Assembly: GCF_055900595.2 (NCBI RefSeq)
Contig: NZ_CM148325.1
Direction: 5' to 3' (one strand)
Length of the DNA stretch: 64,000 bases
Shown: one piece after another, positions 1 through 64,000 of the stretch
How the letters are laid out: each line of letters opens with the position of its first letter
Numbering within the stretch: position 1 is the stretch's first letter
Translations under genes and position numbers: made by a program
The notes under the pieces: model-generated
Database searches by the model: none
What the model was told of the DNA's origin: nothing
Seen by the model: the letters and a program-made list of their open reading frames with translations, nothing else

Positions 1-1
1 T

Positions 2-619
2 ATTGAATTTGCGCTTGGCAAGCAGGTATTAAAGTTTGGCGAGTTTACGCTGAAGTCCGGGCGCAAAAGCCCCTATTTCTTCAACGCCGGGCTGTTTAAT
101 ACCGGGCGCGATCTGGCACTGTTAGGCCGTTTTTACGCTGAAGCGTTAGTGGATTCCGGCATTGAGTTCGATCTGCTGTTTGGCCCTGCTTACAAAGGGA
201 TCCCGATTGCCACCACAACTGCCGTGGCGCTGGCGGAGCATCATGACCTGGACCTGCCGTACTGCTTTAACCGCAAAGAAGCAAAAGACCACGGTGAAGG
301 CGGCAATCTGGTTGGTAGCGCGTTACAAGGACGCGTAATGCTGGTGGATGATGTGATCACCGCCGGAACGGCGATTCGCGAGTCGATGGAAATTATTCAG
401 GCCAATGGCGCGACGCTTGCTGGTGTATTGATTTCGCTCGATCGTCAGGAGCGTGGTCGCGGCGAGATTTCGGCAATTCAGGAAGTTGAGCGTGATTACA
501 ACTGCAAAGTGATCTCTATCATCACCCTGAAAGACCTGATTGCTTATCTTGAAGAGAAGCCGGAAATGGCGGAACATCTGGCGGCGGTTAAGGCCTATCG
601 CGAAGAGTTCGGCGTTTAA
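2..619 (+). CDS. pyrE: orotate phosphoribosyltransferase, 5' end cut by window edge
   Basis: Frame from nt 2 translates [30 protein letters not shown]..., continuous with the track ORF 149..619 and ending ...AYREEFGV; matches PyrE as I remember it. Confidence 0.95.
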
Positions 620-626
620 AAATATG

Positions 627-655
627 CGCTGCGCAGGTTTTTACTGTGCGCAGCG
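627..655. terminator. perfect 9-bp inverted repeat (cgctgcgca / tgcgcagcg) just after pyrE stop; likely pyrE terminator or attenuator-like hairpin
   Basis: Inverted repeat read directly; no strong T-run after it. Confidence 0.45.
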
Positions 656-689
656 TGATGCGGTTTAAGATATCGTGTTAATCTGCTTT

Positions 690-883
690 CGCCAGCAGTG
701 GCAATAGCGTTTCCGGCCTTTTGTGCCGGGAGGGTCGGCGAGTCGCCGACTTAACGCCAGTAGTTTGTCCAGATACCCAAAGTCGCTCCATTGTACTTAA
801 GTACGCTTCGCGTACGTCGCGCTGACGCGCTCAGTACAGTTACGCGCCTTCGGGATAGTTTGAGGGTATTGCCGCTGTTGGTG
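690..883 (+). ncRNA. msr-msd: retron msr-msd locus (template for msDNA), bounded by a1/a2 inverted repeats
   Basis: a1 (cgccagcagtggcaatagc, ~690-708) and a2 (ggtattgccgctgttggtg, ~865-883) can pair over about 18 of 19 positions as RNA including G-U wobbles; several internal palindromes (gtcggcg/cgccgac, gtacgc/gcgtac, gcgc-tgac-gcgc) typical of msd stem-loops; lies immediately 5' of an RT ORF. Confidence 0.7.
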
Positions 884-915
884 CCTCTTTTGGTCGCCGT
901 GATGTGGAGAGTGGA

Positions 916-1875
916 ATGGATGCTACCCGGATAACCCTTCTGGCGCTTGATTTGTTCGGCTCGCCGGGCTGGAGCGCCGATAAAGAAATACAGCGGCTGT
1001 ATGCGCTCAGTAATCATGCCGCACGCCATTACCGACGGATTATTCTTTCTAAGCGTCACGGCGGTCAGCGGGTGGTGTTAGCCCCTGATTACTTGCTCAA
1101 AACCGTACAGCGCAACATTCTTAAGAACGTCCTTTCACAATTCCCTCTTTCCCCTTTTGCTACCGCCTACCGACAGGGTCGCCCAATCGTCAGCAACGCG
1201 CAGCCTCACTGCCAACAGCCGCAGATCCTTAAACTCGATATCGAAAACTTTTTCGATAGCATTAGCTGGTTACAGGTCTGGCGTGTGTTTAGCCAGACCC
1301 AGTTGCCACGCAATGTGGTAACCATGCTGACCTGGCTTTGTTGCTATAACGACGCGTTACCGCAGGGGGCGCCAACTTCGCCTGCCATTTCCAATCTTGT
1401 GATGCGCCGTTTTGATGAGTGCATAGGGGAATGGTGTCAGGCTCGGGGAATTACCTACACCCGCTACTGCGATGACATGACCTTTTCTGGTCACTTCAAT
1501 GCCCGCCAGGTTAAAAATAAAGTATGCGGATTGTTAGCGGAGCTGGGCCTGAGCCTCAATCAACGCAAAAGTTGCCTGATAGCTGCCTGTAAGCGCCAGC
1601 AGGTAACCGGGATTGTTGTTAATCACAAGCCACAGCTTGCCCGTGAAGCGCGCCGGGCGCTGCGTCAGGAAGTACACTTGTGCCAAAAATATGGCGTTAT
1701 TTCGCATCTTAGTCATCGTGGTGAACTTGATCCTTCTGGCGATCTCCACGCACAGGCAACGGCGTATCTTTATGCTTTGCAGGGAAGAATAAACTGGTTA
1801 TTGCAAATCAATCCTGAGGATGAGGCCTTTAAACAGGCGAGGGTGAGTGTAAAGCGAATGCTGGTGGCATGGTAA
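916..1875 (+). CDS. retron-type reverse transcriptase (Ec107-like), 319 aa from ATG at 916
   Basis: Track ORF 904..1875; RT motifs QGAPTSPAISNL and YCDDMTFSG (YxDD box); GGAG Shine-Dalgarno 6 nt before the ATG at 916; position between pyrE and slmA matches the described retron-Ec107 site. Confidence 0.85.
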   Translation: MDATRITLLALDLFGSPGWSADKEIQRLYALSNHAARHYRRIILSKRHGGQRVVLAPDYLLKTVQRNILKNVLSQFPLSPFATAYRQGRPIVSNAQPHCQQPQILKLDIENFFDSISWLQVWRVFSQTQLPRNVVTMLTWLCCYNDALPQGAPTSPAISNLVMRRFDECIGEWCQARGITYTRYCDDMTFSGHFNARQVKNKVCGLLAELGLSLNQRKSCLIAACKRQQVTGIVVNHKPQLAREARRALRQEVHLCQKYGVISHLSHRGELDPSGDLHAQATAYLYALQGRINWLLQINPEDEAFKQARVSVKRMLVAW

Positions 1876-1883
1876 GAAAAGCG

Positions 1884-1905
1884 TCAGGCAGACGTTTCTG
1901 CCTGA
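1884..1905. terminator. hairpin (tcaggcaga-cgtt-tctgcctga) between convergent RT and slmA
   Basis: Perfect 9-bp stem with 4-nt loop read from sequence. Confidence 0.4.
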
Positions 1906-1918
1906 ACGTTTGGGAGAA

Positions 1919-2515
1919 TTACTGCAACTGCGCAGCAATTAGCGGCCAGCGGGCGTCAAAGTCATCCGTCGGGCGGTATTTAAACTCGCTGCGGACAAAG
2001 CGTGACAGCATACCTTCACAGAAGGCCAGGATCTGGCTTGCCAGCAGGGTTTCGTCGGTGGTGTAACCTTCACCCTCACGCATTCTCTTTTCACGCAATA
2101 CCTGACGCAACTGCGCTTCAATACGCTCGAATAGCTGGTTGATGCGCCCTTGCAGGCGATCCTGTTCAAACATTAGTGCATGACCAGTGAGGATGCGGGT
2201 CAGGCCAGGATTACGCTCACCAAAACCGAGAAGCAGCAACACAATCAGACGCAGGCGCGCTGTGGTGTCTTTCTCATCTTTCAGAATCAGATTGATGCGA
2301 GTAATCAGGCTATCTTCGATAAACTCAATCAGGCTATCGAACATGCGGGTCTTACTGGGGAAGTGGCGATACAGTGCCGCTTCGGAAACGCCGACAGAGG
2401 CGGCCAGTTTTGCCGTCGTGATACGTTGGCTTCCATCGCTGGATTCCAGCATCAGCGCCAGAGACTGAAGTATTTCCTCGCGACGGTTCCTTTTCGCAGT
2501 TTGTTTTTCTGCCAT
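1919..2515 (-). CDS. slmA: nucleoid occlusion factor SlmA (TetR family), 198 aa
   Basis: Track ORF 1919..2557; start placed at [19 protein letters not shown]... (ATG at 2513-2515). Confidence 0.9.
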
Positions 2516-2620
2516 GTTACAAAATACCCCTGAAAATAAGCACTTGCCAGGCGGCACCCACGCTATGACCGCAAACGAAATGTTTGCGGCTATGTTATGA
2601 CGTTATTCGGATGCGTAGTG

Positions 2621-3079
2621 TTACTGACGACCAGAGTGACCAAAGCCGCCTTCACCGCGGTCGGTGGCGTCGAAATCTTCCACCAGATTAAATTCAGCCT
2701 GTACTACCGGAACAAAAATCATCTGGGCGATGCGTTCGCCAGGTTGAATGGTGAAGCTGTCCTGACCACGGTTCCACACGGAAATCATCAACTGGCCCTG
2801 ATAGTCAGAATCGATCAATCCTACCAGGTTACCAAGCACGATACCGTGCTTATGTCCCAATCCGGAGCGCGGCAGCATCATTGCCGCCAGTGAAGGATCG
2901 GCAATATGAATCGCCAGCCCGGTCGGAACCAGCGTAGTGTCACCCGGAGCCAGTTCTACGGCGTCGTCGAGACAGGCACGCAGGTCAAGTCCGGCAGAGC
3001 CAGAGGTGGCATAAGTCGGGAGCGGAAATTCCTTCCCAACGCGCGGGTCCAGAATCTTAACGTCGATTTTTTTCATCAT
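2621..3079 (-). CDS. dut: dUTP diphosphatase
   Basis: [36 protein letters not shown]...; 152-aa ORF. Confidence 0.95.
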
Positions 3080-4277
3080 AACGGGTCACGATCTCGTCGA
3101 GTAATAATTGGCCAAGGAGCTCTTTGCGCTCAAGCGGTAAGACTTTATCTCCGTCCTGCCAGAAAAGGTGTAATGCGTTGTTGTCGCTGTTAAATCCTTG
3201 AGTTGGCTGGGAAACATCGTTCGCGCAGATCAGATCAAGGTTTTTACGGATACGTTTTTGCCGGGCGTATTCTTCCACATTATTTGTTTCGGCGGCAAAT
3301 CCAACGACGTAGGGTCGATGGTCTTTTAGTGCGGCAACGCCTGCGACGATATCGGGGTTTTTAACCATTTTTATTGTTAATTCATCACCCTGCGTGGCCT
3401 GCTTTTTGATTTTCTCTGGGGCTACGGTAGCTGCGCGATAATCCGCCACGGCGGCGCAACCGATAAAAATATTTTGCTGCTGTACAGAAGCATTTACGGC
3501 GGCTTCCATTTCCAGCGCAGTCATTACATCAACACGTTTAACAAACGGTGGCGTCGGTAGCGAAACCGGACCTGATACCAGTGTGACGTTCGCGCCACGA
3601 CGGGCAGCAGCAGCAGCGATAGCAAACCCCATCTTGCCGGAGCTGTGATTAGAGATATAACGCACCGGGTCAAGCGGTTCACGCGTCGGGCCGGCGGTAA
3701 TCATAATGTTCAGATGTTTCAGGTCGTTGACGGGCGAAAAATGTGCTACCGCCATATCAACAATGGTTAACGGATCGAGCATTCGCCCAGGGCCGATATC
3801 ACCACAAGCCTGACTGCCGCTATCTGGCCCCCAGATGAGCAAACCACGCGAGGCAAGCAGCTCTAAATTATGCTGCGTGGCAGCTGCACGGTACATCTGC
3901 TGGTTCATGGCGGGCAGCACGGCTACAGGCGCAGGTGTAGCCAGGCAAATCGTCGATACCAGGTCATTCGCCATTCCGGCAGCAACACGGGCAATCAAAT
4001 CTGCCGTGGCAGGGGCGAGAATCACTAAATCAGCCCATTTACCCAGCTCAATATGGCCCATAGCGGCTTCGGCTGCCGGGTCAAGCAGACTGTCGGAAAC
4101 GGGATACCCCGAAACTGCCTGCAAGCTAAGTGGGGTAATAAAGGCTTTTGCCGCTTCGGTCATGGCTACGCGGACGTCGGCCCCGCGATCGCGCAAACGA
4201 CGCGCCAGTTCAGGGGTTTTATAGGCAGCAATACCGCCGCTGACGCCGAGAACGATTTTTTTACCGGCCAGGCTCAT
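3057..4277 (-). CDS. coaBC: bifunctional phosphopantothenoylcysteine decarboxylase/synthetase CoaBC
   Basis: Track ORF 3057..4349; start placed at [20 protein letters not shown]; 3' end overlaps dut start. Confidence 0.93.
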
Positions 4278-4448
4278 GATGATTTTTCCTGTTGGGTGAC
4301 ACCAGAAGTTGGCGATTTTATCACAATACTTTTGTTGTCGTGCCTTCACCTGAAAATCACTTTGCGAGGCGCTTTCCAGGATTGAAAACTGACCGTCGAT
4401 TTAACGGAACGGCTATGACAGGATGCGAGCACCACAAAGGAGGTGAAG

Positions 4449-5117
4449 GTGAAAAACAATGCACAGCTGTTGATGCCGCGCGAAAAAATGCTGAAGTTTG
4501 GCATTGGTGCGTTAACGGATGTTGAGCTGCTGGCGCTATTTCTGCGTACCGGAACGCGCGGTAAAGATGTATTAACCCTGGCAAAAGAGATGCTGGAGAA
4601 TTTCGGCTCTCTTTATGGCTTGTTAACCTCTGAATATGAACAATTTAGCGGTGTTCATGGAATTGGTGTGGCGAAGTTCGCTCAGTTAAAGGGGATTGCT
4701 GAACTGGCGCGGCGTTACTACAACGTGCGGATGCGTGAAGAAAGCCCTTTACTCAGCCCGGAGATGACGAGGGAATTTTTACAAAGCCAGCTCACGGGCG
4801 AGGAGCGGGAGATCTTTATGGTGATCTTTCTCGACTCCCAACACAGGGTTATAACGCATAGCCGTCTTTTTTCCGGCACGCTAAACCATGTTGAAGTCCA
4901 TCCTCGGGAAATTATCCGCGAAGCGATAAAAATAAACGCCTCGGCGCTGATCCTTGCACATAATCACCCTTCGGGTTGTGCTGAACCCAGTAAAGCGGAT
5001 AAACTCATTACCGAACGGATAATAAAAAGTTGTCAGTTCATGGATTTACGCGTGCTCGACCATATCGTGATTGGGCGTGGAGAGTATGTTTCTTTTGCCG
5101 AACGCGGCTGGATTTAA
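4449..5117 (+). CDS. yicR: UPF0758/RadC-like JAB-domain protein YicR
   Basis: Track ORF 4443..5117; start moved to GTG at 4449 ([15 protein letters not shown]...) behind an AGGAGG SD; HNHPSG JAMM-like motif present. Confidence 0.85.
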
Positions 5118-5312
5118 CCCGCTATGCGCGATCCTTCGGGATCTTTGTCTGTTCGGGACTTGAGCACATCGCTGAGTCAGCGTATACTACGCCACCTTTG
5201 AGAATCTCGGGTTTGGCATTTGGGCCTGGCAATCGAGAGTTCACATAGAACTGCGATGACCGGGCTGTAAAGCCTGACGAGGCGCCAATACCCCATACGA
5301 AGCTCGAGCTAA

Positions 5313-5570
<258 letters not shown>

Positions 5571-5587
5571 GTACTTAGAGGAAATAA

Positions 5588-5758
<171 letters not shown>

Positions 5759-5780
5759 TTCTCGCTTTGATGTAACGAAA

Positions 5781-5806
5781 AACCTCGCTCCGGCGGGGTT
5801 TTTTGT
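5781..5806 (+). terminator. rho-independent terminator after rpmBG
   Basis: 8-bp stem (aacctcgc / gcggggtt, one G-U) with 4-nt loop followed by T-run. Confidence 0.6.
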
Positions 5807-5855
5807 TATCTGCTTGCCCCCATATTGACTGCATCTGTTGATTCCTGGAGATGCT

Positions 5856-6665
5856 ATGCCTGAATTACCCGAAGTTGAAACCAGCCGCCGCGGCATAGAA
5901 CCGCATCTCGTTGGTGCAACCATTCTTCATGCGGTGGTGCGCAACGGACGCCTGCGCTGGCCGGTTTCGGAAGAGATCTACCGTTTAAGCGACCAACCAG
6001 TGCTTAGCGTGCAGCGCCGGGCTAAATATCTGCTGCTGGAGCTGCCTGAGGGCTGGATTATCATTCATTTAGGGATGTCTGGCAGCCTGCGCATCCTTCC
6101 AGAAGAGCTTCCCCCTGAAAAGCATGACCATGTTGATTTGGTGATGAGCAACGGCAAAGTGCTACGCTACACCGATCCGCGCCGCTTTGGTGCCTGGCTG
6201 TGGACCAAAGAGCTGGAAGGGCACAACGTGCTGGCCCATCTTGGACCGGAGCCGCTTAGTGACGATTTCAACGGTGAGTACCTGCATCAGAAGTGCGCGA
6301 AGAAAAAAACGGCGATTAAACCGTGGCTGATGGATAACAAGCTGGTGGTAGGCGTAGGGAATATCTATGCCAGCGAATCTCTGTTTGCGGCGGGGATCCA
6401 TCCGGATCGGCTGGCGTCATCACTGTCGCTGGCGGAGTGTGAATTGTTAGCTCGGGTGATTAAAGCGGTGTTGCTGCGTTCGATTGAGCAGGGCGGTACA
6501 ACTCTGAAAGATTTTCTGCAAAGTGATGGTAAACCGGGCTATTTCGCTCAGGAATTGCAGGTTTACGGGCGAAAAGGCGAGCCGTGTCGGGTGTGCGGTA
6601 CGCCGATTGTGGCGACGAAACATGCGCAGCGGGCAACGTTTTATTGTCGGCAGTGCCAGAAGTAA
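5856..6665 (+). CDS. mutM: formamidopyrimidine-DNA glycosylase
   Basis: Start at [14 protein letters not shown]-terminal zinc finger [26 protein letters not shown]. Confidence 0.95.
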
Positions 6666-6703
6666 TTGATGCGCGCCGGATGGCATACCATCCGGCATAA
6701 ACG

Positions 6704-8468
<1,765 letters not shown>

Positions 8469-8819
8469 AGTAAATAGCTGACTTATGGATGTGCTGGGGA
8501 TTCTATGTATTTAGCTGTGGCTTTACCATTACTTTTCCCGTTTTTGACTTAAATAGCAATTTACCCACCAATTCTTGCTGAACATCTATACTTTTTTTGT
8601 ATTTTTATGCGATTCATTGATTTCCGCAGTACGTGCAGTAAGGAATCGCGGAGCAACAGTGAAAGAATATTGTTGCTAATGATTTTATTTGATTGATTTC
8701 TTTATTGAAAAACAACGATGTGCTTAAAAATCATTCGGATCGGATTGCCGCGAAAGAAGTGATACACTAGCGCGTCAATATCAGTACGGTATCAGTATTC
8801 AGGTAGCTGTTGAGCCTGG

Positions 8820-8831
8820 GGCGGTAGCGTG
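8820..8831 (+). promoter_or_regulatory. ops element (GGCGGTAGCGTG) in the waaQ leader, expected RfaH recruitment site within a JUMPstart-like region
   Basis: Exact ops 12-mer read about 50 nt upstream of waaQ start. Confidence 0.8.
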
Positions 8832-8880
8832 CTTTTTCTGCTTCACCTTAATCGGATAATCTCAACAAAAAGAGTTACTT

Positions 8881-9939
8881 GTGGATAAGCCATTTCGAAG
8901 AATTTTGCTCATTAAGATGCGTTTTCATGGGGATATGTTATTAACTACTCCTGTCATTAGTTCGCTGAAAAAAAATTACCCTGACGCAAAAATCGATGTG
9001 CTGCTTTATCAGGATACCATCCCGATTCTGTCTGAAAATCCAGAGATTAACGCGCTCTACGGCATAAAAAATAAAAAAGCAAAAGCCTCAGAGAAAATTT
9101 CCAACTTTTTTCATCTCATCAAGGTATTACGTGCCAATAAGTATGACCTTATCGTCAATCTTACCGATCAATGGATGGTTGCTATACTGGTTCGCTTATT
9201 AAATGCCCGTGTGAAAATTTCCCAGGATTATCATCATCGGCAGTCTGCTTTTTGGCGTAAAAGCTTCACCCATCTGGTGCCGTTGCAGGGTGGAAATGTG
9301 GTGGAAAGTAACTTATCCGTGCTGACGCCACTGGGTCTCGAATCGTTGGTGAAGCAGACAACGATGAGTTACCCGCCTGCAAGCTGGAAACGAATGCGTC
9401 GCGAACTGGATCACGCAGGTGTTGGACAAAATTATGTGGTTATCCAACCTACCGCGCGGCAAATCTTCAAATGCTGGGACAACGCCAAGTTTTCCGCTGT
9501 GATTGATGCCTTACATACACGTGGCTATGAAGTCGTTCTGACGTCCGGCCCGGATAAAGACGATCTGGCCTGCGTCAATGAAATTGCGCAGGGATGCCAG
9601 ACGCCACCAGTAACGGCGTTGGCCGGAAAGGTAACCTTCCCGGAACTTGGTGCGTTAATCGATCATGCGCAGCTGTTTATTGGCGTTGATTCCGCACCGG
9701 CGCACATTGCCGCTGCAGTTAATACGCCGCTGATATCGCTGTTTGGTGCAACAGACCATATTTTCTGGCGTCCCTGGTCAAATAACATGATTCAATTCTG
9801 GGCGGGAGATTACCGGGAAATGCCAACACGCGATCAGCGTGACCGAAATGAGATGTATCTTTCGGTTATTCCGGCGGCAGATGTCATTGCTGCTGTTGAT
9901 AAATTATTGCCATCCTCCACGACAGGTACGTCGTTATGA
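8881..9939 (+). CDS. waaQ: LPS heptosyltransferase III (GT9)
   Basis: ...MRFHGDMLLTTPVISSLKKNYPDAKIDVLLYQDTIPIL...; start ambiguous (GTG 8881 or ATG 8917). Confidence 0.85.
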   Translation: MDKPFRRILLIKMRFHGDMLLTTPVISSLKKNYPDAKIDVLLYQDTIPILSENPEINALYGIKNKKAKASEKISNFFHLIKVLRANKYDLIVNLTDQWMVAILVRLLNARVKISQDYHHRQSAFWRKSFTHLVPLQGGNVVESNLSVLTPLGLESLVKQTTMSYPPASWKRMRRELDHAGVGQNYVVIQPTARQIFKCWDNAKFSAVIDALHTRGYEVVLTSGPDKDDLACVNEIAQGCQTPPVTALAGKVTFPELGALIDHAQLFIGVDSAPAHIAAAVNTPLISLFGATDHIFWRPWSNNMIQFWAGDYREMPTRDQRDRNEMYLSVIPAADVIAAVDKLLPSSTTGTSL

Positions 9940-11060
9940 TCGTTGCTTTCTGTTTATATAAATATTTTCCCTTTGGCGGTTTGCAACGCGATTTTATGCG
10001 TATTGCTCAGACAGTTGCGGCCCGAGGGCATCATGTTCGGGTTTATGCCCAGTCATGGGAAGGCGAATGCCCTGATGTGTTTGAACTGATCAACGTGCCG
10101 GTTAAGTCGCATACCAATCACGGGCGTAACGCGGAGTATTTTGCCTGGGTGCAAAAACATTTACGCGAGCATCCGGTCGATAAAGTCGTTGGATTCAACA
10201 AAATGCCGGGGCTGGACGTTTATTATGCCGCTGATGTTTGTTATGCCGAGAAAGTGGCGCAGGAGAAAGGCTTTTTCTATCGCCTGACGTCACGTTATCG
10301 CCATTATGCCGCCTTTGAGCGGGCAACCTTTGAACAGGGCAAGCCGACACAGTTGCTGATGCTGACGGACAAGCAAATCGCCGATTTCCAGAAACATTAT
10401 CAGACTGAAGCGGAGCGTTTTCATATTTTGCCTCCGGGGATTTATCCTGACCGTAAATATAGCCAGCAGCCAGCCAATAGCCGTGAAAGCTTTCGTAAGA
10501 AAAATGGAATAACAGAACAACAATATTTATTGTTGCAGGTCGGTTCAGACTTCACGCGTAAAGGTGTCGATCGTTCCATTGAAGCACTTGCTTCGCTCCC
10601 GGATTCACTGCGCCACAACACATTGCTATATGTTGTTGGGCAGGATAAACCGCGAAAATTTGAGGCACTGGCAGAAAAACGCGGCGTGCGCAGTAATGTT
10701 CACTTCTTCTCTGGGCGTAACGATGTCTCGGAATTAATGGCGGCGGCGGATTTATTACTGCATCCTGCCTACCAGGAAGCGGCGGGAATTGTGCTGCTGG
10801 AAGCGATTACTGCAGGATTACCGGTTCTAACAACTGCTGTTTGTGGTTATGCGCATTATATTGTTGACGCGAATTGCGGCGTGGCTATTGCTGAGCCATT
10901 CCGTCAGGAAACATTGAATGAGTTTTTACGCAAAGCGTTAACGCAATCTTCATTGCGCCAGGCCTGGGCGGAAAATGCGCGACATTATGCTGATACACAA
11001 GATTTATACAGTCTGCCAGAGAAAGCGGCGGATATCATAACGGGTGGTCTGGATGGTTGA
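9936..11060 (+). CDS. waaG: LPS core glucosyltransferase I (GT4)
   Basis: 374 aa, [37 protein letters not shown]... Confidence 0.92.
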
Positions 11061-11850
11061 ACTGAAAGAGCCGTTTGCCACGTTATGGCGCGGTAAAGAT
11101 CCTTTTGAGGAAGTTAAAACCTTGCAGGGTGAGGTATTTCGTGAACTGGAAACTCGCCGCACTCTGCGCTTTGAAATGGCGGGCAAAAGCTATTTTCTCA
11201 AATGGCATCGCGGCACGACCCTGAAAGAGATAATCAAAAATTTACTCTCATTGCGGATGCCAGTATTAGGTGCAGACCGTGAATGGAATGCGATTCATCG
11301 GCTGCGGGATGTCGGCGTTGATACTATGTATGGGGTGGCATTCGGCGAAAAAGGCATTAATCCGCTGACCAGAACTTCGTTTATTATTACCGAAGATCTG
11401 ACGCCAACTATCAGTCTGGAAGATTACTGTGCTGACTGGGCGACTAACCCACCAGATGTCCGCGTAAAGCGTATGCTTATTAAACGTGTCGCGACGATGG
11501 TGCGCGATATGCATGCTGCGGGCATTAACCACCGTGACTGTTATATCTGTCATTTCCTGCTGCACTTGCCTTTTTCTGGTAGGGAAGATGAGTTAAAAAT
11601 TTCAGTAATTGACCTGCACCGGGCGCAGCTTCGCACGCGCGTTCCACGTCGTTGGCGCGATAAAGATCTTATTGGGCTTTATTTTTCTTCGATGAATATT
11701 GGCCTGACTCAGCGTGATATCTGGCGATTTATGAAGGTATATTTTGCCGTACCGCTTAAAGACATACTCAAGCAGGAACAAGGGCTGCTGTCGCAAGCAG
11801 AAGCAAAAGCCACGAAAATCAGGGAAAGAACGATTAGAAAATCGTTGTAA
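11053..11850 (+). CDS. waaP: LPS core heptose(I) kinase
   Basis: Start at [21 protein letters not shown]; 265 aa. Confidence 0.92.
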
Positions 11851-11865
11851 TTTCCGGAGAGAAAT

Positions 11866-12882
11866 ATGAGTGCCCACTATTTTAATCCACAAGAGATGAT
11901 CAATAAGACAATCATCTTCGATGAAAGGCCAGAGGCGTCAGTGGCATCATCATTCCATGTTGCTTATGGCATTGATCAGAACTTTCTTTTTGGTTGTGGT
12001 GTTTCAATCACGTCAGTTTTGTTACATAACAACGACGTGAGTTTTGTCTTCCACGTTTTTATTGATGATATCCCTGACGCCGATATCCAGCGTTTATCCC
12101 AATTGGCGAAAAGCTATCATACCTGTATCCAGATCCATCTGGTAAATTGTGAACGGCTTAAGGTATTACCGACGACCAAAAATTGGTCTATTGCCATGTA
12201 TTTCCGTTTTGTAATTGCAGATTACTTTATTGATCAACAAGATAAGATCCTGTACCTGGATGCTGATATCGCCTGTCAGGGAACCTTAAAACCGCTGATA
12301 ACAATGGATCTTGCCAATAACGTTGCTGCTGTTGTTACTGAACGCGATGCTAACTGGTGGTCGTTACGGGCTCAAAGTCTGCAGTGTAATGAACTTGAAA
12401 AGGGTTACTTTAATTCAGGTGTCCTGTTAATTAATACACTAGCGTGGGCGCAGGAGTCCGTTTCTGCTAAAGCGATGTCGATGCTTGCTGATAAAGCCGT
12501 CGTTTCCCGTTTAACCTATATGGATCAAGATATACTAAATCTTATCCTGTTAGGGAAAGTTAAATTCATTGATGCTAAATACAATACGCAATTTAGTTTA
12601 AATTATGAATTAAAAAAATCATTTATTTGTCCAATTAATGATGAAACCGTATTAATTCATTATGTCGGCCCGACAAAACCTTGGCATTACTGGGCCGGTT
12701 ATCCAAGCGCGCAGCCATTTATCAAAGCCAAAGAAGCATCGCCATGGAAAAATGAACCGTTAATGCGGCCAATTAACTCAAATTATGCTCGTTATTGCGC
12801 TAAGCATAATTTTAAACAAAATAAACCAATTAACGGGATAATGAATTATATTTATTATTTTTATTTAAAGATAATAAAATGA
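11866..12882 (+). CDS. waaO: GT8-family LPS alpha-1,3-glycosyltransferase (outer core, WaaO/WaaI-like)
   Basis: GT8 hallmarks (YGIDQNFLFGCGVSI, YLDADI); first gene after waaP as in R1/R4 core loci. Symbol by synteny. Confidence 0.6.
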   Translation: MSAHYFNPQEMINKTIIFDERPEASVASSFHVAYGIDQNFLFGCGVSITSVLLHNNDVSFVFHVFIDDIPDADIQRLSQLAKSYHTCIQIHLVNCERLKVLPTTKNWSIAMYFRFVIADYFIDQQDKILYLDADIACQGTLKPLITMDLANNVAAVVTERDANWWSLRAQSLQCNELEKGYFNSGVLLINTLAWAQESVSAKAMSMLADKAVVSRLTYMDQDILNLILLGKVKFIDAKYNTQFSLNYELKKSFICPINDETVLIHYVGPTKPWHYWAGYPSAQPFIKAKEASPWKNEPLMRPINSNYARYCAKHNFKQNKPINGIMNYIYYFYLKIIK

Positions 12883-12898
12883 CATTGAGAAAAGTTAA

Positions 12899-13894
12899 AT
12901 GAATGAATTTATAAAAGAACGGTTTTCGTATTTAGCAGATAATAAAAAAGAAAACGTCCCAGAGCTAAATGTTTCCTACGGTATCGATAAGAATTTTTTG
13001 TATGGTGCTGGCGTTTCAATTTCTTCCGTTTTGATTAATAATTCAGATATTAATTTTGTCTTTCATGTTTTCACTGATTATGTGGATGATGATTATTTAA
13101 AGTCATTTGATGAAACAGCAAAACAATTTAATACCTCAATTATTGTATATTTAATTGACCCAAAATACTTTGCTGATCTGCCGACGTCACAGTTTTGGTC
13201 GTACGCGACATACTTCAGGGTATTGTCCTTTGAATATCTGAGTGAAAGTATTTCCACACTGCTGTATCTGGATGCCGATGTCGTTTGTAAAGGAAGTCTG
13301 AAACCTCTCACAAAAATTATATTTAAAGATGAGTTTGCTGCGGTTATTCCTGACAATGATAGTACTCAGGCGGCATGTGCAAAACGTCTTAACATTCCCG
13401 AAATGAATGGACGTTATTTCAATGCAGGCGTTATCTATGTCAATCTTAAAAAATGGCATGAAGCAAATTTGACACCGTATTTACTCACGCTTTTACGAGG
13501 GGAAACTAAATATGGCTCTCTTAAATATTTAGATCAGGATGCGTTGAATATCGCATTTAATATGAATAATATCTACCTCGCGAAGGATTTTGATACTATT
13601 TATACCCTGAAAAACGAACTTCATGATCGTAGTCATCGAAAGTATCAGCAAACCATTACCGATAAAACAGTATTGATTCACTATACAGGGATAACTAAAC
13701 CATGGCATAGCTGGGCTGGATATCCGTCTGCATCATACTTTAATATCGCGCGTGAACAATCTCCCTGGAAGAAATATCCTCTTAAAGAGGCGCGGACTGT
13801 TGCAGAAATGCAGAAACAATATAAGCATCTGTTTGCCCATGGTGAGTATATAAAAGGCATAACTTCATTAATTAAGTACAAGCTTAAGAAATAA
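12899..13894 (+). CDS. waaT: GT8-family LPS alpha-1,2-glycosyltransferase (outer core, WaaT/WaaJ-like)
   Basis: GT8 motifs (YGIDKNFLYGAGVSI, YLDADV); second GT8 before waaY. Symbol by synteny. Confidence 0.55.
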   Translation: MNEFIKERFSYLADNKKENVPELNVSYGIDKNFLYGAGVSISSVLINNSDINFVFHVFTDYVDDDYLKSFDETAKQFNTSIIVYLIDPKYFADLPTSQFWSYATYFRVLSFEYLSESISTLLYLDADVVCKGSLKPLTKIIFKDEFAAVIPDNDSTQAACAKRLNIPEMNGRYFNAGVIYVNLKKWHEANLTPYLLTLLRGETKYGSLKYLDQDALNIAFNMNNIYLAKDFDTIYTLKNELHDRSHRKYQQTITDKTVLIHYTGITKPWHSWAGYPSASYFNIAREQSPWKKYPLKEARTVAEMQKQYKHLFAHGEYIKGITSLIKYKLKK

Positions 13895-13903
13895 ATTACT
13901 CTT

Positions 13904-14596
13904 ATGATTACAAGTATACGTTATCGCGGCTTCTCATTTTATTACAAAGATAATGATAATAAATATAAAGAAATCTTTGATGAAATACTGGCCTATAATT
14001 TTAAAACAGTAAAAGTATTACGTAATATTGATGATACCAAAGTATCGTTGATTGATACGAAATATGGTCGCTATGTTTTTAAAGTCTTTGCTCCGAAAAC
14101 GAAAAGGAATGAACGTTTTTTAAAATCTTTTGTAAAAGGTGACTACTATCAGAATTTGATCGTTGAAACCGATCGTGTCAGAAGTGCAGGTCTTACTTTT
14201 CCTAATGATTTTTATTTTCTGGCTGAGCGTAAAATTTTCAACTATGCCAGTGTTTTTATCATGCTTATCGAGTATGTCGAGGGCGTAGAGCTCAATGATA
14301 TGCCGATTATTCCAGAAAATGTTAAAGCAGAAATTAAGGCTTCAATGGAAAAATTGCATGCCTTAAATATGCTATCGGGCGACCCACACCGGGGTAACTT
14401 TATCGTTAGTAAAGATGGTGTCAGGATAATTGACCTATCCGGTAAAAGCTGTACGGCAGAGCGTAAAGCTCGTGATCGTCTGGCCATGGAACGTCACCTG
14501 GGTATTGCCAACGAAATAAAAGATTATGGCTACTATTCAGTAATCTACAGAACCAAACTACGCAAATTTATTAAAAAATTAAAAGGCAAAGCGTAA
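13904..14596 (+). CDS. waaY: LPS core heptose(II) kinase WaaY
   Basis: 230 aa, MITSIRYRGFSFYYKDNDNKYKEIFDEILAYNFKTVKVLRN...; kinase-like with DPHRGNF motif. Confidence 0.85.
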   Translation: MITSIRYRGFSFYYKDNDNKYKEIFDEILAYNFKTVKVLRNIDDTKVSLIDTKYGRYVFKVFAPKTKRNERFLKSFVKGDYYQNLIVETDRVRSAGLTFPNDFYFLAERKIFNYASVFIMLIEYVEGVELNDMPIIPENVKAEIKASMEKLHALNMLSGDPHRGNFIVSKDGVRIIDLSGKSCTAERKARDRLAMERHLGIANEIKDYGYYSVIYRTKLRKFIKKLKGKA

Positions 14597-14621
14597 ACCA
14601 CACAGTCAAAACGGAACCAAC

Positions 14622-15650
14622 ATGGATTTATTAGCTGAGAGTATTACTGAAGTCGCTGTCTCTGGGGAAATTGCTAACACCGATCGTGTGTTAAATATCG
14701 CTTACGGTATTGACCGTAATTTTTTATTTGGTGCGGCAGTATCTATGCAATCAGTTGTTATGCATAACCCAGACCTTGCGGTTAAGTTTCATCTCTTTAC
14801 CGACTACATTGATGAAGATTATCTACAACGTGTTAACGCTTTTACCAGCAAAAATGCTAACGTTGAAGTAAGAATTTATAAAGTCTCCAGTGTCTTTATT
14901 GATATCTTCCCCAGCCTGAAACAGTGGTCTTATGCAACATTCTTCCGTTTAGTTGCGTTCCAGTATCTGAGTGAAACTATTGAAAATCTGTTATATATCG
15001 ATGCTGATGTCATCTGTAAAGGCTCATTAGCTGGATTGCTTGATATTAATTTTGATGGCGATAAATTCGCAGCTGTTATTAAAGATGTGCCTTTTATGCA
15101 GGAAAAACCAGCGAAGCGTCTGGCTATAGAGGGGCTTCCAGGGAATTATTTCAACGCCGGTGTAGTATATCTGCAGCTTGAAGCGTGGGCGAAAAATGAT
15201 TTTATGAATAAAGCCATTGCTATGCTGGCAAGTGACCCGCAGCACACGAAGTATAAATGCCTTGATCAGGATATTTTAAATATTCTGTTCTTTGGTCATT
15301 GTATTTTTATTAGCGGCGATTATGATTGCTTTTATGGCATTGACTATGAGTTAAAAAATAAAAGCGATGAAGATTATAAAAAGACCATTACCGATGATAC
15401 TAAGCTGATTCATTATGTTGGCGTAACGAAGCCCTGGAACGACTGGACGAATTATCCCTGCCAGAAGTATTTTAATGAGGCTTATCAAGCTTCTTGCTGG
15501 AATGATGTGGCGTTTATTCCAGCCACGAATGAAAAACAGTATCAAGTGAAATCCAGACATTTGAAAAGAAATGGTAATATTGCATCTTCATTTTACTATT
15601 TCATGCTCTATTATAGTAAGAAAATAGCGCGTAAGCATTTTTCCAAATAA
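14622..15650 (+). CDS. waaW: GT8-family LPS alpha-1,2-glycosyltransferase (WaaW-like)
   Basis: Third GT8 paralog (YGIDRNFLFGAAVSM, YIDADV) located after waaY as in R1/R4 loci. Confidence 0.5.
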   Translation: MDLLAESITEVAVSGEIANTDRVLNIAYGIDRNFLFGAAVSMQSVVMHNPDLAVKFHLFTDYIDEDYLQRVNAFTSKNANVEVRIYKVSSVFIDIFPSLKQWSYATFFRLVAFQYLSETIENLLYIDADVICKGSLAGLLDINFDGDKFAAVIKDVPFMQEKPAKRLAIEGLPGNYFNAGVVYLQLEAWAKNDFMNKAIAMLASDPQHTKYKCLDQDILNILFFGHCIFISGDYDCFYGIDYELKNKSDEDYKKTITDDTKLIHYVGVTKPWNDWTNYPCQKYFNEAYQASCWNDVAFIPATNEKQYQVKSRHLKRNGNIASSFYYFMLYYSKKIARKHFSK

Positions 15651-15681
15651 TTATTAAGACTAATCATCCAGGGATTTTTTA

Positions 15682-16455
15682 ATGAACTTGCCCATTTATA
15701 TTGTCTCACTTAAAAGAGATATTGAGCGAAGAAATAAAATAAATGATGTCTTTCATCGATTAAACATTAATTTTGATTTTTTTGATGCCATAGATGCTAA
15801 AGATCCTCAAAATAAAGAAATTATTAATGAAATGAGATTAAGTGGTGTCGGCGCAGAAATGACTGATGGAGAAATTGCTTGTACGTTAAGTCATCAGCTT
15901 ATATATCAGGATATGATAGATAAAAATATAGAATGGGCAGTCATTCTAGAGGACGATGTTATCGTCAATGAGAAATTTAAAAATTTCCTTCAATACTTTA
16001 ATCCTTCTGAAAAAGACAAGTTAAAATATAATAATTTGTATTTGCTTGGAGGTCAGAAAGGATTACATGATTATCCAGTATTGGGGCAAAGCCTTTTTAG
16101 TAAAGTTAAGGTAAGTACTTGTATTTTTCGTCGTGTTAATTTTAATAAAAATAAAATTCGTCGTACATGTTCATATTTGATGAATAACGATATGGCACTA
16201 AAGTTGCTCAAATTGACAAAGGATTATGGCACCTATCGAGCTGATAGCTGGAAGTTAATGCATCAACATAATATTATAAAAGATTTTTATTTAGACGAAA
16301 TAATATTACATCCTATTTTAAATGAGTTTAATAGTCACCTTGAAAGTGAAAGGCTTTTAATATCGGAAAAAAAACAACCCAGGACAAGGCTTCAGAAAAA
16401 AATGAAGTTTATACGTTCCTGGATAAAGGTGGCTTTTTTTTCTCTTTTGAAATGA
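15682..16455 (+). CDS. waaX: GT25-family beta-glycosyltransferase (Lic2A/LgtB-like); position of waaX (R4) or waaV (R1)
   Basis: N-terminus MNLPIYIVSLKRDIERRNKIN... resembles GT25 family; lies immediately before waaL. waaX preferred over waaV on remembered family assignment only. Confidence 0.45.
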   Translation: MNLPIYIVSLKRDIERRNKINDVFHRLNINFDFFDAIDAKDPQNKEIINEMRLSGVGAEMTDGEIACTLSHQLIYQDMIDKNIEWAVILEDDVIVNEKFKNFLQYFNPSEKDKLKYNNLYLLGGQKGLHDYPVLGQSLFSKVKVSTCIFRRVNFNKNKIRRTCSYLMNNDMALKLLKLTKDYGTYRADSWKLMHQHNIIKDFYLDEIILHPILNEFNSHLESERLLISEKKQPRTRLQKKMKFIRSWIKVAFFSLLK

Positions 16456-16489
16456 GATTGTTAATTTCAATTTATTGTGAGATATTAAC

Positions 16490-17743
16490 GTGGAAGTAAA
16501 AATTGAGCAATTTCGAAATAATAGCTGTAATTTTATTTTTTTATTATATTTAATCGGTTTGTTGTTTGTGCCAATTGATCTAAATATTACCACTAAAATA
16601 ATTAATGCTACAGGTGCATTTTCTCTTTTTTTATTAATTGTAAATAACAAGCATAATTATAATAAAAATATCATTATATTAATTCTTGGCTTACTTCTTT
16701 TGGGTGCAATGAACCTGATATGGTATGAGTTTTATAAAACAGAAGATGTAGTATATAGAAATGCTTATCGAGGCTATCTTGAGTCTGGAAAACTATTAGT
16801 ATTTAGCTCGTTGACATTTTTATTACTAAGTAAAAATAAATTCAGGCAAAATGAAAAGCTACATTTTATTTCAGCTATCTTAGTTCAAATAATCATGCTA
16901 TGTAGAGCATATTATCAAGGGATATATTTGCATGCAGACCGCATTCCCCTCTCCGCCATGAATGGGAATATTGGTCAGATGGGGGCAGCGACTATTGCGG
17001 CTTATGTGATTACATTCACTACTTTATATTCTTCAATTGTATTCATCAAAATGCAATCGAAATATAAATGGTTTCTATTTTATGCTAACTTTGCTTTAAG
17101 CTTTGCAGCAGTAATGATGACAGGAACGCGTGCGGCAATTTTCACATTCCCACTTATGATTATGGTCATATTATTTCTTCAGCATCGTGATCAAAAAGTG
17201 TTTTTATTTAAAGGATTGAGTGGTGTTTTTATATTGCTACTTGCTTGTGGTTTGATATTTAATAAGGAAATTGAGAGGCGAATTAATTCATTAAAAGCTG
17301 ATGTTATTTCATATGCTACAAAAAATAACAGTCAATCCTCGGTCGGAGCACGTTTTGCAATGGTTAATGCAGGAATTAAAGGAAGTCCTGATGGTTTTAA
17401 TTGGCAATCTCTTGAGCAGCGTGCTGAAAAGATAAAAGCATTAAGTGCAGAAAATAATATTTATAGTGGAGCTTTATTATTCCTTGATGTACATATGCAT
17501 AATGAAATTGTTGAAGCTCTTTCCACGAAAGGGAAAATTGGTCTTCTTGTTCTTATTATGTTCTATGTTGCAATGATCTACTACTGTATCCGGGAGAAAA
17601 AATATATACTTTTGGTTTTCCCTGCTTCTATTATGTTATTTGGCATTAGTGATGTCATTACGCATGCTAAACCAATACCGGCATCGTGGATTGTGTGCCT
17701 CTTCCTGTCTATATCGTTTTTGAGTAAAAAAGAACCACAATAA
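16490..17743 (+). CDS. waaL: O-antigen ligase WaaL
   Basis: 417-aa polytopic membrane protein, AT-rich, last gene of the waaQ operon; GTG start. Confidence 0.8.
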   Translation: MEVKIEQFRNNSCNFIFLLYLIGLLFVPIDLNITTKIINATGAFSLFLLIVNNKHNYNKNIIILILGLLLLGAMNLIWYEFYKTEDVVYRNAYRGYLESGKLLVFSSLTFLLLSKNKFRQNEKLHFISAILVQIIMLCRAYYQGIYLHADRIPLSAMNGNIGQMGAATIAAYVITFTTLYSSIVFIKMQSKYKWFLFYANFALSFAAVMMTGTRAAIFTFPLMIMVILFLQHRDQKVFLFKGLSGVFILLLACGLIFNKEIERRINSLKADVISYATKNNSQSSVGARFAMVNAGIKGSPDGFNWQSLEQRAEKIKALSAENNIYSGALLFLDVHMHNEIVEALSTKGKIGLLVLIMFYVAMIYYCIREKKYILLVFPASIMLFGISDVITHAKPIPASWIVCLFLSISFLSKKEPQ

Positions 17744-17758
17744 TAAAAACGTTGATTA

Positions 17759-17785
17759 AGTAAGTGGGTATAATGCCCACTTACT
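17759..17785. terminator. bidirectional terminator hairpin between convergent waaL and waaC
   Basis: Perfect 10-bp stem agtaagtggg / cccacttact with 7-nt loop, A/T-rich flanks. Confidence 0.6.
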
Positions 17786-17790
17786 ATTTA

Positions 17791-18750
17791 TTAAATCAAT
17801 GTAATTTCTTTATAAACAGCCGCTGCTTCTAAATTATTTAAACTCTTTAGCGGAGCCCTACAAACCATCTGATTCTTCCCATACCCGCCAATTAATCCCG
17901 GATCGGTTGGCCCATAAACCGTGATATTGGGTCTATCCAGTGCCGCCGTTAAATGGCTTAACCCCGTATCCACCGACACCACAAATTTAGCCCCCGCCAG
18001 CACACAAGCAACGCCTTCCAGACTCATCTTCGGCAATACGTCGACATAATCAAATCCTTCCGCCAGTCTTTTTGCCCGCTCTTCTTCATGCGGCGCGCCC
18101 CACGGAAGTTTAATGCGAATCCCTGAATCTGCCAGTAAACCAATCAACTCTCGCCAGTGTGCTTCCGGCCAGTGTTTATCATCACGGGTTGTTGCATGAA
18201 GAAATACGGCATATTCGCCAGCATCTGTCGGCAGGTTCGTCAGGAAATGCTGCGCAATGGCATAATCGCCCTGAGTCTGCGGTTTGCTGTAACCCAGACT
18301 TTTGGCAAACAGTTCGCGGGTGCGTTCTACGGCGTGCTGCTGTTTTGCAATATGATGCTTACGATTGTAAAACAGGCTGGCTAAGGGTTCGCGAGCGGTT
18401 TGCCAGTCCATTCCATGCTTTACGCCATGCGCCAGACGCGTCACCAGCGCCGCGCTTTTTACCAGCCCCTGAGCGTCGATAATTGCGTCATAGTTCTCTG
18501 CTTGTAGCGCTTCACGAAACGCTTTCCGTTCAGCTTTTATGGGGGCCGAGAACCAGGCTTTACGCCAGCGACGTATTGCCACAGGAATAACTCGCTCAAC
18601 GGCAGCGTGCCAGGAAGGAATCTGTGCGAACCCTTCTTCCACCACCCAGTCAAACTTAATCCCTGGGATTGCCTGCTGGGCATCAGTGAGTGCGGGCAGC
18701 GTATGGAGAACATCGCCCATCGACGATGTTTTAACGATCAGAACCCGCAT
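17791..18750 (-). CDS. waaC: LPS heptosyltransferase I
   Basis: 319 aa, MRVLIVKTSSMGDVLHTLPALTDAQQAIPG... Confidence 0.93.
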   Translation of the reverse strand: MRVLIVKTSSMGDVLHTLPALTDAQQAIPGIKFDWVVEEGFAQIPSWHAAVERVIPVAIRRWRKAWFSAPIKAERKAFREALQAENYDAIIDAQGLVKSAALVTRLAHGVKHGMDWQTAREPLASLFYNRKHHIAKQQHAVERTRELFAKSLGYSKPQTQGDYAIAQHFLTNLPTDAGEYAVFLHATTRDDKHWPEAHWRELIGLLADSGIRIKLPWGAPHEEERAKRLAEGFDYVDVLPKMSLEGVACVLAGAKFVVSVDTGLSHLTAALDRPNITVYGPTDPGLIGGYGKNQMVCRAPLKSLNNLEAAAVYKEITLI

Positions 18751-18753
18751 CCG

Positions 18754-19800
18754 TCAGGCTTCCTCTTGTAACAATAGCGCGTTGAGTTCTTCCAGTACGC
18801 GCTGGGGAGTAATGTCGATCAAGCTCTGGTGATAACCCTCCGCAGCGTCACCTTTACGCACTTTGTGATAGCCGGTAATCAGGCGGATCACGCGCGCTTT
18901 ATGGGATAGTGGCGGTGTGAAGTCCGGGCTACTCGGACCATACAGGGCAACCAGCGGACGATTGAGCGCCGCCGCAACGTGCATCAGGCCAGAATCGTTA
19001 GTGACAATGGCTTTACAGGCTGCAATCAGGATAACCGCTTGATCAAGCTGTGTTTCCCCCGCCAGGTTCCGGCACCATGCCTGCTGCTCGGTATTCAAAG
19101 CGGCAAGAATCTCATTGCCCGCTTCATGATCTTTCGCCGAGCCAAACAGAACCACCTGATAACCTTCATCAATCAGCTGCTTTGCCAGCTCCGCATAGTG
19201 GTAGTGTGGCCAGCGTTTTGCCGGACCAAACTCCGCTCCGGGGCAAAAGCCAATCATCGGACGTTCTGATGAGAGCGAAAATTGATTACAGGTATATGAT
19301 TTTTCACCTTCGCTCACCTGCAACTGCGGCCATAACAATGGCTGCGGCAGATCTTGTGCGGTACGCATAATGCCTTTGTCATAGGCTAGCGCGACATAGC
19401 GTTCCACCATTAGCGGCCAGGCTTCTTTATCGAGCACGCGTACATCGTTAAGTAAACCGTAGCGCATCTCGCCGCGCCAGCCGGTGCGATGAGGAATACC
19501 CGCGAAGAAAGGCACTAATGCGGACTTGAAGGAGTTGGGTAAGACGTAGGCGCGGTCGTAGCGCTTTTCACGCAGACTATGACCCAGTTTGCGGCGTTCG
19601 CCGATTTCCAGCGCTCCGTGACCGAGAGGCATAGGGATAGCTTCGTTAACTTCCGGCATCCGCGATAACAATGGACGGCACCATGCCGGTGCCATCACGT
19701 CGATTATCGCCTGGGGATAGCGCGCCTGGAGCGTGCGATAGAGACTTTGCGACATCATCATGTCGCCAACCCAAGACGGGCCGATCACCAGTATTTTCAT
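18754..19800 (-). CDS. waaF: LPS heptosyltransferase II
   Basis: 348 aa, MKILVIGPSWVGDMMMSQSLYRTLQARYPQ... Confidence 0.93.
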   Translation of the reverse strand: MKILVIGPSWVGDMMMSQSLYRTLQARYPQAIIDVMAPAWCRPLLSRMPEVNEAIPMPLGHGALEIGERRKLGHSLREKRYDRAYVLPNSFKSALVPFFAGIPHRTGWRGEMRYGLLNDVRVLDKEAWPLMVERYVALAYDKGIMRTAQDLPQPLLWPQLQVSEGEKSYTCNQFSLSSERPMIGFCPGAEFGPAKRWPHYHYAELAKQLIDEGYQVVLFGSAKDHEAGNEILAALNTEQQAWCRNLAGETQLDQAVILIAACKAIVTNDSGLMHVAAALNRPLVALYGPSSPDFTPPLSHKARVIRLITGYHKVRKGDAAEGYHQSLIDITPQRVLEELNALLLQEEA

Positions 19801-19809
19801 GCAGAGCTC

Positions 19810-20742
19810 TTATGCGTCGCGATTCAGCCAGGCCATATATTCCGTTACGCCTTCGGCAACGGTTTTGAACGGTTTATCGTAACCCGCCGCGCGCAGATTC
19901 GTCAGATCCGCCTGAGTGAATGCCTGATAGCGGCCTTTCAGTTTATCCGGGAACGGAATGTATTCGATCTGGCCTTTCTTGTGATAAGCAAGCGTAGCAT
20001 CCGCTACTGCCTGGAAGGATTCTGCACGACCGGTACCGAGGTTGAAGATGCCGGATACGCCATTTTCCAGGAACCACAGATTCACATCAGCCACGTCGCC
20101 CACATAGACGAAGTCACGTTTGAAGTTCTCGCTACCTTCGAACAGCTTCGGTGATTCACCGTTGTTAAGCTGAGTGTTGAGATGGAAAGCGACGCTCGCC
20201 ATGCTGCCTTTATGGCCTTCACGCGGTCCATAAACGTTGAAATAGCGGAAGCCAACAATCTGCGAGTTCGCTTCTGGCAGGATTTGGCGAACATATTCAT
20301 CAAACAGGAATTTTGAGTAACCGTAGACGTTCAACGGTTTTTCGTACTCGCGGGATTCAATAAAGTCGGAGGTGCGACCGCCGTAAGTGGCCGCGGAAGA
20401 GGCATACAGGAACGGGATTTCGCGTTCCAGACAGTAGTGCAGCAGCTCTTTGGAGTATTGATAGTTGTTATCCATCATATACTTGCCATCCCACTCGGTG
20501 GTGGAAGAGCACGCGCCTTCGTGGAAAATCGCTTCGACATCGCCGAACTCTTCGCCAGCCATAATCTGGATCAGGAAGTCTTCCTTATCCATATAGTCCG
20601 CGATATTCAGATCCACCAGGTTCACAAACTTGGTGCCGTCTTTCAGGTTGTCCACCACCAGAATATCGGTGATGCCTTTATCATTCAGGGCCTTAACGAT
20701 GTTGCTGCCGATAAAGCCCGCGCCGCCGGTAACGATGATCAT
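19810..20742 (-). CDS. hldD: ADP-L-glycero-D-manno-heptose 6-epimerase
   Basis: 310 aa, [33 protein letters not shown]... Confidence 0.95.
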
Positions 20743-20955
20743 AACTGTAACCTTCGAATTATGGAGTCAGAGACAATCTCAGACACGAATGCTTCTATCA
20801 TATCACTACACGGCGTTCGCTTCAGCCATTCGCCAAAAGTGAGATTGATGGACGTTATTTATCCTGAATTTTGCAGAAGTGTTAACGCGTCATCTCGTCG
20901 CAACCTATAAGTTTGGGTAATATGTGCTGGAATTTGCCCTGTCTGGAGAATCGCA

Positions 20956-22152
20956 ATGCGTGGAGAATTTTATCAGCAGTTAACCAACGATCTGGAAACC
21001 GCAAGGGCGGAAGGGTTGTTTAAAGAAGAGCGCATTATTACGTCTGCGCAACAAGCAGACATCACTGTGGCTGATGGAAGCCACGTCATTAACTTTTGTG
21101 CCAATAACTATCTCGGACTGGCGAATCATCCGGATCTGATTGCGGCGGCAAAGGCGGGAATGGATTCTCACGGTTTCGGCATGGCTTCGGTGCGTTTTAT
21201 TTGCGGCACTCAGGACAGCCATAAAGAGCTTGAACAAAAACTGGCGGCCTTCCTGGGGATGGAAGATGCGATTCTCTACTCTTCCTGCTTTGATGCTAAC
21301 GGTGGCCTGTTTGAAACGCTGCTGGGCGCGGAAGACGCCATTATCTCCGACGCACTGAACCACGCGTCTATTATTGATGGTGTGCGTCTGTGCAAAGCTA
21401 AACGCTATCGTTATGCCAACAACGATATGCAGGAGCTGGAAGCACGTCTGAAAGAAGCGCGTGAAGCCGGTGCGCGTCATATGCTGATTGCCACCGATGG
21501 TGTGTTCTCAATGGACGGCGTGATTGCCAACCTGAAAGGTGTTTGCGATCTCGCCGATAAATACGATGCGCTGGTGATGGTGGATGACTCTCACGCGGTC
21601 GGTTTTGTCGGTGAAAACGGTCGTGGCTCCCATGAATACTGCGATGTGATGGGCCGGGTCGATATTATCACCGGCACGCTCGGTAAAGCGCTGGGTGGCG
21701 CTTCTGGTGGTTATACCGCGGCGCGCAAAGAAGTGGTTGAGTGGCTGCGCCAGCGTTCTCGTCCGTACCTGTTCTCCAACTCGTTGGCACCGGCCATTGT
21801 TGCCGCTTCCATCAAAGTGCTGGAGATGGTTGAAGCGGGTAGCGAGCTGCGTGACCGTCTGTGGGCGAACGCGCGTCAGTTCCGTGAGCAAATGTCGGCG
21901 GCGGGCTTTACCCTGGCGGGTGCCGATCACGCCATTATTCCGGTCATGCTTGGCGATGCTGTAGTGGCGCAAAAATTTGCACGTGAACTGCAAAAAGAGG
22001 GCATTTACGTCACCGGTTTCTTCTATCCGGTCGTTCCTAAAGGTCAGGCGCGTATTCGTACCCAGATGTCTGCGGCGCATACCCCTGAGCAAATTACGCG
22101 TGCGGTAGAAGCGTTCACGCGTATTGGTAAACAACTGGGCGTAATCGCCTGA
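20956..22152 (+). CDS. kbl: 2-amino-3-ketobutyrate CoA ligase
   Basis: 398 aa, [38 protein letters not shown]... Confidence 0.95.
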
Positions 22153-22165
22153 GTGAGGATGTGAG

Positions 22166-23191
22166 ATGAAAGCGTTATCCAAACTGAAAGCGGAAGAGGG
22201 CATCTGGATGACCGACGTTCCTGAACCGGAACTCGGACATAACGATCTGCTGATTAAAATCCGTAAAACAGCCATCTGCGGGACTGACGTTCACATCTAT
22301 AACTGGGATGAGTGGTCGCAAAAAACCATCCCAGTACCGATGGTTGTAGGCCATGAATATGTCGGTGAGGTGGTTGGCATCGGTCAGGAAGTGAAAGGCT
22401 TCAAGATCGGCGATCGCGTTTCTGGCGAAGGCCATATCACTTGTGGTCATTGCCGCAACTGTCGTGGTGGCCGTACCCATTTGTGCCGCAACACGATAGG
22501 CGTTGGTGTTAATCGCCCGGGCTGCTTCGCCGAATATCTGGTGATCCCGGCATTCAACGCCTTCAAAATCCCCGACAATATCTCCGATGACTTAGCCGCA
22601 ATTTTCGACCCGTTCGGTAACGCCGTGCATACCGCGCTGTCGTTTGATCTGGTGGGCGAGGATGTGCTGGTCTCTGGTGCAGGCCCGATTGGTATTATGG
22701 CGGCGGCGGTGGCGAAACACGTTGGTGCACGTAACGTGGTGATTACTGATGTTAACGAATACCGCCTTGAGTTGGCGCGTAAAATGGGTATCACCCGTGC
22801 GGTTAACGTCGCTAAAGAGAACCTCAATGATGTGATGGCAGAACTGGGCATGACCGAAGGCTTTGATGTTGGTCTGGAAATGTCCGGTGCGCCGCCAGCG
22901 TTTCGTACAATGCTCGACACCATGAACCACGGCGGTCGCATTGCGATGCTGGGTATTCCGCCGTCTGATATGTCTATCGACTGGACCAAAGTGATCTTTA
23001 AGGGCTTGTTCATTAAAGGTATTTACGGTCGTGAGATGTTTGAAACCTGGTACAAGATGGCGGCGCTGATTCAGTCTGGCCTCGATCTCTCGCCGATCAT
23101 TACCCATCGTTTCTCTATCGATGATTTCCAGAAGGGCTTTGACGCTATGCGTTCGGGCCAGTCCGGGAAAGTTATTCTGAGCTGGGATTAA
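22166..23191 (+). CDS. tdh: L-threonine 3-dehydrogenase
   Basis: 341 aa, [43 protein letters not shown]... Confidence 0.95.
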
Positions 23192-23244
23192 CACGAACAA
23201 GGGCTGGAATACCAGCCCTTGAAGCTGATGGCAAACACAAAATT

Positions 23245-23343
<99 letters not shown>

Positions 23344-23602
23344 TAAACAAAGCGCACTTGGTCTACAATCTGAAAATCCAAAATACCAGCCCTTTTCCCT
23401 GAGGATAATCTGTTAAATATGTAAAATCCTGTCAGTGTAATAAAGAGTTCGTAATTGCGCTGATCTCTTATATAGCTGTTCTCATTATCTCTCTACCCTG
23501 AAGTGACTCTCTCACCTGTAAAAATAATATCTCACAGGCTTAATGGTTTCTTAATACAAAGCCTGTAAAACATCAGGATAACTTCAGAGGTCGTCGGTAT
23601 TT

Positions 23603-24637
23603 ATGATGAACAGCACCAATAAACTCAGTGTTATTATCCCGTTATATAATGCGGGAGATGATTTCCGTACTTGCATGGAATCTTTAATCGCGCAAACCTG
23701 GACTGCTCTGGAAATCATTATTATTAACGATGGTTCAACGGATAATTCTGTTGAAATAGCAAAGCATTACGCGGAAATCTATCCGCACGTTCGTTTGCTG
23801 CATCAGGCGAATGCTGGCGCATCGGTAGCGCGTAATCGTGGGATCGAGGCAGCGACGGGTAAATATGTCGCTTTTGTCGATGCTGATGATGAGGTCTATC
23901 CCACCATGTACGAAACGCTGGTGACGATGGCCGAGCAGGACAACCTTGACGTGGCGCAGTGCAACGCTGACTGGTGTTTTCGTGAAACGGGAGAAACCTG
24001 GCAGTCCATCCCCACCGATCGCCTTCGCTCAACCGGCGTATTAACCGGCCCGGACTGGCTGCGAATGGGGCTTTCTTCCCGCCGTTGGACTCATGTTGTC
24101 TGGATGGGCATTTATCGTCGTGATGTCATTGCTAAAAATAACATTAAATTTATTGCCGGATTACATCATCAGGATATTGTCTGGACAACAGAATTTATGT
24201 TTAACGCGCAACGCGTGCGATATACCGAGCAATCGTTATATAAATATTATTTGCATAATACGTCAGTGAGCCGATTGAATAGACAGGGAAATAAAAACCT
24301 TAATTATCAACGCCACTATATTAAGATTACCCGACTGTTGGAAAAGTTAAATCGCGATTACGCAGACAGAATAGTGATTTACCCGGAATTTCATCAACAA
24401 ATAACTTACGAAGCATTACGTGTTTGCCATGCGGTACGTAAAGAGCCAGATATTATTACCCGCCAACGGATGATTGCTGAGATATTTACTTCCGGTATGT
24501 ATAAGCGCCTGATTTCCAATGTACGCAGCATAAAGGTGGGTTATCAGGCGTTACTGTGGTCTTTCCGCTTATGGCAATGGCGCGACAAAACGCGGTCGCA
24601 CCATCGCATTACGCGTAGCGCCTTTAATTTGCGCTAG
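23603..24637 (+). CDS. waaH: GT2-family LPS glycosyltransferase WaaH (YibD)
   Basis: 344 aa, MMNSTNKLSVIIPLYNAGDDF...INDGSTDNS...VDADD. Confidence 0.85.
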   Translation: MMNSTNKLSVIIPLYNAGDDFRTCMESLIAQTWTALEIIIINDGSTDNSVEIAKHYAEIYPHVRLLHQANAGASVARNRGIEAATGKYVAFVDADDEVYPTMYETLVTMAEQDNLDVAQCNADWCFRETGETWQSIPTDRLRSTGVLTGPDWLRMGLSSRRWTHVVWMGIYRRDVIAKNNIKFIAGLHHQDIVWTTEFMFNAQRVRYTEQSLYKYYLHNTSVSRLNRQGNKNLNYQRHYIKITRLLEKLNRDYADRIVIYPEFHQQITYEALRVCHAVRKEPDIITRQRMIAEIFTSGMYKRLISNVRSIKVGYQALLWSFRLWQWRDKTRSHHRITRSAFNLR

Positions 24638-25583
24638 CGTTAAGTTTTGCCGCTTCGGGCTGCTTGCCCCAGCCTTGCCACTGATGCTGGAAGTAAACGA
24701 TCAGCGTGCTCTGGCTGATGCTTTCGCTTAATACTTCAAAGAAGCGATTAGCATAAACCGGTTCCAGCGGTTTCTTCGGTTTACACAGTTTCACGCCACG
24801 GAACGGATTATGCGGTGCATCAGGCACAGCGTTTTTCGGCGGTGTAGAAGTATCAACCTGCGGTTCATTCAGCAAGCTGCTGGCTTTCACCAGTGTAATG
24901 TCTGGCGGCAGGTTATAAACCATCTGTTGCAACACGCGTACCGTTGAAAGGTGAGGATGCCCAATGGCAATGGTCGAACCGTTGCGACGCGCCAGGTCAA
25001 TTGCACGATTAAACTGCACACGGATGTCTGCTTCGTTCTGTGAATCGTCGAGGAACACCTTCCGTTTAATAACCTTCACGCCAGTGCCTTGCGCGGCGCG
25101 CATCGCCTGGGTATTACCGATGGTTACGCTGTCGAGGAAGTAAAGATTGTAACGCGCCAGTGCCTGCATCACTTTCTGCATACCAAACAGGTTAGAGGTC
25201 ATCTTGCTACCCATGTGGTTGTTGATCCCCACGGCATAGGGCACGTTATTGACCGCACTACGAATAATGCGCTCAATTTCGTCGCTGCTCATCTCCGGGC
25301 GTAGCGTATTTTTCTCCAGCGGCTGTTTACTCAGTGGTGCCATCGGTAGATGAATCAACACTTCGTGACCGCTGTTATGTGCTTTGGTCGCCATCTCTCT
25401 GGCGTGCGGTGAATCGGGTAATACAGCGACGGAGATAGCGGAAGGCATCGCCAGCACCTGGTTTTCGTTGTGCGGGCGATACCCAAAATCATCAATGACG
25501 ATGGCAAGTTTGCCAGCAAGTACGGGGGAGGAGAGCGCCAACAGAGCGGCAAATGCAAGAACGTTACGACGAAATGGAAACAA
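24624..25583 (-). CDS. yibQ: divergent polysaccharide deacetylase family protein YibQ
   Basis: 319 aa with signal peptide MFPFRRNVLAFAALLALSSPVLAG. Confidence 0.85.
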   Translation of the reverse strand: MFPFRRNVLAFAALLALSSPVLAGKLAIVIDDFGYRPHNENQVLAMPSAISVAVLPDSPHAREMATKAHNSGHEVLIHLPMAPLSKQPLEKNTLRPEMSSDEIERIIRSAVNNVPYAVGINNHMGSKMTSNLFGMQKVMQALARYNLYFLDSVTIGNTQAMRAAQGTGVKVIKRKVFLDDSQNEADIRVQFNRAIDLARRNGSTIAIGHPHLSTVRVLQQMVYNLPPDITLVKASSLLNEPQVDTSTPPKNAVPDAPHNPFRGVKLCKPKKPLEPVYANRFFEVLSESISQSTLIVYFQHQWQGWGKQPEAAKLNASAN

Positions 25584-25586
25584 AAC

Positions 25587-26846
25587 TTATCTTCCCAACC
25601 ACGGCTGTGGATTGACCGCCTGACCCTGGCGGCGAATTTCGAAATAGAGTGAAGGCCGACCCTGACCGCCACTGCTGCCCACCAGTGCAATTGGCTGGCC
25701 CGCGCGAACCTGCGAACCAACGCTCACCAGTGCGCTCTGATTATAGCCGTAAAGACTCATGTCGCCTTTACCATGCTCAACCACCACCACCAGACCGTAG
25801 CCTTGCAGCCAGTCAGCCAGAATCACCCGACCGTCGGCAATCGCTTTAACTTCAGTACCTTCAGAAGCACCAATCACCATCCCTTTCCAGCGCAGCTCAC
25901 CCTGTAGCTGCTCGCCATAACGATGCAGCGTCGGCCCGCGAACCGGCCAGAATGCCTGACCACGCGGCGCGCCCAGGCCACCAGTTCGGGACATCAGCGA
26001 TTTTTCGCTTTCGGTCGGTTTGTAGGTGGTGCCTTTGCGCGTCGCTTCTTTCTGACGGTCGCGAACCGCCTGGGCTTCGCGCGCCTCACGTTCAGCACGC
26101 GCTTTCGCTGCCGCTTCCGCACGGGCAATGCTGTTACGTAGACGAGATTCGTTGGCGCGCAACTCGCTCAACTGTTGTTGACCTTGCTGGATGGAAGACT
26201 CTAGCCCAGCCAGCGTCTTTTTACGCTCGTTCAGCGCCTGGGTCAGCTTCGCCTGTTGGGCGCGCTGCTCATATAACAGCGTTTGCTGCTCGCTCTGTTT
26301 CTCTTCCAGCTCGGCGCGTTGCATAGCGACTTCTTCACGCGTTTGTTTCAACTGAGCAATGGTTTCTTGTCGCGCCTGGTTGAGATAACCGAAATAAGCC
26401 TGTAAACGCTGACCACGCTGGCTTTCTTCACCGCTAAGAATCAGCTGAATACCGGTATGCTCGCCCTGACGGAATGCGGCATCCAGTTGTGCGGCGAGGC
26501 TGCGTTCCTGAGCGGCTTTTTGTTGCTCCAGCTTTGCAATCGATGCGTTCATCTCATCAATCTGTTTATTCAGTTGATTGAGTGTGTTTTGCGTTTCGCG
26601 CAGCTTGCGAGTGGCTTCAGAGATCGCTTCTTCCTGCTTTTTCAATTGTGCGAGCAGGCTTGCGCGTTGTTGTTGCTTTTGGCGTACCGCGCGCTCTTTC
26701 GCGGCGATATCGGCCTGAATAGATTTGAGTTGGTCGCGATCATCCGCGTGGGCGGAAAAGGCGCACAACAATACGCCAGCGCTAAGAACGCTGGCGTAGA
26801 TGATGGGCCTGATTGCAAACCTGCGCGGTTTCACGGCCCGTGTCAT
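25587..26846 (-). CDS. envC: murein hydrolase activator EnvC
   Basis: Start at MTRAVKPRRFAIRPIIYASVL; long coiled-coil region then LytM-like C-terminus. Confidence 0.9.
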   Translation of the reverse strand: MTRAVKPRRFAIRPIIYASVLSAGVLLCAFSAHADDRDQLKSIQADIAAKERAVRQKQQQRASLLAQLKKQEEAISEATRKLRETQNTLNQLNKQIDEMNASIAKLEQQKAAQERSLAAQLDAAFRQGEHTGIQLILSGEESQRGQRLQAYFGYLNQARQETIAQLKQTREEVAMQRAELEEKQSEQQTLLYEQRAQQAKLTQALNERKKTLAGLESSIQQGQQQLSELRANESRLRNSIARAEAAAKARAEREAREAQAVRDRQKEATRKGTTYKPTESEKSLMSRTGGLGAPRGQAFWPVRGPTLHRYGEQLQGELRWKGMVIGASEGTEVKAIADGRVILADWLQGYGLVVVVEHGKGDMSLYGYNQSALVSVGSQVRAGQPIALVGSSGGQGRPSLYFEIRRQGQAVNPQPWLGR

Positions 26847-26879
26847 GGTATTAATCGCCTTTCCCCTCATGGGGAGGGA

Positions 26880-28424
26880 TTATTCCACGATGAACAGCGG
26901 CTTACCAGTCATCTCTTGCGGGATTTCCATACCCATCAGCGACAACATGGTCGGCGCGATGTCAGAAAGTTTGCCGCCTTCAACCGCTTTCACGTTCTTA
27001 TCGCCAACGTAAATCAGCGGAACAGGCAGGTTGGTGTGCGCTGTGTGCGCCTGACCCGTTGCCGGATCGCGCATCTGTTCAGCGTTACCGTGGTCAGCGG
27101 TGATCAGCAGTTGTCCACCTACAGACTCAACCGCTTTCGCAACTTCATCCACGCAGTGATCCAGCGCTTCAACGGCTTTAACCGCTGCTTCCATCACCCC
27201 GGTGTGACCTACCATGTCGCCGTTAGGATAGTTACAGATGATAGTGTCGTATTTGCCGCTCTTGATGGCCGCAACCAGTTTTTCGGTCAGCTCTGCGGAG
27301 CTCATTTCTGGCTGCAGGTCGTAAGTTGCCACTTTCGGCGAGTTGATCAGAATGCGGTCTTCGCCTTTGAACGACTCTTCTACACCACCGTTAAAGAAGA
27401 AAGTGACGTGAGCATATTTTTCGGTTTCGGAAATACGCAGTTGAGTTTTGTCGTTTTTCGCCATCCACTCGCCGAAGGTGTTAACCAGAGAAGCTGGCGG
27501 GTAAGCAACCGCAGTTTTGATATCAGCGGCGTATTCGGTCAGCATCACGAAATCGATGTTAACCACTTTCTTACGCGCGAAGCCGTCGAAATCAGCGTTC
27601 ACGAAAGCACGAGTGATTTCACGCGCGCGGTCAGCACGGAAGTTCATGAAAATCAGCGCATCGCCGTCTTCCATTGCCGCGTCTGGCTGGCCTTCAGCAC
27701 GGATAACGGTCGCTTTCACGAATTCGTCGTTTTCGTCGCGAGCATAAGCAGCCTGCAAACCGGCAACAGCGGTGTCGGCCTGGAATTCGCCCTGCGCCAG
27801 CGTCAGCAGGTCATACGCTTTTTCAACGCGATCCCAACGATTGTCGCGGTCCATTGCGTAGTAACGACCAATGATGGACGCTACGCGGCCTTTGCCCAGC
27901 GCGGCAAATTTCTCTTCGAATTTTTTCAGCGAGGATTCAGCACTGCGCGGCGGGGTGTCGCGACCGTCAAGGAATGCGTGCAGGTAGATTTTTTCTGCGC
28001 CGCGTTCCGCTGCCAGTTCTACCATCGCCATGATGTGATCTTCGTGGCTGTGTACACCACCTGCGGACAGCAGACCCATAATGTGTACTGCTTTGCCTGC
28101 GTTTTTCGCTTTATCTACCGCACCAGTCAGCACCGGATTAGCGAAGAAAGCGCGATCTTTGATTTCAACGTCCAGACGAGTCAGGTCCTGATACACGATG
28201 CGGCCGGCACCCAGGTTAACGTGGCCTACTTCGGAGTTACCCATTTGACGGTCAGGCAGACCGACTTCCAGACCGGAAGCGTCGATCAGGGTATGCGGAC
28301 GATTGGCCCACAGTGCATCCATTACCGGGGTTTTAGCACTAAAAATGGCGTTATCCTGCTGTTCTTCGCGATAGCCATAGCCATCCAGAATCACCAGTAC
28401 CATAGGTTTTTTAGAAACCGACAT
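26880..28424 (-). CDS. gpmI: 2,3-bisphosphoglycerate-independent phosphoglycerate mutase
   Basis: Track ORF 26880..28568; start placed at [21 protein letters not shown] (ATG at 28422-28424), 514 aa. Confidence 0.93.
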
Positions 28425-28668
28425 TGCGACAACCTCATACTCAAGAGTCAAAATTTGCGTAATTTTACTACAGCTGAATCGATAAAATAGCCTCTGAAGA
28501 TCAAAATATACGACCGCTCGCGGCAAGCCGATGCCAGATTTACGCTTTTTTTTCGTAGCACCCCGCAAAATTGCATTCCAGTTAACGCGCTGGCTGTATT
28601 TGCCGCACCGCGCAGGTATACTCCTTTCCTGGTTTTTTTAATCACTACGTCGGGAGTTGTTACCCCCC

Positions 28669-29100
28669 ATGCAAGAAATTATGCAATTTGTTGGCCGTCA
28701 TCCCATACTGAGTATCGCCTGGATCGCGTTACTGGTGGCGGTTCTTGTGACTACGTTTAAGAGCCTGACCTCGAAAGTGAAGGTGATTACTCGTGGTGAA
28801 GCTACACGTCTGATCAACAAAGAAGACGCTGTGGTTGTGGATTTACGTCAGCGTGATGACTTCCGTAAAGGCCATATCGCAGGTTCTATCAATCTGTTGC
28901 CGAGCGAAATCAAAGCCAATAATGTTGGTGAGCTTGAGAAGCACAAAGACAAGCCGGTTATCGTGGTAGACGGTTCTGGCATGCAGTGCCAGGAGCCTGC
29001 AAACGCGCTGACGAAAGCAGGTTTTGCGCAAGTATTCGTGCTGAAAGAGGGCGTCGCTGGCTGGGCTGGCGAGAACTTGCCTCTGGTGCGCGGCAAATAA
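28669..29100 (+). CDS. yibN: rhodanese-domain inner membrane protein YibN
   Basis: Start at [26 protein letters not shown]. Confidence 0.88.
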
Positions 29101-29241
29101 TTTACCTGTCGTCTTTCATGATGCAGGCCGTTAGCTGCAATTAGGCCCCCTGAGACTTATTGTTATAAGCTTCTGGGGACACTCCATTTTGCTGCCGCCC
29201 TGCAACATGAAATTTCAGGGTAAAAAAACAGGAGCTAATTT

Positions 29242-29493
29242 ATGGCCAATGTTGAAATCTATACCAAAGAAACCTGCCCGTATTGCCATCGTGCGAAAGC
29301 ACTGCTGAGCAGCAAGGGTGTGAGTTTTCAGGAGTTGCCGATCGATGGCAACGCCGCTAAGCGTGAAGAGATGATCAAACGCAGCGGTCGCACCACGGTT
29401 CCCCAGATTTTTATTGACGCACAGCACATTGGCGGCTGTGATGACTTGTATGCATTGGATGCACGTGGTGGACTGGATCCCCTGCTGAAATAA
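29242..29493 (+). CDS. grxC: glutaredoxin 3
   Basis: 83 aa with CPYC active site. Confidence 0.95.
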   Translation: MANVEIYTKETCPYCHRAKALLSSKGVSFQELPIDGNAAKREEMIKRSGRTTVPQIFIDAQHIGGCDDLYALDARGGLDPLLK

Positions 29494-29555
29494 CGTGTGA
29501 ACGTTGGCATTACATTGCGCAGTATTGAAGGACAACACTTAAGGGTTTTCTACAC

Positions 29556-30023
29556 ATGTCAGAACAAAACAACACTGAAATGACTTTCCAGATCCAGCGT
29601 ATTTATACCAAGGATATTTCTTTCGAAGCGCCAAACGCGCCGCACGTTTTCCAGAAAGATTGGCAGCCAGAAGTTAAACTTGATCTTGATACGGCATCTT
29701 CTCAACTGGCAGATGACGTTTACGAAGTGGTACTGCGTGTTACCGTAACGGCATCCCTGGGTGAAGAAACTGCGTTCCTGTGCGAAGTGCAGCAGGGCGG
29801 TATTTTCTCCATCGCGGGTATCGAAGGCACCCAGATGGCACATTGCCTGGGCGCATACTGCCCGAACATTCTGTTCCCGTATGCTCGTGAGTGCATCACC
29901 AGCATGGTATCCCGCGGTACATTCCCGCAACTGAACCTTGCGCCGGTTAACTTCGATGCGCTGTTCATGAACTATTTGCAGCAGCAGGCTGGCGAAGGTA
30001 CTGAAGAACATCAGGATGCCTGA
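29556..30023 (+). CDS. secB: protein-export chaperone SecB
   Basis: 155 aa, [32 protein letters not shown]... Confidence 0.96.
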
Positions 30024-31042
30024 TGAACCAACGTAATGCTTCAATGACTGTGATCGGTGCCGGCTCGTACGGCACCGCTCTTGCCATTACCCTGGCAAGA
30101 AATGGCCACGAGGTTGTCCTCTGGGGCCATGACCCTGAACATATCGCGACGCTTGAACGCGACCGCTGTAACGCCGCGTTTCTCCCCGATGTGCCTTTTC
30201 CCGATACGCTCCATCTTGAAAGCGATCTCGCTACCGCACTGGCAGCCAGCCGTAATATTCTTGTCGTCGTGCCAAGCCATGTCTTTGGTGAAGTGCTGCG
30301 CCAGATTAAACCGCTGATGCGCCCTGATGCGCGGCTGGTGTGGGCGACCAAAGGGCTGGAAGCGGAAACCGGACGTTTGTTACAGGACGTGGCGCGTGAG
30401 GCGTTAGGCGATCAAATTCCGCTGGCGGTTATCTCTGGCCCAACGTTTGCGAAAGAACTGGCGGCAGGTTTACCGACGGCTATTTCGTTGGCCTCTACCG
30501 ACCAAACCTTTGCTGATGATCTTCAGCAGTTGCTGCACTGTGGTAAAAGTTTCCGCGTTTACAGCAACCCGGATTTCATTGGCGTGCAACTTGGCGGCGC
30601 GGTGAAAAACGTCATTGCCATTGGCGCGGGGATGTCCGATGGTATCGGTTTTGGTGCGAATGCGCGTACGGCGCTGATCACTCGTGGGCTGGCTGAGATG
30701 TCGCGTCTTGGCGCGGCGCTGGGGGCCGATCCTGCCACCTTTATGGGCATGGCGGGGCTGGGTGATCTGGTACTTACCTGTACCGACAACCAGTCGCGTA
30801 ACCGCCGTTTTGGCATGATGCTCGGTCAGGGCATGGATGTACAAAGCGCGCAGGAGAAGATTGGTCAGGTGGTTGAAGGCTACCGCAATACGAAAGAAGT
30901 CCGCGAACTGGCGCATCGCTTCGGCGTTGAAATGCCAATAACCGAGGAAATTTATCAAGTATTATATTGCGGAAAAAACGCGCGCGAGGCAGCATTGACG
31001 TTATTAGGTCGTGCACGCAAGGACGAGCGCAGTAGCCACTAA
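30023..31042 (+). CDS. gpsA: NAD(P)H-dependent glycerol-3-phosphate dehydrogenase
   Basis: 339 aa, [40 protein letters not shown]... Confidence 0.95.
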
Positions 31043-31121
31043 AACCAGGGAACCTTTGTTACCGCTATGACCCGGCCCGCGCAGAACGGGCCGGTCATTA
31101 TCTCATCGTGTGGAGTAAGCA

Positions 31122-31943
31122 ATGTCGTGTGAAGAACTGGAAATTGTCTGGAACAATATTAAAGCTGAAGCCAGAACGCTGGCGGACTGTGAGCCAATGC
31201 TGGCCAGTTTTTACCACGCGACGCTACTCAAGCACGAAAACCTGGGCAGTGCACTGAGCTACATGCTGGCGAACAAGCTGTCATCGCCAATTATGCCTGC
31301 CATTGCTATCCGCGAAGTGGTGGAAGAAGCCTACGCCGCCGACCCGGAAATGATTGCTTCTGCGGCCTGTGATATTCAGGCAGTGCGTACCCGCGACCCG
31401 GCAGTCGATAAATACTCAACCCCATTGTTATATCTGAAAGGTTTTCATGCCTTGCAGGCCTATCGCATCGGTCACTGGCTGTGGAATCAGGGCCGTCGCG
31501 CACTGGCTATTTTTCTGCAAAACCAGGTTTCTGTGACGTTCCAGGTGGATATTCATCCGGCGGCAAAAATTGGTCGCGGTATCATGCTCGACCACGCGAC
31601 GGGCATTGTGGTGGGTGAAACTGCGGTGATTGAAAACGATGTGTCGATTCTGCAATCCGTTACCCTTGGCGGTACGGGTAAATCTGGTGGAGACCGTCAC
31701 CCGAAAATTCGTGAAGGCGTGATGATTGGCGCAGGCGCGAAAATTCTCGGCAATATTGAAGTTGGGCGCGGTGCGAAGATTGGCGCAGGTTCCGTGGTGC
31801 TGCAACCGGTACCGCCACATACCACCGCCGCTGGCGTTCCGGCACGCATTGTCGGTAAACCAGACAGCGATAAGCCATCAATGGATATGGATCAGCATTT
31901 CAACGGCATTAACCATACGTTTGAATATGGGGATGGGATCTGA
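31122..31943 (+). CDS. cysE: serine O-acetyltransferase
   Basis: 273 aa, MSCEELEIVWNNIKAEARTLADCEPMLASFYHATLLKHENLG... Confidence 0.95.
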   Translation: MSCEELEIVWNNIKAEARTLADCEPMLASFYHATLLKHENLGSALSYMLANKLSSPIMPAIAIREVVEEAYAADPEMIASAACDIQAVRTRDPAVDKYSTPLLYLKGFHALQAYRIGHWLWNQGRRALAIFLQNQVSVTFQVDIHPAAKIGRGIMLDHATGIVVGETAVIENDVSILQSVTLGGTGKSGGDRHPKIREGVMIGAGAKILGNIEVGRGAKIGAGSVVLQPVPPHTTAAGVPARIVGKPDSDKPSMDMDQHFNGINHTFEYGDGI

Positions 31944-31995
31944 CGTCCTGTGATTGTGCCAGATGCGATGTAATCATCTATCCGGCATACAGTAA

Positions 31996-32469
31996 CTAAT
32001 CTCTCAACACCGCTCCCGGATACCCCAGCTGCCGCCAGGCTTCATACACCACGACCGACACCGCATTGGACAGGTTCATGCTGCGGCTGTCCGGCACCAT
32101 TGGAATGCGAATTTTTTGTTCAGCGGGCAGGGCATCGAGAATGCTCGCGGGCAGGCCGCGTGTTTCCGGGCCAAACATCAGATAGTCGCCATCCTGATAA
32201 CTTACGGCGCTGTGTGCGGGTGTGCCTTTCGTGGTGAGGGCAAACAGACGCTGGGGATTTTCTGCTTCCAGGAACGCAGCATAGTTATGATGACGCGTAA
32301 CGGCGGTAAATTCGTGGTAGTCCAGTCCTGCGCGGCGCAGGCGCTTGTCGTCCCAGGCAAATCCCATCGGTTCGATGATATGCAGGCGAAAGCCGGTGTT
32401 GGCGCAAAGACGGATGATGTTGCCAGTATTTGGCGGAATTTCTGGTTCGTAAAGTACGATGTTTAGCAT
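31996..32469 (-). CDS. trmL: tRNA (Cm34/cmnm5Um34) 2'-O-methyltransferase
   Basis: 157 aa SPOUT-type, [37 protein letters not shown]... Confidence 0.92.
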
Positions 32470-32516
32470 ACTGCCCCCTTAGTGCGGGGGCAGGATAGCA
32501 GATATTCATCTAACTC

Positions 32517-33707
32517 TTAAGCCGCATTCCCTTTCGCCATCGGAGCCAGCGCCGCAGGCAACTCTTTACCCAGCCCCTGCACCAGCGAATCTTGCGTAAT
32601 TTCACTGATCGATTTTGCGCCAGTCAGTGTCATTGCCACTTTCATCTCTTTTTCGATCAGATTCAGCAGATTTGCCACGCCCGCCTGGCCCGCCGTTGCC
32701 AGCGCATACAGGAAAGCACGACCCAGCAGTACAGTATCGGCACCGAGTGCAATCATACGCACGACATCAAGCCCGTTACGAATGCCGCTATCTGCCAGAA
32801 TGGCGATATCACCTTTCACCGCATCTGCAATAGCAGGCAACGCACGGGCAGAAGAGAGTACACCGTCCAGCTGGCGGCCACCGTGGTTAGAAACCACAAT
32901 GCCATCTGCGCCAAAACGTACCGCATCACGCGCATCTTCTGGGTCGAGGATCCCTTTGATCACCATCGGGCCATCCCAGAAATCGCGGATCCACTCAAGG
33001 TCTTTCCATGAGATAGAAGGATCGAAGTTATTCCCCAGCCAGCCGATGTAATCTTCCAGTCCGGTCGGTTTGCCGAGATAAGTCGAGATATTACCGAGAT
33101 CATGCGGACGACCATTCAGGCCCACATCCCACGCCCATTGCGGATGCGTTACCGCCTGCAAGTAGCGGCGCATTGCCGCGTTCGGGCCGCTCATTCCAGA
33201 GTGCGCATCACGGTAACGCGCACCAGGCGTTGGCATATCCACAGTGAAGACCAGAGTTGAACAGCCTGCCGCTTTTGCACGCTCCAGCGCGTTACGCATA
33301 AAGCCGCGATCGCGCAGCACATATAACTGGAACCACATCGGACGCTTGATGGCGGGGGCGACTTCTTCAATTGGGCAAACAGAAACGGTCGAGAGAGTAA
33401 ACGGAATGCCATGTGCATCCGCCGCTTTTGCGGCCTGAACTTCGCCGCGTCGCGCATACATGCCACACAAACCTACCGGACCTAGCGCCACCGGCATCGA
33501 CAATTTCTCATTAAACAGCGTCGTTTCCAGGCTTAAGTCGGACATGTTTTTCAGAATTCGCTGGCGCAGCGCCACCTCTGACAAATCTTCCACGTTGCGG
33601 CGCAGGGTGTATTCAGAATATGCCCCCCCATCCATATAGTGGAACAGGAATGGCGGCAGAATGCGTTGTGCTGCGGCGCGATAATCGCTGGCTGCGGAAA
33701 TAATCAT
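32517..33707 (-). CDS. lldD: L-lactate dehydrogenase (FMN-dependent)
   Basis: 396 aa, [38 protein letters not shown]... Confidence 0.95.
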
Positions 33708-34480
33708 GCGTTTTTCTCCCTCGAATTCTCATTATGGTCACCAGGCAGGCGGGTAATGCGTGCATGGCGAGCTTGATCTTCATCGAATCGTTTCATGGTG
33801 GTGTGAACAAAGCTAAGGTGCGCCATCATTGCTTTACGCGCCCCGTCAGCATCACCGGCAAAAATGGCGTCAATGACAGCCTGATGTTGTTCGGTCAGTT
33901 GTGAAAAAACCGGGGGCACCAGATACATCCGCTGACGGCTATGCTTCACTGAGGATTGCAAGACATCGAAGAAACCACGCATGGTTTGCAGCAACACAAT
34001 GTTATGTGAGGCTTCGGCAATCGCCAGATGAAAACGAACGTCCGCTTGTGAGGCGAGATCCGGGTCTTCGCTGAGTGTTGCTTCAAAGCAAAGCTGAATT
34101 TTCTCTTTTTCGCCAGGCGTGGCGCGCATTGCTGCATGCCACGCGGTGCTGGCTTCTATGGCGTAGCGGGCTTCCAGAATATCGAAACTGTAATCCGGAT
34201 CATCGGCCATCAGCGTTTTCAATGGCTGGACGATGTTTTGCTCCGACCATGTGTCATGACGCCAGCGAATAAACGTCCCGCCGCCGCGTCGACTGAGCAG
34301 CACACCTTCGCTCACCAGTTTCGCCAGCGCCTCGCGCAGTGAATTTCGCGACACACCGAGTTGCATTGCCAGTTGACGTTCAGCGGGCAATTTCATGCCC
34401 GCCTCCAGGTTTTTTTCATCGATCAGCGCCCGCACACGATCGGCAACCTCGTCTGACAGGCGTCTGGGTAAAACAATCAT
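33704..34480 (-). CDS. lldR: GntR/FadR-family regulator LldR
   Basis: Start at [25 protein letters not shown]; overlaps lldD start and lldP stop. Confidence 0.92.
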
Positions 34481-36135
34481 TAAGGAATCATCCACGTTAA
34501 GACATAGGCCTGAAGCGTGGTGATCACGCCCACCATACAGGTGAAGATCAGGCTGTGTTTGACAGTAAAGCGGAACAAATCAGACTCTTTGCCCACCAGT
34601 CCTACCGCCGCACAGGCGATAGCGATAGATTGCGGAGAGATCATTTTGCCGGTGACACCACCGGTGGTGTTGGCAGCAACCAGCAACAGGTCAGAAACGC
34701 CAATTTGTTGTGCGGCGGTAGCCTGCAAAGCGGCAAACAAAGCATTAGATGACGTATCCGACCCGGTCAGGAATACCCCAAGCCAGCCGAGGAACGGCGA
34801 GAAGAAGGTGAATGCATGACCGGTATGCGCCAGTGCCAGCGCCAGTGTTGATGACAGTCCGGAATAGTTCGAAATAAAGGCGAATGCCAGCACCATACCG
34901 ATGGAGTAGATAGGCAGAGCCAGTTCTTTCAGCGTGCTGCCGAAGGTGCTGATAGCGTCAGATGGTTTCATCTTCAGCCAGACAATTGAGAGCAGGGCAG
35001 CAAAAAGAATGGCGGTACCGGTAGCAGAGAACCAGTCGAACTTAAACACGGCGGCGTAAGCTGTCGCTTCGCTGACCACTGGCGGCATACGGGCAACCAG
35101 TTTATCGAGGTACGGCACCGGAATATTGATCACCCACTCATACAGCGCGCCACCCGATGCGAACAGGGCTTTAAACGGCGGGATACTCCACAGTGTTACG
35201 GTAGCGGTCAGGAACAGGAACGGTGTCCAGGCACGTAATACCTGACCCGCGGTGTAACCGGTGTGGGCCAGCGTCATATCAACCTGTGACGCCCCCAAAT
35301 CACCAAAACGGAATACGCGCACCGGCTGCCAGCGTTTGAGGAACAGCGTCAGGCAGAGCAGTGATACCAGCGAAGAGATAATGTCTGGCAGTTCCGGCCC
35401 AATGAAGTTAGAGCTGAGGTATTGAGCGATGGCAAACGAGCCGCCCGCAACCACGACCGCAGGCCAGGTTTCTTTGATACCGCGCCAGCCGTCCATAATC
35501 GCCATAATCCAGAACAGCACGATAATGGTCATAAACGGTAGCTGACGCCCCACCATCTGGCCAATCTCAAAGCTGTCGATGCCTGTTACCTGCCCGGCGA
35601 CCAGAATCGGAATACCCATCGCACCGAATGCTACTGGCGCGGTGTTAACAATCAGGCACAGCCCGGCGGCGTACAGCGGTTTAAAGCCCAGGCCGACCAG
35701 CAATGCGGCGGTAATTGCTACCGGTGCGCCAAATCCTGCGGCCCCTTCGAGGAACGCGCCGAAACAGAAACCGACGATCAGCATTTGCAGGCGCTGGTCA
35801 GGGGTTATCGAAAGAATAGACGAGCGGATGATGTCAAACTGCCCGGTTTTCACCGAGATCTTATAGACGAACACCGCTGCAATAATGATCCACGCGATGG
35901 GCCACAAACCGTAGAAGAAGCCATAAACCACCGAGGCCAGCGCGTTAGCGACCGGCATTTTATAGAACAGCAAAGCCACGGCAAGGGCGATTGCCACCGT
36001 CCACGAGGCGGCGACGTATCCTTTCAGTTTGAGCTTAATCAGCGCAAAGAAGAAAAACAGAATGGGAAGCGATGCTATCAGGCTGGAAAGCCAGATATTC
36101 CCGGCGGGATCATAGTTTTGTTGCCAGAGATTCAT
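34480..36135 (-). CDS. lldP: L-lactate permease
   Basis: Start at [29 protein letters not shown]; 551 aa. Confidence 0.93.
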
Positions 36136-36376
36136 TGCAGGTCTCCTGCAGTCCACACACGCCGCGTGATGAGTCTGTTGCTCATCTCCGTGTCACACGT
36201 TGTGTAAAAGTGGCACTGCCAATTGTGTTGTGTAGGGATAATGACAATGAATAGTTAACTAAATGTTATGCATTGGCAACATTGATGTGAGTTTTAATTG
36301 GGGAACTGTGAACCAGAGGTCAGATAAGCGAAGAATTGGTAGGGCCAATTTGGAGTGAGGGAGATGTCTGTAAAGA

Positions 36377-36408
36377 AAAGGGCAATTCCCATCAGGGAAT
36401 TGCCCTCA
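36377..36408 (-). terminator. hairpin (gggcaattccc / gggaattgccc) downstream of the adhesin gene
   Basis: Perfect 11-bp inverted repeat, followed on the minus strand by a T-rich tract (cttttcttt). Confidence 0.5.
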
Positions 36409-36435
36409 GATTGTTGATCTGGTGCGCCTTATTTT

Positions 36436-36520
36436 GCCGGATGCGGCGTGAACGCCTTATCCGTCCTACAGGAATGTGCTGAATCATCCCGTAGGTCTGA
36501 TAAGCGCAGCGCATCACGCA
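36436..36520. repeat. REP/BIME element
   Basis: gccggatgcggcgtgaacgccttatccgtcctac and gtaggtctgataagcgcagcgcatcacgc. Confidence 0.7.
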
Positions 36521-36551
36521 ATTTGGCGTTTACCCATTCTTTAATGGATCA

Positions 36552-39500
36552 TTACCACTGAATACCGGCACCGAGTGCGGCGGAGTATTCACCCTGGCTA
36601 TTGGTACTACCTTGTAATTTGTAGACCCAACGACCATTGGCGCTCACCATCGACACACCTAAAGCAACAGCCGATTCGCCGTTGTAAGTACCACCACCAA
36701 TAGAGGCCATGCTGGCTCCCGGCGTGTAAGCCTGCGGCAGACCGGTCATTGCCATTGCGGAAGCGATACCACCGCTCAACTTGCTTTCGGTTTTGGACAG
36801 TTTGTTATCCATCTCAACCATGCGCTGATCGGTGTATTGCTTCGTTTCCTGCACACTTTGCTTCAACTGTGCATAGTTCACTGCGTCGTTGTTGTTCACG
36901 CCCGCAGAAACGTTGCTGATGCGAGTCGTACCGCCATTGCCGCCACCGAGAGTGATGTTGCTGTAGTCGATAGAGCCATCAGCTTTGGTGTCGTAGCGAA
37001 CGCCACCTGCTTCGGAAGACTTCAGTTGCGAAACGTTAACCGCATCGGTGGCATTAACACCGGCAGCAACGTTGGTGATACGGCGCTGGTTGGTAGAAGA
37101 ACCCACAGAGATTGTGTTTTCTTCGTTGGCCACGGAGCCTGTACCCAGAGCGACGCTGTTGTCAGCGGCAGCAATGGATCCAGAACCAATCGCCACACTG
37201 TCTTTACCCTGGGCGTTAGCATCTACGCCATCGGTGTTGGTCTTGAAGTACTTGGTGCTACCTGTGGTTACGATATCGCCAATACCGTTCTCGATATTGG
37301 TCACGCGAGTATCCAGATTCGTCACCTGATTGTTCAGGTTAGTAATGCTCTGGGTATTCTGGGAAACCTGCGCATCCGTTACTTTCAATTGACCCACGTT
37401 GACCGCATCGGTATCAGCCGAACCAGCCGCGACGTTGGTGATCTGACGTTGACCGTCTTCGCTACCTACGGAGAATTCACCCACAGAGTTCTGCGGTGCA
37501 TCCATGTTGTAGGCGGTGTAGCCAGTTTGTGCGCCACGGGTAGTTTGAGAACCATTACCCATTGCAATGCTGTTTGCATGGTTTGCACGCGCGTTGCTAC
37601 CGATAGCAATACCGTTAATCGCATCTGCCAGAACTAAAGTGTTCAGGCCGATACCAATACCTGCATTACCATTAACGATGGTTTTTGCGCCCATTGCCAG
37701 CGAGTCTTCACCGATTGCCAGTGAGTCTTCAGCCGTTGAATTGGCGTGATAGTATTTGGTTGGCGTGGTGGCTACTGCACCAATGGCATTCTGCAACTGG
37801 CGAACCGTAACGGCGTCATGGGCTTCAGAACCATCGGCAACATTGATGATTTGACGATATTTACCATCGTCACCGATCGACAATGCGCCAAGCAGTTCAC
37901 CGTCAGTTGTGTCATAACCAATCACAACACCTTCTTCCGATACGCTGGTGTCACGAGAACCTTTAACTATTAAACGGCTGGAAACGGAACTGCTACCCAG
38001 AGCGATACCTGTATCAACGTTGCTGTAACTGTCCTGACCGATGGCTACACTGCTGGCACGAGAGGCAACAGCGTTATAACCCACAGCGGTAGCACCAATA
38101 CCTGAAGCGCTGGCATCGTTGAATGCTAAGCCGTTGTCGTTGGTACGCACATAGTTAATACCCGCGCCATTTTCTTCGATGTAGGTTTCACTGGTGTTAC
38201 CGGCAAGCTGATTGATGACTTCGCTGTTCTGCTGGATCAGCATATTGGTGTTAAACAGCTGAGAACCGTTCACTGCATCGGTGCTACCTTCACCAATGTT
38301 ACCATCAGCAACGTTTGTGATAATGCTGGCCTTGCCGTCATGACTGGCGTTGTAAGCCCCTTCGCCGTTATTGGCGGTCGCATCCCACAGCAGCGCGTTC
38401 TCATCAAGCGCATCCAGAGCGTCACCGACATTGTTGTACTCGGCATTCGCAATGGTGTAAGTCGGCGCAGTGATAGTACCGTCAGCGTTAACTTCTGCAT
38501 CACCGCCCAGAGCATCTGCGATATATTTATTAGTGGTATAGAGTTGTGAGCCGTTAATCGCGTCGCTGCTGGTGGCAGAGATTGCACCATTTGCGACGTT
38601 AGTAATCTTACTGGCAGTGTTATCTACCCCACGACCGGCGCTGAATGCACCAGCACCGTCATTGGCTGTTGCATCCCAGAGCAGGGCGTCATCCAGTGTG
38701 GTATCGATCGCTTCCAGTGCGTCACCAACGTTGCTGTAACTGCCGCCAGCGATGGCATAAGTCGGTGTGGTGATACTGCCGTCCGCATTCACCACAGCGT
38801 TCCCGCCCAGAGCATCGGCAATGTAGTCACTAACGCCATAAAGTTGAGAACCATTAATAGCGTCGCTACTGGTGGATGAGACTGCACCGTTTGCAACATC
38901 AGTGATTACACTGGGATCATTATTAATGCCGTGTTTGGCGCTGAATTTGCCTGCGGTTGTATCCCAGAGCAGAGCATCACCGAGAGAATCACTAAATGAA
39001 GTGTTAATCGCAGCCAGAGCATCCCCGACGCTAGTGTAGTCAGTGCCGCCAATACTATAGGTTGGCCCGGTTAATATACCTGTATCGCTAATATCAGCCC
39101 CACCACCCAGATAGGACGTGAATGAATCAGCCAAACCGTAAAGTTGTGAGCCATTAATGGCGTCAGTGCTGTCAGAGGAGACTATGCCAGCTTGTACGTT
39201 GCTGATTTTGTTGGCGGCGTTAGTGCCGTGTGCAGCGGTGAATGCGCCTGCGGCGTCGTCCCATTTCAGGGCGTCTTCACCGAGGTTAGTCACCGTATCA
39301 GTCAGGTTAGTGATATTGGTGGTGTTGGTCGCCACATCGTCCTTGGTCGCTTTCAGCTGAGAACCATTAACGGCGTCGGTGCTGGTGTCAGAGAGCTCGC
39401 CAGCGGTGACGTTAGTGATTTTGTTGGTGGCGTTGGTGCCGTGTGCAGCGGTGAATGCGCCTGCGGCATCGTCCCATTTCAGGGCGTCTTCACCGAGGTT

Positions 39501-41363
39501 AGTCACCGTATCAGTCAGGTTAGTGATGTTGGTGGTGTTAGTTGCCACGTTATCGTTAGTGGTTTTCAACTGAGAACCGTTAACGGCGTCGGTGCTGGTG
39601 TCAGAGAGCTCGCCAGCGGTGACGTTAGTGATTTTGTTGGTGGCGTTGGTGCCGTGTGCAGCGGTGAATGCGCCTGCGGCATCGTCCCATTTCAGGGCGT
39701 CTTCACTAAGGTCAGTCACCGTATCAGTCAGGTTAGTGATATTGGTGGTGTTGGTCGCCACATCGTCCTTGGTCGCTTTCAGCTGAGAACCATTAACGGC
39801 GTCGGTGCTGGTGTCAGAGAGCTCGCCAGCGGTGACGTTAGTGATTTTGTTGGTGGCGTTGGTGCCGCGTGCAGCGGTGAATGCGCCTGCGGCATCGTCC
39901 CATTTCAGGGCGTCTTCACCGAGGTTAGTCACCGTATCAGTCAGGTTAGTGATATTAGTGGTGTTGCCAGCCACTTCGCTCGTCAGGTTAGTGATGTTGG
40001 TGGTGTTTGCCGCCACATCGTCCTTGGTCGCTTTCAGCTGAGAACCGTTGACGGCGTCGGTGCTGGTGTCAGAGAGGTCGCCAGCGGTGACATTGGTGAT
40101 TTTGCTAGTGGCGTTGTTGCCATGGGCAGCGCTGTATTTGCCATTGGTTTGGTCCCATTGCAGAGTGTTTTCATCAAGTACAGTGAGCGCATCGCCAACG
40201 TTATTTTTGTTACCATTTTTTAAGTTGTAGGCGGGGGCTTTAACTGTACCGTCGTCAACGTTTACCGATGCGCCTCCACCCAGTCGTTTTGCTACCGAGT
40301 CGCTGATGGCATAAAGCTGCGAGCCATTAATGGCGTCATTGCTGTCAGCTTTGATGGTGCCATTTTTCACATTCACGATCTTGCGTTTTAATGAGTCATT
40401 ACCGACAGAAACGCTATCGTCCAGATCCGCAATCGAACCTGCCCCCAACGCGACGGCGTTAATACCGTTGGCGCTGGTATTACTACCAAGCGCAAGACTA
40501 TTATCGCCCGTGACAACACTGGTTTTACCTAAAGCAATAGAGTTTAAGCCACTCGATTGGCTACCATTACCCAGAACGATAGCATCTGTACCATTAGCTT
40601 TGTTGCCCTGACCTATGGCAATTTCGCTATCTGCCAAAGCCTGGCTGCCATTGCCCAATACGATAGTATTGGTTTTATCGGCAAGGCTCCCGGAGCCCAG
40701 CGCCATGCTATTAGTCCCTTTTGCCTTCGCATTATTGCCAATGGCGGTAGCATTTTCAGCGGCTTCGGTGTTAGTGCCCATCGCGATGGAGTCCGTTCCT
40801 GATGCATTTGCCAATCGTCCTAATGCAAGAGCATTAGCAGCACTTGCTACCGTATCTTTGCCCAACGCCATGGCACCTTCACCTTTAGCTTGAGCAGAAT
40901 TCCCCAGTGCAAGTGTATAATCGCTGGTCGCTTTAGCTGCACTGCCGATGGCGATAGCTCGGCTGCCCGTTGATACCGTTGATTGCCCTAAGCCAACCGA
41001 TCTTTCTCCTGATGAGTTACTTGAGAAGCCAATTGCCGTACTGCCCACCCCGGCGGTCGAACCTATTCCTACCGCAACACTTCCTGTATTCTCTGTTCCT
41101 GAACCCTTTGGCTCTGATGATGCGACAGCACCTTTACCAATGGCAATCCAGTCATTACTGAGTGGCGTTGCCTCTGCGCTTTTACCACCGTCAAGTGAAA
41201 CCGAAGCATTGGCCCCAACGGGTGAGAGTAGCCCACCCGCAACCAGCGCGGAAATTAACAGCTTACTACGCCCGCTCTTTTTTCCACGACTCTTCGCCGT
41301 TTCGCTGGCAACGCTATAGCTGCCCGTCGCTGGATTCCAGATAACTTTAAAAATTTTGTTCAT
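36552..41363 (-). CDS. trimeric autotransporter adhesin (YadA-like; UpaG/EhaG/SadA family), 1603 aa
   Basis: N-terminal extended signal peptide [21 protein letters not shown]...; long repetitive Ser/Thr/Asn/Gly-rich passenger with NGSQL-type head/neck motifs; C-terminal YadA-type anchor ending ...[36 protein letters not shown]. Confidence 0.85.
39166..40060. repeat. tandem array of about 4 copies of a 213-bp (71-aa) unit inside the adhesin gene
   Basis: Plus-strand artefact ORFs start at 39379, 39592 and 39805 (213-nt spacing) with near-identical translations; the adhesin shows repeated [71 protein letters not shown] blocks. Confidence 0.85.
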
Positions 41364-41406
41364 TATTGATGTTCTCTATTCCTTGATATAAGCGCAGAAG
41401 CTGCAT

Positions 41407-42090
41407 TTATTTTTTGTTTTTCCGCTGCTGAGTTTCAGCAGGTTGAACAGTGTCGAACTGGAGATTGGCCATATTGATGGACAATTTCAGATACTTCAGG
41501 TTATTAGGTGAAACGCCTTTTAATGTCAGGTTAATGTCTTGCCATTGACCAGGCATTAATTGCAGGGTGGAGTTCATGGTGGTGTTGAAAAGTAATTGTT
41601 GCCACTTCGACAGCGCTTTGGTATCGGTGGGTCTTTCACTGCCCCATGTGGCTTGAAAGCCAATATTTGATACGGGAACGCTTAATAGGTTGACCAGCGA
41701 AATACGAATAACGCTACCATTTTCAACTGCATCAATAGACAGCACCCGGCCTGCCAAACCAACCGAGCCATTGTTTAAAATGAAGTATTTTGTTTGTGCA
41801 GGGTTAAATTCGGTGAAGACAAATTCGTCCTGTTTGTCTTTGACCGCCTTTACTACACCCGCCAGCACTTTAGTGGTGTTTGCAATATTAATTTGTTGAT
41901 TTTCAATAAATTCTATCTTTCTTTTATATTGTTCTTGTTGTTTTTCAAGAATCTCTATTTTACTTTTTTGCAATTCTTGCTGTTTGGCAAGATCGTCGAT
42001 CAGATTCGCTTTCTCAATATAGTCACACCCAGTCAATACCCAGAGTGGCAATGTTATCAACATGCTTAATAGTGCTTTTTTGATGCTCAT
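41407..42090 (-). CDS. SadB-like inner-membrane lipoprotein encoded immediately upstream of the adhesin
   Basis: Signal peptide with LTGC lipobox and Asp at +2 (CD, inner-membrane retention); coiled-coil-like QQELQKSKIEILEKQQEQYKRKIEFIENQQ; ends 44 nt upstream of the adhesin start on the same strand. Confidence 0.65.
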   Translation of the reverse strand: MSIKKALLSMLITLPLWVLTGCDYIEKANLIDDLAKQQELQKSKIEILEKQQEQYKRKIEFIENQQINIANTTKVLAGVVKAVKDKQDEFVFTEFNPAQTKYFILNNGSVGLAGRVLSIDAVENGSVIRISLVNLLSVPVSNIGFQATWGSERPTDTKALSKWQQLLFNTTMNSTLQLMPGQWQDINLTLKGVSPNNLKYLKLSINMANLQFDTVQPAETQQRKNKK

Positions 42091-42662
42091 AGGGTGAATT
42101 CCTTTTCATGATCCCGATACGTTAACTGTTACGGCGTAATCATCCTTTTTATGAATGATTCGAGTGGAAATATACGTTATATAAATTTATAAGAGACTTT
42201 TTCTATTAATTGTTGTATTAATTGGTAGTGCGAATATGACATTAAATGTCAGACAATTTCAGATTGTAGCCAATAATATTAATCGCGCGGATTTTAATGA
42301 TCGATGTCAATCAATGTCAAATGTTTCACCGGATGAAAACACCGACCAGGAGAAATATTAATATTCAGCATGGTGATGTTTTCTTGGGAAGTGTGTGATT
42401 CTGAGCGATAAATATAAATAATTAATGGCTGTTACAGGCATTAATGTGCATTAATTCATTGTTATCGCTTATATATCACTTTTTTATTCCATACCACAAT
42501 TTCAGAATTTAGCCTGTAATATGCGCTTCAAAGAGCCGGTGAGATGGAAGCAATAGTGATAAGAATGTTAAAGATATCCGATATCTGGTATCAGGCTCCT
42601 GCATGTGCCAGCAGGAGCGAGTAAATCGTGAGAGGCTGTGATTACAGCGGTGAGACAGGTAC

Positions 42663-43025
42663 TTAAAATGCGGTCTTAGAGAATCCGGTCATCTCTTGCA
42701 GGCCCATTTCGCGGCCCAGCGCGGTCATCGGATGCACAACTACCAGTCCGCGAACACTTTTCTTCAGCTTGCCCATATCAGCCTGCTCTTTTTTAGTAAT
42801 CGCGCGCTGGAAGGGCATTTTCATCAGTTTTTGCGCTTCTTTACTGAGTTTCTGGCTGTGAACTTCACGCAGGCGAGCAATTTCGGCTTCCAGCGTGGCT
42901 TTTTCTTTTTCCAGTTCGGCATATTTATCTGCGGCTTCAACCAGTGACAGGTCAGCCTGCTGATGGCGGATAGCGTCCAGGCGATCGCTGAGACGTTTGA
43001 TTTCGTTTTTTTCGACTTCTTTCAT
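42663..43025 (-). CDS. yibL: DUF2810-family protein YibL
   Basis: 120 aa, [42 protein letters not shown]... Confidence 0.85.
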
Positions 43026-43308
43026 GTGATGACTTCTGATAGAGATAAATTTATAGCCTCTAGTATGCGCGACCAGGTGCTTTGTTCACAACAGATGGCA
43101 TTGTAATAGTTCCAGATTGTAACCATTAATGTGTTTGAAAATTACCCAATCTATTGATTAATTAGGAAATTTAAAGAAAAAAGATAGACAACAGAAGAGG
43201 ATCATTATTGAGGATTGAGCACGTTTTCCTTAATGTCATTTATACCGGGATCTAAACTAAAATTGGCGGCCGCGCATTCCCGACGCGGGGTAATACGGAG
43301 ATATCATC

Positions 43309-43518
43309 ATGGGCAAATTAGGTGAAAACGTTCCGCTTCTTATCGATAAAGCTGTAGATTTCATGGCATCGAGCCAGGCGTTCCGGGAGTATCTGAAAAA
43401 ACTTCCTCCCCGCAATGCGATTCCGTCCGGAATACCTGATGAAAGCGTGCCGTTATATCTACAACGTCTGGAGTATTATCGTCGGCTTTATCGGCCGAAA
43501 CAGGTAGAGGAGAAGTAA
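43309..43518 (+). CDS. yibT: small protein YibT (69 aa)
   Basis: [31 protein letters not shown]...; position between yibL and mtlR. Confidence 0.7.
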
Positions 43519-43528
43519 GCGAAAGTAC

Positions 43529-44116
43529 TTACTTTTGAAAGGCTTTTTTTAAGCTGATTTTGGAAATCAGCTCTGTCAGTGAAAGGACCATTGTTGATCG
43601 CACAGCCTGTTGGTAACGCTGAATTTGCATTGCATACAAACTGGAGTCTGCGGGTTCAAACTGTGGCGGCGGTGGTAACGCCGCCACACAGTGCAGCTCA
43701 CCAAAGGGGCCAAGAATTTCGTCGTCGGTAAAGGCGTACTCATTGCCGTCGTGATTTAGTTCTTCACGCAATGCCATCAGCAGTTCCGCATCTTCGTATT
43801 CATGGCGGTTAATGACACCCAACCCGTAAATGAGTTTTAAACGCACAGAAAGATCGCCCAGCGGGCCATCGCCGTCGAGTAACGGTTCTACAGCATACTT
43901 CACCGCGTAATCGTCTTTGCGGAATACCTGAAGCACCAGAAGATTTACCGCCTCGGTCAAAAGCTCGACGGCGGTAATCAGAAAGCTTCGCACGGTTTTG
44001 CCAGCATTCAGACGCTCAAGCACACGGTTTTCAAAGGCCTGGGTTTGTTCCATTGTTGCCTGCATATCTGACAATCTGTTATTCGGGCGCAGGGAGTCCT
44101 GCGCCTGGTCCACCAT
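43529..44116 (-). CDS. mtlR: mannitol operon repressor MtlR
   Basis: 195 aa, [43 protein letters not shown]... Confidence 0.92.
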   Translation of the reverse strand: MVDQAQDSLRPNNRLSDMQATMEQTQAFENRVLERLNAGKTVRSFLITAVELLTEAVNLLVLQVFRKDDYAVKYAVEPLLDGDGPLGDLSVRLKLIYGLGVINRHEYEDAELLMALREELNHDGNEYAFTDDEILGPFGELHCVAALPPPPQFEPADSSLYAMQIQRYQQAVRSTMVLSLTELISKISLKKAFQK

Positions 44117-45264
44117 TATTGCATTGCTTTATAAGCGGTTACCGCCTCGGATACAACCTCGCTGTTAGCATCAAGGCCGGAAATCTGCGCCAGTGCGGCT
44201 TGCGGGCCTTTGTCGGCAATCAGTGCTGCCAGTTCCTGAGCCTGCGGATCATCTTCACTGCGGAAGTGCATTGCAGCGGCAATACCTTCAATCAGGTTTT
44301 TATGTGGCAGACCATATTCCAGCGTTCCGAGCAGTGGCTTGATCAGACGGTCGCCAGCACTCAGTTTACGCAGCGGCTGACGGCCTACGCGCTCTACATC
44401 GTCTTTCAGATACGGGTTCTCAAAACGACCAAGGATTTTCTGGATGTACGCCGCATGTTTGTCCGCGTCAAAACCGTAACGCTTGATCAGTACAGCGCCA
44501 CTTTCTTCCATCGCCCCTTTTACTACCGCGCGGATTTTCTCGTCGAGAATTGCGTCACGAATGGTCTGATGACCTGCCAGTTTTCCGAGGTACGCGGTTA
44601 TAGCATGACCTGTATTCAGGGTGAAGAGTTTACGCTCAACAAATGCCATCAGGTTGTCGGTTAACTCCATGCCTGGGATGTTCGGCAGTGCACCTTTGAA
44701 TTGGGTTTTATCGACAATCCATTCGCTGAAGGTTTCGACTGTCACTTCCAGCGGATCGTTCGTTGCCGAAGCGGAAGGCGGTACGATGCGGTCAACGGCA
44801 GAGTCCACAAAGCCAACATGTTCTTCGACCCACGCTTTGGCGTCTTCCGGCAGGGCGTTCATCACATGGCCTTTCAGCTGCGTGGTGCCGCGTACCATGT
44901 TTTCACAGGCGATAATGTTCAGCGGGGATTCATTACCTTGTTCTTTACGTTTCACCAGCCCTTTGGCGATTGCCGGAGCAATACGTTCCAGCACAACCGG
45001 GCCCACGGCGGTAGTGACTAAATCAACCTGAGCAATCAGATCAACGACATCATCACCAATGCTGCTGACAGCATTGACGCCAGAAACGGTATCTACCTGC
45101 TCGGTTTCACCGACTACATGAACCTGATAGCTATGACGGGCATTCAGGGCATCAAGTACCACCTGATTGACATCGGCAAACGTCAGTTGGATACCTGCGT
45201 CTGCCAGCAGTTTACCGATAAAGCCACGACCGATATTACCTGCGCCAAAATGTAATGCTTTCAT
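44116..45264 (-). CDS. mtlD: mannitol-1-phosphate 5-dehydrogenase
   Basis: Track ORF 44116..45408 runs into the REP array; start placed at [29 protein letters not shown] (ATG at 45262-45264), 382 aa. Confidence 0.93.
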
Positions 45265-45299
45265 AGTATTAACCTTCATCAATGTTTTTACCCGAGAGG

Positions 45300-45762
<463 letters not shown>

Positions 45763-47676
45763 TTACTTACGACCTGCCAGCAGTTCCAGCACTTCATCCA
45801 CGCTGGTGGTGTGCGCCAGACGCTCGATGACGGACTCATCATCCAGTGCGTTGGTCAGGCTGGTGATAACCTGAATGTGCTCGTTGTTACGGGCAGCAAT
45901 ACCAATCACCAGACGGGCAATGTCATCTTCTTCTTCACCGAAGCGCACGCCTTCCGGGTACTGGCAGAACACCACGCCCGTTTTCAGTACGCGATCTTTC
46001 GCTTCAACCGTACCGTGCGGTACCGCGATGGACTCACCCAGATAAGTCGGGGTCAGTTTTTCACGATCCAGCATCGCCTGAACGTATTCCGGCTCAACGT
46101 AACCGCCTTTCACCAGCTGCTCGCCAGCAAAACGAATCGCTTCTTCTTTGGTGGCCGCTTTGCGACCGAGGAAGATGTTCTCCGCGCCTAGCTTGAACAG
46201 GTTAGCACTGGAATCGTCAAAGCTGTCTTTCAGACTGTCTTTCACTTTTACTTCGTTTTCAGTATGGCGCTGGGCAGCAACCAGACGTTCGGTCAGGCTG
46301 GTGTACAGGCCGCTGTCGAGGAAGTTGGTCAGCGAAATATGCTGTGCCTGCGGAACCTGGCGCATAGCGCGTTCGGTCAGGTCACGGTGAGTGATGACCA
46401 GGTCCACATCTGGCGGCAGGTTGTTGATCGCGCTGTTAGTAACAGAAATCTGCGACAGACCTGCATCCTGAATTTTCTTACGCAGCACACCTGCGCCCAT
46501 CGCACTGGAACCCATACCGGCATCACAGGCAACGATGATTTTACGGACGTGGCTCAGGTCGTTAGTCACATCGCCAGCAGACAGCGGAGATGCGCCTTTA
46601 GATTCAGCTTTCATGTCCTGCATACGACGCGTTGCTGCTTCAATGTCATCTTCTTCTTTCACTTTGCTGGTTTTCAGCAGAATGGCAGAGACAACGAAGG
46701 AGACTGCCATCGCCGCACACACACCCGCTATGTTAGCGAAGTAAGCACCTTTTGGTGTCATCGCCAGTACCGCAAGGATAGAGCCCGGAGATGCCGGAGA
46801 AACCAGACCACCGCCCAGGATAGTCAGCGTGAATACGCCAGTCATACCACCGAGGATAACGGCCAGGATCAGACGCGGATTCATCAGCACATACGGGAAG
46901 TAGATTTCGTGGATACCCCCCAGGAAGTGAATGATTGCCGCACCGCCCGCAGACTGTTTAGCGCTACCACGACCAAAGAACATGTACGCCAGCAGAACAC
47001 CCATACCCGGACCTGGGTTAGCTTCAATCAGGAAGAAGATGGATTTACCCAGTTCATGGGACTGCTGAATACCCAGCGGCGAGAAGATACCGTGGTTAAT
47101 GGCGTTGTTGAGGAACAGGATTTTCGCCGGTTCAACAAAGATAGACGCCAGCGGCAGCATGTCATGGACAACCATGAAGTTAACGCCCGCAGCCAGCATT
47201 TTGGACAGGGCTTCAACAATCGGGCCAATGCCGAGGAACGCCAGAATAGCGAGGATCATCCCGATGATGCCTGCGGAGAAGTTATTCACCAGCATCTCAA
47301 AACCGGATTTGATCTTACCGTCTACCCAGCGGTCGAAGTGCTTAATGCACCAGCCGCCCAGCGGACCTGCAATCATAGAACCGAGGAACATCGGCATATC
47401 TGCGCCGACGATAACGCCCATTGTAGTGATGGCACCGACTACGCCGCCACGTTCGCCGCCTACCAGCTTACCACCGGTATAACCGATCAGCAGTGGCAGG
47501 AGATAAGTGATCATCGGCCCGACCAGCTTCGCCAGCGTTTCGTTCGGTAACCACCCTGTTGGAATAAATAGCGCGGTGATGATACCCCACGCGATAAACG
47601 CGCCGATATTTGGCATCACCATGTTGCTGAGGAAACGACCAAAGCTTTGCACTTTGATCTTAATATCGGATGACAT
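45763..47676 (-). CDS. mtlA: PTS mannitol-specific EIICBA
   Basis: 637 aa, MSSDIKIKVQSFGRFLSNMVMPNIGAFIAWGIITALFIPTGW... Confidence 0.95.
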   Translation of the reverse strand: MSSDIKIKVQSFGRFLSNMVMPNIGAFIAWGIITALFIPTGWLPNETLAKLVGPMITYLLPLLIGYTGGKLVGGERGGVVGAITTMGVIVGADMPMFLGSMIAGPLGGWCIKHFDRWVDGKIKSGFEMLVNNFSAGIIGMILAILAFLGIGPIVEALSKMLAAGVNFMVVHDMLPLASIFVEPAKILFLNNAINHGIFSPLGIQQSHELGKSIFFLIEANPGPGMGVLLAYMFFGRGSAKQSAGGAAIIHFLGGIHEIYFPYVLMNPRLILAVILGGMTGVFTLTILGGGLVSPASPGSILAVLAMTPKGAYFANIAGVCAAMAVSFVVSAILLKTSKVKEEDDIEAATRRMQDMKAESKGASPLSAGDVTNDLSHVRKIIVACDAGMGSSAMGAGVLRKKIQDAGLSQISVTNSAINNLPPDVDLVITHRDLTERAMRQVPQAQHISLTNFLDSGLYTSLTERLVAAQRHTENEVKVKDSLKDSFDDSSANLFKLGAENIFLGRKAATKEEAIRFAGEQLVKGGYVEPEYVQAMLDREKLTPTYLGESIAVPHGTVEAKDRVLKTGVVFCQYPEGVRFGEEEDDIARLVIGIAARNNEHIQVITSLTNALDDESVIERLAHTTSVDEVLELLAGRK

Positions 47677-47980
47677 AAAAACACCCCTTCTTATGTTTGC
47701 TGTCGCGCAGGCTGGAAGCCCGAGGTTTTTTGTTAATGTGGCGGCAGAGGTAGCCGGACCTTGTTGATAGTGCGAAATCTGGCACTGAATCGGTTAACTG
47801 TCCAGTCGACGGCTTTTTGTGTGATATCGGTCACATAAATATAGGGGGTAGAGAGGTAATTGACGTGATGTGCATCACAAAATACTTGTGTAAAAAAGCA
47901 ACAAGACGGCGATTTTCGCTAAAAATGGCATTTAAATGTGAGTAATGTCACATTTTTGTTTTGTTGGTTTGTTGAATCTT

Positions 47981-47996
47981 TGTGATCTGAATCACA
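47981..47996. promoter_or_regulatory. consensus CRP site (TGTGA-N6-TCACA) in the mtlA promoter region
   Basis: tgtgatctgaatcaca read directly; further TGTGA/TCACA-containing palindromes at about 47865-47878 and 48022-48037. Confidence 0.65.
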
Positions 47997-48212
47997 AGAT
48001 ATTTTCTTACGGCGTTCACCTGATGTGATCTGCAGCATGTTATGCCTTCGTCATAAAATCGTTATGTAACTAAGCAACTCATCACCTCTAAAAATTATTC
48101 TTTGGTGTTATGGCGAGAATCGCGAACCCGAATTATTGTCAAAATATCAGCCTGACTCCCTTCTGGCTGCCAGCCAAAAAACAACACCGATAAACGTGAA
48201 TCCGAGGCAGAT

Positions 48213-48575
48213 ATGTTTCTAAACTATTTCGCGTTGGGAGTGCTGATCTTCGTCTTTCTGGTGATTTTTTATGTAATCATCGCGATACATGACATCCCTT
48301 ATCTGATTGCCAAAAAGCGCAATCACCCCCATGCCGACGCTATTCATACGGCGGGCTGGGTGAGCCTGTTTACTCTGCATGTTATCTGGCCGTTCCTGTG
48401 GATCTGGGCGACGCTCTATCAACCGGAGCGTGGCTGGGGTATGCAGTCACATGTTGCGTCGCAGGAGAAAGCGACTGACCCGGAAATCGCCGCACTTTCT
48501 GACCGAATTTCCCGGCTGGAGCATCAACTCGCCGCCGAGAAAAAGACTGACTATTCCACGTTCCCGGAGATCTAA
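48213..48575 (+). CDS. yibI: DUF3302-family small inner membrane protein YibI
   Basis: 120 aa, [45 protein letters not shown]... Confidence 0.85.
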
Positions 48576-48577
48576 AT

Positions 48578-49714
48578 ATGGATCTATTGATTGTTTTAAC
48601 TTACGTGGCGCTGGCGTGGGCGGTCTTTAAAATCTTCCGCATTCCGGTAAATCAGTGGACGCTGGCGACGGCGGCGCTGGGAGGCGTGTTTCTGGTGAGT
48701 GGTTTGATTTTGTTGATGAACTACAACCACCCTTACACTTTTACCGCACAGAAAGCGGTGATTGCTATTCCCATCACGCCACAGGTGACGGGGATCGTGA
48801 CTGAAGTCACTGACAAGAATAATCAGCTCATTCAGAAGGGCGAGGTGCTTTTTAAGCTCGACCCGGTACGTTATCAGGCGCGAGTCGACAGACTTCAGGC
48901 TGACCTGATGACGGCGACGCATAATATAAAGACACTGCGCGCGCAGCTCACTGAAGCGCAAGCCAATACCACCCAGGTTTCAGCGGAGCGTGACCGCTTG
49001 TTTAAAAATTATCAACGTTACCTGAAAGGCAGCCAAGCGGCGGTAAATCCGTTCTCAGAACGTGATATCGACGATGCGCGGCAGAATTTTCTCGCGCAGG
49101 ATGCGCTGGTGAAAGGCTCGGTGGCGGAACAGGCGCAAATCCAGAGCCAGCTCGACAGTATGGTTAACGGTGAGCAGTCGCAGATTGTCAGCTTAAGGGC
49201 GCAGCTTACCGAAGCGAAATATAACCTTGAGCAGACCGTCATTCGCGCGCCGAGCAATGGCTACGTCACTCAGGTGCTGATCCGCCCAGGTACATACGCA
49301 GCTGCCTTGCCGTTGCGTCCGGTAATGGTTTTCATCCCTGAGCAAAAACGGCAAATTGTCGCCCAATTTCGGCAAAACTCGCTGTTACGTCTGAAACCCG
49401 GCGATGATGCGGAAGTGGTGTTTAACGCGCTACCTGGGCAGGTGTTCCACGGCAAACTGACTAGTATTTTACCTGTCGTGCCAGGCGGTTCGTATCAGGC
49501 GCAAGGGGTATTGCAATCATTAACGGTCGTGCCCGGCACGGACGGTGTGCTGGGAACCATTGAACTGGACCCTAACGATGATATCGATGCTTTACCCGAC
49601 GGCATCTACGCCCAGGTGGCAGTTTACTCCGACCATTTCAGCCATGTTTCGGTGATGCGGAAGGTGCTGCTAAGAATGACCAGTTGGATGCATTATCTTT
49701 ATTTGGATCATTGA
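48578..49714 (+). CDS. yibH: HlyD-family (membrane fusion protein-like) inner membrane protein YibH
   Basis: 378 aa, single N-terminal TM then coiled-coil and barrel-sandwich-like regions; starts 3 nt after yibI. Confidence 0.85.
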
Positions 49715-49784
49715 GACTTGTATCACCTGTGTTTTGCGCGAGCCTGAGCCATACTGATATTTTTCCTCGCACAAAGGACTCGGC

Positions 49785-50393
49785 ATGAAACTCGTCGGTA
49801 GCTACACCAGCCCGTTTGTACGCAAACTTTCTATTCTGTTGTTAGAAAAGGGCATAACTTTCGAATTTATTAATGAACTGCCCTATAACGCGGACAACGG
49901 CGTGGCGCAATTTAACCCGTTAGGGAAAGTGCCGGTGCTGGTGACTGAAGAGGGCGAATGTTGGTTTGATTCGCCGATCATCGCTGAATATATTGAATTA
50001 ATGAATGTCGCTCCGGCGATGTTGCCGCGCGATCCGCTGGAGTCGTTGCGAGTGCGCAAAATTGAGGCGCTGGCGGATGGCATTATGGATGCCGGGCTGG
50101 TATCGGTGCGTGAACAGGCACGTCCGGCGGCGCAGCAGTCTGAAGATGAATTGTTACGCCAGCGGGAGAAAATCAACCGCAGTCTGGATGTGCTGGAAGG
50201 ATATCTGGTCGATGGCACGCTCAAAACCGATACGGTCAATCTGGCGACTATCGCCATTGCCTGTGCCGTCGGATATCTCAATTTCCGCCGCGTTGCGCCA
50301 GGCTGGTGTGTCGACCGCCCACACTTAGTCAAACTGGTCGAAAACCTGTTTAGCCGCGAAAGTTTTGCTCGCACCGAACCGCCAAAGGCTTGA
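49785..50393 (+). CDS. yibF: glutathione S-transferase YibF
   Basis: 202 aa, [39 protein letters not shown]... Confidence 0.9.
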
Positions 50394-50490
50394 TGCGCGA
50401 TATGTCCTCCTGACCCATCTCACGTTACAATCCGTGGTTATGTTAAACGCCCTTCTCCGTGTGAGAGGGCCTTGATCAACCAGGTTTCCT

Positions 50491-51882
50491 ATGACAACCG
50501 AAACGCGTTCCCTCTATAGTCAACTTCCGGCTATTGATCGCTTATTGCGCGATAGCTCCTTCCTTTCTTTGCGTGATACTTATGGTCACACCCGCGTGGT
50601 GGAATTGCTGCGTCAGATGCTTGACGAAGCGCGAGAAGTGATTCGTGACAACCAGACGCTACCCGCGTGGTGTGAAAACTGGGCGCAAGAAGTTGATGCC
50701 CGGTTGACGAAAGAGGCGCAAAGCGCGCTGCGTCCGGTGATCAACCTGACGGGAACCGTGCTGCATACCAACCTTGGGCGAGCTTTACAGGCGGAAGCCG
50801 CGGTGGAGGCTGTTGCGCAGGCTATGCGTTCGCCAGTAACCCTCGAATACGATCTGGATGACGCCGGACGCGGACATCGCGATCGGGCGCTGGCGCAGCT
50901 GCTGTGCCGTATTACGGGGGCGGAAGATGCCTGTATCGTTAATAACAATGCGGCGGCGGTCTTGTTGATGTTGGCGGCCATTGCCAGCGGGAAAGAGGTG
51001 GTGGTTTCTCGCGGCGAACTGGTGGAGATTGGCGGTGCGTTTCGTATTCCCGATGTTATGCGCCAGGCAGGCTGCACACTACACGAAGTGGGGACCACCA
51101 ACCGCACGCACACTAATGATTATCGTCAGGCGGTGAATGAAAATACCGCTCTGTTGATGAAAGTACATACCAGTAACTACAGCATTCAGGGGTTCACCAA
51201 AGCGATAGATGAAGCTGAACTGGTGGCGCTCGGCAAAGAGCTGGATGTTCCCGTAGTGACTGACTTAGGCAGCGGCTCGCTGGTCGATCTTAGCCAGTAC
51301 GGTTTGCCGAAAGAGCCAATGCCGCAGGAGTTGATTGCGGCGGGCGTCAGTCTGGTGAGCTTCTCCGGCGACAAGCTGTTAGGCGGACCGCAGGCAGGAA
51401 TTATTGTTGGTAAAAAAGAGATGATTGCCCGCCTGCAAAGCCATCCGCTGAAGCGTGTATTACGCGCGGATAAAATGACCCTCGCGGCGCTGGAAGCCAC
51501 GTTGCGTCTTTATTTACACCCTGAAGCTTTGAGTGAAAAATTACCGACTCTGCGTCTGCTTACCCGCAGCGCAGAGGTCATTCAAATCCAGGCACAACGT
51601 TTACAGGCCCCCCTTGCCGCACATTACGGCGCGGAGTTTGCGGTACAGGTTATGCCATGTCTTTCGCAGATTGGCAGTGGTTCGCTGCCGGTTGATCGCC
51701 TGCCGAGCGCGGCATTAACGTTTACACCCCATGATGGACGCGGTAGCCACCTTGAGTCATTAGCCGCCCGCTGGCGTGAATTACCAGTGCCGGTGATTGG
51801 TCGTATTTATGACGGACGATTGTGGCTGGATTTACGCTGCCTTGAAGATGAGCAACGGTTTTTGGAGATGTTGTTGAAATGA
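50491..51882 (+). CDS. selA: L-seryl-tRNA(Sec) selenium transferase
   Basis: 463 aa, [42 protein letters not shown]... Confidence 0.95.
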
Positions 51883-53723
51883 TTATTGCGACTGCCGGAC
51901 ACGTTGACCACGGCAAAACAACCTTATTGCAGGCGATTACTGGCGTAAATGCCGACCGTCTGCCGGAAGAAAAAAAGCGCGGCATGACCATCGATCTCGG
52001 CTATGCCTACTGGCCGCAGCCGGATGGTCGTGTTCCGGGTTTTATCGACGTTCCCGGTCATGAAAAGTTTCTTTCCAACATGCTGGCGGGCGTCGGGGGT
52101 ATCGATCACGCGCTGTTGGTGGTGGCGTGCGATGACGGCGTGATGGCACAGACTCGTGAGCATCTGGCGATTTTGCAGCTGACCGGTAACCCGATGCTGA
52201 CAGTGGCGCTGACCAAAGCCGATCGCGTGGACGAAGCGCGTGTTGATGAGGTTGAACGCCAGGTAAAGGAGGTGCTGCGGGAATACGGTTTTGCTGAGGC
52301 AAAACTGTTTATCACCGCAGCAACCGAAGGCCGGGGAATTGATGCCCTGCGCGAGCATCTGCTTCAGTTACCAGAACGTGAACACGCCAGCCAACATAGC
52401 TTCCGCCTCGCTATCGACCGTGCTTTTACCGTAAAAGGTGCCGGGCTGGTCGTCACCGGTACGGCGTTAAGTGGGGAAGTGAAGGTAGGCGATTCACTCT
52501 GGCTGACTGGTGTAAATAAACCGATGCGCGTGCGTGCGCTGCATGCGCAAAATCAGCCAACAAATGCAGCTCATGCCGGGCAGCGTATTGCGCTTAACAT
52601 CGCGGGTGATGCGGAAAAAGAACAGATTAACCGTGGGGACTGGTTGCTTGCCGATGCGCCGCCGGAGCCGTTTACGCGGGTGATAGTCGAGCTTCAAACT
52701 CATACACCGTTGACCCAGTGGCAGCCGCTGCATATTCACCACGCCGCCAGCCACGTTACGGGACGCGTTTCGCTGCTGGAAGATAACCTTGCCGAGTTGG
52801 TGTTCGACACGCCGCTGTGGCTGGCAGATAACGATCGCTTAGTGCTACGCGATATCTCGGCCCGCAACACGCTGGCGGGGGCGCGCGTGGTGATGCTTAA
52901 CCCGCCGCGTCGCGGTAAACGTAAGCCGGAATATCTGCAATGGCTGGAGTCTCTTGCACAGGCGCAGAGCGATGCCGATGCGTTAGCTATTCATCTGGAA
53001 CGCGGAGCGGTTAACCTTGCTGATTTCGCTTGGGCGCGCCAGCTCAACGGCGAAGGGATGCGTGAACTGCTGCAGCAACCGGGCTATATTCAGGCCGGTT
53101 ACAGCTTGCTGAATGCACCGGTTGCCGCTCGTTGGCAGCGTAAAATTCTCGATACCCTGGCGACTTATCATGAGCAGCATCGCGATGAACCAGGTCCTGG
53201 GCGCGAGCGTCTGCGGCGCATGGCGTTGCCAATGGAAGATGAAGCGCTGGTGCTGTTGCTGATTGAAAAGATGCGCGAAAGCGGCGACATCCTCAGTCAT
53301 CACGGTTGGCTGCATCTGCCGGATCATAAAGCGGGCTTCAGCGAAGAGCAGCAGGCCATCTGGCAAAAAGCGGAGCCGCTGTTTGGTGACGAGCCGTGGT
53401 GGGTGCGTGACCTGGCAAAAGAGACGGGAACCGACGAGCAGGCAATGCGTTTGACGCTACGCCAGGCGGCGCAGCAGGGGATAATTACCGCGATCGTTAA
53501 AGATCGTTATTACCGTAACGATCGGATTGTCGAGTTTGCCAATATGATCCGCGATCTCGATCAGGAATGTGGTTCAACCTGCGCGGCGGATTTCCGCGAT
53601 CGCTTAGGCGTAGGCCGAAAGCTGGCAATTCAAATCCTGGAATATTTTGACCGCATTGGCTTTACGCGGCGTCGTGGAAATGATCATTTATTGCGCGACG
53701 CATTATTATTTCCGGAAAAATAG
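51879..53723 (+). CDS. selB: selenocysteine-specific elongation factor
   Basis: 614 aa, [23 protein letters not shown]...; overlaps selA stop by 4 nt. Confidence 0.95.
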
Positions 53724-53781
53724 GGGAATGATTAATTCATAATAAATATGAATTAATACAAAGTTCTTATTAATGTTAAGG

Positions 53782-53816
53782 AAGCACGTTATTTGATGAA
53801 TGTAACGTGCTTTTTA
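53782..53816 (+). terminator. rho-independent terminator after selB
   Basis: 9-bp stem aagcacgtt / aacgtgctt followed by TTTTT. Confidence 0.65.
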
Positions 53817-53912
53817 TTAAAAATATTTTAATAAACGGTAATGTTGATCATATTTTCAAATGAAAATCCTCAGTAAGCTGCCGGCCCTTTTTTACTCTTT
53901 CAGGAGTGTATT

Positions 53913-55032
53913 ATGGCAGCTTCAACCTTTTTTATTCCTTCCGTGAATGTTATCGGCGCTGATTCATTGAATGATGCAATGAATATGATGGCAGATTATG
54001 GATTTACCCGTACCTTAATTGTCACCGACAATATGTTAACGAAATTGGGTATGGCGGGTGATGTGCAAAAAGCACTGGAAGAACGCAATATTTTTAGCGT
54101 TATTTATGATGGCACCCAACCTAACCCCACCACGGAAAACGTCGCTGCAGGTTTGAAATTACTTAAAGAAAATAATTGCGATAGCGTGATTTCCTTAGGC
54201 GGTGGTTCTCCACACGACTGCGCAAAAGGTATTGCGCTGGTTGCAGCCAACGGCGGTGACATCCGCGATTATGAAGGCGTTGACCGCTCTGCAAAACCGC
54301 AGTTGCCGATGATCGCCATCAACACCACGGCGGGTACGGCATCAGAAATGACCCGTTTTTGCATCATCACCGATGAAGCACGTCACTCCGCTGCTTTCTG
54401 TCAATGACTCCTCGCTGATGATCGGTATGCCGAAGTCACTGACCGCTGCAACGGGTATGGATGCCTTAACGCACGCTATCGAAGCGTATGTGTCTATTGC
54501 CGCCACGCCGATCACCGACGCTTGCGCACTGAAAGCGGTGACTATGATTGCCGAAAACCTGCCCTTAGCCGTTGAAGATGGCAGCAATGAGAAAGCGCGC
54601 GAAGCAATGGCTTACGCTCAGTTCCTCGCGGGTATGGCGTTCAACAATGCGTCTCTGGGTTATGTTCATGCGATGGCGCACCAGTTAGGTGGTTTCTACA
54701 ATCTGCCGCACGGTGTATGTAACGCCGTTCTGCTGCCGCACGTTCAGGTATTCAACAGTAAAGTCGCTGCTGCACGTTTGCGTGACTGCGCTGCCGCGAT
54801 GGGTGTTAACGTGACAGGTAAAAACGACGCGGAAGGTGCAGAAGCCTGCATCAATGCCATCCGTGAACTGGCGAAGAAAGTGAATATCCCGGCAGGCTTG
54901 CGTGACCTGAACGTGAAAGAAGAAGATTTCGCGGTACTTGCGACCAATGCCCTGAAAGATGCCTGCGGCTTTACTAACCCGATTCAGGCAACTCACGAAG
55001 AAATTGTGGCGATTTATCGCGCGGCGATGTAA
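53913..55032 (+). pseudogene. yiaY: Fe-containing alcohol dehydrogenase YiaY, split into two overlapping frames (apparent frameshift near 54380)
   Basis: Track ORFs 53913..54407 ([31 protein letters not shown]...CIITDEARH then SAAFCQ stop) and 54373..55032 ([39 protein letters not shown]...) are the N- and C-halves of one iron-ADH fold in different frames. Confidence 0.7.
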
Positions 55033-55232
55033 TCATCATTCCCACAATGGCTGGCTAATTGTCAGCCATTTTTTCAACTCTCTCAAAATTTGCGATTTTT
55101 GAGAGAGTTTTAGTTATCTCTGTAATCCTTGCCCGTAAATTCGTGATAGCCGTCGTAAAGCTATCACCAGCTGGCGAAGATTTCGCCAGTCACGTCTACC
55201 CTTGTTATACCTCACACCGCAAGGAGACGATC

Positions 55233-56771
55233 ATGACCAATAATCCCCCTTCAGCACAGATTAAGCCCGGCGAGTATGGTTTCCCCCTCAAGTTAAAAGC
55301 CCGCTACGACAACTTTATTGGCGGCGAATGGGTAGCCCCTGCCGACGGCGAGTATTACCAGAACCTGACGCCGGTGACCGGGCAGCTACTGTGCGAAGTG
55401 GCGTCTTCGGGCAAACGAGACATCGATCTGGCGCTGGATGCTGCGCATAAAGTGAAAGATAAATGGGCGCATACTTCGGTGCAGGATCGCGCGGCGATTC
55501 TGTTTAAGATTGCCGATCGAATGGAGCAGAACCTCGAACTTTTAGCGACGGCTGAAACCTGGGATAACGGCAAACCCATTCGCGAAACCAGTGCTGCTGA
55601 TGTACCGCTGGCGATTGACCACTTCCGCTATTTCGCCTCGTGTATTCGGGCGCAGGAAGGCGGTATTAGCGAAGTGGATAGCGAAACCGTGGCTTATCAC
55701 TTCCACGAACCGTTAGGCGTGGTGGGGCAGATTATCCCGTGGAACTTCCCGCTGTTGATGGCGAGCTGGAAAATGGCTCCCGCGCTGGCGGCGGGCAACT
55801 GTGTGGTGCTGAAACCCGCACGTCTTACCCCGCTTTCTGTACTGCTGCTAATGGAAATCGTTGGTGATTTACTGCCGCCGGGCGTGGTGAACGTGGTTAA
55901 CGGTGCTGGTGGGGAAATTGGCGAATATCTGGCGACCTCGAAACGCATCGCTAAAGTGGCGTTTACCGGCTCAACGGAAGTGGGCCAACAAATTATGCAA
56001 TACGCTACGCAAAACATTATTCCGGTGACGCTGGAGCTGGGCGGCAAATCGCCAAATATCTTCTTTGCTGATGTGATGGATGAAGAAGATGCCTTTTTCG
56101 ATAAAGCGCTGGAAGGCTTTGCACTGTTTGCCTTTAACCAGGGCGAAGTTTGCACCTGTCCAAGCCGTGCTTTAGTGCAGGAGTCTATCTACGAACGCTT
56201 TATGGAACGCGCCATCCGCCGTGTCGAAAGCATTCGTAGCGGTAACCCGCTCGACAGCGTGACGCAAATGGGCGCGCAGGTTTCTCACGGGCAATTGGAA
56301 ACCATCCTTAACTACATTGATATCGGTAAAAAAGAGGGCGCAGACGTGCTCACCGGTGGGCGGCGCAAGCTGCTGGAAGGCGAACTGAAAGACGGCTACT
56401 ACCTCGAACCGACGATTCTGTTTGGTCAGAACAATATGCGCGTGTTCCAGGAAGAAATTTTTGGTCCGGTGCTGGCGGTAACCACCTTCAAAACGATGGA
56501 TGAGGCGCTGGAGCTGGCGAACGACACGCAATATGGTCTGGGGGCTGGTGTCTGGAGCCGCAACGGTAATCTGGCCTATAAGATGGGGCGCGGCATTCAG
56601 GCCGGGCGAGTGTGGACCAACTGTTATCACGCTTACCCGGCACATGCGGCGTTTGGTGGCTATAAGCAGTCGGGTATCGGGCGCGAAACCCATAAGATGA
56701 TGCTTGAGCATTACCAGCAAACCAAGTGCCTGCTGGTGAGCTACTCAGATAAACCGTTGGGGCTGTTCTGA
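55233..56771 (+). CDS. aldB: aldehyde dehydrogenase B
   Basis: Track ORF 55059..56771; start placed at [33 protein letters not shown] (ATG 55233), 512 aa. Confidence 0.93.
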
Positions 56772-56783
56772 TGTAAGAAGCTG

Positions 56784-56830
56784 GTCGCATCGGGTATTCA
56801 TTGCCTGATGCGACGCTTTCGCGTTTTACC
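56784..56830 (+). terminator. hairpin after aldB (gtcgcatc...gatgcgac) followed by T-rich tract
   Basis: 8-bp inverted repeat read from sequence. Confidence 0.5.
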
Positions 56831-57048
56831 AATTCAAATGTCTACGTCTTGAATGACTGAATATTGATTGAACTTAATTACGAGTCTCCTCGCATCTTTT
56901 CAACAAGTTACTGCACACCGTTATTCTTCTTCCGAACGGCATTCCTGAGTCAACTTTATCTCCCTGACGGCCCATATAAATCGCGCTATCGTGATTGTTA
57001 TTGCTAAGTGTGTGTGTATCGTGTGTATAATCATGGAAGGGCAGGGAT

Positions 57049-57234
57049 GTGAAAAGTGCAGACGTGATCGCCATCCTGAAGCAGCATGGCTGGGAACATA
57101 TTCGAACCCGTGGTAGTCATCATCAGTTCCGCCACCCTGTCCATCCGGGTCTGGTGACGGTTCCGCACCCTAAAAAAGATATTAAGCCCGGTACGCTGGC
57201 GCAAATTGGGCGTCAGGCTGGTTTAACATTTTAA
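57049..57234 (+). CDS. hicA: HicA-family toxin (61 aa), GTG start
   Basis: MKSADVIAILKQHGWEHIRTRGSHHQFRHPVHPGLVTVPHPKKDIKPGTLAQIGRQAGL: HicA-like GSHH...GL(V)TVP(H)PKKD signature; TATAAT at 57025-57030 upstream. Confidence 0.8.
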   Translation: MKSADVIAILKQHGWEHIRTRGSHHQFRHPVHPGLVTVPHPKKDIKPGTLAQIGRQAGLTF

Positions 57235-57250
57235 AATTTCAGGAGGCAAT

Positions 57251-57661
57251 ATGTTTTATCCCGCCTATATCCACAGTGATCCTGACGGCAGCGCCAGCGG
57301 TTTTTTCCCTGATGTTCCAGGCTGTTATTTTGCTGGTGATACGCTGGACAACGCTTTCCAGGATGCGCGAAGTGCACTGGTCGCGCACTTCGAAACCTTA
57401 TGCGAGATGAATGAAGAGTTGCCGCTTCCAGGCTCTGTGGAAACACATCTGGTCCAGCGTGCGCAGGACTTTATTGGCGGGCAATGGTTGCTGGTGGATA
57501 TCAATATGAATCAGTTCGAAGGTCGGGCTGAACGTATCAATATTACGATGCCGAAAAGATTACTGAACAAGATTGATACCTACGTGCGCAATAACCCAGA
57601 CTACGCCAACAGAAGTGCGTTTCTGGCGGAAGCTGCCCGGCGTGTATTGCCGGGCGTTTAA
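57251..57661 (+). CDS. hicB: HicB-family antitoxin (136 aa) with C-terminal ribbon-helix-helix
   Basis: Starts 17 nt after hicA; C-terminal INITMPKRLLNKIDTYVRNNPDYANRSAFLAEAARRVL is RHH/CopG-like. Confidence 0.75.
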   Translation: MFYPAYIHSDPDGSASGFFPDVPGCYFAGDTLDNAFQDARSALVAHFETLCEMNEELPLPGSVETHLVQRAQDFIGGQWLLVDINMNQFEGRAERINITMPKRLLNKIDTYVRNNPDYANRSAFLAEAARRVLPGV

Positions 57662-58041
57662 TCTCGCGTTTCGATGGTGAGCGGGCGGACCAGGCTGTAC
57701 AGCCACAGACCAAAACAAGCGATGGTGCCAATCACCACGGTGAGGAACACACTGACTGACAGGCCTGCAAGCAATCCCGCAGGCAGGGCCAGCAGGCCGT
57801 GGATCACGGTGTCGTTCCATCTCACCTGATCGTAGCCAAACATGCCTAAAACGCCGCAAACCAGACCGTAAATCACCATTGGTGTTCCGAGGCCAATCAG
57901 CAATAAACGGTAGATAATTGAAGGTTTAATACGCTTTATCTGTACTGTGGATGTTTTACTGGGGTTATTCATTAGTTTGGTCAATAGTTCCATTATTTCA
58001 ATATGATAAACCTCGACCTGTTGAAAAGCCAGGTAGCACAC
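57658..58041 (-). CDS. small hydrophobic membrane protein of unknown function (111-127 aa depending on start)
   Basis: Track ORF; two or three predicted TM segments (IIYRLLLIGLGTPMVIYGLVCGVLGMF, GLLALPAGLLAGLSVSVFLTVVIGTIACFGLWLY); 3' end overlaps hicB stop by 4 nt (convergent). Start uncertain. Confidence 0.45.
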   Translation of the reverse strand: MCYLAFQQVEVYHIEIMELLTKLMNNPSKTSTVQIKRIKPSIIYRLLLIGLGTPMVIYGLVCGVLGMFGYDQVRWNDTVIHGLLALPAGLLAGLSVSVFLTVVIGTIACFGLWLYSLVRPLTIETRD

Positions 58042-58154
58042 TTCAGAAAGTATATAAAAAACAATATGTCGTTATATAAATAAGGAAATTGCACTGCATC
58101 ATGGCATTTCATAATATGCGTTAATTGTTCTTTTTTATATTCTCTGAGGGAAAT

Positions 58155-58478
58155 ATGTTCCTGGACTATTTTGCACTGGGAGTGCTTATTTTTGTATTTC
58201 TGGTGATATTCTATGGGATTATTATTTTACATGATATTCCCTACCTGATTGCTAAAAAACGTAATCATCCTCATGCCGACGCCATTCATGTTGCTGGTTG
58301 GGTGAGTCTTTTTACGCTGCATGTTATCTGGCCATTTTTGTGGATTTGGGCCACGCTTTACCGCCCGGAGCGGGGATGGGGAATGCAAAACCATGACTCC
58401 TCCGTTGTGCAACTACAACAGCGTATTGCCGGGCTGGAGAAACAGCTCGCCGACATCAAATCCTCTTCTGCCGAGTAA
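58155..58478 (+). CDS. yiaW: DUF3302-family small inner membrane protein YiaW (paralog of YibI)
   Basis: Start at [46 protein letters not shown]-terminal ~75 aa nearly identical to YibI. Confidence 0.85.
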
Positions 58479-58483
58479 TACTT

Positions 58484-59620
58484 ATGGATTTACTGATTAT
58501 TTTGACCTATGTGGCTTTCGCATGGGCAATGTTTAAGATCTTCAAAATTCCTGTAAATAAATGGACCATTCCCACCGCGGCCCTGGGTGGCATATTTATT
58601 GTCAGCGGTCTAATTCTGTTAATGAACTATAACCATCCGTATACCTTTAAAGCGCAAAAAGCGGTTATTTCTATTCCTGTTGTCCCGCAGGTGACAGGCG
58701 TGGTGATCGAAGTGACGGACAAGAAAAATACGCTGATTAAAAAAGGTGAGGTGCTATTTCGACTGGACCCGACGCGTTATCAGGCGCGGGTGGATCGGCT
58801 GATGGCGGATATCGTTACCGCAGAACATAAACAGCGGGCGTTGGGCGCAGAGTTAGATGAGATGGCGGCGAATACTCAGCAGGCAAAGGCCACGCGGGAT
58901 AAATTCGCTAAAGAGTACCAGCGTTACGCACGCGGCAGCCAGGCGAAAGTAAACCCGTTTTCAGAACGCGATATTGATGTGGCGCGGCAAAATTATCTGG
59001 CGCAGGAAGCCTCCGTAAAGTCATCGGCGGCGGAACAAAAACAGATCCAGAGCCAGCTGGATAGCCTGGTGTTGGGTGAACATTCTCAAATCGCCAGCCT
59101 GAAAGCGCAGCTCGCGGAAGCAAAATATAACCTTGAGCAGACGATAGTGCGTGCGCCGAGCGATGGTTATGTGACCCAAGTGCTGATTCGTCCGGGTACC
59201 TATGCCGCATCGCTGCCGCTACGTCCTGTGATGGTGTTTATACCCGATCAGAAACGACAAATTGTGGCGCAGTTCCGTCAGAACTCCTTGCTGCGACTGG
59301 CTCCCGGCGATGATGCGGAAGTGGTGTTTAATGCTCTGCCAGGTAAGGTATTCAGCGGTAAGCTGGCAGCCATTAGCCCAGCTGTTCCCGGCGGAGCTTA
59401 TCAGTCGACCGGCACCTTACAGACGTTAAACACAGCACCGGGTTCAGATGGCGTTATCGCGACCATTGAACTGGATGAGCACACTGAGTTGAGCGCTTTA
59501 CCAGACGGTATTTACGCCCAGGTGGCGGTTTACTCTGATCATTTCAGCCATGTCTCGGTGATGCGCAAAGTGCTGTTACGCATGACCAGTTGGGTGCATT
59601 ACCTTTATCTCGATCATTAA
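58484..59620 (+). CDS. yiaV: HlyD-family inner membrane protein YiaV (paralog of YibH)
   Basis: 378 aa, collinear with YibH along the full length with high identity. Confidence 0.85.
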
Positions 59621-60591
59621 TCTTCGCTTTCCGCCGCTTGTTCAGGCCGCAGTTGCTGCGACTGAGCAAGCTGGTGGCGAATTTCACGCAGCATTTCATC
59701 CAGCACATACTGGACCCGCCAGGGCTGGTATTCCCGTTTACGGAAGATAGCCACCAGATCCAGCCACCATTCATACGGTTGCTGAAAGCAGGGCACCAGC
59801 GTGCCGTCTTGCAGGTCGCTCTGCACACTTTTGTCTGGCGCAAACACAATCCCCAGGTGATTTCGTGCCAGCTCCAGCGCCGATTGCGTGTTGTCGCAAA
59901 CGTAATTTCCCTTCACGCGATAATCCCGCACCTCTTTACTCCCGGCGACGTTGAAGCGCCAGATATTCGCGTCGTCGATCATCATCGAGTCGATCAAAAT
60001 ACAGGAGTGATGTTCGAGTTCGTCAGGACGGCTAATGGGATGTTTCTCAAGATAGCGCTGACTGGCATAAGCGGTTACGGCATATTGCGTAATAAAACTG
60101 GCAACCAGCGATTCATCTTTTGGTGGAGCATAGCTGATTAAAACATCACAATCATCGGGAAATTCGACACCTTCATAAAAGGCATTACGCTCAAGATTGC
60201 AGGTTTTTAGCGATAAGGTGATATCACCGATATCTTTAATTTTATCGATAACATGTTTGGATAAATAGGTAATTATGCCGGTTGGGGCGTAGATGGTGAC
60301 CCGACCACGTTTCTCATGCTTATAATCTGCAATAAAATTATTAAGTTGCTCGTTTCTGTCCAGCATGTCGTTGATGTACGGTAACAGCGCGGTACCAAAA
60401 GGTGTGAGCATCAGCTGCCGGGTGGTTCGGTCAAAGACTTTTAAACCTACTTTTGATTCAAAATCAGCAAGATATTTGCTGACGTTGGCCTGTGCGAATC
60501 CAAGTACAGTCGCGGCATGGCTGATATTTTCACTGGCAGCGATTACCGAGATAATTTTTAACTCCCGGTACTTAAGTTGTAATTTTGTCAT
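59617..60591 (-). CDS. yiaU: LysR-family transcriptional regulator YiaU
   Basis: 324 aa with N-terminal HTH ([33 protein letters not shown]). Confidence 0.88.
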
Positions 60592-60714
60592 CGCAACAGC
60601 CCAATTATATATAATTTTATATATTACTATATAAATATGAATCTTGCACCGGAGAAATTGTAAGCATTATTATGCCGACTCTTTTTTATCTTATTTTAAA
60701 ATGGAATACCGGAC

Positions 60715-61455
60715 ATGTTAATTAACCGCAATATTGTAGCGTTATTTACGTTGCCTTTTATGGCAAGCGCTACTGCTTCTGAATTATCCATTGGTGCTGG
60801 TGCAGCTTATAATGAATCGCCTTATCGTGGTTATAATGAAAATACAAAGGCAATTCCGCTGATTAGTTATGAAGGTGATTCTTTTTATGTTCGTCAGACC
60901 ACGTTAGGTTTTATTCTGTCGCAAAGTGAAAAAAATGAACTTAGCCTGACCGCATCCTGGATGCCGCTGGAATTTGACCCTGCAGATAATGACGATCATG
61001 CCATGCAACAGCTTGATAAGCGTGATAGTACGGCTATGGCGGGGGTTGCCTGGTATCACCACGAGCGTTGGGGAACCGTGAAAGCCTCTGCGGCTGCGGA
61101 CGTTCTGGATAACAGCAACGGCTGGGTGGGGGAGCTATCGGTATTTCACAAAATGCAGATAGGTCGCCTGTCGCTGACACCTGCACTGGGCGTTCTCTAT
61201 TATGACGAGAATTTCAGTGACTATTACTATGGCATTTCAGAGAGTGAGTCCCGTCGTAGCGGTCTGGCAAGTTATTCCGCGCAGGATGCTTGGGTGCCCT
61301 ATGTCAGCCTGACGGCAAAATACCCGATAGGAGAGCACATCGTATTGATGGCGAGTGCCGGATACAGCGAGCTGCCGGAAGAGATTACCGACAGCCCGAT
61401 GATTGATCGTAATGAGAGTTTTACCTTTGTCACCGGCGTGAGCTGGCGTTTTTAA
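60715..61455 (+). CDS. yiaT: MipA/OmpV-family outer membrane protein YiaT
   Basis: 246 aa with signal peptide MLINRNIVALFTLPFMASA and C-terminal ...VTGVSWRF beta-barrel terminus. Confidence 0.88.
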   Translation: MLINRNIVALFTLPFMASATASELSIGAGAAYNESPYRGYNENTKAIPLISYEGDSFYVRQTTLGFILSQSEKNELSLTASWMPLEFDPADNDDHAMQQLDKRDSTAMAGVAWYHHERWGTVKASAAADVLDNSNGWVGELSVFHKMQIGRLSLTPALGVLYYDENFSDYYYGISESESRRSGLASYSAQDAWVPYVSLTAKYPIGEHIVLMASAGYSELPEEITDSPMIDRNESFTFVTGVSWRF

Positions 61456-61504
61456 TTTACCGGTGGATGTCGGTGCGGCTGGCCTACGCTCTCGCACTGA
61501 CCTT

Positions 61505-61590
61505 CAGGCTTGATAAGACGCGTTAAGCGTCGCATCAGGCAATGTGCACCCTACGTTGGATGCGGCGCGAGCGCCTTATCCAACCTACGG
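61505..61590. repeat. REP/BIME element overlapping the stop codon of the downstream GH127 gene
   Basis: aggcttgataagacgcgttaagcgtcgcatcaggca and ggatgcggcgcgagcgccttatccaacctacgg. Confidence 0.65.
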
Positions 61591-63555
61591 ATGGCAATGC
61601 TTTTCCTCATTCACCCAGATCCGCATTTCGCCTTCACCCCGGTTAGCCCAGCTAAACCACGGGATAAATGTCAGAGTTTGCGGCTGGCGTTTGGCTGGCG
61701 CGCTGTCGTAATGCCACAGCGGTTGCTGCTCTGGATAGCTCTGTTCATACCGGTAACCCGGTGCCTGGATTAAGATCTTATGGCTGAACAATCCCTTACC
61801 TTCAAATGTCGTAAATGGCGCATCGGTGGGCAGCCACAGATTATGCAGTGACTCGCCGTTGTCGGCCTGTTCCAGGCAATACACCAGCGGGCCGCGCTGA
61901 ATCGCCACTTTTCCGGCGACGTGACGCACCAGCGGGTTACCGTAAACGCGACGTACCGGCATTGGCAACGTCAGATTCAGCGTGTCGCCCTCCTGCCATT
62001 CGCGGGTAATGTGCAAATACCCTTTACGAATATCCTGCTCGACCTCTTCCCCATTCAATGTAATCTGCGGCTGTGTGCACCAGTCCGGCAGACGTAAAGC
62101 CAGCGTATGACGCACCGGCTGGGGCGATTCAACCGCAATTGTCACCTGTTCCTGCCACGGATAGTTTCCGCTAACCCGCAGACGCAGCGTGCCATTTTCT
62201 ACCGGCACTTCCATGCTGTTTCCTGCGTAGATGTTGATATACAACGCATCTTCACGCGGCGTGTAGAGATAATGACCAATCGAGGTTAGCACGCGGGCGA
62301 TATTTGGCGGACAACAAGCGCAACCAAACCAACGCTGGCGGATCGGCTTAACGTGATCGTAGATATGGTTGAATTTCAGCGATTTTGGATGTACTTCCAG
62401 CGGATTCACATAGAAGAAATGTTTGCCATCCAGCGCCATGCCGCCGAGCACGGTGTTGTACAGTGCGCGCTCCATCACATCGGCATATTGACTGTCGCCT
62501 TCCATTTCCAGCATTCGCCGGGCGAACATCATCAGGCCGATGGAAGCACAGCTTTCGGCGTATACCGTGTCATTCGGCAGATCGTAATCGCTGCTGAACG
62601 CTTCGCCGCTGCTTTGTGAGCCAATGCCGCCGGTAATATATAACTGACGCTGGGCCATATTGTTCCACAGCCGCAGGCAGTCCTGACGCTTGCTTTCATC
62701 GTGACTTAAACGCGCGAGATGCGCGACGCCGGTCATCAGGTAGACAAAACGTACCGCGTGACCAATGGCGGTTTGCTGCTGTGCGATGGGCAAATGTGCC
62801 TGGCTGTAGGCTTTGTCTTTCACCATCCACGCCGGGCCGTAGGTGTGCCAGTGCGAGGTCTGCCCGCGCTTTTCATATTCCTGGTCGTAATAGTGCGGTT
62901 GCGCACCACGCTGTTCGACAAAATAGTTCGTCAGCGCCAGGTAGCGCGGCTCTTCGGTCACTTCATACAGGCGCATTAGTGCCAGTTCAATTTCCGGGTG
63001 ACCAGGATAACCGTGTAACTTACTTTCACCTGGACCAAATACGCTGTCGATATGATCGGCCAGACGGCAAACCACTTCCAGCAAGCGCCGCTTGCCCGTG
63101 GCCTGGAAGAAGGCGACTCCGGCTTCAATCAGATGACCGGCGCAGTAAAGTTCATGACACTCCGCCAGATTGCTCCAGCGTTCTTTGGGCGCTTTTACCG
63201 TAAAGTAAGTATTGAGATAGCCATCTTCGCACTGGGCGGAAGCGACCAGTTCGATTACCTCGTCAGCAGTTTTTTCCAGTTCGGCATCCGGCTTCTGGCA
63301 CAGCGACCAGGCTACCGCTTCCAGCCATTTGGCGACGTCGCTGTCCTGAAACACCATCCCGTAAAATTCACCGTCTTGCAGTCCTGCGGCAATGCGAAAG
63401 TTTTCAATCGCATGGCTGGGTTCCGCTTCTGGGATACGATCGTTCAAGGCATCCCACTGATAAGGAATCACCACGTCGCGGACCAGTTGTTGGTACTGAC
63501 CGAGGAACGGATCGCTGACCGTCAGTTTATGCAGATCGACTTCCGAAATGTTCAT
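61585..63555 (-). CDS. DUF1680/glycoside hydrolase family 127-like protein (beta-L-arabinofuranosidase-like), about 656 aa
   Basis: Track ORF 61585..63603; start placed at MNISEVDL (ATG 63553-63555) behind an AAGGAG SD; cysteine-rich motif WFGCACCPPNIARV as I recall for the GH127 family. Confidence 0.6.
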   Translation of the reverse strand: MNISEVDLHKLTVSDPFLGQYQQLVRDVVIPYQWDALNDRIPEAEPSHAIENFRIAAGLQDGEFYGMVFQDSDVAKWLEAVAWSLCQKPDAELEKTADEVIELVASAQCEDGYLNTYFTVKAPKERWSNLAECHELYCAGHLIEAGVAFFQATGKRRLLEVVCRLADHIDSVFGPGESKLHGYPGHPEIELALMRLYEVTEEPRYLALTNYFVEQRGAQPHYYDQEYEKRGQTSHWHTYGPAWMVKDKAYSQAHLPIAQQQTAIGHAVRFVYLMTGVAHLARLSHDESKRQDCLRLWNNMAQRQLYITGGIGSQSSGEAFSSDYDLPNDTVYAESCASIGLMMFARRMLEMEGDSQYADVMERALYNTVLGGMALDGKHFFYVNPLEVHPKSLKFNHIYDHVKPIRQRWFGCACCPPNIARVLTSIGHYLYTPREDALYINIYAGNSMEVPVENGTLRLRVSGNYPWQEQVTIAVESPQPVRHTLALRLPDWCTQPQITLNGEEVEQDIRKGYLHITREWQEGDTLNLTLPMPVRRVYGNPLVRHVAGKVAIQRGPLVYCLEQADNGESLHNLWLPTDAPFTTFEGKGLFSHKILIQAPGYRYEQSYPEQQPLWHYDSAPAKRQPQTLTFIPWFSWANRGEGEMRIWVNEEKHCHP

Positions 63556-63565
63556 CTTGTGCTCC

Positions 63566-64000
63566 TTAAGGCTGTACATGACGCTGACGCAGGTCGCTAG
63601 CAATGCGTGACATCATAGGGTTATTGAGTTTGCAAAAGCGGATCGCCATCGCCAGCAGCAGGTGGAACAGCGCAGGCAGCAATGTTTCCATCGCCGCGAT
63701 CCCGCCAAGCGAACTGGCGGTCTGGTTTTCCACGCCTGGCTGGTAGGCGACAAAAATAAACAGCAGGCTGATGATCCCGGCGCTGGAGGCCCAGGCCAGC
63801 TTGATGAAAAACAGATTGAAGGCGAAGTTCATGCCGGAAGAACGTACGCGGGTTTTCCACTCGCCGTAGTCATCGGCAAAGGCCATCAATGAGAAGTGCA
63901 ATGGCAATGTGAAGCCAAGAATCACGCCATTACCAAGGATCACCGCCAGCCACAGCGTTTGATAAGCCGGGCCAGAAGGCAGGAACCACATCAACACCGC
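63566..64000 (-). CDS. glycoside-pentoside-hexuronide (GPH)/MFS-type sugar:cation symporter, 3' portion only (5' end beyond window)
   Basis: Hydrophobic C-terminal 143 aa in track ORF 63566..63997; stop lies 11 nt upstream of the GH127 start on the same strand. Confidence 0.55.
   Translation of the reverse strand, partial: AVLMWFLPSGPAYQTLWLAVILGNGVILGFTLPLHFSLMAFADDYGEWKTRVRSSGMNFAFNLFFIKLAWASSAGIISLLFIFVAYQPGVENQTASSLGGIAAMETLLPALFHLLLAMAIRFCKLNNPMMSRIASDLRQRHVQP

What the first reader, a model, noticed from the sequence alone, without database searches (positions are those of the whole stretch)
11866..17743. Outer-core LPS cassette is R1/R4-like rather than K-12-like, and visibly AT-rich
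After waaQ-waaG-waaP the order is GT8, GT8, waaY kinase, GT8, GT25-like transferase, waaL. That matches the waaO-waaT-waaY-waaW-(waaV or waaX)-waaL arrangement of R1/R4 cores, not the K-12 waaS-waaB-waaO-waaR-waaY-waaZ-waaU order. The Lic2A/LgtB-like N-terminus of the penultimate gene favours waaX (R4), but that rests on my recollection of family assignment. The segment is conspicuously AT-rich next to a GC-balanced backbone, consistent with a horizontally exchanged cassette; the waaL allele determines O-antigen attachment.
Basis: partly seen in the sequence, partly recalled or inferred. Interest (0 to 1): 0.55.

Follow-up and report, generated by a model that had tools for sequence, protein, structure and literature searches.

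The report
Ordinary R4-type E. coli LPS core locus
This stretch is an intact copy of the well-known R4-type gene set that builds the outer core sugars of the E. coli lipopolysaccharide, found in about one in eight sequenced E. coli strains, so it is correctly read but ordinary.

Summary
Window 11866-17743 carries six intact + strand genes after waaQ-waaG-waaP: GT8, GT8, WaaY kinase, GT8, GT25 and an O-antigen ligase. This is the waaO-waaT-waaY-waaW-waaX-waaL order.

- **Typing:** of nine published core-typing primers, only the R4 pair matches. It matches exactly and gives the expected 380 bp product.
- **Shared genes:** WaaO, WaaT, WaaY and WaaW are 93-99.6% identical to an R1 strain (Nissle 1917). 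They are only 31-55% identical to K-12, R2 and R3 proteins.
- **Type-specific genes:** the GT25 protein has no counterpart in R1, R2, R3 or K-12 loci. R1 carries a GT2 gene there instead. The ligase is 35% identical to R1 WaaL.
- **R1/R4 difference:** it is confined to a 2.3 kb block (about 15553-17849), running from the 3' end of waaW to the 3' end of waaC.
- **Prevalence:** 690 of 5,426 complete E. coli genomes carry this block.
- **Composition:** the cassette has GC 0.346 against 0.513 for the rest of the window. The same dip occurs in all five core types and in other genera, and it is already published, so it does not distinguish R4.

Verdict: already known, low interest. One modest extra: the waaX-waaL pair also sits together in Citrobacter, Cedecea, Pluralibacter, a Leclercia-like contig and Shimwellia.

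The parts
8793..8831 (+). JUMPStart element containing the ops site GGCGGTAGCGTG (8820-8831), upstream of waaQ. This is the RfaH antitermination signal for the long operon.
   Evidence: Rfam RF01707 at 55.2 bits against a gathering score of 35. Exact ops match.
8881..9939 (+). waaQ (HepIII transferase), first gene of the operon
   Evidence: PGAP rfaQ in the identical genome. 98.6% aa identity to R1, 98.9% to R3, 73% to K-12 and R2.
9936..11060 (+). waaG (adds GlcI)
   Evidence: 98.4% aa identity to R1, 89.8% to K-12.
11053..11850 (+). waaP (HepI kinase)
   Evidence: 98.5% aa identity to R1, 84.9% to K-12.
11866..12882 (+). waaO, GT8, 338 aa. First outer-core alpha-1,3 hexosyltransferase acting on GlcI.
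   Evidence: Pfam GT8 plus GT8C. NCBIfam PRK15171 at 611 bits, above the 461 cut-off. 97.9% identity to R1 WaaO, 51% to K-12, 55% to R3. DADI at residue 132 and HYVGPTKPW at residue 265 are present.
12899..13894 (+). waaT, GT8, 331 aa (alpha-1,2-galactosyltransferase in R1/R4)
   Evidence: Pfam GT8 plus GT8C. 99.4% identity to the R1 gene at the same position, 43-45% at best to K-12, R2 and R3 GT8s. Motifs are intact.
13904..14596 (+). waaY, HepII kinase, 230 aa
   Evidence: NCBIfam RfaY equivalog at 401 bits against a 248 cut-off. 99.6% identity to R1, 52-54% to K-12, R2 and R3. DPHRGN and IDLS motifs present.
14622..15650 (+). waaW, GT8, 342 aa (alpha-1,2-galactosyltransferase acting on Gal). 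Its last ~32 codons lie inside the R4-specific block.
   Evidence: Pfam GT8 plus GT8C. 93.0% identity to R1 WaaW, 98.2% to another R4 strain. Cluster members are named WaaW. The junction is visible in the alignment.
15491..15870 (.). In-silico R4 typing amplicon. Primer R1R4-R matches at 15491-15510 and primer R4-F matches in reverse at 15852-15870. Product length is 380 bp.
   Evidence: Both primers match exactly. The seven R1-, R2-, R3- and K-12-specific primers do not match even with 4 mismatches allowed. Primers and expected size come from PMC13293308.
15553..17849 (.). R4-specific replacement block: 3' end of waaW, waaX, waaL, the terminator and the 3' end of waaC.
   Evidence: Identity to R1 loci drops from 98-100% to about 42% across this block and recovers on both sides. 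Found in 690 of 5,426 complete E. coli genomes.
15682..16455 (+). waaX, GT25, 257 aa. The beta-galactosyltransferase that makes the R4-specific side branch.
   Evidence: Pfam PF01755, E 4.9e-50. Matches PDB GT25 chains at E 1.7e-12. No hit in R1, R2, R3 or K-12 loci. Source names include 'Beta-1,4-galactosyltransferase'. Carries the R4-F primer site. EDD motif at residue 90.
16490..17743 (+). waaL, R4-type O-antigen ligase, 417 aa, GTG start
   Evidence: Pfam Wzy_C. Matches PDB 7TPG WaaL. 98.6% identity to another R4 strain, 35% to R1 WaaL, 31% to K-12 WaaL, none to R2 or R3. Motif H-N-x9-G-x2-G at residue 337 and GTRA at residue 212.
17759..17785 (+). 12-pair hairpin between the convergent genes waaL and waaC. 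Likely a bidirectional terminator.
   Evidence: Terminator scan. The sequence is conserved in the other R4 strain and absent from R1. Its function is inferred.
17791..18750 (-). waaC (HepI transferase), convergent with waaL. Its last ~20 codons belong to the R4-specific block.
   Evidence: 94-95% identity to all core types, and homology to R1 resumes at about 17850.

Best explanation
This is a complete, intact R4-type waa outer-core region of an Escherichia coli chromosome.

**Transcription (inferred from anatomy).** One long transcript starts upstream of waaQ. It carries a JUMPStart/ops element that recruits RfaH, runs through waaQ-G-P-O-T-Y-W-X-L, and ends at a hairpin facing waaC.

**Assembly (inferred from homology and published R1/R4 work).**
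- WaaG puts GlcI on HepII.
- WaaO adds the second hexose in alpha-1,3 linkage.
- WaaT adds Gal in alpha-1,2 linkage.
- WaaW adds a second Gal in alpha-1,2 linkage.
- WaaX, the GT25 enzyme, adds the beta-linked Gal side branch that defines R4.
- WaaP and WaaY phosphorylate HepI and HepII, and WaaQ adds HepIII.
- The R4-type WaaL then ligates Und-PP-linked O-antigen, or ECA in rough strains, to the finished core. The assumed attachment point is the beta-Gal branch.

**What is shown here.** Gene identities, gene order, intactness, catalytic motifs, core-type assignment and population frequency.

**What is inferred.** The enzymatic steps, from experiments on the R1 and R4 prototype strains.

**How R4 relates to R1.** R4 differs from R1 only by a 2.3 kb block (waaX-waaL in place of waaV-waaL). 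The block is bounded by homology inside waaW and waaC, so switching between the two types needs only one homologous-recombination replacement.
For: - **Gene families and order:**
- **In-silico PCR:** only the R4 primer pair matches, and the product is 380 bp as published. The same primer set correctly types my K-12, R1, R2 and R3 reference loci.
- **Protein comparison:** WaaO 97.9%, WaaT 99.4%, WaaY 99.6% and WaaW 93.0% to R1. Best matches to K-12, R2 and R3 are 31-55%. WaaX has no homologue in the four other core types. WaaL is 35% identical to R1, 31% to K-12, and has no hit in R2 or R3.
- **R1 position:** R1 has a GT2 gene at the waaX position.
- **Other R4 genomes:** they are collinear, with 95-99% aa identity.
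- **Frequency:** 690 of 5,426 genomes (12.7%) carry the R4 block. This matches the published R4 frequency of 13.0% (PMC8715443).
- **Regulatory elements:** JUMPStart/ops and the terminator hairpin.
- **Motifs:** catalytic motifs are intact in all six proteins.
- **Breakpoints:** about 15552 on the left and about 17850 on the right.
- **Published function:** WaaX and WaaV as the R4 and R1 determinants, and the assumed beta-Gal attachment site, are in PMC3526765, PMC7504096 and PMC13293308.
Against: - I made no direct alignment to the prototype R4 sequence of strain F2513. It is not in the collections available, and no database entry read carried the literal name WaaX.
- The assignment therefore rests on primers, family, gene order and exclusion of the other four types.
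- This allele of the R4 block is a minority one. Only 11 of 694 records are at least 99% identical, and WaaX is 94.9% identical to the commoner allele.
- Sugar donor and linkage specificity cannot be read from sequence. The literature read here disagrees on the WaaX linkage: beta-1,4 in PMC13293308 and beta-1,3 in PMC3526765.
- PGAP names waaO a 'galactosyltransferase'. From memory, the R1/R4 literature describes it as a glucosyltransferase.
Confidence: 0.95

Rival explanations
1. It is an R1-type core locus, with waaV and the R1 waaL.
For: The first 63% of the cassette (waaO-waaT-waaY and most of waaW) is 98.9-99.4% identical in DNA to R1 strains.
Against: - The R1-F primer is absent even with 4 mismatches allowed.
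- No WaaV homologue lies in the locus. R1 WaaV hits only waaH, at 32%.
- The penultimate gene is GT25, not GT2.
- WaaL is only 35% identical to R1 WaaL.
- DNA identity to R1 falls to about 42% across 15553-17849.
Confidence: 0.01
2. The strain is an R1/R4 hybrid like ECOR46. It would carry a second waaV-waaL(R1) set elsewhere in the genome, so the core made would be a mixture.
For: Such a hybrid has been described (PMC13293308). A few genomes hold two places matching the R4 block.
Against: - The window holds a single uninterrupted locus, with no IS element and no R1-specific sequence.
- The identical genome E400634 has one place only for the cassette.
- I did not search the rest of that genome for R1 waaV.
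Confidence: 0.02
3. It is an R4-like locus whose minority waaX/waaL allele has shifted specificity, giving a sixth, undescribed core structure.
For: WaaX is only 94.9% identical to the commoner E. coli allele. Only 11 of 694 records match the block at 99% or more, and 78 records fall at 90-95%. So there are several allele lineages.
Against: - Divergence of 3-5% is ordinary within-species variation.
- Length, gene order and all motifs are conserved.
- The exact protein is seen on about 343 contigs.
- There is no gene gain or loss.
Confidence: 0.02

Closest known systems
E. coli R4 core-type waa locus (prototype F2513): waaQGPOTYWXL
   Same: - Gene order, families and orientation are the same.
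- waaL sits in the waaQ operon, convergent with waaC.
- The GT25 gene waaX is present.
- The R4 typing amplicon is exactly 380 bp.
- The locus is collinear with 690 other complete genomes, at 93-100% DNA identity in the R4 block.
   Different: Nothing structural differs. This is a minority allele: the R4 block is about 97% identical in DNA to most R4 genomes, and WaaX is 94.9% identical in protein to the commoner allele.
E. coli R1 core-type waa locus (F470, Nissle 1917, E. coli B): waaQGPOTYWVL
   Same: waaQ, G, P, O, T and Y are 97.9-99.6% identical in protein and WaaW is 93%. Operon layout and flanks are identical.
   Different: A 2.3 kb block is replaced. R1 has the GT2 gene waaV (327 aa) and an R1 WaaL that is 35% identical. 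Here there is the GT25 gene waaX (257 aa) and the R4 WaaL. The last ~32 codons of waaW and ~20 codons of waaC also differ.
E. coli K-12, R2 and R3 waa loci
   Same: They share the flanking genes hldD-waaF-waaC and waaA, the inner-core genes waaQGP, GT8 outer-core transferases, a WaaY kinase, and a low-GC central region of 0.33-0.35.
   Different: - They have different gene sets: waaS, B, Z and U or K in K-12 and R2, and waaI, J and D in R3.
- Their waaL lies in the hldD operon.
- Outer-core proteins are only 31-55% identical.
- WaaQ, G and P of K-12 and R2 are only 73-90% identical.
GT25 LOS galactosyltransferases (the Lic2A/LgtB/LgtE family of Haemophilus and Neisseria; Pfam PF01755)
   Same: WaaX matches PF01755 over residues 4-186 (E 4.9e-50). 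It matches solved GT25 chains over its N-terminal ~100 residues.
   Different: It is a distant relative only. It acts on an enterobacterial core acceptor. Linkage and donor are known from the literature, not from this analysis.
waaX-waaL modules in other Enterobacterales (Citrobacter amalonaticus, Cedecea, Pluralibacter gergoviae, a Leclercia-like contig, Shimwellia blattae)
   Same: In all five, the GT25 gene is immediately followed by a ligase gene convergent with waaC. C. amalonaticus and the Leclercia-like contig have the whole GT8-GT8-waaY-GT8-GT25-waaL order.
   Different: WaaX is 49-70% identical and WaaL 49-64% identical. The upstream transferases differ in Cedecea (GT4 plus GT8), Pluralibacter (no third GT8) and Shimwellia (a waaZ-like gene).

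Membership tests
E. coli R4 core type | Gene order waaQ-G-P-O-T-Y-W-X-L, with waaL in the waaQ operon and convergent with waaC | tested here: met
   ORF map, Pfam and NCBIfam assignments, and PGAP annotation of the identical genome.
E. coli R4 core type | waaX (GT25 beta-galactosyltransferase) present between waaW and waaL | tested here: met
   PF01755, E 4.9e-50. The R4-F primer, designed in waaX, matches exactly. Sources name the protein beta-1,4-galactosyltransferase.
E. coli R4 core type | Positive R4-specific PCR and negative R1, R2, R3 and K-12 PCRs | tested here: met
   In-silico PCR gives a 380 bp product from R1R4-R plus R4-F. No other primer matches with 4 or fewer mismatches. The primer set correctly types four control loci.
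E. coli R4 core type | R4-specific waaL allele, distinct from the R1, R2, R3 and K-12 alleles | tested here: met
   35% identity to R1, 31% to K-12, no hit to R2 or R3. 98.6% identity to the ligase of another waaX-bearing strain. I made no direct comparison with F2513 WaaL.
E. coli R4 core type | Sequence identity to the prototype F2513 waa locus | not testable with these tools
   The prototype sequence is not in the available collections. The Amor et al. typing paper could not be opened.
E. coli R4 core type | Core oligosaccharide with a beta-Gal side branch on GlcII and a Gal-alpha1,2-Gal main chain (the chemotype) | not testable with these tools
   This needs MS or NMR, or an R4-specific antibody. 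The structure is cited in PMC7504096.
E. coli R1 core type | waaV (GT2 beta-glucosyltransferase) and the R1 waaL | tested here: not met
   No WaaV homologue in the locus. The R1-F primer is absent. WaaL is 35% identical.
E. coli K-12 core type | waaS-B-O-J(R)-Y-Z-U, with waaL in the hldD operon | tested here: not met
   The gene set differs. Best protein identities are 31-52%. The K12-F and K12-R primers are absent.
RfaH-dependent (JUMPStart/ops) operon | JUMPStart RNA with an ops element in the 5' leader | tested here: met
   Rfam RF01707 at 55.2 bits. GGCGGTAGCGTG at 8820-8831. Dependence on RfaH itself was not tested.

The most novel reading that the evidence does not exclude
The waaX-waaL pair may be an old 'attachment-site module' shared among genera of Enterobacterales. 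The transferase that makes the side branch and the ligase that uses it would travel together.

Supporting observations:
- The E. coli R4 ligase is closer to the ligases of Citrobacter, Cedecea, Pluralibacter and a Leclercia-like contig (60-64% identity) than to E. coli's own R1 ligase (35%).
- C. amalonaticus has a fully syntenic R4-like locus.

This qualifies a published statement (PMC8715443) that no homologue of the variable central waa region exists outside Escherichia and Shigella. It also offers a lead on where the R1/R4 family came from.
Probability: 0.5. Interest if true: 0.3.

Novelty: already known. Interest (0 to 1): 0.1.

Why it matters
Core type matters in practice. It fixes the acceptor to which O-antigen and ECA are ligated. 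It is a receptor for many phages, and it correlates with phylogroup: R4 is enriched in groups D, F and G (PMC13293308).

For this window the result is a correct routine annotation: the strain has an R4 core. Nothing in it is surprising to a specialist. The GC dip, the R1/R4 relationship and the typing scheme are all published.

The one point of mild wider interest is that the R4-like organisation, and in particular the waaX-waaL pair, is conserved in several other enterobacterial genera. This bears on the unresolved origin of the variable waa region.

Tried and rejected
- **Database names:** I looked for the literal label 'WaaX' or the F2513 reference among cluster members of the GT25 protein. 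Only generic names appeared ('glycosyltransferase family 25', 'beta-1,4-galactosyltransferase').
- **Older PCR primers:** I tried to open Amor et al. 2000 for the original core-type primers. It is not held.
- **NCBIfam:** it has no model for the GT25 protein or for this ligase, so I used Pfam and PDB sequence matches instead.
- **R1 reading:** rejected.
- **K-12, R2 and R3 readings:** rejected.
- **Low GC as a mark of R4 or of recent import:** rejected. All core types and the orthologous loci in other genera share it.
- **Second ops-like match at 34714:** it lies antisense inside lldP and is taken as chance.
- **Retron RNA:** an Rfam search next to the reverse transcriptase gene found nothing.
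- **First literature searches:** two calls failed only because a search term was too short.

Full report
**What is there**

The window is E. coli chromosome. The cassette is 100% identical to strain E400634, a human stool isolate from Kenya.

After waaA (on the - strand) and a 412 bp intergenic region comes a run of + strand genes:
- waaQ 8881-9939
- waaG 9936-11060
- waaP 11053-11850
- six ORFs whose limits are exactly those given in the finding: 11866-12882, 12899-13894, 13904-14596, 14622-15650, 15682-16455 and 16490-17743

Downstream, on the - strand, lie waaC, waaF and hldD.

Family assignments of the six ORFs:

| ORF | Assignment | Evidence |
|---|---|---|
| 1, 2, 4 | Glyco_transf_8 plus Glyco_transf_8C | E 3.5e-80, 8.1e-72, 7.2e-72 |
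| 3 | RfaY/WaaY equivalog | 401 bits, cut-off 248 |
| 5 | Glyco_transf_25 | E 4.9e-50; solved GT25 chains at E 1.7e-12 |
| 6 | Wzy_C ligase | E 7.4e-8; solved WaaL 7TPG at E 2.6e-8 |

All six align full length to their counterparts and keep the expected motifs:
- D-x-D and H-x-x-G-x-x-K-P-W in the three GT8s
- DPHRGN and IDLS in WaaY
- EDD in the GT25 protein
- GTRA and H-N-x9-G-x2-G in the ligase

**Which core type**

I used three independent lines of evidence.

*Typing primers.* I took the nine primers of Trofimova et al. 2025 (PMC13293308).
- Only R1R4-R (15491-15510, +) and R4-F (15852-15870, -) match, both exactly.
- The product is 380 bp, which is the published R4 size.
- The R1-, R2-, R3- and K-12-specific primers find nothing, even with four mismatches allowed.
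- The same primers correctly type my four control loci: MG1655 as K-12, Nissle 1917 as R1, O157:H7 TR01 as R3, and XYEH3934 as R2.

*Protein comparison with the control loci.*

| Window protein | R1 | Best in K-12, R2, R3 |
|---|---|---|
| WaaO | 97.9% | 51-55% |
| WaaT | 99.4% | 43-45% |
| WaaY | 99.6% | 52-54% |
| WaaW | 93.0% | 38% |
| GT25 protein | no hit at E below 1e-3 | no hit at E below 1e-3 |
| Ligase | 35% | 31% (K-12); no hit in R2 or R3 |

R1 carries a 327 aa GT2 protein (WaaV) at the position of the GT25 gene. In the whole window that WaaV finds only the unrelated GT2 gene waaH.

*Population pattern.*
- 690 of 5,426 complete genomes match the whole cassette.
- About 1,840 more, including Nissle 1917 and E. 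coli B derivatives, match only the first 63%. That is the part R1 and R4 share.
- A collinear R4 genome (A1_136) gives 95-99% protein identity for all six genes.

Neither is met. This is an R4 core locus.

**Anatomy of the R1/R4 difference**

I aligned the window with two R1 loci and one R4 locus.
- R1 homology ends at about 15552. That is inside waaW, about 32 codons before its stop.
- Homology resumes at about 17850, inside waaC, about 20 codons before its stop.
- Between these points DNA identity to R1 is about 42%. Outside them it is 95-99%.

The type-determining unit is therefore a 2.3 kb block: the waaW tail, waaX, waaL, a 12-pair hairpin at 17759-17785, and the waaC tail. It lies between two homology arms, which is the arrangement expected for exchange by homologous recombination.

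The block occurs in 692 genomes. Only 11 records are at least 99% identical to this allele, 605 are at 95-99% and 78 at 90-95%. So this is a minority allele of an ordinary polymorphism.

**How it works**

A JUMPStart RNA with the ops site GGCGGTAGCGTG lies at 8793-8831 (Rfam 55 bits). The operon is therefore of the RfaH-antiterminated kind. Tight gene spacing and the single hairpin after waaL fit one transcript covering waaQ to waaL.

The enzymatic steps are inferred from homology and from published work on R1 and R4:
- WaaG, WaaO, WaaT and WaaW build the Glc-Glc-Gal-Gal main chain.
- WaaX adds the beta-Gal side branch, where WaaV adds beta-Glc in R1 (PMC3526765; PMC13293308).
- WaaP, WaaY and WaaQ decorate the heptoses.
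- WaaL ligates O-antigen or ECA, by assumption to the beta-Gal branch (PMC7504096).

Two caveats apply. The two papers disagree on the WaaX linkage (beta-1,4 versus beta-1,3). PGAP's name for waaO ('galactosyltransferase') is a family-level label, and donor specificity cannot be read from sequence.

**Base composition and horizontal transfer**

The cassette has GC 0.346 against 0.513 for the rest of the window, and it is the lowest 5.9 kb stretch in the 64 kb. waaX is 0.298 and waaL 0.321, and GC3 falls to 0.26. waaQ, waaG and waaP are intermediate at 0.47-0.48.

This is not specific to R1 or R4. The outer-core blocks of other loci all lie in the same range:

| Locus | Outer-core GC |
|---|---|
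| K-12 | 0.333 |
| R1 | 0.353 |
| R2 | 0.354 |
| R3 | 0.331 |
| C. amalonaticus | 0.324 |
| Cedecea | 0.352 |

The dip is already described in the literature (PMC8715443). So AT-richness is a standing property of these genes across genera, not a sign of recent import.

Better evidence for exchange between strains comes from two observations:
- the sharp breakpoints described above;
- the shared outer-core genes (11866-15552) are 98.3-99.4% identical between this strain and three others, while the flanking waaA, waaQGP and waaC are only 95-96.4% identical.

**Beyond E. coli**

Relatives of WaaX occur in other Enterobacterales at 49-70% identity. I examined five loci: Cedecea, C. amalonaticus, Pluralibacter gergoviae, a Leclercia-like gut contig and Shimwellia blattae.
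- In all five, the GT25 gene is immediately followed by a ligase gene convergent with waaC.
- C. amalonaticus and the Leclercia-like contig have the full GT8-GT8-waaY-GT8-GT25-waaL order.
- Their ligases are 49-64% identical to the R4 ligase, well above the 35% of E. coli's own R1 ligase.

The transferase and the ligase thus appear to be inherited as a pair. This mildly qualifies the statement in PMC8715443 that no homologue of the central region exists outside Escherichia and Shigella. It is the only part of this analysis that goes slightly beyond textbook knowledge.

**Verdict**

The locus is a standard R4 core type, found in 12.7% of complete genomes here and 13.0% in PMC8715443. It is already known and of low interest.

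The remaining gap is a direct comparison with the F2513 prototype sequence and chemical confirmation of the core structure. Neither was possible with these tools.

Noticed in passing
window 916-1875 (+): A 319 aa reverse transcriptase lies between pyrE and slmA. Its best PADLOC match is the retron RT_Ec107-like model (441 bits). pyrE and slmA are directly adjacent in O157:H7 TR01, so this is an insertion. No Rfam RNA family matched the flanks. From memory, retron Ec107 was originally described at this pyrE-ttk site, so it is probably a known element.
   Followed up: partly
loci L009 (8001-10064), L011 (8001-10065), L012 (7001-9077), L013 (7001-9062), L014 (7001-9088): The waaX-waaL pair is adjacent and convergent with waaC in Cedecea, Citrobacter amalonaticus, Pluralibacter gergoviae, a Leclercia-like contig and Shimwellia blattae. 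Their ligases are 49-64% identical to the R4 ligase, against 35% for E. coli R1 WaaL. A 2021 paper stated that no homologue of the central waa region exists outside Escherichia and Shigella.
   Followed up: partly
window 6704-11850 and 17850-18750, compared with 11866-15552: The shared outer-core genes are more similar between strains (98.3-99.4% DNA identity) than the flanking waaA, waaQGP and waaC (95-96.4%). Part of waaA is only 90-92% identical. This suggests the cassette has spread across backgrounds more recently than its flanks diverged, or that this strain carries divergent flank alleles.
   Followed up: partly
window 15553-17849: Three of the 695 matches to the R4-specific block lie on records labelled as plasmids, and one genome holds two places. 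I did not examine them. They could be misassigned contigs, or ECOR46-like duplications.
   Followed up: no
window 20743-20955: There is no htrL/yibB gene between hldD and kbl here, nor in Nissle 1917 or the R4 strain A1_136. K-12 MG1655 has htrL next to hldD, and O157:H7 and C. amalonaticus have yibB/htrL between hldD and kbl.
   Followed up: no
window about 36552-41129 (-): A 4.6 kb gene is annotated as a YadA-like trimeric autotransporter adhesin, followed by a DUF3251 gene, between lldP and yibL.
   Followed up: no
window about 56847-57459 (+): A hicA-hicB toxin-antitoxin pair and a small hypothetical gene lie between aldB and yiaW.
   Followed up: no
window 34714-34725 (+): A second exact match to the ops pattern (GGCGGTAGCCTG) lies antisense inside lldP. 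It is probably chance, although two matches in the window exceed the shuffle expectation of 0.08.
   Followed up: partly
window 23603-24637 (+): waaH, a GT2 glucuronosyltransferase acting on HepIII of the LPS, sits apart from the waa cluster in a moderately low-GC patch of about 0.44. It is the only window match to R1 WaaV, at 32% over 139 aa.
   Followed up: no

Follow-up and report, generated by a model that had tools for sequence, protein, structure and literature searches.

The closest described relative of the locus analysed here is the sadBA operon, which Grin et al. (2014) found to occupy this same site, with mtl on one side and lld on the other, in Escherichia, Salmonella and Shigella (PMC3953254). 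In Salmonella enterica the operon encodes the lipoprotein SadB (PDB 4C47) and the trimeric autotransporter SadA (STM3691), a protein of 1461 aa (PMC11054257), with a spacer of 44 bp between the two genes (PMC3953254). Retention of Salmonella SadB in the inner membrane through Asp at position +2 was confirmed experimentally by Grin et al. (PMC3953254), and the lipoprotein improves the amount and integrity of SadA at the surface, an effect of approximately three-fold, in Salmonella itself as well as in E. coli that expresses the Salmonella sadBA genes (PMC3953254, PMC11054257). In E. coli the family is represented by EhaG of O157:H7 and by UpaG of the uropathogenic strain CFT073, which the literature assigns to the same locus and family (PMC7247748); the CFT073 sequence itself was left out of the comparisons below. 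PMC7247748 and PMC5854682 attribute aggregation, biofilm formation and extracellular-matrix binding to UpaG and EhaG, alleles other than the one described here. Two further proteins are relevant. YajI (PDB 2JWY) is an enterobacterial paralogue of SadB with which it has a beta-sandwich fold in common, although it is encoded at another locus without a linked autotransporter (PMC3953254). TpgA of Acinetobacter, the partner of AtaA, is the other helper described for trimeric autotransporters. It, too, is small and enhances the presentation of such an adhesin on the cell surface (2026 survey), but it is BamE-like/OmpA-like, binds peptidoglycan and is unrelated to SadB, making it a functional analogue only.

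The window, a stretch of 64,000 nucleotides, contains a pair of co-oriented genes in this position, flanked by yibL/mtlRDA on one side and by lldPRD on the other, as follows.

34480-36156, minus strand: lldP, the neighbour on the adhesin side
36495-42658, no strand assigned: strain-variable segment of 6164 bp, missing in E. coli K-12 (K-12 MG1655 annotation and BLAST comparison of the window with the K-12 region)
36552-41363, minus strand: trimeric autotransporter adhesin gene (1603 aa), positional orthologue of upaG/ehaG/sadA (ORF, Pfam domains, SadA crystal fragments, identity to EhaG)
41364-41406, minus strand: 43-nt spacer separating sadB from the adhesin gene, the operon junction, in which a pattern scan found no minus-strand terminator-like site
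41407-42090, minus strand: sadB orthologue encoding a predicted inner-membrane lipoprotein of 227 aa (match to PDB 4C47, Foldseek, RefSeq label at the same position)
42663-43025, minus strand: yibL, the neighbour on the sadB side

Both open reading frames lie where the original prediction had placed them, on the minus strand and with the lipoprotein gene immediately upstream of the adhesin gene, and the neighbouring genes bear out its location of the locus between lldP and yibL. The gene order is identical to that of Salmonella sadBA, which also lies between the mtl and lld operons, and is found again in O157 (lipoprotein-ehaG), in B2 and in further strains. The description of the locus as strain-variable is likewise upheld. 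In K-12 MG1655 both genes are gone together, and annotation and BLAST show that exactly the ~6.2-kb segment is missing, while a sadB homologue is present in 76% of complete E. coli genomes and undetectable in 1277 of 5426.

Five parts can be distinguished in the adhesin gene.

41205-41363, minus strand: extended signal peptide region, aa 1-53, with predicted cleavage after ANA53 (PF13018)
40392-41051, minus strand: N-terminal repeats of the YadA-like head type (aa 105-324), the part most variable between strains (YadA_head matches)
39196-39966, minus strand: stalk unit of 213 bp (71 aa), present in 3.6 tandem copies (TRF, motif map)
36777-37808, minus strand: conserved membrane-proximal stalk, aa 1186-1529 (alignments to SadA fragments 2YO0 and 2YO3)
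36555-36737, minus strand: YadA-type beta-barrel membrane anchor, aa 1543-1603 (PF03895; Hia anchor structures)

Residues 1-47 match the ESPR family (PF13018, E=4e-15) and are followed by a passenger with more than 25 Pfam matches to YadA_head and YadA_stalk and, in the motif map, 12 neck motifs of the form DA[VI]NxxQL. The C-terminal residues 1543-1603 give a strong match to YadA_anchor (PF03895, E=1.5e-19) and also match the Hia anchor structures 3EMO and 2GR7, so the proposed architecture of extended signal peptide, repetitive passenger and YadA-type C-terminal anchor is present in full. The 71-aa stalk unit consists of a DALL-like motif, the neck DAVNGSQL and a coiled coil, and its copy number varies between strains, as the gaps in alignments to the closest alleles fall within 39196-39966. 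An antisense ORF of 343 aa inside this array (39192-40223, plus strand) was regarded as a side effect of the repeats. Two SadA crystal fragments align to the protein, 2YO0 with 89% identity across 266 residues (E=2.3e-139) and 2YO3 with 78% identity across 204 residues (E=9.5e-91). In contrast with SadA, the adhesin has a different head and carries, in addition, the 71-aa repeat array. EhaG of O157, a positional orthologue in the order DUF3251 lipoprotein, ehaG, lldP and with the same flanking genes, yibL and lldP, displays 78% identity over aligned residues, 63% in residues 54-400 and 100% in the last 100 aa; the sadB-yibL intergenic regions of O157 and the window gave no alignment by blastn. 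At the same position an O4:H5 strain (locus L007) encodes an adhesin of 1732 aa, 83% identical to that of the window over aligned residues but differing in head and repeat number. By sequence, the protein is thus assigned to the type Vc trimeric autotransporters of the UpaG/EhaG/SadA orthologous group, the membership originally predicted, on the basis of its identity to O157 EhaG in the same slot and to 2YO0.

The product of the upstream gene can be divided into three regions.

42025-42090, minus strand: lipoprotein signal peptide with lipobox LTGC and Cys22; Asp23 (+2) is the next codon (sequence)
41821-42024, minus strand: SadB coiled-coil stalk, aa 23-90 (model helix, heptad register, 42-bp repeat)
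41446-41820, minus strand: SadB C-terminal beta-sandwich domain, aa 91-215 (4C47 alignment, YajI 2JWY match)

The N-terminus reads MSIKKALLSMLITLPLWVLTGC followed by D, giving the lipobox LTGC, Cys22 and Asp23, and Gly21, Cys22 and Asp23 are invariant in an alignment of 26 homologues. Asp at +2 is the residue of the known Lol-avoidance rule. An AlphaFold2 monomer model (mean pLDDT 75) displays one long helix, residues 22-90, and then strands; heptad a positions alternate between Ile and Gln, d positions are Leu or Ile, and TRF detected a 42-bp (two-heptad) repeat at 41893-41992 within the coding region for the coiled coil. Lipobox, Asp +2 and coiled coil therefore all stand as first described. 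A phmmer search against PDB returned Salmonella SadB, 4C47, at E=5.5e-71, with 108 of 205 residues identical (52.7%) in an ungapped alignment of residues 23-227 to chain residues 3-207 that covers the full mature length. Identity is 43% in the coiled coil and 58% in the C-terminal domain, where most invariant columns of the homologue alignment fall, and the two proteins have a common numbering (Cys22, Asp23, C-terminal domain from ~90). FTEFNP, WQQLLF, PGQWQD and SPNNLKYLKL make up the invariant patches at the protein surface. The 4C47 chains are also the top Foldseek match of the model (E=3e-20), which in addition finds YajI 2JWY (E=1e-3, 15% identity); of the two, SadB is by far the nearer. 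The family assignment rests on this direct match to a solved structure. The Pfam model DUF3251 (PF11622) was below significance (E=0.27), no NCBIfam model gave a relevant match, and insignificant NCBIfam and Pfam profile matches (SA0632 lipoprotein, PhaP, DUF3251) were set aside. RefSeq names proteins at the same locus ‘DUF3251 domain-containing' or ‘SadB/YajI family lipoprotein'. The suggested likeness to SadB is thus that of a clear full-length homologue, and the protein is assigned as a SadB orthologue, predicted to be an inner-membrane lipoprotein. Identity to its O157 counterpart upstream of ehaG is 64% overall and 49% within the coiled coil.

Sequences of possible regulatory character flank the pair on both sides.

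42091-42662, minus strand: AT-rich upstream region (~33-34% GC), probable promoter and H-NS target (composition, pattern scan)
36378-36407, minus strand: terminator-like hairpin beyond the 3' end of the adhesin gene, a 13-bp stem with a T run after it (pattern scan)

A single strong sigma-70-like site (TTGACA-18-TAAAAT, 42320-42291, minus strand) lies upstream of sadB. It is considered a candidate only, because promoter-like sites in the region (6, against 8.2 expected from shuffling) show no excess over chance. PMC5012682 reports repression of UpaG by H-NS, and a role of 42091-42662 as promoter region and H-NS target is probable. Nothing marks any of the small ORFs of 21-41 aa in this region as a gene. 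Beyond the adhesin gene there is a REP-like element at 36426-36466; the Rfam scan of the locus gave sub-threshold matches only, including naRNA4/REP at this element and an STnc380-like match at 36309-36415 (plus strand; 34 bits, the gathering score being 60).

Taken as a whole, the locus is almost certainly an intact two-gene sadBA-type operon of E. coli, comprising an adhesin and its SadB helper. Its expression and common transcript are predictions from the DNA; transcription would begin in the AT-rich region 5' of sadB and stop at the hairpin at 36407-36378. The SadB orthologue would be made first, exported, lipidated on Cys22 and held in the inner membrane by Asp +2. By homology with 4C47 it may form a homotrimer, in which a coiled coil of approximately nine heptads carries three periplasmic beta-sandwich domains. 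The extended signal peptide would take the adhesin across the inner membrane via Sec; a 12-stranded YadA-type barrel would then be formed by three chains and placed in the outer membrane by the Bam complex, and the passenger would be threaded outwards, folding into a head-stalk fibre. By analogy with Salmonella, SadB may raise the amount and integrity of the adhesin displayed at the surface, possibly by preventing the three nascent chains from separating or slipping out of register, the mechanism proposed in PMC3953254. The functional evidence for SadB comes from the Salmonella proteins only, to which the E. coli orthologue is 53% identical. As assembly of a UpaG construct has been seen in a K-12 host and MG1655 lacks sadB, SadB would be an enhancer of display, not a requirement for it. 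The fibre itself may mediate autoaggregation, biofilm formation and binding of extracellular-matrix proteins, by analogy with UpaG and EhaG.

Variation within the species was assessed from adhesin and SadB alleles of eight E. coli loci. The sadB allele of the window is rare (28 of 5426 complete genomes), and its adhesin allele occurs in none of the 5426, the closest being 91-92% identical. Identity among the eight loci is 39-84% in adhesin residues 54-400; over the last 420 aa the alleles compared agree at 93-100%, and the last 100 aa are the same in all eight. SadB alleles share 63-99% identity, falling to 47-49% in the coiled coil, with dS of 0.5-2.5 and dN/dS of ~0.1; they are old and under purifying selection despite deep divergence. 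Synonymous divergence is highest at sadB and at the adhesin gene's 5' end. Co-variation of SadB with the adhesin head was rejected, as the two identities are uncorrelated across the eight loci (Spearman -0.12 and 0.01). At loci L004 and L007 SadB is 99-100% identical and the heads only 39%, the window and locus L001 combine 98.7% identity in SadB with ~75% in the heads, and the SadB of locus L003 is itself a mosaic.

It is conceivable, though very doubtful, that the divergence of sadB mirrors allele-specific matching to an adhesin region outside the head, for instance the ESPR or the stalk repeats. The idea draws on SadB identities as low as 63%, a dS exceeding 1 and mosaicism within the gene, as opposed to an invariant anchor; if it were true, population data could map the interface between SadB and its client. 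Slightly less probable still is that the lipoprotein is a mere conserved neighbour with a periplasmic role of its own, like YajI, and has no action on the adhesin of E. coli. Assembly of UpaG in a host without sadB, the independence of SadB alleles from the adhesin head at L004 and L007, and a SadB mechanism that is so far just proposed all speak for such a role. Against it, sadB and the adhesin gene invariably lie next to each other in the same orientation, ~43-44 nt apart, and were lost together in K-12; two independent studies measured improved display of SadA in the presence of SadB (PMC3953254, PMC11054257), and SadB homologues adjoin trimeric autotransporter genes, in Enterobacterales only (2026 survey). 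Scarcely credible is the matching of each SadB allele to its cognate adhesin allele through chaperone-client co-evolution, which would explain intraspecies SadB differences of up to 36% and the peak of synonymous divergence noted above, but is contradicted by the lack of correlation, the near-identical SadB proteins paired with dissimilar heads, the mosaic SadB of L003 and the invariance of the anchor, the obvious candidate client site, physical linkage to a diversifying head being the simpler account of the pattern.

The operon is therefore real, intact and ordinary, and both the observation of an adhesin with SadB and its interpretation are already in the literature (PMC3953254). To these the present data make small additions: a rare sadB allele, the age of the sadB alleles, the invariant end of the adhesin and the independence of SadB alleles from the head. 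Their value is practical only, raising no new biological question, and lies in annotating the locus correctly: an intact adhesin gene of the UpaG/EhaG type, accompanied by the gene for its SadB helper. As UpaG and EhaG are discussed as vaccine antigens, the extent of variation in the head and repeats is relevant.

Both open reading frames that the original prediction placed between lldP and yibL are present, followed by a hairpin:

41407-42090, minus strand: sadB, encoding the SadB-like lipoprotein (227 aa)
36552-41363, minus strand: gene for the trimeric autotransporter adhesin (1603 aa)
36407-36378, minus strand: terminator-like hairpin with a 13-bp stem and a T run, downstream of the adhesin gene

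The genes are separated by 43 nt (41364-41406), no minus-strand terminator-like site was found between them, and the hairpin is the sole one on that strand at the locus. The GC content of the 572 bp upstream of sadB is 33-34%, and one near-consensus sigma-70-like site (42320-42291; pattern match only) lies within this stretch. Next to the adhesin gene lie lldP/lldR/lldD, and next to sadB lie yibL/yibT/mtlR/mtlD/mtlA, which is the position between mtl and lld reported for the sadBA operon in Escherichia, Salmonella and Shigella (PMC3953254). A sub-threshold REP/naRNA4-like element (36426-36466, minus) adjoins the hairpin 3' of the adhesin gene; in strain RMDEC465, which carries the closest sadB allele, its position is occupied by an IS621 (IS110 family) insertion, with the transposase gene between lldP and the adhesin gene (2053-3033 of that locus). 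Next to this element, the lldP-adhesin intergenic region gives a full-length but sub-threshold hit to the Salmonella sRNA family STnc380, lying antisense to the terminator of the adhesin gene (36309-36415, plus; 34 bits versus a gathering score of 60). A match to naRNA4 (REP325-type nucleoid-associated RNA) scoring above the gathering score lies at 61507-61585 (minus; 67.8 bits).

The lipoprotein begins MSIKKALLSMLITLPLWVLTGC followed by D, giving the LTGC lipobox with Cys22 and Asp at +2, as predicted. Its homology to Salmonella SadB is clear. A phmmer search of all PDB chains retrieved 4C47, the SadB structure (E=5.5e-71), with residues 23-227 aligning without gaps to chain residues 3-207; 108 of 205 positions are identical, the coiled coil (43%) being less conserved than the C-terminal domain (58%). 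SadB was named, and its structure solved, by Grin et al. 2014 (PMC3953254), who described a homotrimer comprising a nine-heptad coiled coil and three β-sandwich domains. In the AlphaFold2 model of the lipoprotein (26 homologues, mean pLDDT 75) a single predicted helix, residues 22-90, matches the coiled coil anticipated from sequence and precedes a strand-rich domain; the heptad a positions alternate I/Q and the d positions are L/I. Foldseek ranks the three 4C47 chains first in the PDB (E=3e-20) and also retrieves the paralogue YajI (2JWY). Across the alignment of homologues the coiled coil is the variable part. Invariant positions take in G21-C22-D23 and the greater part of the C-terminal domain, with the motifs FTEFNP, YFILNNGS, ATWG, WQQLLF, PGQWQD and SPNNLKYLKL among them. 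Searches with Pfam DUF3251 and NCBIfam gave no significant match; even so, proteins at this locus carry the RefSeq name 'DUF3251 domain-containing protein' or else 'SadB/YajI family lipoprotein'.

The architecture proposed for the adhesin is borne out by Pfam, which places an extended signal peptide region (PF13018, E=4e-15) at residues 1-47, many YadA_head and YadA_stalk repeats, and a YadA_anchor (E=1.5e-19) at residues 1543-1603. Within the gene, 3.6 copies of a 213-bp (71-aa) unit occupy 39196-39966, each with a DALKWD motif, a neck (ITNVTAG...DAVNGSQL) and a short stretch of coiled coil; the adhesin has 12 neck motifs overall. Membership of the UpaG/EhaG/SadA family is supported by the top PDB matches, the Salmonella SadA crystal fragments 2YO0 (E=2.3e-139, residues 1186-1451; 89% identity across 266 residues of the printed alignment) and 2YO3 (E=9.5e-91; 78% across 204); other trimeric autotransporters follow, the Hia anchor among them. 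The same slot in O157:H7 contains a DUF3251 lipoprotein gene and then annotated ehaG, whose product is 78% identical to the window adhesin. As the protein scores far below the NCBIfam cut-offs for Ata, EmaA, BimA and YadA, it is a trimeric autotransporter adhesin that is none of those four. UpaG, EhaG and SadA are positional orthologues with roles in aggregation, biofilm formation and matrix binding, according to PMC7247748 and PMC5854682; UpaG appears among the H-NS-repressed genes listed in PMC5012682.

The locus varies among strains, as originally described. In K-12 MG1655 yibL and lldP are annotated as direct neighbours, and alignment shows that window 36495-42658 (6164 bp) is missing; joint loss of both sadBA genes in K-12 has been reported (PMC3953254). 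Of 5426 complete E. coli genomes, 4149 carry a sadB homologue, in every case on the chromosome. DNA identity is 60-80% in 2745, 80-90% in 1373 and at least 95% in just 28, and the window's sadB allele is therefore rare. Homologues were also found in E. marmotae, E. fergusonii, E. albertii, E. ruysiae, Shigella, Salmonella and Pseudocitrobacter; a 2026 survey confined them to Enterobacterales. The O157 homologue (8971-9639 of its locus) is annotated as 222 aa, starting five codons later than the near-identical AR_0128 gene (8896-9579; 227 aa, beginning MNLKKIFFSAV...), a difference that probably reflects start-codon annotation rather than biology.

Across eight loci, SadB identity ranges from 63% to 99%. 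Apart from the two closest alleles, sadB dS is 0.5-2.5 with dN/dS of ~0.1; the gene is under purifying selection, and its alleles are old but constrained. Synonymous divergence peaks at the locus and drops with distance from it: 0.5 in yibL, whose protein sequence is unchanged, 0.15-0.2 in lldP and 0.1 in mtlA. The window is E. coli DNA; over lldPRD several complete genomes of the species match it at 100% identity, and most at only 90-95%. The pattern across ~34480-47676 resembles that of old haplotypes, either maintained or imported, surrounding a surface antigen that is diversifying. In the adhesin, all eight loci agree completely over the last 100 aa and are 93-100% identical over the last 420 aa, with residues 54-400, which span the head, at 39-84%. 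The nearest alleles found (91-92% identity) differ in the head, and gaps in the repeat array indicate that repeat copy number also differs. Across these loci the head is not tracked by SadB alleles: two loci (L004 and L007) with 99-100% identical SadB have heads that are 39% identical, and SadB of another, L003, is a mosaic. Strain Z0117EC0005 aligns colinearly with the window, at 99.97% identity over 1-32890, 99.8% up to 38083 and 98.4-98.9% from 41210 on; the interval 38083-41210, inside the adhesin gene, is mosaic relative to L002, L008 and L009, which suggests a recombination breakpoint within the gene.

Other features of the window include a 323-aa reverse transcriptase (904-1875, plus) between pyrE (149-619) and slmA (1919-2557, minus) that matches the retron Ec107-like RT model (PADLOC PDLC03739, E=7e-133), and a JUMPstart RNA element (8793-8831, plus; 55 bits, above the Rfam gathering score) in the waa LPS-core region. 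A 135-bp unit repeated 3.1 times (96% matches; 45332-45752) between mtlA and mtlD carries REP-like palindromes and yields spurious repeated ORFs on both strands. ORFs of 61 and 136 aa between aldB and yiaW (57049-57661, plus) occupy the slot annotated as a hicA/hicB type II toxin-antitoxin pair in Z0117EC0005.

The original observation is confirmed and its interpretation supported, on evidence of homology, architecture, synteny and purifying selection; the mechanism is that of sadBA. The adhesin, a type Vc protein bearing an ESPR, would be exported via Sec and assembled by the Bam complex, assisted by a trimeric inner-membrane lipoprotein whose proposed role is to keep the three nascent chains together. 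In Salmonella, SadB is located in the inner membrane and boosts both surface display and protease resistance of SadA (PMC3953254), and its effect on display was reproduced, at about three-fold, in 2024 (PMC11054257); this Salmonella work is the basis on which expression, trimer formation, localisation and a helper effect are inferred for E. coli. As a K-12 host supports assembly of a UpaG construct, and K-12 MG1655 lacks sadB, SadB is an enhancer and not a requirement in what is an already known locus, sadBA.

Follow-up and report, generated by a model that had tools for sequence, protein, structure and literature searches.

Introduction

SadA of Salmonella enterica is encoded at the mtl–lld position with sadB upstream and contains, by its published description, "six consecutive repeats of 70-120 amino acids" that are 55 to >90% identical (PMC3953254, where SadB is described as well), and it is reported as strongly conserved in S. 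enterica (PMC7247748). For upaG, extensive sequence variation between strains is cited in PMC7247748 from Totsika 2012. The fibre length of BadA (Bartonella henselae) tracks gene length (PMC8859334), and repeat number is cited in PMC9704523 as modulating adhesion by Cha (Haemophilus cryptic genospecies). Periscope Proteins are variable-length monomeric surface rods, proposed to project a distal functional domain (PMC9704523, PMC8201768).

In the window, by which we mean the whole analyzed stretch of 64,000 nucleotides, there is an Escherichia coli adhesin gene that shares with SadA the mtl–lld locus, a sadB-type lipoprotein gene directly upstream and a module grammar of coiled coil, DALL2 and long neck. 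Unlike SadA, it has four far more uniform units of 71 or 85 amino acids, with 91.5-97% DNA identity, and the number of these units differs among near-identical strains. Locus and domain families are also common to the window gene and to UpaG, from uropathogenic, and EhaG, from enterohaemorrhagic E. coli. Over its C-terminal 885 residues the window protein shares 92-93% identity with proteins named UpaG, against only ~56% over the N-terminal 420 aa (P0080, P0084), and UpaG-type arrays use 78-aa (four-heptad) units, arranged as [78x4, 71], instead of the 71-aa units of the window; ehaG genes match ~65% of the window gene at ~83% nucleotide identity. Repetitive neck/stalk modules in a strain-variable number are a likeness to BadA and Cha, where recombination brings the variation about, although these belong to other genera and are built of other module types. 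BadA has ~30 modules and draws on neighboring pseudogene "toolbox" copies, while no such donor copies were seen adjoining the window adhesin gene.

The resemblance to Periscope Proteins lies in tandem repeats with high DNA identity and a number that varies among close strains (PMC9704523, PMC8201768): the units are 91.5-97.2% identical, and 1-4 or 3-8 of them are found on identical backbones. The gene nevertheless falls outside that class, as each unit contributes coiled coil, DALL and neck to a predicted trimeric fibre and the definition covers monomeric chains of independently folding domains, with trimeric autotransporter adhesins explicitly excluded (PMC9704523). Both the gene family and repeat-number variation are already known; what is described here is ordinary variation, an increment to a known phenomenon that involves no new mechanism.

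The adhesin gene and its locus

Two genes of the locus are considered:

36552..41363, minus strand: adhesin gene (open reading frame and translation, 1603 aa), a trimeric autotransporter adhesin of the UpaG/EhaG/SadA group
41407..42090, minus strand: sadB-type lipoprotein gene (DUF3251, SadB/YajI family), from its open reading frame and the annotation of the orthologue in L001-L008

The gene at 36552-41363 encodes a type Vc (trimeric autotransporter) adhesin of E. coli, in which an ESPR signal peptide and YadA-like head repeats are followed by a stalk of modular build and, at the C-terminus, an anchor of the YadA type. Pfam scanning of the window's own protein covered aa 301-821 and found PF05662 (YadA_stalk) six times, one per unit; the whole-protein families are those of the precomputed record of P0002, which is one amino acid away from the window protein, and include at the N-terminal side PF13018 (ESPR) and PF05658 (YadA_head), together with PF05662 and PF03895. 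Among PDB structures the protein matches the SadA fragments 2yo0, 2yo3, 2ynz, 2yo2 and 3zmf, the head-type entries 1p9h, 3s6l and again 2yo0, the Hia anchors 3emo, 2gr7 and 2gr8 (aa 1516-1603) and the YadA anchor 3h7x. By homology, the protein is predicted to be a surface-displayed obligate homotrimer with adhesive function. NCBI names on near-identical proteins are "YadA-like family protein" or "adhesin" rather than UpaG or EhaG, and an NCBIfam scan of the adhesin gave only sub-cut-off matches, to the Ata, Vomp, EmaA, BimA and YadA models.

The gene is a positional orthologue of UpaG, EhaG and SadA, from the mtl–sadB–adhesin–lld locus. The flanks of the window match mtlA, mtlD, mtlR, yibL and adjoining genes, the order at orthologous loci is mtlD-mtlR-yibT-yibL-DUF3251/SadB-adhesin-lldP, and E. 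coli genomes carry YadA-like, upaG and ehaG genes at this same locus. The sadB-type gene lies upstream of the adhesin gene at a distance of 43 nt, and the two probably share an operon.

Structure of the repeat array

The neck motif of the open reading frame 36552-41363 (minus strand) served to phase the units; the array and its surroundings have the following features:

39210..40103, minus strand: high-identity tandem array of four units, 894 nt, aa 421-718 (Tandem Repeats Finder and unit phasing)
39849..40103, minus strand: U1, aa 421-505, 255 nt, 85 codons, being the 71-codon unit with a 14-codon insert
39636..39848, minus strand: U2, aa 506-576, 213 nt, 71 codons
39423..39635, minus strand: U3, aa 577-647, 213 nt, with a "KTTNDN" patch
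39210..39422, minus strand: U4, aa 648-718, 213 nt
39924..40007, minus strand: two copies of a 42-nt (14-codon, two-heptad) segment within U1 (Tandem Repeats Finder period 42; alignment gap of exactly 42 nt)
39288..39441, minus strand: one arm of the 154-nt exact repeat, the longest in the array
39714..39867, minus strand: its partner arm, at an offset of 426 nt
40104..40382, minus strand: older diverged 93-aa module upstream of the array, aa 328-420 (neck spacing 93; repeat families D3 and D7)
38610..39209, minus strand: two older diverged 100-aa modules downstream of the array, aa 719-918 (neck spacing 100 and 100; repeat families D3, D5 and D7)

An earlier sequence-only reading had proposed about four tandem copies of a 213-bp unit in the adhesin stalk, each of 71 codons and therefore with a period divisible by three. 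This is borne out: there are four units, 213 nt equals 71 codons, the frame is kept, and Tandem Repeats Finder reports at 39196-39966 a period of 213 with 3.6 copies, 93% matches, 0% indels and a score of 1388, which is far above chance expectation. The same array had been placed at 39166-40060 (895 nt), which is shifted by ~44 nt from the phased span. It had also been called near-identical with very few substitutions; the identity is high, but the wording is slightly generous, as any two units are 91.5-97.2% identical and are separated by 6-18 substitutions over their 213 nt. Among the units 25 alignment columns vary, and of the variable codons 13 are synonymous only and nine change the residue. 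U3 differs by 4-6 nt from units found in other alleles, but by 15 nt from its own neighbors.

The repeat search of the window found array copies spaced 213, 213, 213 and 255 nt. An internal duplication of about 39 nt, previously put near 39950-40020, does exist, its size being 42 nt and its copies lying at 39966-40007 and 39924-39965, in the first unit by gene order on the minus coding strand; a second Tandem Repeats Finder call, of period 42 (1.9 copies, 87%), covers 39940-40020. With this duplication U1 has five heptads of coiled coil instead of three.

In each 71-residue unit a long neck is combined with a coiled coil of three heptads, which includes a VxxNTxx layer, and with a DALL2 connector (EDALKWDD...AAHG). 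A two-unit query matched SadA 2ynz, 3zmf and 2yo2 over coiled coil, DALL and neck, with 2YNZ aligned to the unit across 73 residues (E 9e-21). 2YO2, 3ZMF and 2YNZ are classed as DALL2 plus long neck (PMC4786415), and all three parts of the module have solved SadA homologues, as judged by sequence similarity. The units are heptad-quantised in length, following 48/50 + 7n residues, where n is 0, 3, 4 or 5. In the older module upstream, a neck and an insert domain precede a DALL-like end, and those downstream have a period of 300 nt.

Copy number among isolates

A comparison of copy number among isolates had been suggested as a check, and variation was found: public assemblies hold the window's gene with one, two, three or four units, with or without the 42-nt insert. 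The resulting series of alleles is 1390, 1447, 1461, 1532, 1589 and 1603 aa, of which those of 1589 and 1447 aa lack the insert. Assemblies with the 1390-, 1447-, 1461- and 1532-aa alleles include GCA_025328865.1, GCA_958306255.1, GCA_044142265.1 and GCA_046224305.1. Compared with the window, the alleles of the series show 1 nt of difference over the 3918 nt of gene that lie outside the array, and 0-4 nt over 6 kb of flanking DNA. Junction units of the shorter alleles are chimeras of parental units, which agrees with the prediction of recombination between repeats. Two downstream SNPs, absent from the four-unit alleles, are common to all four shorter alleles whose contigs reach far enough downstream (L010, L012, L013 and L015), so copy number follows haplotype. 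The 1461-aa allele was found on a contig of 5.76 Mb and the 1589-aa allele on one of 5.49 Mb, while the 1390-, 1447- and 1532-aa alleles came from contigs below 1 Mb only. The 1589-aa allele keeps four units, the first being a U1/U2 chimera, and is a conversion-type product.

The window gene, array included, equals that of L009 except for one SNP outside the array. An exact match to the window protein was not found, because of a substitution private to the window: codon 247 reads GAA (Glu), where each of the seven related alleles has GCA (Ala). An identical allele is likewise absent from 5426 E. coli RefSeq complete genomes, where the best match (96.4% identical across 85% of the query) is a gene of different architecture; a near-identical allele does occur on chromosome-sized contigs of a second assembly collection.

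On a second backbone, complete genomes carry four, five or eight units and draft assemblies three, and the 5- and 8-unit genes show no nucleotide difference outside the array. Altogether 7 of 36 backbones were polymorphic, with 1-8 units per protein, and every one of the 121 proteins examined was full length with its anchor. The earlier proposal that copy-number change would alter the stalk in frame is thereby supported, with 1-8 units on otherwise near-identical genes.

Discussion

From these results we consider it very probable that the array consists of four recently duplicated stalk modules, whose number has been changed by repeat misalignment, in a positional orthologue of UpaG, EhaG and SadA. 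Head-to-tail 213-nt units of 91.5-97% identity would permit misaligned homologous pairing, and whole units could then be gained or lost by unequal crossover, gene conversion or replication slippage. The array contains an exact repeat of 154 nt, its copies offset by 426 nt, and another of 127 nt, its copies offset by 213 nt, and the 154-nt pair is the likeliest site of crossover, or of assembly collapse, for the loss of two units. A change by whole units would leave both the reading frame and the coiled-coil register intact, and each extra module should lengthen the trimeric fibre by one rigid segment. The 2012 SadA fibre model of Hartmann is reportedly roughly 108 nm long. Scaling from that model and from BadA fibre data (PMC8859334), a unit may add ~4-5 nm. 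Stalk length might matter for the reach of the head past O-antigen or capsule, or for antibody recognition.

It is quite possible, if somewhat short of probable, that the variation is real and yet selectively neutral, a mutational by-product of modular repeats with no role in adhesion or immunity. A diversifying pattern is not obvious in the 13 synonymous-only and nine residue-changing codons, and fibronectin and collagen binding by BadA depended on expression and not on the observed differences in length (PMC8859334). Strict heptad quantisation and the in-frame state of all alleles seen speak against neutrality and indicate purifying selection for an intact fibre; it also counts against it that repeat number alters the adhesive activity of Cha, as cited in PMC9704523, and that the function of SadA is masked by LPS and fimbriae (PMC7247748). 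A stronger view, which we put forward tentatively and regard as rather doubtful, is that, in individual E. coli lineages, the array acts as a fast length rheostat for an adhesin made of trimeric coiled coils, selected by O-antigen or capsule depth or by antibody. Recombination between the 213-nt units would then reset the stalk by one module, or by one or two heptads within a module, on epidemiological time scales, with SadB holding the three repetitive chains in register. If true, the "periscope" principle would come to include trimeric autotransporters as well.

That the ladder of copy numbers is mostly short-read collapse and not biology seems unlikely, even though draft contigs of 20-200 kb make up most of those with these alleles. 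For the 1390-aa form the sources are one contig of 24 kb and one of 7 kb, the latter from a metagenome and named k141, the 2- and 3-unit forms are just those expected if assembly collapsed over the 154-nt and 127-nt repeats, and some shorter alleles could be such collapses. However, 4, 5 and 8 units occur on identical backbones among RefSeq complete genomes, contigs of chromosome size bear the 1461-aa and 1589-aa alleles, and collapse could not make the conversion-type 1589-aa allele; nor would random collapse yield the two flanking SNPs that go with the shorter alleles.

The sequence-only reading had named such arrays as frequent short-read collapse points, a caution justified by the 154-nt and 127-nt exact repeats, which are at least as long as usual short-read k-mers. 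Related alleles of other copy number exist too, so the four copies of the window might themselves be an artefact of collapse or over-expansion. We hold this to be very improbable, with the gene and array matching L009 but for the single SNP, and with U2-U4 identical in the allele on the 5.49-Mb contig. Collapse in the window's array, where copy number was read from the assembly, is unlikely because the same four-copy array is present in a protein of more than 100 assemblies (P0002, 103 indexed blocks, including a contig >1 Mb). An on/off phase-variation switch through slipped-strand frameshifting can practically be dismissed, as nothing beyond the presence of a repeat speaks for it, 213 nt and 42 nt are both multiples of three, all examined alleles are in frame and full length, and repeat searches found no short simple-sequence tract in the array, which is therefore no simple-sequence contingency locus.

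The gene family (UpaG, EhaG) is of practical interest both as a candidate for vaccines and as a marker for virulence typing. Because short-read assemblies give no reliable adhesin length, long-read confirmation is needed for allele calls, cgMLST loci and antigen designs that include aa 421-718. The ladder of 1-8 units on otherwise identical genes is a natural series for asking whether adhesion past O-antigen or capsule depends on stalk length.

A minor observation concerns the strand. The gene carrying the array lies on the minus strand, which corrects the earlier reading, and the plus-strand open reading frame at 39192-40223 (343 aa) was discarded as a gene, being an antisense reading of the repeat and itself periodic.

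Structure of the stalk repeat array

The sequence-only reading of near-identical 213-bp tandem repeats in the adhesin stalk was right overall, with the coding strand to be corrected to minus. At 39196-39966 Tandem Repeats Finder detected an array of period 213 (score 1388; 3.6 copies with 93% matches and no indels), and at 39940-40020 a period-42 repeat, and an independent seed-and-extend search gave copy spacings of 213, 213, 213 and 255 nt. The array is contained in a 1603-codon ORF (36552-41363, minus strand), where phasing on the conserved neck motif set the boundaries of four units and likewise returned the 71-codon period.

Stalk units of the adhesin, in gene order
39849-40103, minus strand: U1, aa 421-505, 85 codons
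39636-39848, minus strand: U2, aa 506-576, 71 codons
39423-39635, minus strand: U3, aa 577-647, 71 codons
39210-39422, minus strand: U4, aa 648-718, 71 codons

The units share 91.5-97.2% pairwise nucleotide identity with 25 variable columns, and their variable codons comprise 13 with synonymous changes only and 9 residue-changing ones. The "very few substitutions" first described hold as high identity, although each unit carries 6-18 of them. The internal duplication is also present, its size being 42 nt instead of about 39 nt; this is exactly the extra length of U1, and the two copies of the segment lie at 39966-40007 and 39924-39965. Unit lengths fall into classes of 48, 69/71, 76/78 and 83/85 residues, corresponding to a core of 48 or 50 residues plus 0, 3, 4 or 5 heptads, and because they step by heptads, length changes within a unit also keep the coiled-coil register. 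Compared with its own neighbours U3 shows 15 differences, but compared with units from other alleles only 4-6, which marks the array as a mosaic rather than a simple local duplication. A 343-aa plus-strand ORF (39192-40223), antisense to the array, has a periodic translation too; it was rejected as a gene and seems to arise from the codon content of the repeat.

Copy number among isolates

In the 120 relatives returned by a protein search, necks were phased and flanks compared. The window's backbone was defined by N-terminal 420 aa and C-terminal 885 aa at least 99.5% identical to the window protein, and DNA was compared for every array class found on it.

Array classes on the window's backbone (unit lengths in residues)
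85: 1390 aa, protein P0043, contigs of 24 kb and 7 kb
71, 71: 1447 aa, P0033, one 390-kb contig
85, 71: 1461 aa, P0025, 55 contigs, longest 5.76 Mb
85, 71, 71: 1532 aa, P0017, 5 contigs, longest 346 kb
71, 71, 71, 71: 1589 aa, P0015, one 5.49-Mb contig
85, 71, 71, 71: 1603 aa, P0002, 104 contigs, longest 5.3 Mb

Outside the array every class differs from the window at the same single nucleotide (1 in 3918 nt of the gene), and the flanks show 0-4 nt differences in 6 kb. The predicted in-frame change of copy number among isolates is therefore real, with one to four units on nearly identical genes. Junction units are chimeras: the one unit of the 1390-aa allele joins a U1 head to a U4 tail, while the 1589-aa allele, a conversion-type product, retains four units of which the first has a U1 head and a U2 tail. 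The single nucleotide is in codon 247 (gene nt 740, window 40624, head region), which is GAA (Glu) in the window and GCA (Ala) in 7/7 related alleles. This private non-synonymous change is why the exact window protein was not found in the protein collection. The adhesin allele was also not found in RefSeq complete E. coli genomes, where the best match covered 85% of the query at 96.4% identity and the mtl-side flank was at most 99.0% identical; the allele is nevertheless present in over 100 draft assemblies. Its lineage seems poorly sampled by complete genomes.

Complete genomes with a second backbone have 71-aa units in differing numbers, eight in strain 2013C-4282 and five in EC26, with zero nucleotide differences in 4173 nt outside the array; WL297 has four units and other assemblies three. 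Another allele of this backbone, P0034 (1711 aa), has the array 71, 36, 71, 71, 71, and its in-frame truncated 36-residue unit suggests occasional out-of-register crossovers inside a unit. Overall, 7 of 36 backbones were polymorphic, with 1-8 units per protein, and a U2 query matched 1-8 places per genome in 149 RefSeq complete genomes.

The warning that such an array is a short-read collapse point is justified for some draft alleles. The longest exact repeats are 154 nt (426-nt offset) and 127 nt (213-nt offset), over which short-read graphs can collapse, and since the products would be exactly two- and three-unit forms, some draft-genome alleles may be artefacts. A purely artefactual ladder is made unlikely by four, five and eight units in different complete genomes, by the 1461- and 1589-aa alleles on chromosome-sized contigs, and by the conversion-type 1589-aa allele, which collapse could not produce. 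Copy number also tracks haplotype, because two downstream SNPs, lacking in four-unit alleles, are common to the shorter alleles at loci L010, L012, L013 and L015, the four whose downstream sequence was long enough. The window gene, array included, equals that of the related locus L009 except for one SNP outside the array, and its protein counterpart P0002 has entries in 103 blocks of the collection.

Mechanism and function

Units are gained and lost in frame with chimeric junctions, which misaligned pairing of the 213-nt units in recombination or replication would produce. In E. coli, tandem repeats of this size are subject to both RecA-dependent unequal exchange and RecA-independent slippage, while mismatch repair works against exchange between copies 3-8% diverged. 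Scaled from BadA fibres (155-243 nm for 2920-3973 aa; PMC8859334), each unit would extend the stalk by ~4-5 nm. By analogy, stalk length may affect head projection: SadA is masked by LPS and fimbriae (PMC7247748), and adhesion altered by repeat number is cited for Cha in PMC9704523. Grin et al. proposed a role for SadB in holding three repetitive chains in register (PMC3953254), a need that a near-identical array would sharpen.

One Pfam YadA_stalk match starts every unit. Read directly, the coiled coil consists of three heptads (VATNTTN / ITNLTDT / VTNLGED), and the 14-residue insert of U1 adds two more (VAANTTN / ITNLTSE), the first again with the V-x-x-N-T-x-x pattern. This pattern is reportedly, after Hartmann and co-workers in 2009, an ion-binding N-at-d layer. 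A two-unit query matched SadA 2ynz (E 9e-21 over 73 residues) in an alignment starting in the coiled coil and running through '...DAL.WDD..GAF.A.HGT..TNKITNV.AGE...' (10 further letters not shown), and also 3zmf and 2yo2; all three are given as DALL2 connector plus long neck (PMC4786415).

Identity of the gene and its locus

The flanking DNA is E. coli chromosome (42000-50000 matches mtlA, mtlD, mtlR, yibL and neighbours, at most 99.0% identity), and related complete genomes have the order mtlD-mtlR-yibT-yibL-DUF3251/SadB lipoprotein-"YadA-like family protein"-lldP. The adhesin gene sits 43 nt downstream of a sadB-type gene, in the position that PMC3953254 gives for sadBA in Salmonella, Shigella and Escherichia.

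41407-42090: sadB-type lipoprotein gene

The adhesin matches the solved SadA fragments 2yo0 (E 2e-139), 2yo3, 2ynz, 2yo2 and 3zmf, its C-terminus matches the Hia and YadA anchors, and P0002, one residue off the window protein, has Pfam ESPR, YadA_head, YadA_stalk and YadA_anchor. The gene shows all testable defining features of the SadA/UpaG/EhaG positional group of trimeric autotransporter adhesins. Some genomes label the orthologues upaG or ehaG; NCBI names the window's allele class only "YadA-like family protein". Judged by sequence, it is a distinct allele class within the group: over the N-terminal 420 residues it shares ~56% identity with UpaG-named proteins, and it is built of 71/85-aa units in contrast to the 78-aa units of UpaG type.

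Repetitive SadA stalks, upaG sequence variation and trimeric adhesins whose repeat number differs between strains have already been described (PMC7247748, PMC3953254, PMC9704523, PMC8859334). The array behaves like Periscope Proteins but falls outside their definition, which excludes trimeric adhesins (PMC9704523). The repeat finding is real, was rightly interpreted and is ordinary; the clean ladder of units on near-identical genes and the unit lengths that step by heptads amount to tidy increments and no surprise.

Several other elements were observed. The sadB-type gene contains a weak 42-nt-period repeat at 41893-41992 (Tandem Repeats Finder, 2.4 copies, 75% matches), which may be the coiled-coil heptads of that protein. 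The stretch from the stop codon of the adhesin gene to lldP contains a REP/BIME-like palindromic element (36434-36530), then a hairpin and T-run; the element has many matches in each E. coli genome (median 16 places for the whole query), and loci L003 and L006 of relatives have an annotated IS621 transposase gene in the same intergenic region. Rfam placed a JUMPstart element at 8793-8831 (plus strand), just upstream of a plus-strand ORF run that is presumably the waa LPS-core operon, and an naRNA4 (CssrE) element at 61507-61585 (minus strand).

What the first reader, a model, noticed from the sequence alone, without database searches (positions are those of the whole stretch)
42091..42662. Long AT-rich, non-coding leader upstream of the lipoprotein-adhesin operon
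About 570 bp with no convincing ORF, very AT-rich with A/T tracts and short palindromes, lies directly upstream of the lipoprotein gene. This is the type of region typically bound by H-NS and could hold a silenced or conditionally expressed promoter for the adhesin operon. The only small ORF with an SD (MVMFSWEVCDSER, about 42380-42420) looks incidental.
Basis: inference. Interest (0 to 1): 0.35.

Follow-up and report, generated by a model that had tools for sequence, protein, structure and literature searches.

The report
Control region of an adhesin operon
This AT-rich 572-base gap is the ordinary control region of an E. coli surface-adhesin operon already reported to be repressed by H-NS; it holds one strongly conserved promoter, a long untranslated leader and one conserved upstream motif of unknown function.

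Summary
Window 42091-42662 is a 572-bp gap with no conserved ORF. GC is 33% over 42091-42590, against 50% for the whole window.

All the relevant genes are on the minus strand. The gap lies between yibL (42663-43025) and a SadB-family lipoprotein gene (41407-42090). That gene is followed 43 bp later by a UpaG/EhaG-type trimeric autotransporter (36552-41363). This is the known mtl-yibL-sadBA/upaG-lld locus of E. coli.

- **Promoter:** comparison with 11 other lineages shows almost nothing conserved except a near-consensus sigma-70 promoter. It reads TTGACA-18-TAAAAT at 42320-42291, minus strand. It predicts a start near 42284 and a leader of about 194 nt.
- **Distal box:** a motif [A/T]TC[T/C]GAAA at 42500-42508 always lies 172-186 bp upstream of the -35.
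- **yibL end:** the yibL-proximal 71 bp carry a terminator-like hairpin.
- **H-NS:** Only about one third of the gap is predicted leader, and A-tracts are neither in excess nor phased.
- **No hidden element:** I found no RNA family, no stable RNA fold and no conserved small ORF.
- **Allele:** this sequence version is rare, found in 28 of 5426 complete E. coli genomes.

Ordinary and largely already known; low interest.

The parts
42663..43025 (-). yibL (DUF2810, ribosome-associated protein), the upstream co-directional neighbour
   Evidence: Pfam DUF2810, E=6e-32. Annotated yibL in strain EC42405, whose gap sequence is identical.
42592..42662 (-). yibL-proximal block of 71 nt, GC 0.56. It is conserved among E. 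coli alleles A, B and C. It is absent from K-12 and from the O157-type allele.
   Evidence: Alignment A1 shows near identity up to column 121, after which divergence jumps. The K-12 and O157 sequences differ from the first base after the yibL stop.
42595..42618 (-). Terminator-like hairpin GCUCCUGC-UGGCACAU-GCAGGAGC at the yibL 3' end. It has no U-run in this allele.
   Evidence: The 111-nt fold gives -27.2 kcal/mol, z=-3.1. The stem is invariant in E. coli alleles. Pseudocitrobacter vendiensis has one compensatory change in the closing pair, C-G to U-A. The simple terminator scan did not call it because there is no T-run.
42499..42514 (-). Distal conserved box GGCTAAATTCTGAAAT, with core A.TC.GAAA at 42500-42508. 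Function unknown; candidate protein-binding site.
   Evidence: The core is invariant in 10 representative lineages. It is present in 12 of 12 aligned sequences at 172-186 nt upstream of the -35 and in P. corydidari at 179 nt. The chance of the 9-mer occurring anywhere in such a gap is about 0.06 per sequence. It is lost in P. cyperus, whose gap is 382 nt.
42315..42320 (-). -35 hexamer TTGACA
   Evidence: Promoter scan scores 11 of 12. TTTGAC is invariant in all 13 sequences. A hit of 11/12 or better arises in 4% of dinucleotide shuffles.
42291..42296 (-). -10 hexamer TAAAAT with an 18-nt spacer. It is followed by a GC-rich discriminator, CCGCGCG.
   Evidence: The pattern ATTA..AT is invariant across lineages, as TAAAAT, TAGAAT or TAGCAT. 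The same promoter is the best sense-strand hit in O157 and E. fergusonii and the top hit overall in UPEC 536; in the Salmonella-labelled allele it ties with an antisense hit.
42091..42284 (-). Predicted 5' untranslated leader of about 194 nt. The start is inferred 7-8 nt after the -10, at about 42283-42284.
   Evidence: This is inferred from promoter geometry. The -35 to ATG distance is 219-239 nt in all 12 lineages. The fold is no more stable than shuffles, z=+1.0. The consensus structure is weak at -8.1 kcal/mol with no covariation bonus.
42256..42271 (-). Promoter-proximal copy of the box, GGCTACAATCTGAAAT, at about +14 to +29. It is part of a 27-nt direct repeat with the distal box, spaced 243 nt apart.
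   Evidence: Repeat family D1, 85% identity. The pattern was found only at these two places with 0 mismatches in 64 kb. It is partly conserved across lineages, as CTACAA.CTGAAA.
42276..42281 (-). Second -10-like hexamer TAATAT at about +4 to +9, near-invariant across lineages
   Evidence: A434, T435 and A436 are invariant and T432 and A433 are at least 90% conserved in alignment A4. Function not tested.
42138..42160 (-). Sequence-conserved inverted repeat in the leader, AATCATTC-N7-GGATGATT
   Evidence: Hairpin appears in both the MFE and centroid folds. The helix is kept in 8 alignable sequences but almost without variation, so it is uninformative.
42100..42104 (-). Shine-Dalgarno AAGGA, 9 nt before the ATG at 42090
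   Evidence: Read from the sequence. AAGG is conserved in nearly all lineages.
41407..42090 (-). SadB-family (DUF3251) inner-membrane lipoprotein gene, first gene of the operon
   Evidence: ORF. It is 96% identical to proteins named DUF3251. The orthologous position is annotated DUF3251. SadB function is described in PMC3953254.
36552..41363 (-). UpaG/EhaG/SadA-type trimeric autotransporter adhesin, 43 nt downstream of the lipoprotein gene
   Evidence: Pfam ESPR, YadA_head, YadA_stalk and YadA_anchor. The orthologue is annotated ehaG in O157.

Best explanation
The 572-bp gap is the regulatory region of the sadB-like/upaG-type adhesin operon, with the 3' end of yibL attached.

Reading along the minus strand:
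1. The yibL transcript ends at or near a conserved GC-rich hairpin (42595-42618).
2. About 270 bp of fast-evolving AT-rich DNA follow. They contain one conserved box, A.TC.GAAA (42500-42508).
3. Next comes a near-consensus sigma-70 promoter, TTGACA-18-TAAAAT (42320-42291), which starts transcription near 42284.
4. An unstructured AT-rich leader of about 194 nt runs to the SD/ATG of the lipoprotein gene.

The promoter sits in the middle of an AT-rich tract of about 800 bp (roughly 41800-42590). The most likely mode of control is silencing by H-NS. H-NS would coat or bridge the DNA on both sides of the promoter so that RNA polymerase is excluded or trapped. Expression would then need relief of silencing by a condition or factor that is still unknown.

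- **Shown here:** the anatomy, the composition, and the conservation of the promoter and the box.
- **Taken from the literature:** H-NS repression of the orthologous UpaG and EhaG, and lack of expression of the native operon in culture.
- **Inferred:** the start site, H-NS binding to this allele, and any role of the box.
For: - **Gene context:**
- **Positional orthology:** the locus matches upaG (UPEC 536), ehaG (O157) and the sadBA architecture described in PMC3953254.
- **Composition:** GC is 0.33 against 0.50 for the window.
- **Promoter strength:** 11 of 12 matches, the only sense-strand hit in the gap. Such a hit occurs in 4% of shuffles.
- **Promoter conservation:** the -35 and -10 are the only invariant blocks across 13 sequences. 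These include E. fergusonii, E. albertii, a Salmonella-labelled allele, O157 and Pseudocitrobacter. The same promoter is re-found independently in four other alleles.
- **Conserved geometry:** the -35 to ATG distance is 219-239 nt, and the box to -35 distance is 172-186 nt.
- **H-NS-like motifs:** TCGWTWAATT with up to 2 mismatches occurs 9 times in the gap, against about 1.9 expected from the window average.
- **Literature:** H-NS is listed as repressor of UpaG (PMC5012682). Native sadBA expression conditions are unknown and SadA is not made in culture (PMC3953254).
- **No competing element:** 0 Rfam hits at E<=1, no conserved ORFs, and no stable or covarying RNA fold.
Against: - No experimental start site or H-NS occupancy data for this allele, or for any allele, could be read here. 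The primary paper (Totsika 2012) is not in the library.
- A/T tracts are not over-represented and not phased, so there is no sequence sign of intrinsic curvature.
- The enrichment of H-NS-like motifs is largely what AT-richness alone produces.
- This allele shares only 67-80% identity with alleles B and C, and little beyond the promoter core and distal box aligns with the O157 ehaG-type gap. Regulation could therefore differ.
- The 18-nt spacer and GC-rich discriminator could make the promoter weaker than its hexamers suggest.
Confidence: 0.7

Rival explanations
1. A dedicated, still unidentified DNA-binding regulator is the main control. It would bind the conserved distal box (42500-42508), and possibly its promoter-proximal copy (42256-42271). 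It could act as an activator or anti-silencer, or as a looping repressor. H-NS would be secondary. This idea is compatible with the best explanation and is not exclusive of it.
For: - The box core is invariant in 10 lineages inside DNA that is otherwise unalignable.
- Its distance to the -35 is fixed at 172-186 nt in 13 sequences.
- A 27-nt direct repeat links it to a second copy just downstream of the predicted start.
- The inducing condition of the operon is unknown.
Against: - The box matched none of about 30 E. coli regulator consensus sequences that I could recall and scan.
- The proximal copy is only partly conserved outside E. coli.
- P. cyperus has lost the distal part of the gap, including the box, and keeps the operon.
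- No protein partner is known.
Confidence: 0.3
2. Control is mainly post-transcriptional. The long leader would act as an RNA thermometer, an sRNA target or a translation-blocking structure. For example, the AGGA of the SD could pair with the UCCU/CCCU just before the AUG.
For: - Leader length is conserved at about 190-205 nt.
- The 3' 70 nt of the leader are well conserved.
- The consensus fold pairs the SD and the AUG in a small hairpin.
Against: - The fold is no better than shuffles, z=+1.0.
- The consensus structure is only -8.1 kcal/mol and the covariation term is unfavourable.
- The pairs around the SD do not vary, so they say nothing either way.
- No Rfam family matches.
- In the single-sequence fold the SD lies in a loop.
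Confidence: 0.1
3. The promoter is simple and essentially unregulated. The AT-richness and length of the gap would only reflect the history of a recombining, horizontally exchanged adhesin module.
For: - The gap exists as at least four deeply divergent allele classes in E. coli and is deleted in K-12-type genomes.
- Divergence begins sharply at about 42591.
- There is no curvature signature.
Against: - Published hns-mutant effects on the orthologues.
- The native operon is silent in culture despite a near-consensus promoter.
- The conserved distal box and the conserved spacing argue for selection on regulatory architecture.
Confidence: 0.1
4. The gap encodes a small protein or a small RNA of its own.
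For: - Several ORFs of 20-41 codons are present.
- One 22-codon TTG ORF (42242-42310, minus strand) stays open in all E. coli-type alleles, including across two 3-nt indels.
Against: - All other ORFs are broken in the other alleles.
- The 22-codon ORF has no SD, starts upstream of the predicted transcription start, and coincides with the promoter core, which explains its conservation.
- No Rfam hit.
- No strong sense-strand promoter other than the operon's.
Confidence: 0.03

Closest known systems
upaG (UPEC CFT073/536) and ehaG (EHEC O157:H7) promoter regions, reported as H-NS-repressed (Totsika et al. 2012, cited in PMC5012682)
   Same: - Same chromosomal position (mtlR-yibT-yibL | gap | DUF3251 lipoprotein | trimeric autotransporter | lldP).
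- Same gap length class (500-572 bp) and the same GC (0.33-0.36).
- Same promoter at the same distance from the ATG, and the same distal box.
   Different: - The sequence is only 76-80% identical to the UPEC-type gap.
- It is essentially unalignable with the O157-type gap outside the promoter core and the box.
- This allele is rare, in 28 of 5426 complete genomes.
- It carries an allele-specific excess of ATTAAT.
Salmonella sadBA operon (Grin et al. 2014, PMC3953254)
   Same: [quoted passage not shown]
- The operon sits between the mtl and lld operons.
- The native inducing conditions are unknown.
   Different: - The SadB paper did not analyse the promoter.
- The only Salmonella-labelled sequence I could fetch (L013) is a minor variant (14 member sequences), not the mainstream serovar Typhimurium gene.
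Other H-NS-silenced adhesin promoters of E. coli (UpaC, UpaH, F9 fimbriae, as listed in PMC5012682)
   Same: A surface-adhesin operon with an AT-rich upstream region that is poorly expressed in culture.
   Different: No A-tract excess or phasing was found here. No binding data exist for this allele.
lldPRD promoter with paired LldR operators O1/O2 (the neighbouring operon)
   Same: - Two related sequence boxes flank a promoter, one upstream and one just downstream of the start.
- A 17-mer with 2 mismatches to the LldR operator lies at 42220-42236.
   Different: - The conserved boxes here have a different sequence.
- The LldR-like 17-mer is not conserved in the other alleles.
- Matches to the operator pattern (up to 3 mismatches) are no more frequent in the window than in shuffles (22 observed, 17 expected).

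Membership tests
Regulatory region of the sadBA / upaG / ehaG operon (positional orthologue) | Lies between yibL and a SadB-family (DUF3251) lipoprotein gene, which is followed by a trimeric autotransporter, between the mtl and lld operons | tested here: met
   Architecture as described in PMC3953254.
Regulatory region of the sadBA / upaG / ehaG operon (positional orthologue) | Lipoprotein and adhesin genes form an operon (gap of about 44 bp) | tested here: met
   The gap is 43 nt, 41364-41406. Co-transcription itself was not tested.
Sigma-70 promoter | -35 and -10 hexamers close to consensus with a 16-18 nt spacer, in the sense orientation upstream of the gene | tested here: met
   TTGACA-18-TAAAAT scores 11 of 12. 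Such a hit occurs in 4% of shuffles.
Sigma-70 promoter | Conserved at the orthologous position in diverged relatives | tested here: met
   The hexamers are invariant in 13 sequences. The promoter is re-found in 4 other alleles.
Sigma-70 promoter | Mapped transcription start site | not testable with these tools
   No transcript data. The start near 42284 is inferred from geometry.
H-NS-silenced (xenogeneic-silencing type) promoter region | AT content well above the genome average over several hundred bp spanning the promoter | tested here: met
   GC is 0.33 over 42091-42590 and 0.33-0.34 into the gene, against 0.50 for the window.
H-NS-silenced (xenogeneic-silencing type) promoter region | High-affinity H-NS motifs (tCGATAAATT-like; the consensus is recalled from Lang et al. 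2007) | tested here: inconclusive
   There are 9 matches with up to 2 mismatches in 572 bp, against about 1.9 expected from the window average. None is a perfect match, the positions are not conserved, and the enrichment follows from AT-richness.
H-NS-silenced (xenogeneic-silencing type) promoter region | Intrinsic curvature or phased A-tracts | tested here: not met
   There are 7 tracts against 8.3 expected, and no 10-11 nt periodicity. Curvature is common in such regions but is not obligatory for H-NS targets.
H-NS-silenced (xenogeneic-silencing type) promoter region | H-NS occupancy and derepression in an hns mutant | not testable with these tools
   Reported for the orthologues UpaG and EhaG (PMC5012682 citing Totsika 2012). 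The primary paper is not held. No data exist for this allele.
Cis-regulatory RNA in the leader (riboswitch, thermometer) | Match to a described RNA family | tested here: not met
   0 Rfam matches at E<=1 over 41000-44000.
Cis-regulatory RNA in the leader (riboswitch, thermometer) | Stable fold and covariation | tested here: not met
   z=+1.0. The consensus fold is -8.1 kcal/mol with covariation term +0.78.
Intrinsic terminator (for yibL) | GC-rich hairpin conserved with compensatory change | tested here: met
   An 8-bp stem at 42595-42618, with regional z=-3.1. There is one C-G to U-A compensatory pair in Pseudocitrobacter.
Intrinsic terminator (for yibL) | U-run directly after the hairpin | tested here: not met
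   The tail is CUGAUACC in this allele and CUGUUUCA in allele B. The terminator scan finds none.
LldR/PdhR (GntR-type) operator | 17-bp palindrome AATTGGC-N3-RCCAATT, conserved among alleles | tested here: not met
   The site has 2 mismatches at 42220-42236. The half-site is mutated in two of the three B alleles examined and is poorer in all distant lineages.
Small-protein gene | ORF with an SD, kept open in relatives | tested here: not met

The most novel reading that the evidence does not exclude
The invariant distal box A.TC.GAAA lies 172-186 bp upstream of the -35. Together with its partial copy at +14 to +29, it could be the operator pair of an unidentified regulator. That regulator would set the still unknown inducing condition of SadA/UpaG/EhaG-type adhesins across Escherichia, Pseudocitrobacter and a Salmonella-labelled relative. 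It could work by looping or by countering H-NS.
Probability: 0.25. Interest if true: 0.45.

Novelty: already known. Interest (0 to 1): 0.2.

Why it matters
UpaG, EhaG and SadA are adhesins and biofilm factors of pathogenic E. coli and Salmonella. The SadB paper read here states that their natural inducing conditions are unknown.

This analysis gives concrete targets for experiments. It places the operon's promoter at 42291-42320 and predicts a leader of about 194 nt. It also identifies one short distal box, and a proximal copy, that selection has kept while the rest of the gap diverged.

Beyond that, the region is an expected example of an AT-rich, probably H-NS-silenced adhesin promoter. It does not change current understanding.

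Tried and rejected
- **Rfam** scan with permissive thresholds over 41000-44000: nothing.
- **RNA structure of the leader:** not stable and no covariation.
- **LldR/PdhR operator idea,** prompted by ACCAATT near the lld operon: 2 mismatches, pattern matches no more frequent in the window than in shuffles, and not conserved. Rejected as probable chance.
- **Scan of about 30 regulator consensus sequences recalled from memory,** with a check for conservation at the aligned position. Only degenerate AT-rich motifs (Fis, IHF, Nac) and an FNR-like TTGAT-N4-ATCGA inside the promoter spacer appeared. None explains the distal box.
- **A-tract excess or phasing as a curvature proxy:** absent.
- **Sigma-32, sigma-54 or extended -10 readings of the distal box and hairpin:** checked by eye. 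The spacings do not fit.
- **Genome-contig scan with the lipoprotein:** returned only 5 close relatives.
- **Second protein search** with the Salmonella-labelled homologue: returned the same set, so the mainstream Salmonella Typhimurium sadB upstream region was not obtained.
- **Papers not held:** Totsika 2012, Valle 2008 and Raghunathan 2011.
- **Searches for locus tags and H-NS data sets:** gave nothing useful.

Full report
**What is at the coordinates**

Window 42091-42662 is a 572-bp gap between two minus-strand genes. The gene at higher coordinates, 42663-43025, encodes a 120-aa DUF2810 protein (E=6e-32), which is yibL. The gene at lower coordinates, 41407-42090, encodes a 227-aa lipoprotein with an LTGC lipobox. 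It is 96% identical to proteins named DUF3251.

Forty-three bases after the lipoprotein gene comes a 1603-aa protein at 36552-41363. It has ESPR, YadA_head, YadA_stalk and YadA_anchor domains, so it is a trimeric autotransporter adhesin. Further on lie mtlR, mtlD and mtlA on one side and lldP and lldR on the other.

This is the E. coli locus that carries upaG in uropathogenic strains and ehaG in O157:H7. It has the architecture of the Salmonella sadBA operon, in which the lipoprotein SadB helps display the adhesin SadA (PMC3953254). The gap sequence is 100% identical to E. coli EC42405 (bovine) and R32_14_1F (goat).

**Checking the observation**

- **Composition.** GC is 0.358 for the gap and 0.33 for 42091-42590, against 0.498 for the window. 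The yibL-proximal 72 nt (42591-42662) are GC 0.556. Only 6.3% of 572-nt windows are as AT-rich, and nearly all of those lie in a separate AT-rich island at about 12.3-17.4 kb. The AT-rich tract extends into the first ~300 nt of the lipoprotein gene.
- **A/T tracts.** They are not more frequent than composition predicts (7 observed, 8.3 expected). AA/TT shows no helical phasing.
- **Palindromes.** Six-nt palindromes are enriched (23 observed, 10.6 expected). The excess is mainly ATTAAT, 7 observed against 0.68 expected. This enrichment is peculiar to this allele, with 0-3 copies in the others.
- **ORFs.** ORFs of 20-41 codons exist, but the homologous stretches in other alleles are broken by stops or frameshifts.
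It is at 42370-42411 on the plus strand. Its AGGAG lies 18 nt from the ATG, and the ATG is missing in the common allele.

**Population picture**

- **Allele A (this one).** Among 5426 complete E. coli genomes, only 28 carry this version of the gap at 97% identity or more.
- **Alleles B and C.** The next best matches drop abruptly to 79.6%. About 1840 genomes carry versions at 76-80% (allele B, including UPEC 536 and IHE3034) or about 67% (allele C).
- **Allele D.** A fourth version, in O157:H7 and Shigella, is found in 2267 genomes. It is too diverged for blastn to link it to this one.
- **No gap at all.** The remaining roughly 1290 genomes lack the gap. In K-12 MG1655 the sequence differs from the first base after the yibL stop. 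What follows yibL there is the REP element and hairpin/T-run terminator that lie downstream of the adhesin gene in this window, at about 36375-36500. The whole module, including this gap, is therefore deleted in K-12, as PMC3953254 describes.
- **Shared yibL-proximal block.** Alleles A, B and C share the 71 nt next to yibL almost unchanged. Divergence starts sharply at about 42591.

**Phylogenetic footprint**

I aligned the gap, in the sense orientation, with 12 other sequences. These comprised three B alleles, a C allele and a near-identical copy from a metagenome bin, a cryptic-clade Escherichia, E. coli SCPM-O-B-8794 and Pseudocitrobacter vendiensis. The set also held a Salmonella-labelled allele, E. 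fergusonii, the Shigella/O157 type and E. albertii. Mean column identity is about 62-64% and most of the gap is unalignable between the distant lineages. Two elements stand out.

1. **A promoter.** TTTGAC and ATTA..AT are invariant. In this window they read TTGACA (42320-42315), an 18-nt spacer, and TAAAAT (42296-42291).
   - This is the only sense-strand hit of the promoter scan, at 11 of 12 matches.
   - A hit that good arises in 4% of dinucleotide shuffles of the gap.
   - The same promoter is the best sense-strand hit when O157 and E. fergusonii are scanned on their own, and the top hit overall in UPEC 536. In the Salmonella-labelled allele it ties at 10 of 12 with an antisense hit.
   - In alignment A4, 17 of the 36 invariant gap columns fall in the 57 nt spanning the promoter.
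   - The predicted start is about 42283-42284, after a GC-rich discriminator (CCGCGCG). That gives a leader of about 194 nt. The -35 to ATG distance is 219-239 nt in every lineage.
2. **A distal box.** The core is A.TC.GAAA at window 42500-42508, within GGCTAAATTCTGAAAT.
   - It is invariant in 10 representative lineages.
   - It is present in all 12 sequences examined at 172-186 nt upstream of the -35, and in P. corydidari at 179 nt.
   - The 9-mer is expected anywhere in such a gap with probability of about 0.06 per sequence.
   - P. cyperus has a shortened 382-nt gap and has lost it.
   - In this window the box is one arm of a 27-nt direct repeat. The other arm (42253-42279) lies just downstream of the predicted start. 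That proximal copy is only partly conserved in distant lineages.

Lesser conserved patches are a TAATAT at about +4 to +9, an inverted repeat in the leader (42138-42160), and the SD region.

**What it is not**

- Rfam gives no match at E<=1.
- The leader folds no better than shuffled sequence, z=+1.0.
- Its consensus structure over eight alignable sequences is weak (-8.1 kcal/mol) and has an unfavourable covariation term.
- A 17-mer resembling the LldR operator (42220-42236, 2 mismatches) caught my eye, because the true LldR O1 and O2 lie 6 kb away in front of lldP (36334-36350 and 36208-36224). Matches to the operator pattern are no more frequent in the window than in shuffles, and the half-site is mutated in two of the three B alleles examined.
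- A scan with about 30 regulator consensus sequences recalled from memory found nothing both specific and conserved, and nothing that explains the distal box.

**The yibL end**

The conserved 71-nt block carries an 8-bp GC-rich hairpin at 42595-42618. The region folds with z=-3.1. Pseudocitrobacter keeps the stem through a compensatory C-G to U-A change.

There is no U-run after the hairpin. It is therefore terminator-like but not a canonical intrinsic terminator. Some read-through from yibL toward the adhesin promoter cannot be excluded.

**How it most likely works**

A promoter this close to consensus would be expected to be active. [quoted passage not shown] PMC5012682 lists UpaG among UPEC autotransporters repressed by H-NS, citing Totsika et al. 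2012. From my own memory of that abstract, both EhaG and UpaG increase in hns mutants. I could not read the paper.

The promoter is embedded in about 800 bp of 33-34% GC DNA. H-NS-like motifs are about five times denser there than the window average, as expected for such composition. The best-supported model is H-NS silencing of a strong promoter, with filaments or bridges across upstream and downstream AT-rich DNA. Relief would come from an unknown signal.

The conserved distal box, with its fixed spacing, is a good candidate for the site of a specific factor, either an anti-silencer or a looping repressor. This is inference only.

**Comparison with what is known, and verdict**

The region is the positional orthologue of the upaG/ehaG/sadBA regulatory region and behaves as a typical AT-rich adhesin promoter region.
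- Everything is on the minus strand.
- Only about one third of the gap is predicted leader.
- There is no A-tract signature.

The allele is rare and diverged, but the kind of element and the locus are known. The only new items are the placement of the promoter and the conserved distal box. Both are modest, testable leads toward the unknown regulation of this adhesin family. Interest is low, about 0.2.

Noticed in passing
window 36375-36500 (minus strand) and L004 4029-4160: The REP element and hairpin/T-run terminator downstream of the adhesin gene are the sequence that directly follows the yibL stop in K-12 MG1655. The K-12 deletion therefore runs from the base after the yibL stop to about 60 nt past the adhesin stop, and K-12 yibL now uses the former adhesin terminator.
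   Followed up: partly
window 42091-42662: The palindrome ATTAAT occurs 7 times (0.68 expected by shuffling) in this allele, but only 0-3 times in the other alleles. ATGTCA/TGACAT occurs 4 times, including a perfect 15-nt palindrome TGACATTTAATGTCA (minus-strand reading) at 42237-42251.
   Followed up: partly
window 42220-42236; 36334-36350; 36208-36224: A 17-mer with 2 mismatches to the LldR operator lies in the predicted leader. The genuine LldR O1 (0 mismatches) and O2 (1 mismatch) lie upstream of lldP. The leader site is not conserved in other alleles and is probably chance.
   Followed up: yes
window 42301-42314: An FNR/CRP-type half-palindrome TTGAT-TGAC-ATCGA (1 mismatch to TTGAT-N4-ATCAA) lies inside the promoter spacer, centred about 23 nt upstream of the predicted start. 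It is kept only in the E. coli-like alleles.
   Followed up: partly
window 42276-42281: A second -10-like hexamer, TAATAT, lies at about +4 to +9 and is nearly invariant in 10 lineages. It could be a sigma-70 pause element or part of an operator. Untested.
   Followed up: no
window 42242-42310 (minus strand): A 22-codon ORF starting at TTG stays open with the same stop in all E. coli-type alleles, including across two 3-nt indels. It overlaps the promoter core, has no SD, and starts upstream of the predicted transcription start.
   Followed up: partly
window about 12300-17400: A second, much larger AT-rich island (572-nt windows with GC of 0.37 or less) accounts for nearly all other AT-rich windows in the 64 kb.
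   Followed up: no
L001 7316-8000; L018 1853-1861: Two strains carry defects in the lipoprotein gene. In EC42405 PGAP marks it as frameshifted, although its gap sequence is identical to the window. The window's own copy is intact, so the window comes from a different strain. In O157:H7 strain SS TX 754-1 the gene has a TAG at codon 3.
   Followed up: partly
L003 (E. coli 24AR0376): In this genome yibL is followed by an IS1 and a chaperone-usher fimbrial operon in place of the lipoprotein-adhesin module. Only about 110 nt of the yibL-proximal part of the gap remain.
   Followed up: no
window 39150-40250: Inside the adhesin gene, short ORFs recur every 213 nt (39379, 39592, 39805 on the plus strand; 39353, 39566, 39779 on the minus strand). 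GC skew is also strongly positive there. This indicates tandem 71-residue stalk repeats.
   Followed up: no
L019 (Pseudocitrobacter cyperus) 1119-1500: The gap is shortened to 382 nt. It keeps TTGACA-N18-TAAAAT and the CGCGCG discriminator but lacks the distal box, so the box is dispensable in at least one lineage.
   Followed up: partly

What the first reader, a model, noticed from the sequence alone, without database searches (positions are those of the whole stretch)
47677..48212. Cluster of CRP-like palindromes in the divergent mtlA / yibI control region
A perfect TGTGA-N6-TCACA site (47981-47996) and at least two further TGTGA/TCACA-containing palindromes (gtgatgtgcatcac at 47865-47878; tgatgtgatctgcagca at about 48022-48038) lie upstream of mtlA. 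That is consistent with the multi-CRP-site mtl promoter, and the same region must also drive divergent yibIH.
Basis: partly seen in the sequence, partly recalled or inferred. Interest (0 to 1): 0.25.

Follow-up and report, generated by a model that had tools for sequence, protein, structure and literature searches.

The report
Known five-site CRP operator of mtlA
The palindromes are the well-known array of five binding sites for the sugar-sensing regulator CRP that switches on the E. coli mannitol operon, so the finding is real but already explained in the literature.

Summary
The 536-bp mtlA–yibI spacer (47677-48212) holds three perfect TGTGA-N6-TCACA cores, not one. They start at 47820, 47937 and 47981 and are the only three in the 64-kb window. 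There is also a 9/10 site at 47864 and a 7/10 site at 48024.

The site centres are 44, 73, 44 and 43 bp apart. That matches the published CRP5 to CRP1 sites of the E. coli mtlADR operator at -58.5, -102.5, -175.5, -219.5 and -262.5.

A CRP matrix built from 103 independent in-vivo sites ranks them 2, 3, 4, 1 and 10 of about 64,000 window positions.

The 44/73/44 geometry and the half-sites are conserved in 41 mtlA loci across Enterobacterales. The N6 spacers vary freely. yibIH is the divergent neighbour in only 12 loci, so the array belongs to mtlA.

MtlR (99% identical to K-12, with R167 and L178 kept) has no DNA-binding domain. According to a 2026 paper, it represses by bridging CRP dimers spaced 43-46 bp apart.

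Nothing here shows that CRP controls yibIH. Its promoter probably lies in the last ~145 bp before the yibI start codon.

One item is unexplained: two invariant non-CRP blocks, AAATA and ACAAA, flank CRP2.

Verdict: already known, low interest.

The parts
47817..47838 (-). CRP5, promoter-proximal CRP site. Core is 47820-47835, centre 47827.5, which is -58.5. The core is perfect (10/10).
   Evidence: core. (PWM rank 2 of about 64,000). (published position). (ChIP-seq site in ETEC).
47861..47882 (-). CRP4. Core is 47864-47879, centre 47871.5, which is -102.5. It matches 9/10 positions (cGTGA...TCACA).
   Evidence: (rank 3)..
47934..47955 (-). CRP3. Core is 47937-47952, centre 47944.5, which is -175.5.
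   Evidence: (rank 1). (rank 4)..
47978..47999 (-). CRP2. Core is 47981-47996, centre 47988.5, which is -219.5. The core is perfect.
   Evidence: (rank 1)..
48021..48042 (-). CRP1. Core is 48024-48039, centre 48031.5, which is -262.5. It is a weak site (7/10) and is reported to be dispensable and usually unoccupied.
   Evidence: (rank 10, 17th percentile of in-vivo sites)..
47799..47804 (-). mtlA -35 element TGGACA, at -35 to -30.
   Evidence: Consistent with the published TSS and site positions. Partly conserved (G at -33).
47776..47784 (-). mtlA extended -10, TGcCAGATT. The hexamer is 47781-47776, at -12 to -7.
   Evidence: The TGn motif is conserved in both promoter types seen across Enterobacterales.
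47769..47769 (-). Inferred mtlA transcription start (+1), which gives a 93-nt leader (47677-47769).
   Evidence: Inferred by placing the published site positions on the site centres found here. It lies 7 nt downstream of the -10 hexamer. It was not measured in this strain.
47784..47797 (+). Cra (FruR)-type operator ACTGAATCGGTTAA, centred at about -21.5 between the -35 and -10 elements.
   Evidence: one of 2 matches to RSTGAAWCSNTHHW in the window. The consensus is from my own knowledge. Cra repression of mtl is cited.
47968..47972 (-). Conserved non-CRP block ACAAA (usually followed by G or C) at -203 to -199, in the CRP2-CRP3 spacer. It sits 18.5-19 bp on the promoter side of the CRP2 centre. 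Function unknown.
   Evidence: Four of its five columns score the maximum 1.77 bits across 25 genus-level sequences; the C column scores 1.23.
48000..48004 (-). Conserved non-CRP block AAATA at -235 to -231, just upstream of the CRP2 22-mer. Function unknown.
   Evidence: 1.2-1.8 bits per column, against 0.5 for other spacer columns.
45763..47676 (-). mtlA, encoding the mannitol PTS enzyme IICBA (637 aa).
43529..44116 (-). mtlR (195 aa), encoding the co-repressor that docks on CRP pairs. R167 and L178 are retained.
   Evidence: 193/195 identical to K-12. (interface residues).
48068..48212 (+). Region that probably contains the yibI promoter. No CRP site lies in it. A weak candidate is TGGCGA-17-TATTGT at 48111-48139.
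   Evidence: UTI89 promoter-trap insert. (blocks conserved in Escherichia and Citrobacter). The candidate hexamers are inference only.
48213..48575 (+). yibI (DUF3302, 120 aa), the divergent neighbour, followed by yibH at 48578-49714.

Best explanation
This is the canonical operator-promoter of the E. coli mannitol operon mtlADR, a class III CRP-dependent promoter.

Five cAMP-CRP sites lie upstream of a weak extended -10 promoter: -35 TGGACA, a 17-bp spacer, then TGcCAGATT, with the start site at 47769 on the minus strand. The sites are CRP5 to CRP1, at -58.5, -102.5, -175.5, -219.5 and -262.5.

According to the literature, CRP bound at CRP2, CRP4 and CRP5 is required to activate transcription. 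CRP3 contributes, and CRP1 is weak and dispensable.

The repressor MtlR has no DNA-binding domain. [quoted passage not shown] Here those pairs are CRP4-5 (44 bp), CRP2-3 (44 bp) and CRP1-2 (43 bp). The bridge blocks the contacts between CRP and RNA polymerase.

[quoted passage not shown] A Cra-type operator sits between the -35 and -10 elements.

What was shown here: the sites, their scores, their spacing, collinearity with K-12, cross-species conservation, and an intact MtlR. What comes from papers on K-12 and ETEC: binding, activation and the MtlR mechanism. Applying that mechanism to this strain is an inference.
For: - Site count. There are three perfect cores plus a 9/10 and a 7/10 site, and the three perfect cores are the only ones in 64 kb. 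Four sites match at least 9/10 against 0.016-0.03 expected.
- PWM scoring. A matrix built from 103 independent ETEC ChIP-seq sites ranks the five sites 1, 2, 3, 4 and 10 of 63,985 positions. Four of them exceed the median in-vivo site, and none of 3000 simulations reached that count. A second matrix built from classical sites ranks them 1, 2, 4, 5 and 11.
- Spacing. Centre-to-centre distances of 44/73/44/43 equal the published ones.
- K-12 comparison. The spacer aligns to K-12 with no indels. All six substitutions that fall inside the 16-mers are in the N6 spacers, and none are in the 50 half-site positions.
- Promoter. The -35 and extended -10 elements sit at the expected distance from CRP5.
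- Conservation. Forty-one mtlA loci, from Escherichia to Yersinia, Serratia, Pantoea, Hafnia and Budvicia, keep exactly 44/73/44. Half-site columns average 1.59 bits against 0.48 for N6 columns.
- MtlR. It is 193/195 identical to K-12 and keeps R167 and L178.
- Binding data from papers. CRP SELEX recovered the yibI-mtlA spacer as its second most abundant clone class. ChIP-seq found two peaks on these same sites. PhyloScan ranked this spacer first genome-wide.
- Mechanism. PMC13421365.
Against: - No binding or expression data exist for this strain.
- CRP1 is not distinguishable from chance by sequence (7/10, 17th percentile of in-vivo sites).
- The start site is transferred from old S1 mapping in K-12, and the base at the inferred +1 differs in its neighbourhood (47770 and 47765 differ from K-12).
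- CRP5 at -58.5 is about 3 bp away from the canonical class I position.
- How sites at -175.5 and -219.5 activate transcription is still unexplained in the literature.
- The simple sigma-70 scan did not call the mtlA promoter.
Confidence: 0.95

Rival explanations
1. The array is a shared, bidirectional control region. The distal sites CRP1 and CRP2 also activate or repress the divergent yibIH operon.
For: - yibI is the nearest gene to CRP1. The ETEC ChIP-seq study assigned the CRP1/CRP2 peak to yibI, but only by proximity. The SELEX authors note that both genes lie downstream of the bound DNA.
- A -10-like TAAAAT at 48054-48059 in the yibI direction, with TCTGCA 19 bp upstream, overlaps CRP1. 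It corresponds to a promoter-like sequence that the RNAP SELEX study lists for this spacer.
- The longer UTI89 promoter-trap insert, which contains CRP1 to CRP3, was urine-induced 5.6-fold.
Against: - The array keeps a fixed distance to mtlA in 41 loci, while yibIH is adjacent in only 12.
- In Enterobacter and Leclercia the sequence upstream of yibI is unrelated and about 120 bp longer, yet the array is unchanged.
- A second insert starting at 48068, with no CRP site, was also recovered from the urine-induction sort.
- One E. coli strain carries an IS21-family element between CRP2 and CRP1.
- No yibI start site or crp-dependence was found in the papers searched.
Confidence: 0.15
2. The palindromes are operators bound directly by the mannitol repressor MtlR, which is the older view and the one implied by the reader's suggestion to scan for 'MtlR sites'.
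For: The sites are repeated palindromes upstream of an MtlR-repressed operon.
Against: [quoted passage not shown] It supershifts only probes on which two CRP dimers are bound 43-46 bp apart, and it will bind a foreign malK operator once that operator's spacing is reset to 44 bp. The half-sites are the CRP consensus itself.
Confidence: 0.02
3. The motifs are a chance cluster or copies of a dispersed repeat, with no regulatory role.
For: The spacer is AT-rich (42% GC), and the 7/10 site at 48024 is at chance level.
Against: No simulation reached the observed count. The half-sites are conserved while the N6 spacers are saturated with change across 41 loci. There are no tandem repeats or Rfam hits in the spacer.
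Confidence: 0.01

Closest known systems
E. coli K-12 mtlADR operator with five CRP sites (Ramseier & Saier 1995; Lee et al., NAR 2026, PMC13421365)
   Same: It is the same locus. The 536-bp spacers are collinear, the half-site pentamers are identical, and the site centres match at -58.5, -102.5, -175.5, -219.5 and -262.5 with spacings of 44/73/44/43. The promoter elements and the Cra-type site are the same, and MtlR is 99% identical.
   Different: There are 17 substitutions in the spacer, 6 of them in the N6 spacers of CRP1, CRP3, CRP4 and CRP5. The changes in CRP4 make it a better palindrome. The window strain also has a longer REP array downstream of mtlA and lacks the rhsA island beyond yibH.
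CytR-CRP repression complexes (deoP2, cdd, tsx and others)
   Same: A specific repressor is held between two DNA-bound CRP dimers and acts as an anti-activator by masking CRP's contacts with RNA polymerase (discussed).
   Different: CytR has its own DNA-binding domain and operator, and it works with CRP sites about 52-53 bp apart (my own knowledge). MtlR binds no DNA and needs 43-46 bp. The spacings here are 43, 44 and 73 bp.
malEp-malKp divergent region with several CRP sites
   Same: It is a multi-CRP array in a divergent intergenic region that acts architecturally as a class III promoter.
   Different: The adjacent malK sites are 34 bp apart and do not recruit MtlR unless reset to 44 bp. 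That array needs MalT and demonstrably serves both divergent promoters, which has not been shown for yibIH.
Vibrio cholerae mtl operator with the MtlS antisense sRNA
   Same: CRP-site pairs spaced 43-44 bp lie upstream of mtlA.
   Different: It has fewer or differently arranged sites and adds a cis-antisense sRNA. There is no Rfam hit in the E. coli leader or spacer, and the 2026 paper states that MtlS is absent from E. coli.

Membership tests
mtlADR CRP/MtlR operator (class III CRP-dependent promoter) | Several CRP-consensus sites upstream of mtlA | tested here: met
   There are five sites. Four match at least 9/10 core positions. With the ChIP-derived PWM they rank 1-4 and 10 in the window.
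mtlADR CRP/MtlR operator (class III CRP-dependent promoter) | Site centres at -58.5, -102.5, -175.5, -219.5 and -262.5 relative to the mapped start site | tested here: met
   The spacings of 44/73/44/43 are identical to the published ones. The alignment to K-12 has no gaps. The -35 and -10 elements are at the matching distance. The start site itself is taken from the literature.
mtlADR CRP/MtlR operator (class III CRP-dependent promoter) | Adjacent CRP sites 43-46 bp apart, the geometry required to recruit MtlR | tested here: met
   CRP4-5 are 44 bp apart, CRP2-3 44 bp and CRP1-2 43 bp. The requirement is described.
mtlADR CRP/MtlR operator (class III CRP-dependent promoter) | A cognate mtlR in the operon that keeps the CRP-contact residues R167 and L178 | tested here: met
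   mtlR is at 43529-44116. It is 193/195 identical to K-12, and both residues are present.
mtlADR CRP/MtlR operator (class III CRP-dependent promoter) | cAMP-CRP occupancy and the MtlR supershift on this DNA | not testable with these tools
   Shown only for K-12 and ETEC DNA with the same half-sites, by gel shift, SELEX and ChIP-seq.
Cra (FruR) operator | A match to RSTGAAWCSNTHHW that overlaps the core promoter | tested here: met
   47784-47797 matches. It is one of 2 matches in 64 kb, against 0.54 expected. The consensus was recalled from memory, and binding was not tested.
CytR-CRP sandwich operator | Two CRP sites about 52-53 bp apart with CytR half-sites between them | tested here: not met
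   The spacings are 43, 44, 73 and 44 bp. I did not search for CytR motifs.
CRP-controlled divergent promoter pair (yibIH as a second target) | A CRP site at a class I or class II distance from a mapped yibI start site, and crp-dependent yibI expression | tested here: inconclusive
   No yibI start site was found. The shorter promoter-trap insert lacks all CRP sites.

The most novel reading that the evidence does not exclude
The two invariant non-CRP blocks that flank CRP2 may be a functional element that has not been described. They are AAATA at -235 to -231 (48000-48004) and ACAAA(G) at -203 to -199 (47968-47972).

The block could be a docking site for the RNA polymerase alpha C-terminal domain, since the ACAAAG centre lies 18.5-19 bp on the promoter side of the CRP2 centre. 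It could instead be the site of an unknown protein, or an indirect-readout or bending element.

Any of these would help explain the puzzling published result that a CRP site at -219.5 is indispensable for activation. The 2026 paper reports no sequence similarity among the spacers between sites within E. coli. Cross-species conservation of the spacers does not appear in the sections of that paper I read.
Probability: 0.3. Interest if true: 0.4.

Novelty: already known. Interest (0 to 1): 0.12.

Why it matters
This is a textbook-grade regulatory region. It is one of the strongest CRP targets in the E. coli genome, and since 2026 it has been the model for a repressor that recognises the spacing of another factor's sites rather than DNA itself.

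Recognising it here adds nothing new about that mechanism. It does show three things:
- The first-stage reader can spot genuine operators from raw sequence.
- The 44/73/44 geometry is held to the base pair across Enterobacterales.
- Natural variation falls in the N6 spacers, with no substitutions in the half-sites between this strain and K-12.

The only open thread is the pair of invariant blocks around CRP2. They could bear on how far-upstream CRP sites activate transcription.

Tried and rejected
- Rfam scan of 45000-48700 at E <= 1. It found nothing in the spacer or the mtlA leader, so there is no MtlS-like or other known RNA. The only hits were sub-threshold REP/naRNA4 matches downstream of mtlA.
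- The stock sigma-70 scan did not find the mtlA promoter, because CAGATT matches only 3/6. A relaxed scan that allows an extended -10 did find it.
- The 42-aa ORF at 47817-47945 (+) that spans CRP5 to CRP3 was rejected as spurious. It runs through N6 spacers and between-site segments that are not conserved.
- The tandem-repeat search found none in the spacer.
- I tested whether the N6 spacers evolve faster than neutral. They diverge 20-30% within E. coli, against 2.4-5% for the rest of the spacer (P about 1e-4). Against mtlA four-fold degenerate sites (8.6-15%) the excess is only borderline (P = 0.04-0.14). The simpler reading is that the spacers are unconstrained within an otherwise constrained region.
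- Literature attempts that failed: Figge et al. 1994 is not held. I found no paper giving Fis-site coordinates at mtl. I found no held source for the alpha-CTD 'AAAAAG, 19 bp' geometry, so that point rests on my own memory. My first yibI search was swamped by 'Yibin'.
- I found no mapped yibI start site. The candidate hexamers near 48111-48139 and 48029-48059 are weak, and I do not claim them as promoters.

Full report
**Context**

The window is E. coli chromosome. A 701-bp query across the region matches 5,404 of 5,426 complete E. coli genomes, at 97.4% identity to K-12 and at least 99% to only 14 genomes.

mtlA lies on the minus strand at 45763-47676. mtlD and mtlR (43529-44116) follow it. 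yibI (48213-48575) and yibH (48578-49714) run divergently on the plus strand. The finding's coordinates, 47677-48212, are exactly the 536-bp mtlA-yibI spacer, which is 42% GC.

**Checking the observation**

The spacer has three perfect TGTGA-N6-TCACA cores, starting at 47820, 47937 and 47981. They are the only three in the whole 64-kb window.

Four sites match at least 9/10 positions. The rate outside the spacer predicts 0.016 (P = 3e-9). First-order Markov simulations of the spacer gave a mean of 0.03, and none of 5000 reached four.

**PWM test**

I built a symmetrised 16-bp matrix from the 103 CRP sites that a ChIP-seq study reported for ETEC H10407 (PMC4287617, Table 1), leaving out its four mtl/yibI sites. 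Results:

| Site | Score (bits) | Rank of 63,985 window positions |
|---|---|---|
| CRP2 | 19.8 | 1 |
| CRP5 | 18.5 | 2 |
| CRP4 | 17.9 | 3 |
| CRP3 | 15.2 | 4 |
| 48024 site (CRP1) | 9.8 | 10 |

The first four sit at the 79th to 99th percentile of the in-vivo sites. The 48024 site sits at the 17th percentile. At the median in-vivo score the spacer has 4 sites and the other 63.5 kb has 1. No simulation out of 3000 reached 4.

A second 22-bp matrix, built from 15 classical sites that I recalled from memory and so flagged as such, ranks the five sites 1, 2, 4, 5 and 11. The refutation condition, 'only one site above threshold', is therefore not met.

**Identity with the published operator**

The site centres are 47827.5, 47871.5, 47944.5, 47988.5 and 48031.5, giving spacings of 44, 73, 44 and 43 bp. 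Lee et al. (NAR 2026, PMC13421365) give the five CRP sites of the E. coli mtl operator as centred at -58.5, -102.5, -175.5, -219.5 and -262.5, with the same spacings. They credit the original definition to Ramseier & Saier 1995.

The window spacer aligns to the K-12 spacer without a single indel. The sites are therefore CRP5 to CRP1, and the start site maps to 47769 on the minus strand, leaving a 93-nt leader.

At the right distance from that start there is a -35 TGGACA (47804-47799), a 17-bp spacer, and an extended -10 TGcCAGATT (hexamer 47781-47776). The stock promoter scan missed this promoter because the -10 matches only 3/6. That is what one expects of an activator-dependent promoter.

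A full match to the Cra consensus RSTGAAWCSNTHHW (consensus from memory) lies at 47784-47797, between the -35 and -10 elements. It is one of two matches in the window, against 0.54 expected. This fits the reported repression by Cra.

**Independent binding evidence from papers**

- CRP genomic SELEX recovered the yibI-mtlA spacer as the second most abundant clone class, with 38 clones (PMC3105977).
- ChIP-seq in ETEC found two peaks here. MEME assigned them to sequences that correspond to CRP2 with CRP1 and to CRP5 with CRP4.
- PhyloScan ranked this spacer first genome-wide for CRP sites (PMC1794230).

**How it works**

This part is taken from the literature and transferred to this strain by inference.

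CRP is essential for mtl transcription. Chromosomal replacement of CRP2, CRP4 or CRP5 abolishes expression and growth on mannitol. Replacing CRP3 has a mild effect and replacing CRP1 has none. CRP1 carries 7 of the 10 consensus bases and is normally unoccupied.

MtlR has no DNA-binding domain. It supershifts only probes on which two CRP dimers are bound 43-46 bp apart, with an optimum of 44-45 bp. It fails on the 73-bp CRP3-4 pair and on the malK operator, but it binds both once they are reset to 44 bp. Its R167 and L178 contact CRP and mask the regions of CRP that activate RNA polymerase.

Dephosphorylated EII-Mtl sequesters MtlR at the membrane when mannitol is being transported. Dephosphorylated HPr competes for the same surface on MtlR and restores repression in glucose.

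In this window every sequence prerequisite is present. The three MtlR-competent spacings (44, 44 and 43 bp) are there, and MtlR is 193/195 identical to K-12 with R167 and L178 intact.

**Conservation**

One scan of species-representative genomes with MtlA returned 80 loci. Forty-one sequences, counting the window, keep four sites of at least 8/10 at exactly 44/73/44. They span Escherichia, Citrobacter, Enterobacter, Cedecea, Pantoea, Erwinia, Serratia, Yersinia, Rahnella, Pectobacterium, Hafnia and Budvicia. Near-variants also occur:

| Genus | Spacings |
|---|---|
| Providencia | 44/72/44 |
| Aeromonas | 45/73/44 |
| Tolumonas | 45/74/43 |
| Photobacterium | 45/73/43 |

In a genus-level stack of 25 sequences, half-site columns average 1.59 bits. 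N6 columns average 0.48 and other columns 0.50.

Within Escherichia the same pattern holds. Between the window and K-12 there are 6 substitutions in 30 N6 positions, 0 in 50 half-site positions, and 11 in 456 elsewhere. N6 divergence (20-30%) is well above the rest of the spacer (P about 1e-4), but only borderline above mtlA four-fold degenerate sites (8.6-15%). I read this as unconstrained spacers inside a constrained region, not as accelerated evolution.

Outside Enterobacteriaceae the core promoter sequence differs (CTACGCAG ... GTGATAGAGTCC). It sits at the same distance from CRP5, within 1 bp, and also has a TGn extended -10. A paper on class I spacing reports that a consensus extended -10 relaxes the spacing stringency of CRP activation (PMC4132738). 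That would fit CRP5's unusual -58.5 position. This link is my inference.

**Does the array drive yibIH?**

The yibI promoter must lie in this spacer, but I found no evidence that CRP controls it.

- yibIH is mtlA's divergent neighbour in only 12 of the fetched loci, whereas the array is fixed relative to mtlA in 41.
- In Enterobacter and Leclercia the sequence upstream of yibI is unrelated and the spacer is about 120 bp longer, yet the array is unchanged.
- In a UPEC promoter-trap screen yibI was urine-induced. One insert maps to window 47883-48364 and contains CRP1 to CRP3. A second, also recovered from the enrichment, maps to 48068-48303 and contains no CRP site (PMC5404293). This places a promoter within about 145 bp of the ATG.
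- Blocks conserved in Escherichia and Citrobacter (TATGGCGA, TTATTGTCA, GGCTGCCAGC) lie in that stretch. TGGCGA-17-TATTGT at 48111-48139 is a weak candidate only.
- A -10-like TAAAAT at 48054-48059 with TCTGCA 19 bp upstream overlaps CRP1. It corresponds to a sequence listed by an RNAP SELEX study. This keeps some possibility of CRP1 involvement alive.
- One E. coli strain (GPEC1054) has an IS21-family element inserted at about window 48012, between CRP2 and CRP1. That is consistent with CRP1 being dispensable for mtlA.

**An unexplained feature**

Apart from the CRP half-sites and their immediate flanks, the most conserved columns in the region are two short blocks around CRP2. One is AAATA at -235 to -231 (48000-48004). 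The other is ACAAA, usually followed by G or C, at -203 to -199 (47968-47972). They are invariant or nearly so across the 25 genus-level Enterobacterales sequences, and absent in Aeromonas, Tolumonas and Photobacterium.

No comparable block follows CRP4 or CRP5. The centre of ACAAAG lies 18.5-19 bp on the promoter side of the CRP2 centre. From memory of the CAP-alphaCTD-DNA structure, that is where the alpha C-terminal domain sits next to CAP on an AAAAAG segment. I could not find a held paper to cite for this.

The conserved C argues for base-specific readout, which alpha-CTD does not typically need. An unknown protein or an indirect-readout or bending role therefore remain open. Simple arithmetic puts CRP2 (15.05 helical turns from -61.5) and CRP4 (3.90 turns) near the class I face of the helix, and CRP3 (10.86) and CRP5 (-0.29) off it. 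I do not build on this. The 2026 paper leaves the requirement for CRP2 at -219.5 unexplained, offering looping or anti-silencing as possibilities.

**Verdict**

The feature is already known in detail, so interest is low. The only lead with any novelty is the pair of conserved blocks flanking CRP2.

Noticed in passing
window 47968-47972 and 48000-48004: Two non-CRP blocks flank CRP2: ACAAA at -203 to -199 and AAATA at -235 to -231. They are invariant or nearly so across 25 genus-level Enterobacterales mtlA upstream regions and absent outside the order. Their function is unknown. The ACAAAG centre lies 18.5-19 bp on the promoter side of the CRP2 centre.
   Followed up: partly
window 45265-45762 (repeat array 45332-45752): The mtlA-mtlD spacer is about 498 bp and holds a 135-bp unit repeated 3.1 times in tandem at 96% match. 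The units are REP/BIME-type and give sub-threshold Rfam naRNA4 hits. The K-12 spacer is only 229 bp.
   Followed up: partly
window 49715-49784: Only 70 bp separate yibH from yibF here. K-12 carries an island of about 8.3 kb at this position, with rhsA, yibA, yibJ, yibG and yibV. This strain lacks the RhsA element at this site.
   Followed up: partly
L082 (E. coli GPEC1054, NZ_CM142793.1), equivalent to about window 48012: An IS21-family element (istA/istB) is inserted in the mtlA-yibI spacer between CRP2 and CRP1. It separates CRP1 and yibI from CRP2-5 and mtlA.
   Followed up: partly
window 47825-47830, 47869-47874, 47942-47947, 47986-47991 and 48029-48034 (the N6 spacers): The central six bases of the CRP sites are the most variable positions of the spacer within Escherichia. 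They differ at 20-30% of positions, against 2.4-5% for the rest of the spacer and 8.6-15% at mtlA four-fold degenerate sites. Between this strain and K-12 no substitution falls in a half-site; more distant Escherichia pairs show 1-3 in 50.
   Followed up: yes
L019-L041 (Serratia, Yersinia, Pantoea, Erwinia, Hafnia, Budvicia and others), downstream of CRP5: Enterobacterales outside the Enterobacteriaceae use a different conserved core promoter (CTACGCAG ... GTGATAGAGTCC ... TGCATACAG). It sits at the same distance from CRP5 and also has a TGn extended -10.
   Followed up: no
window 48150-48175: The near-palindrome CTGGCTGCCAGCC, followed by an A-run, lies about 40 bp upstream of the yibI ATG. 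It is conserved in Escherichia and Citrobacter. It could be a regulator site or a leader element for yibIH.
   Followed up: no
window 15231, 17005, 48796 and 62464, among others: A few isolated CRP-like 16-mers score 11.6-13 bits with the ChIP-derived matrix elsewhere in the window. One (48796) lies inside yibH. None forms a cluster, and their gene context was not examined.
   Followed up: no
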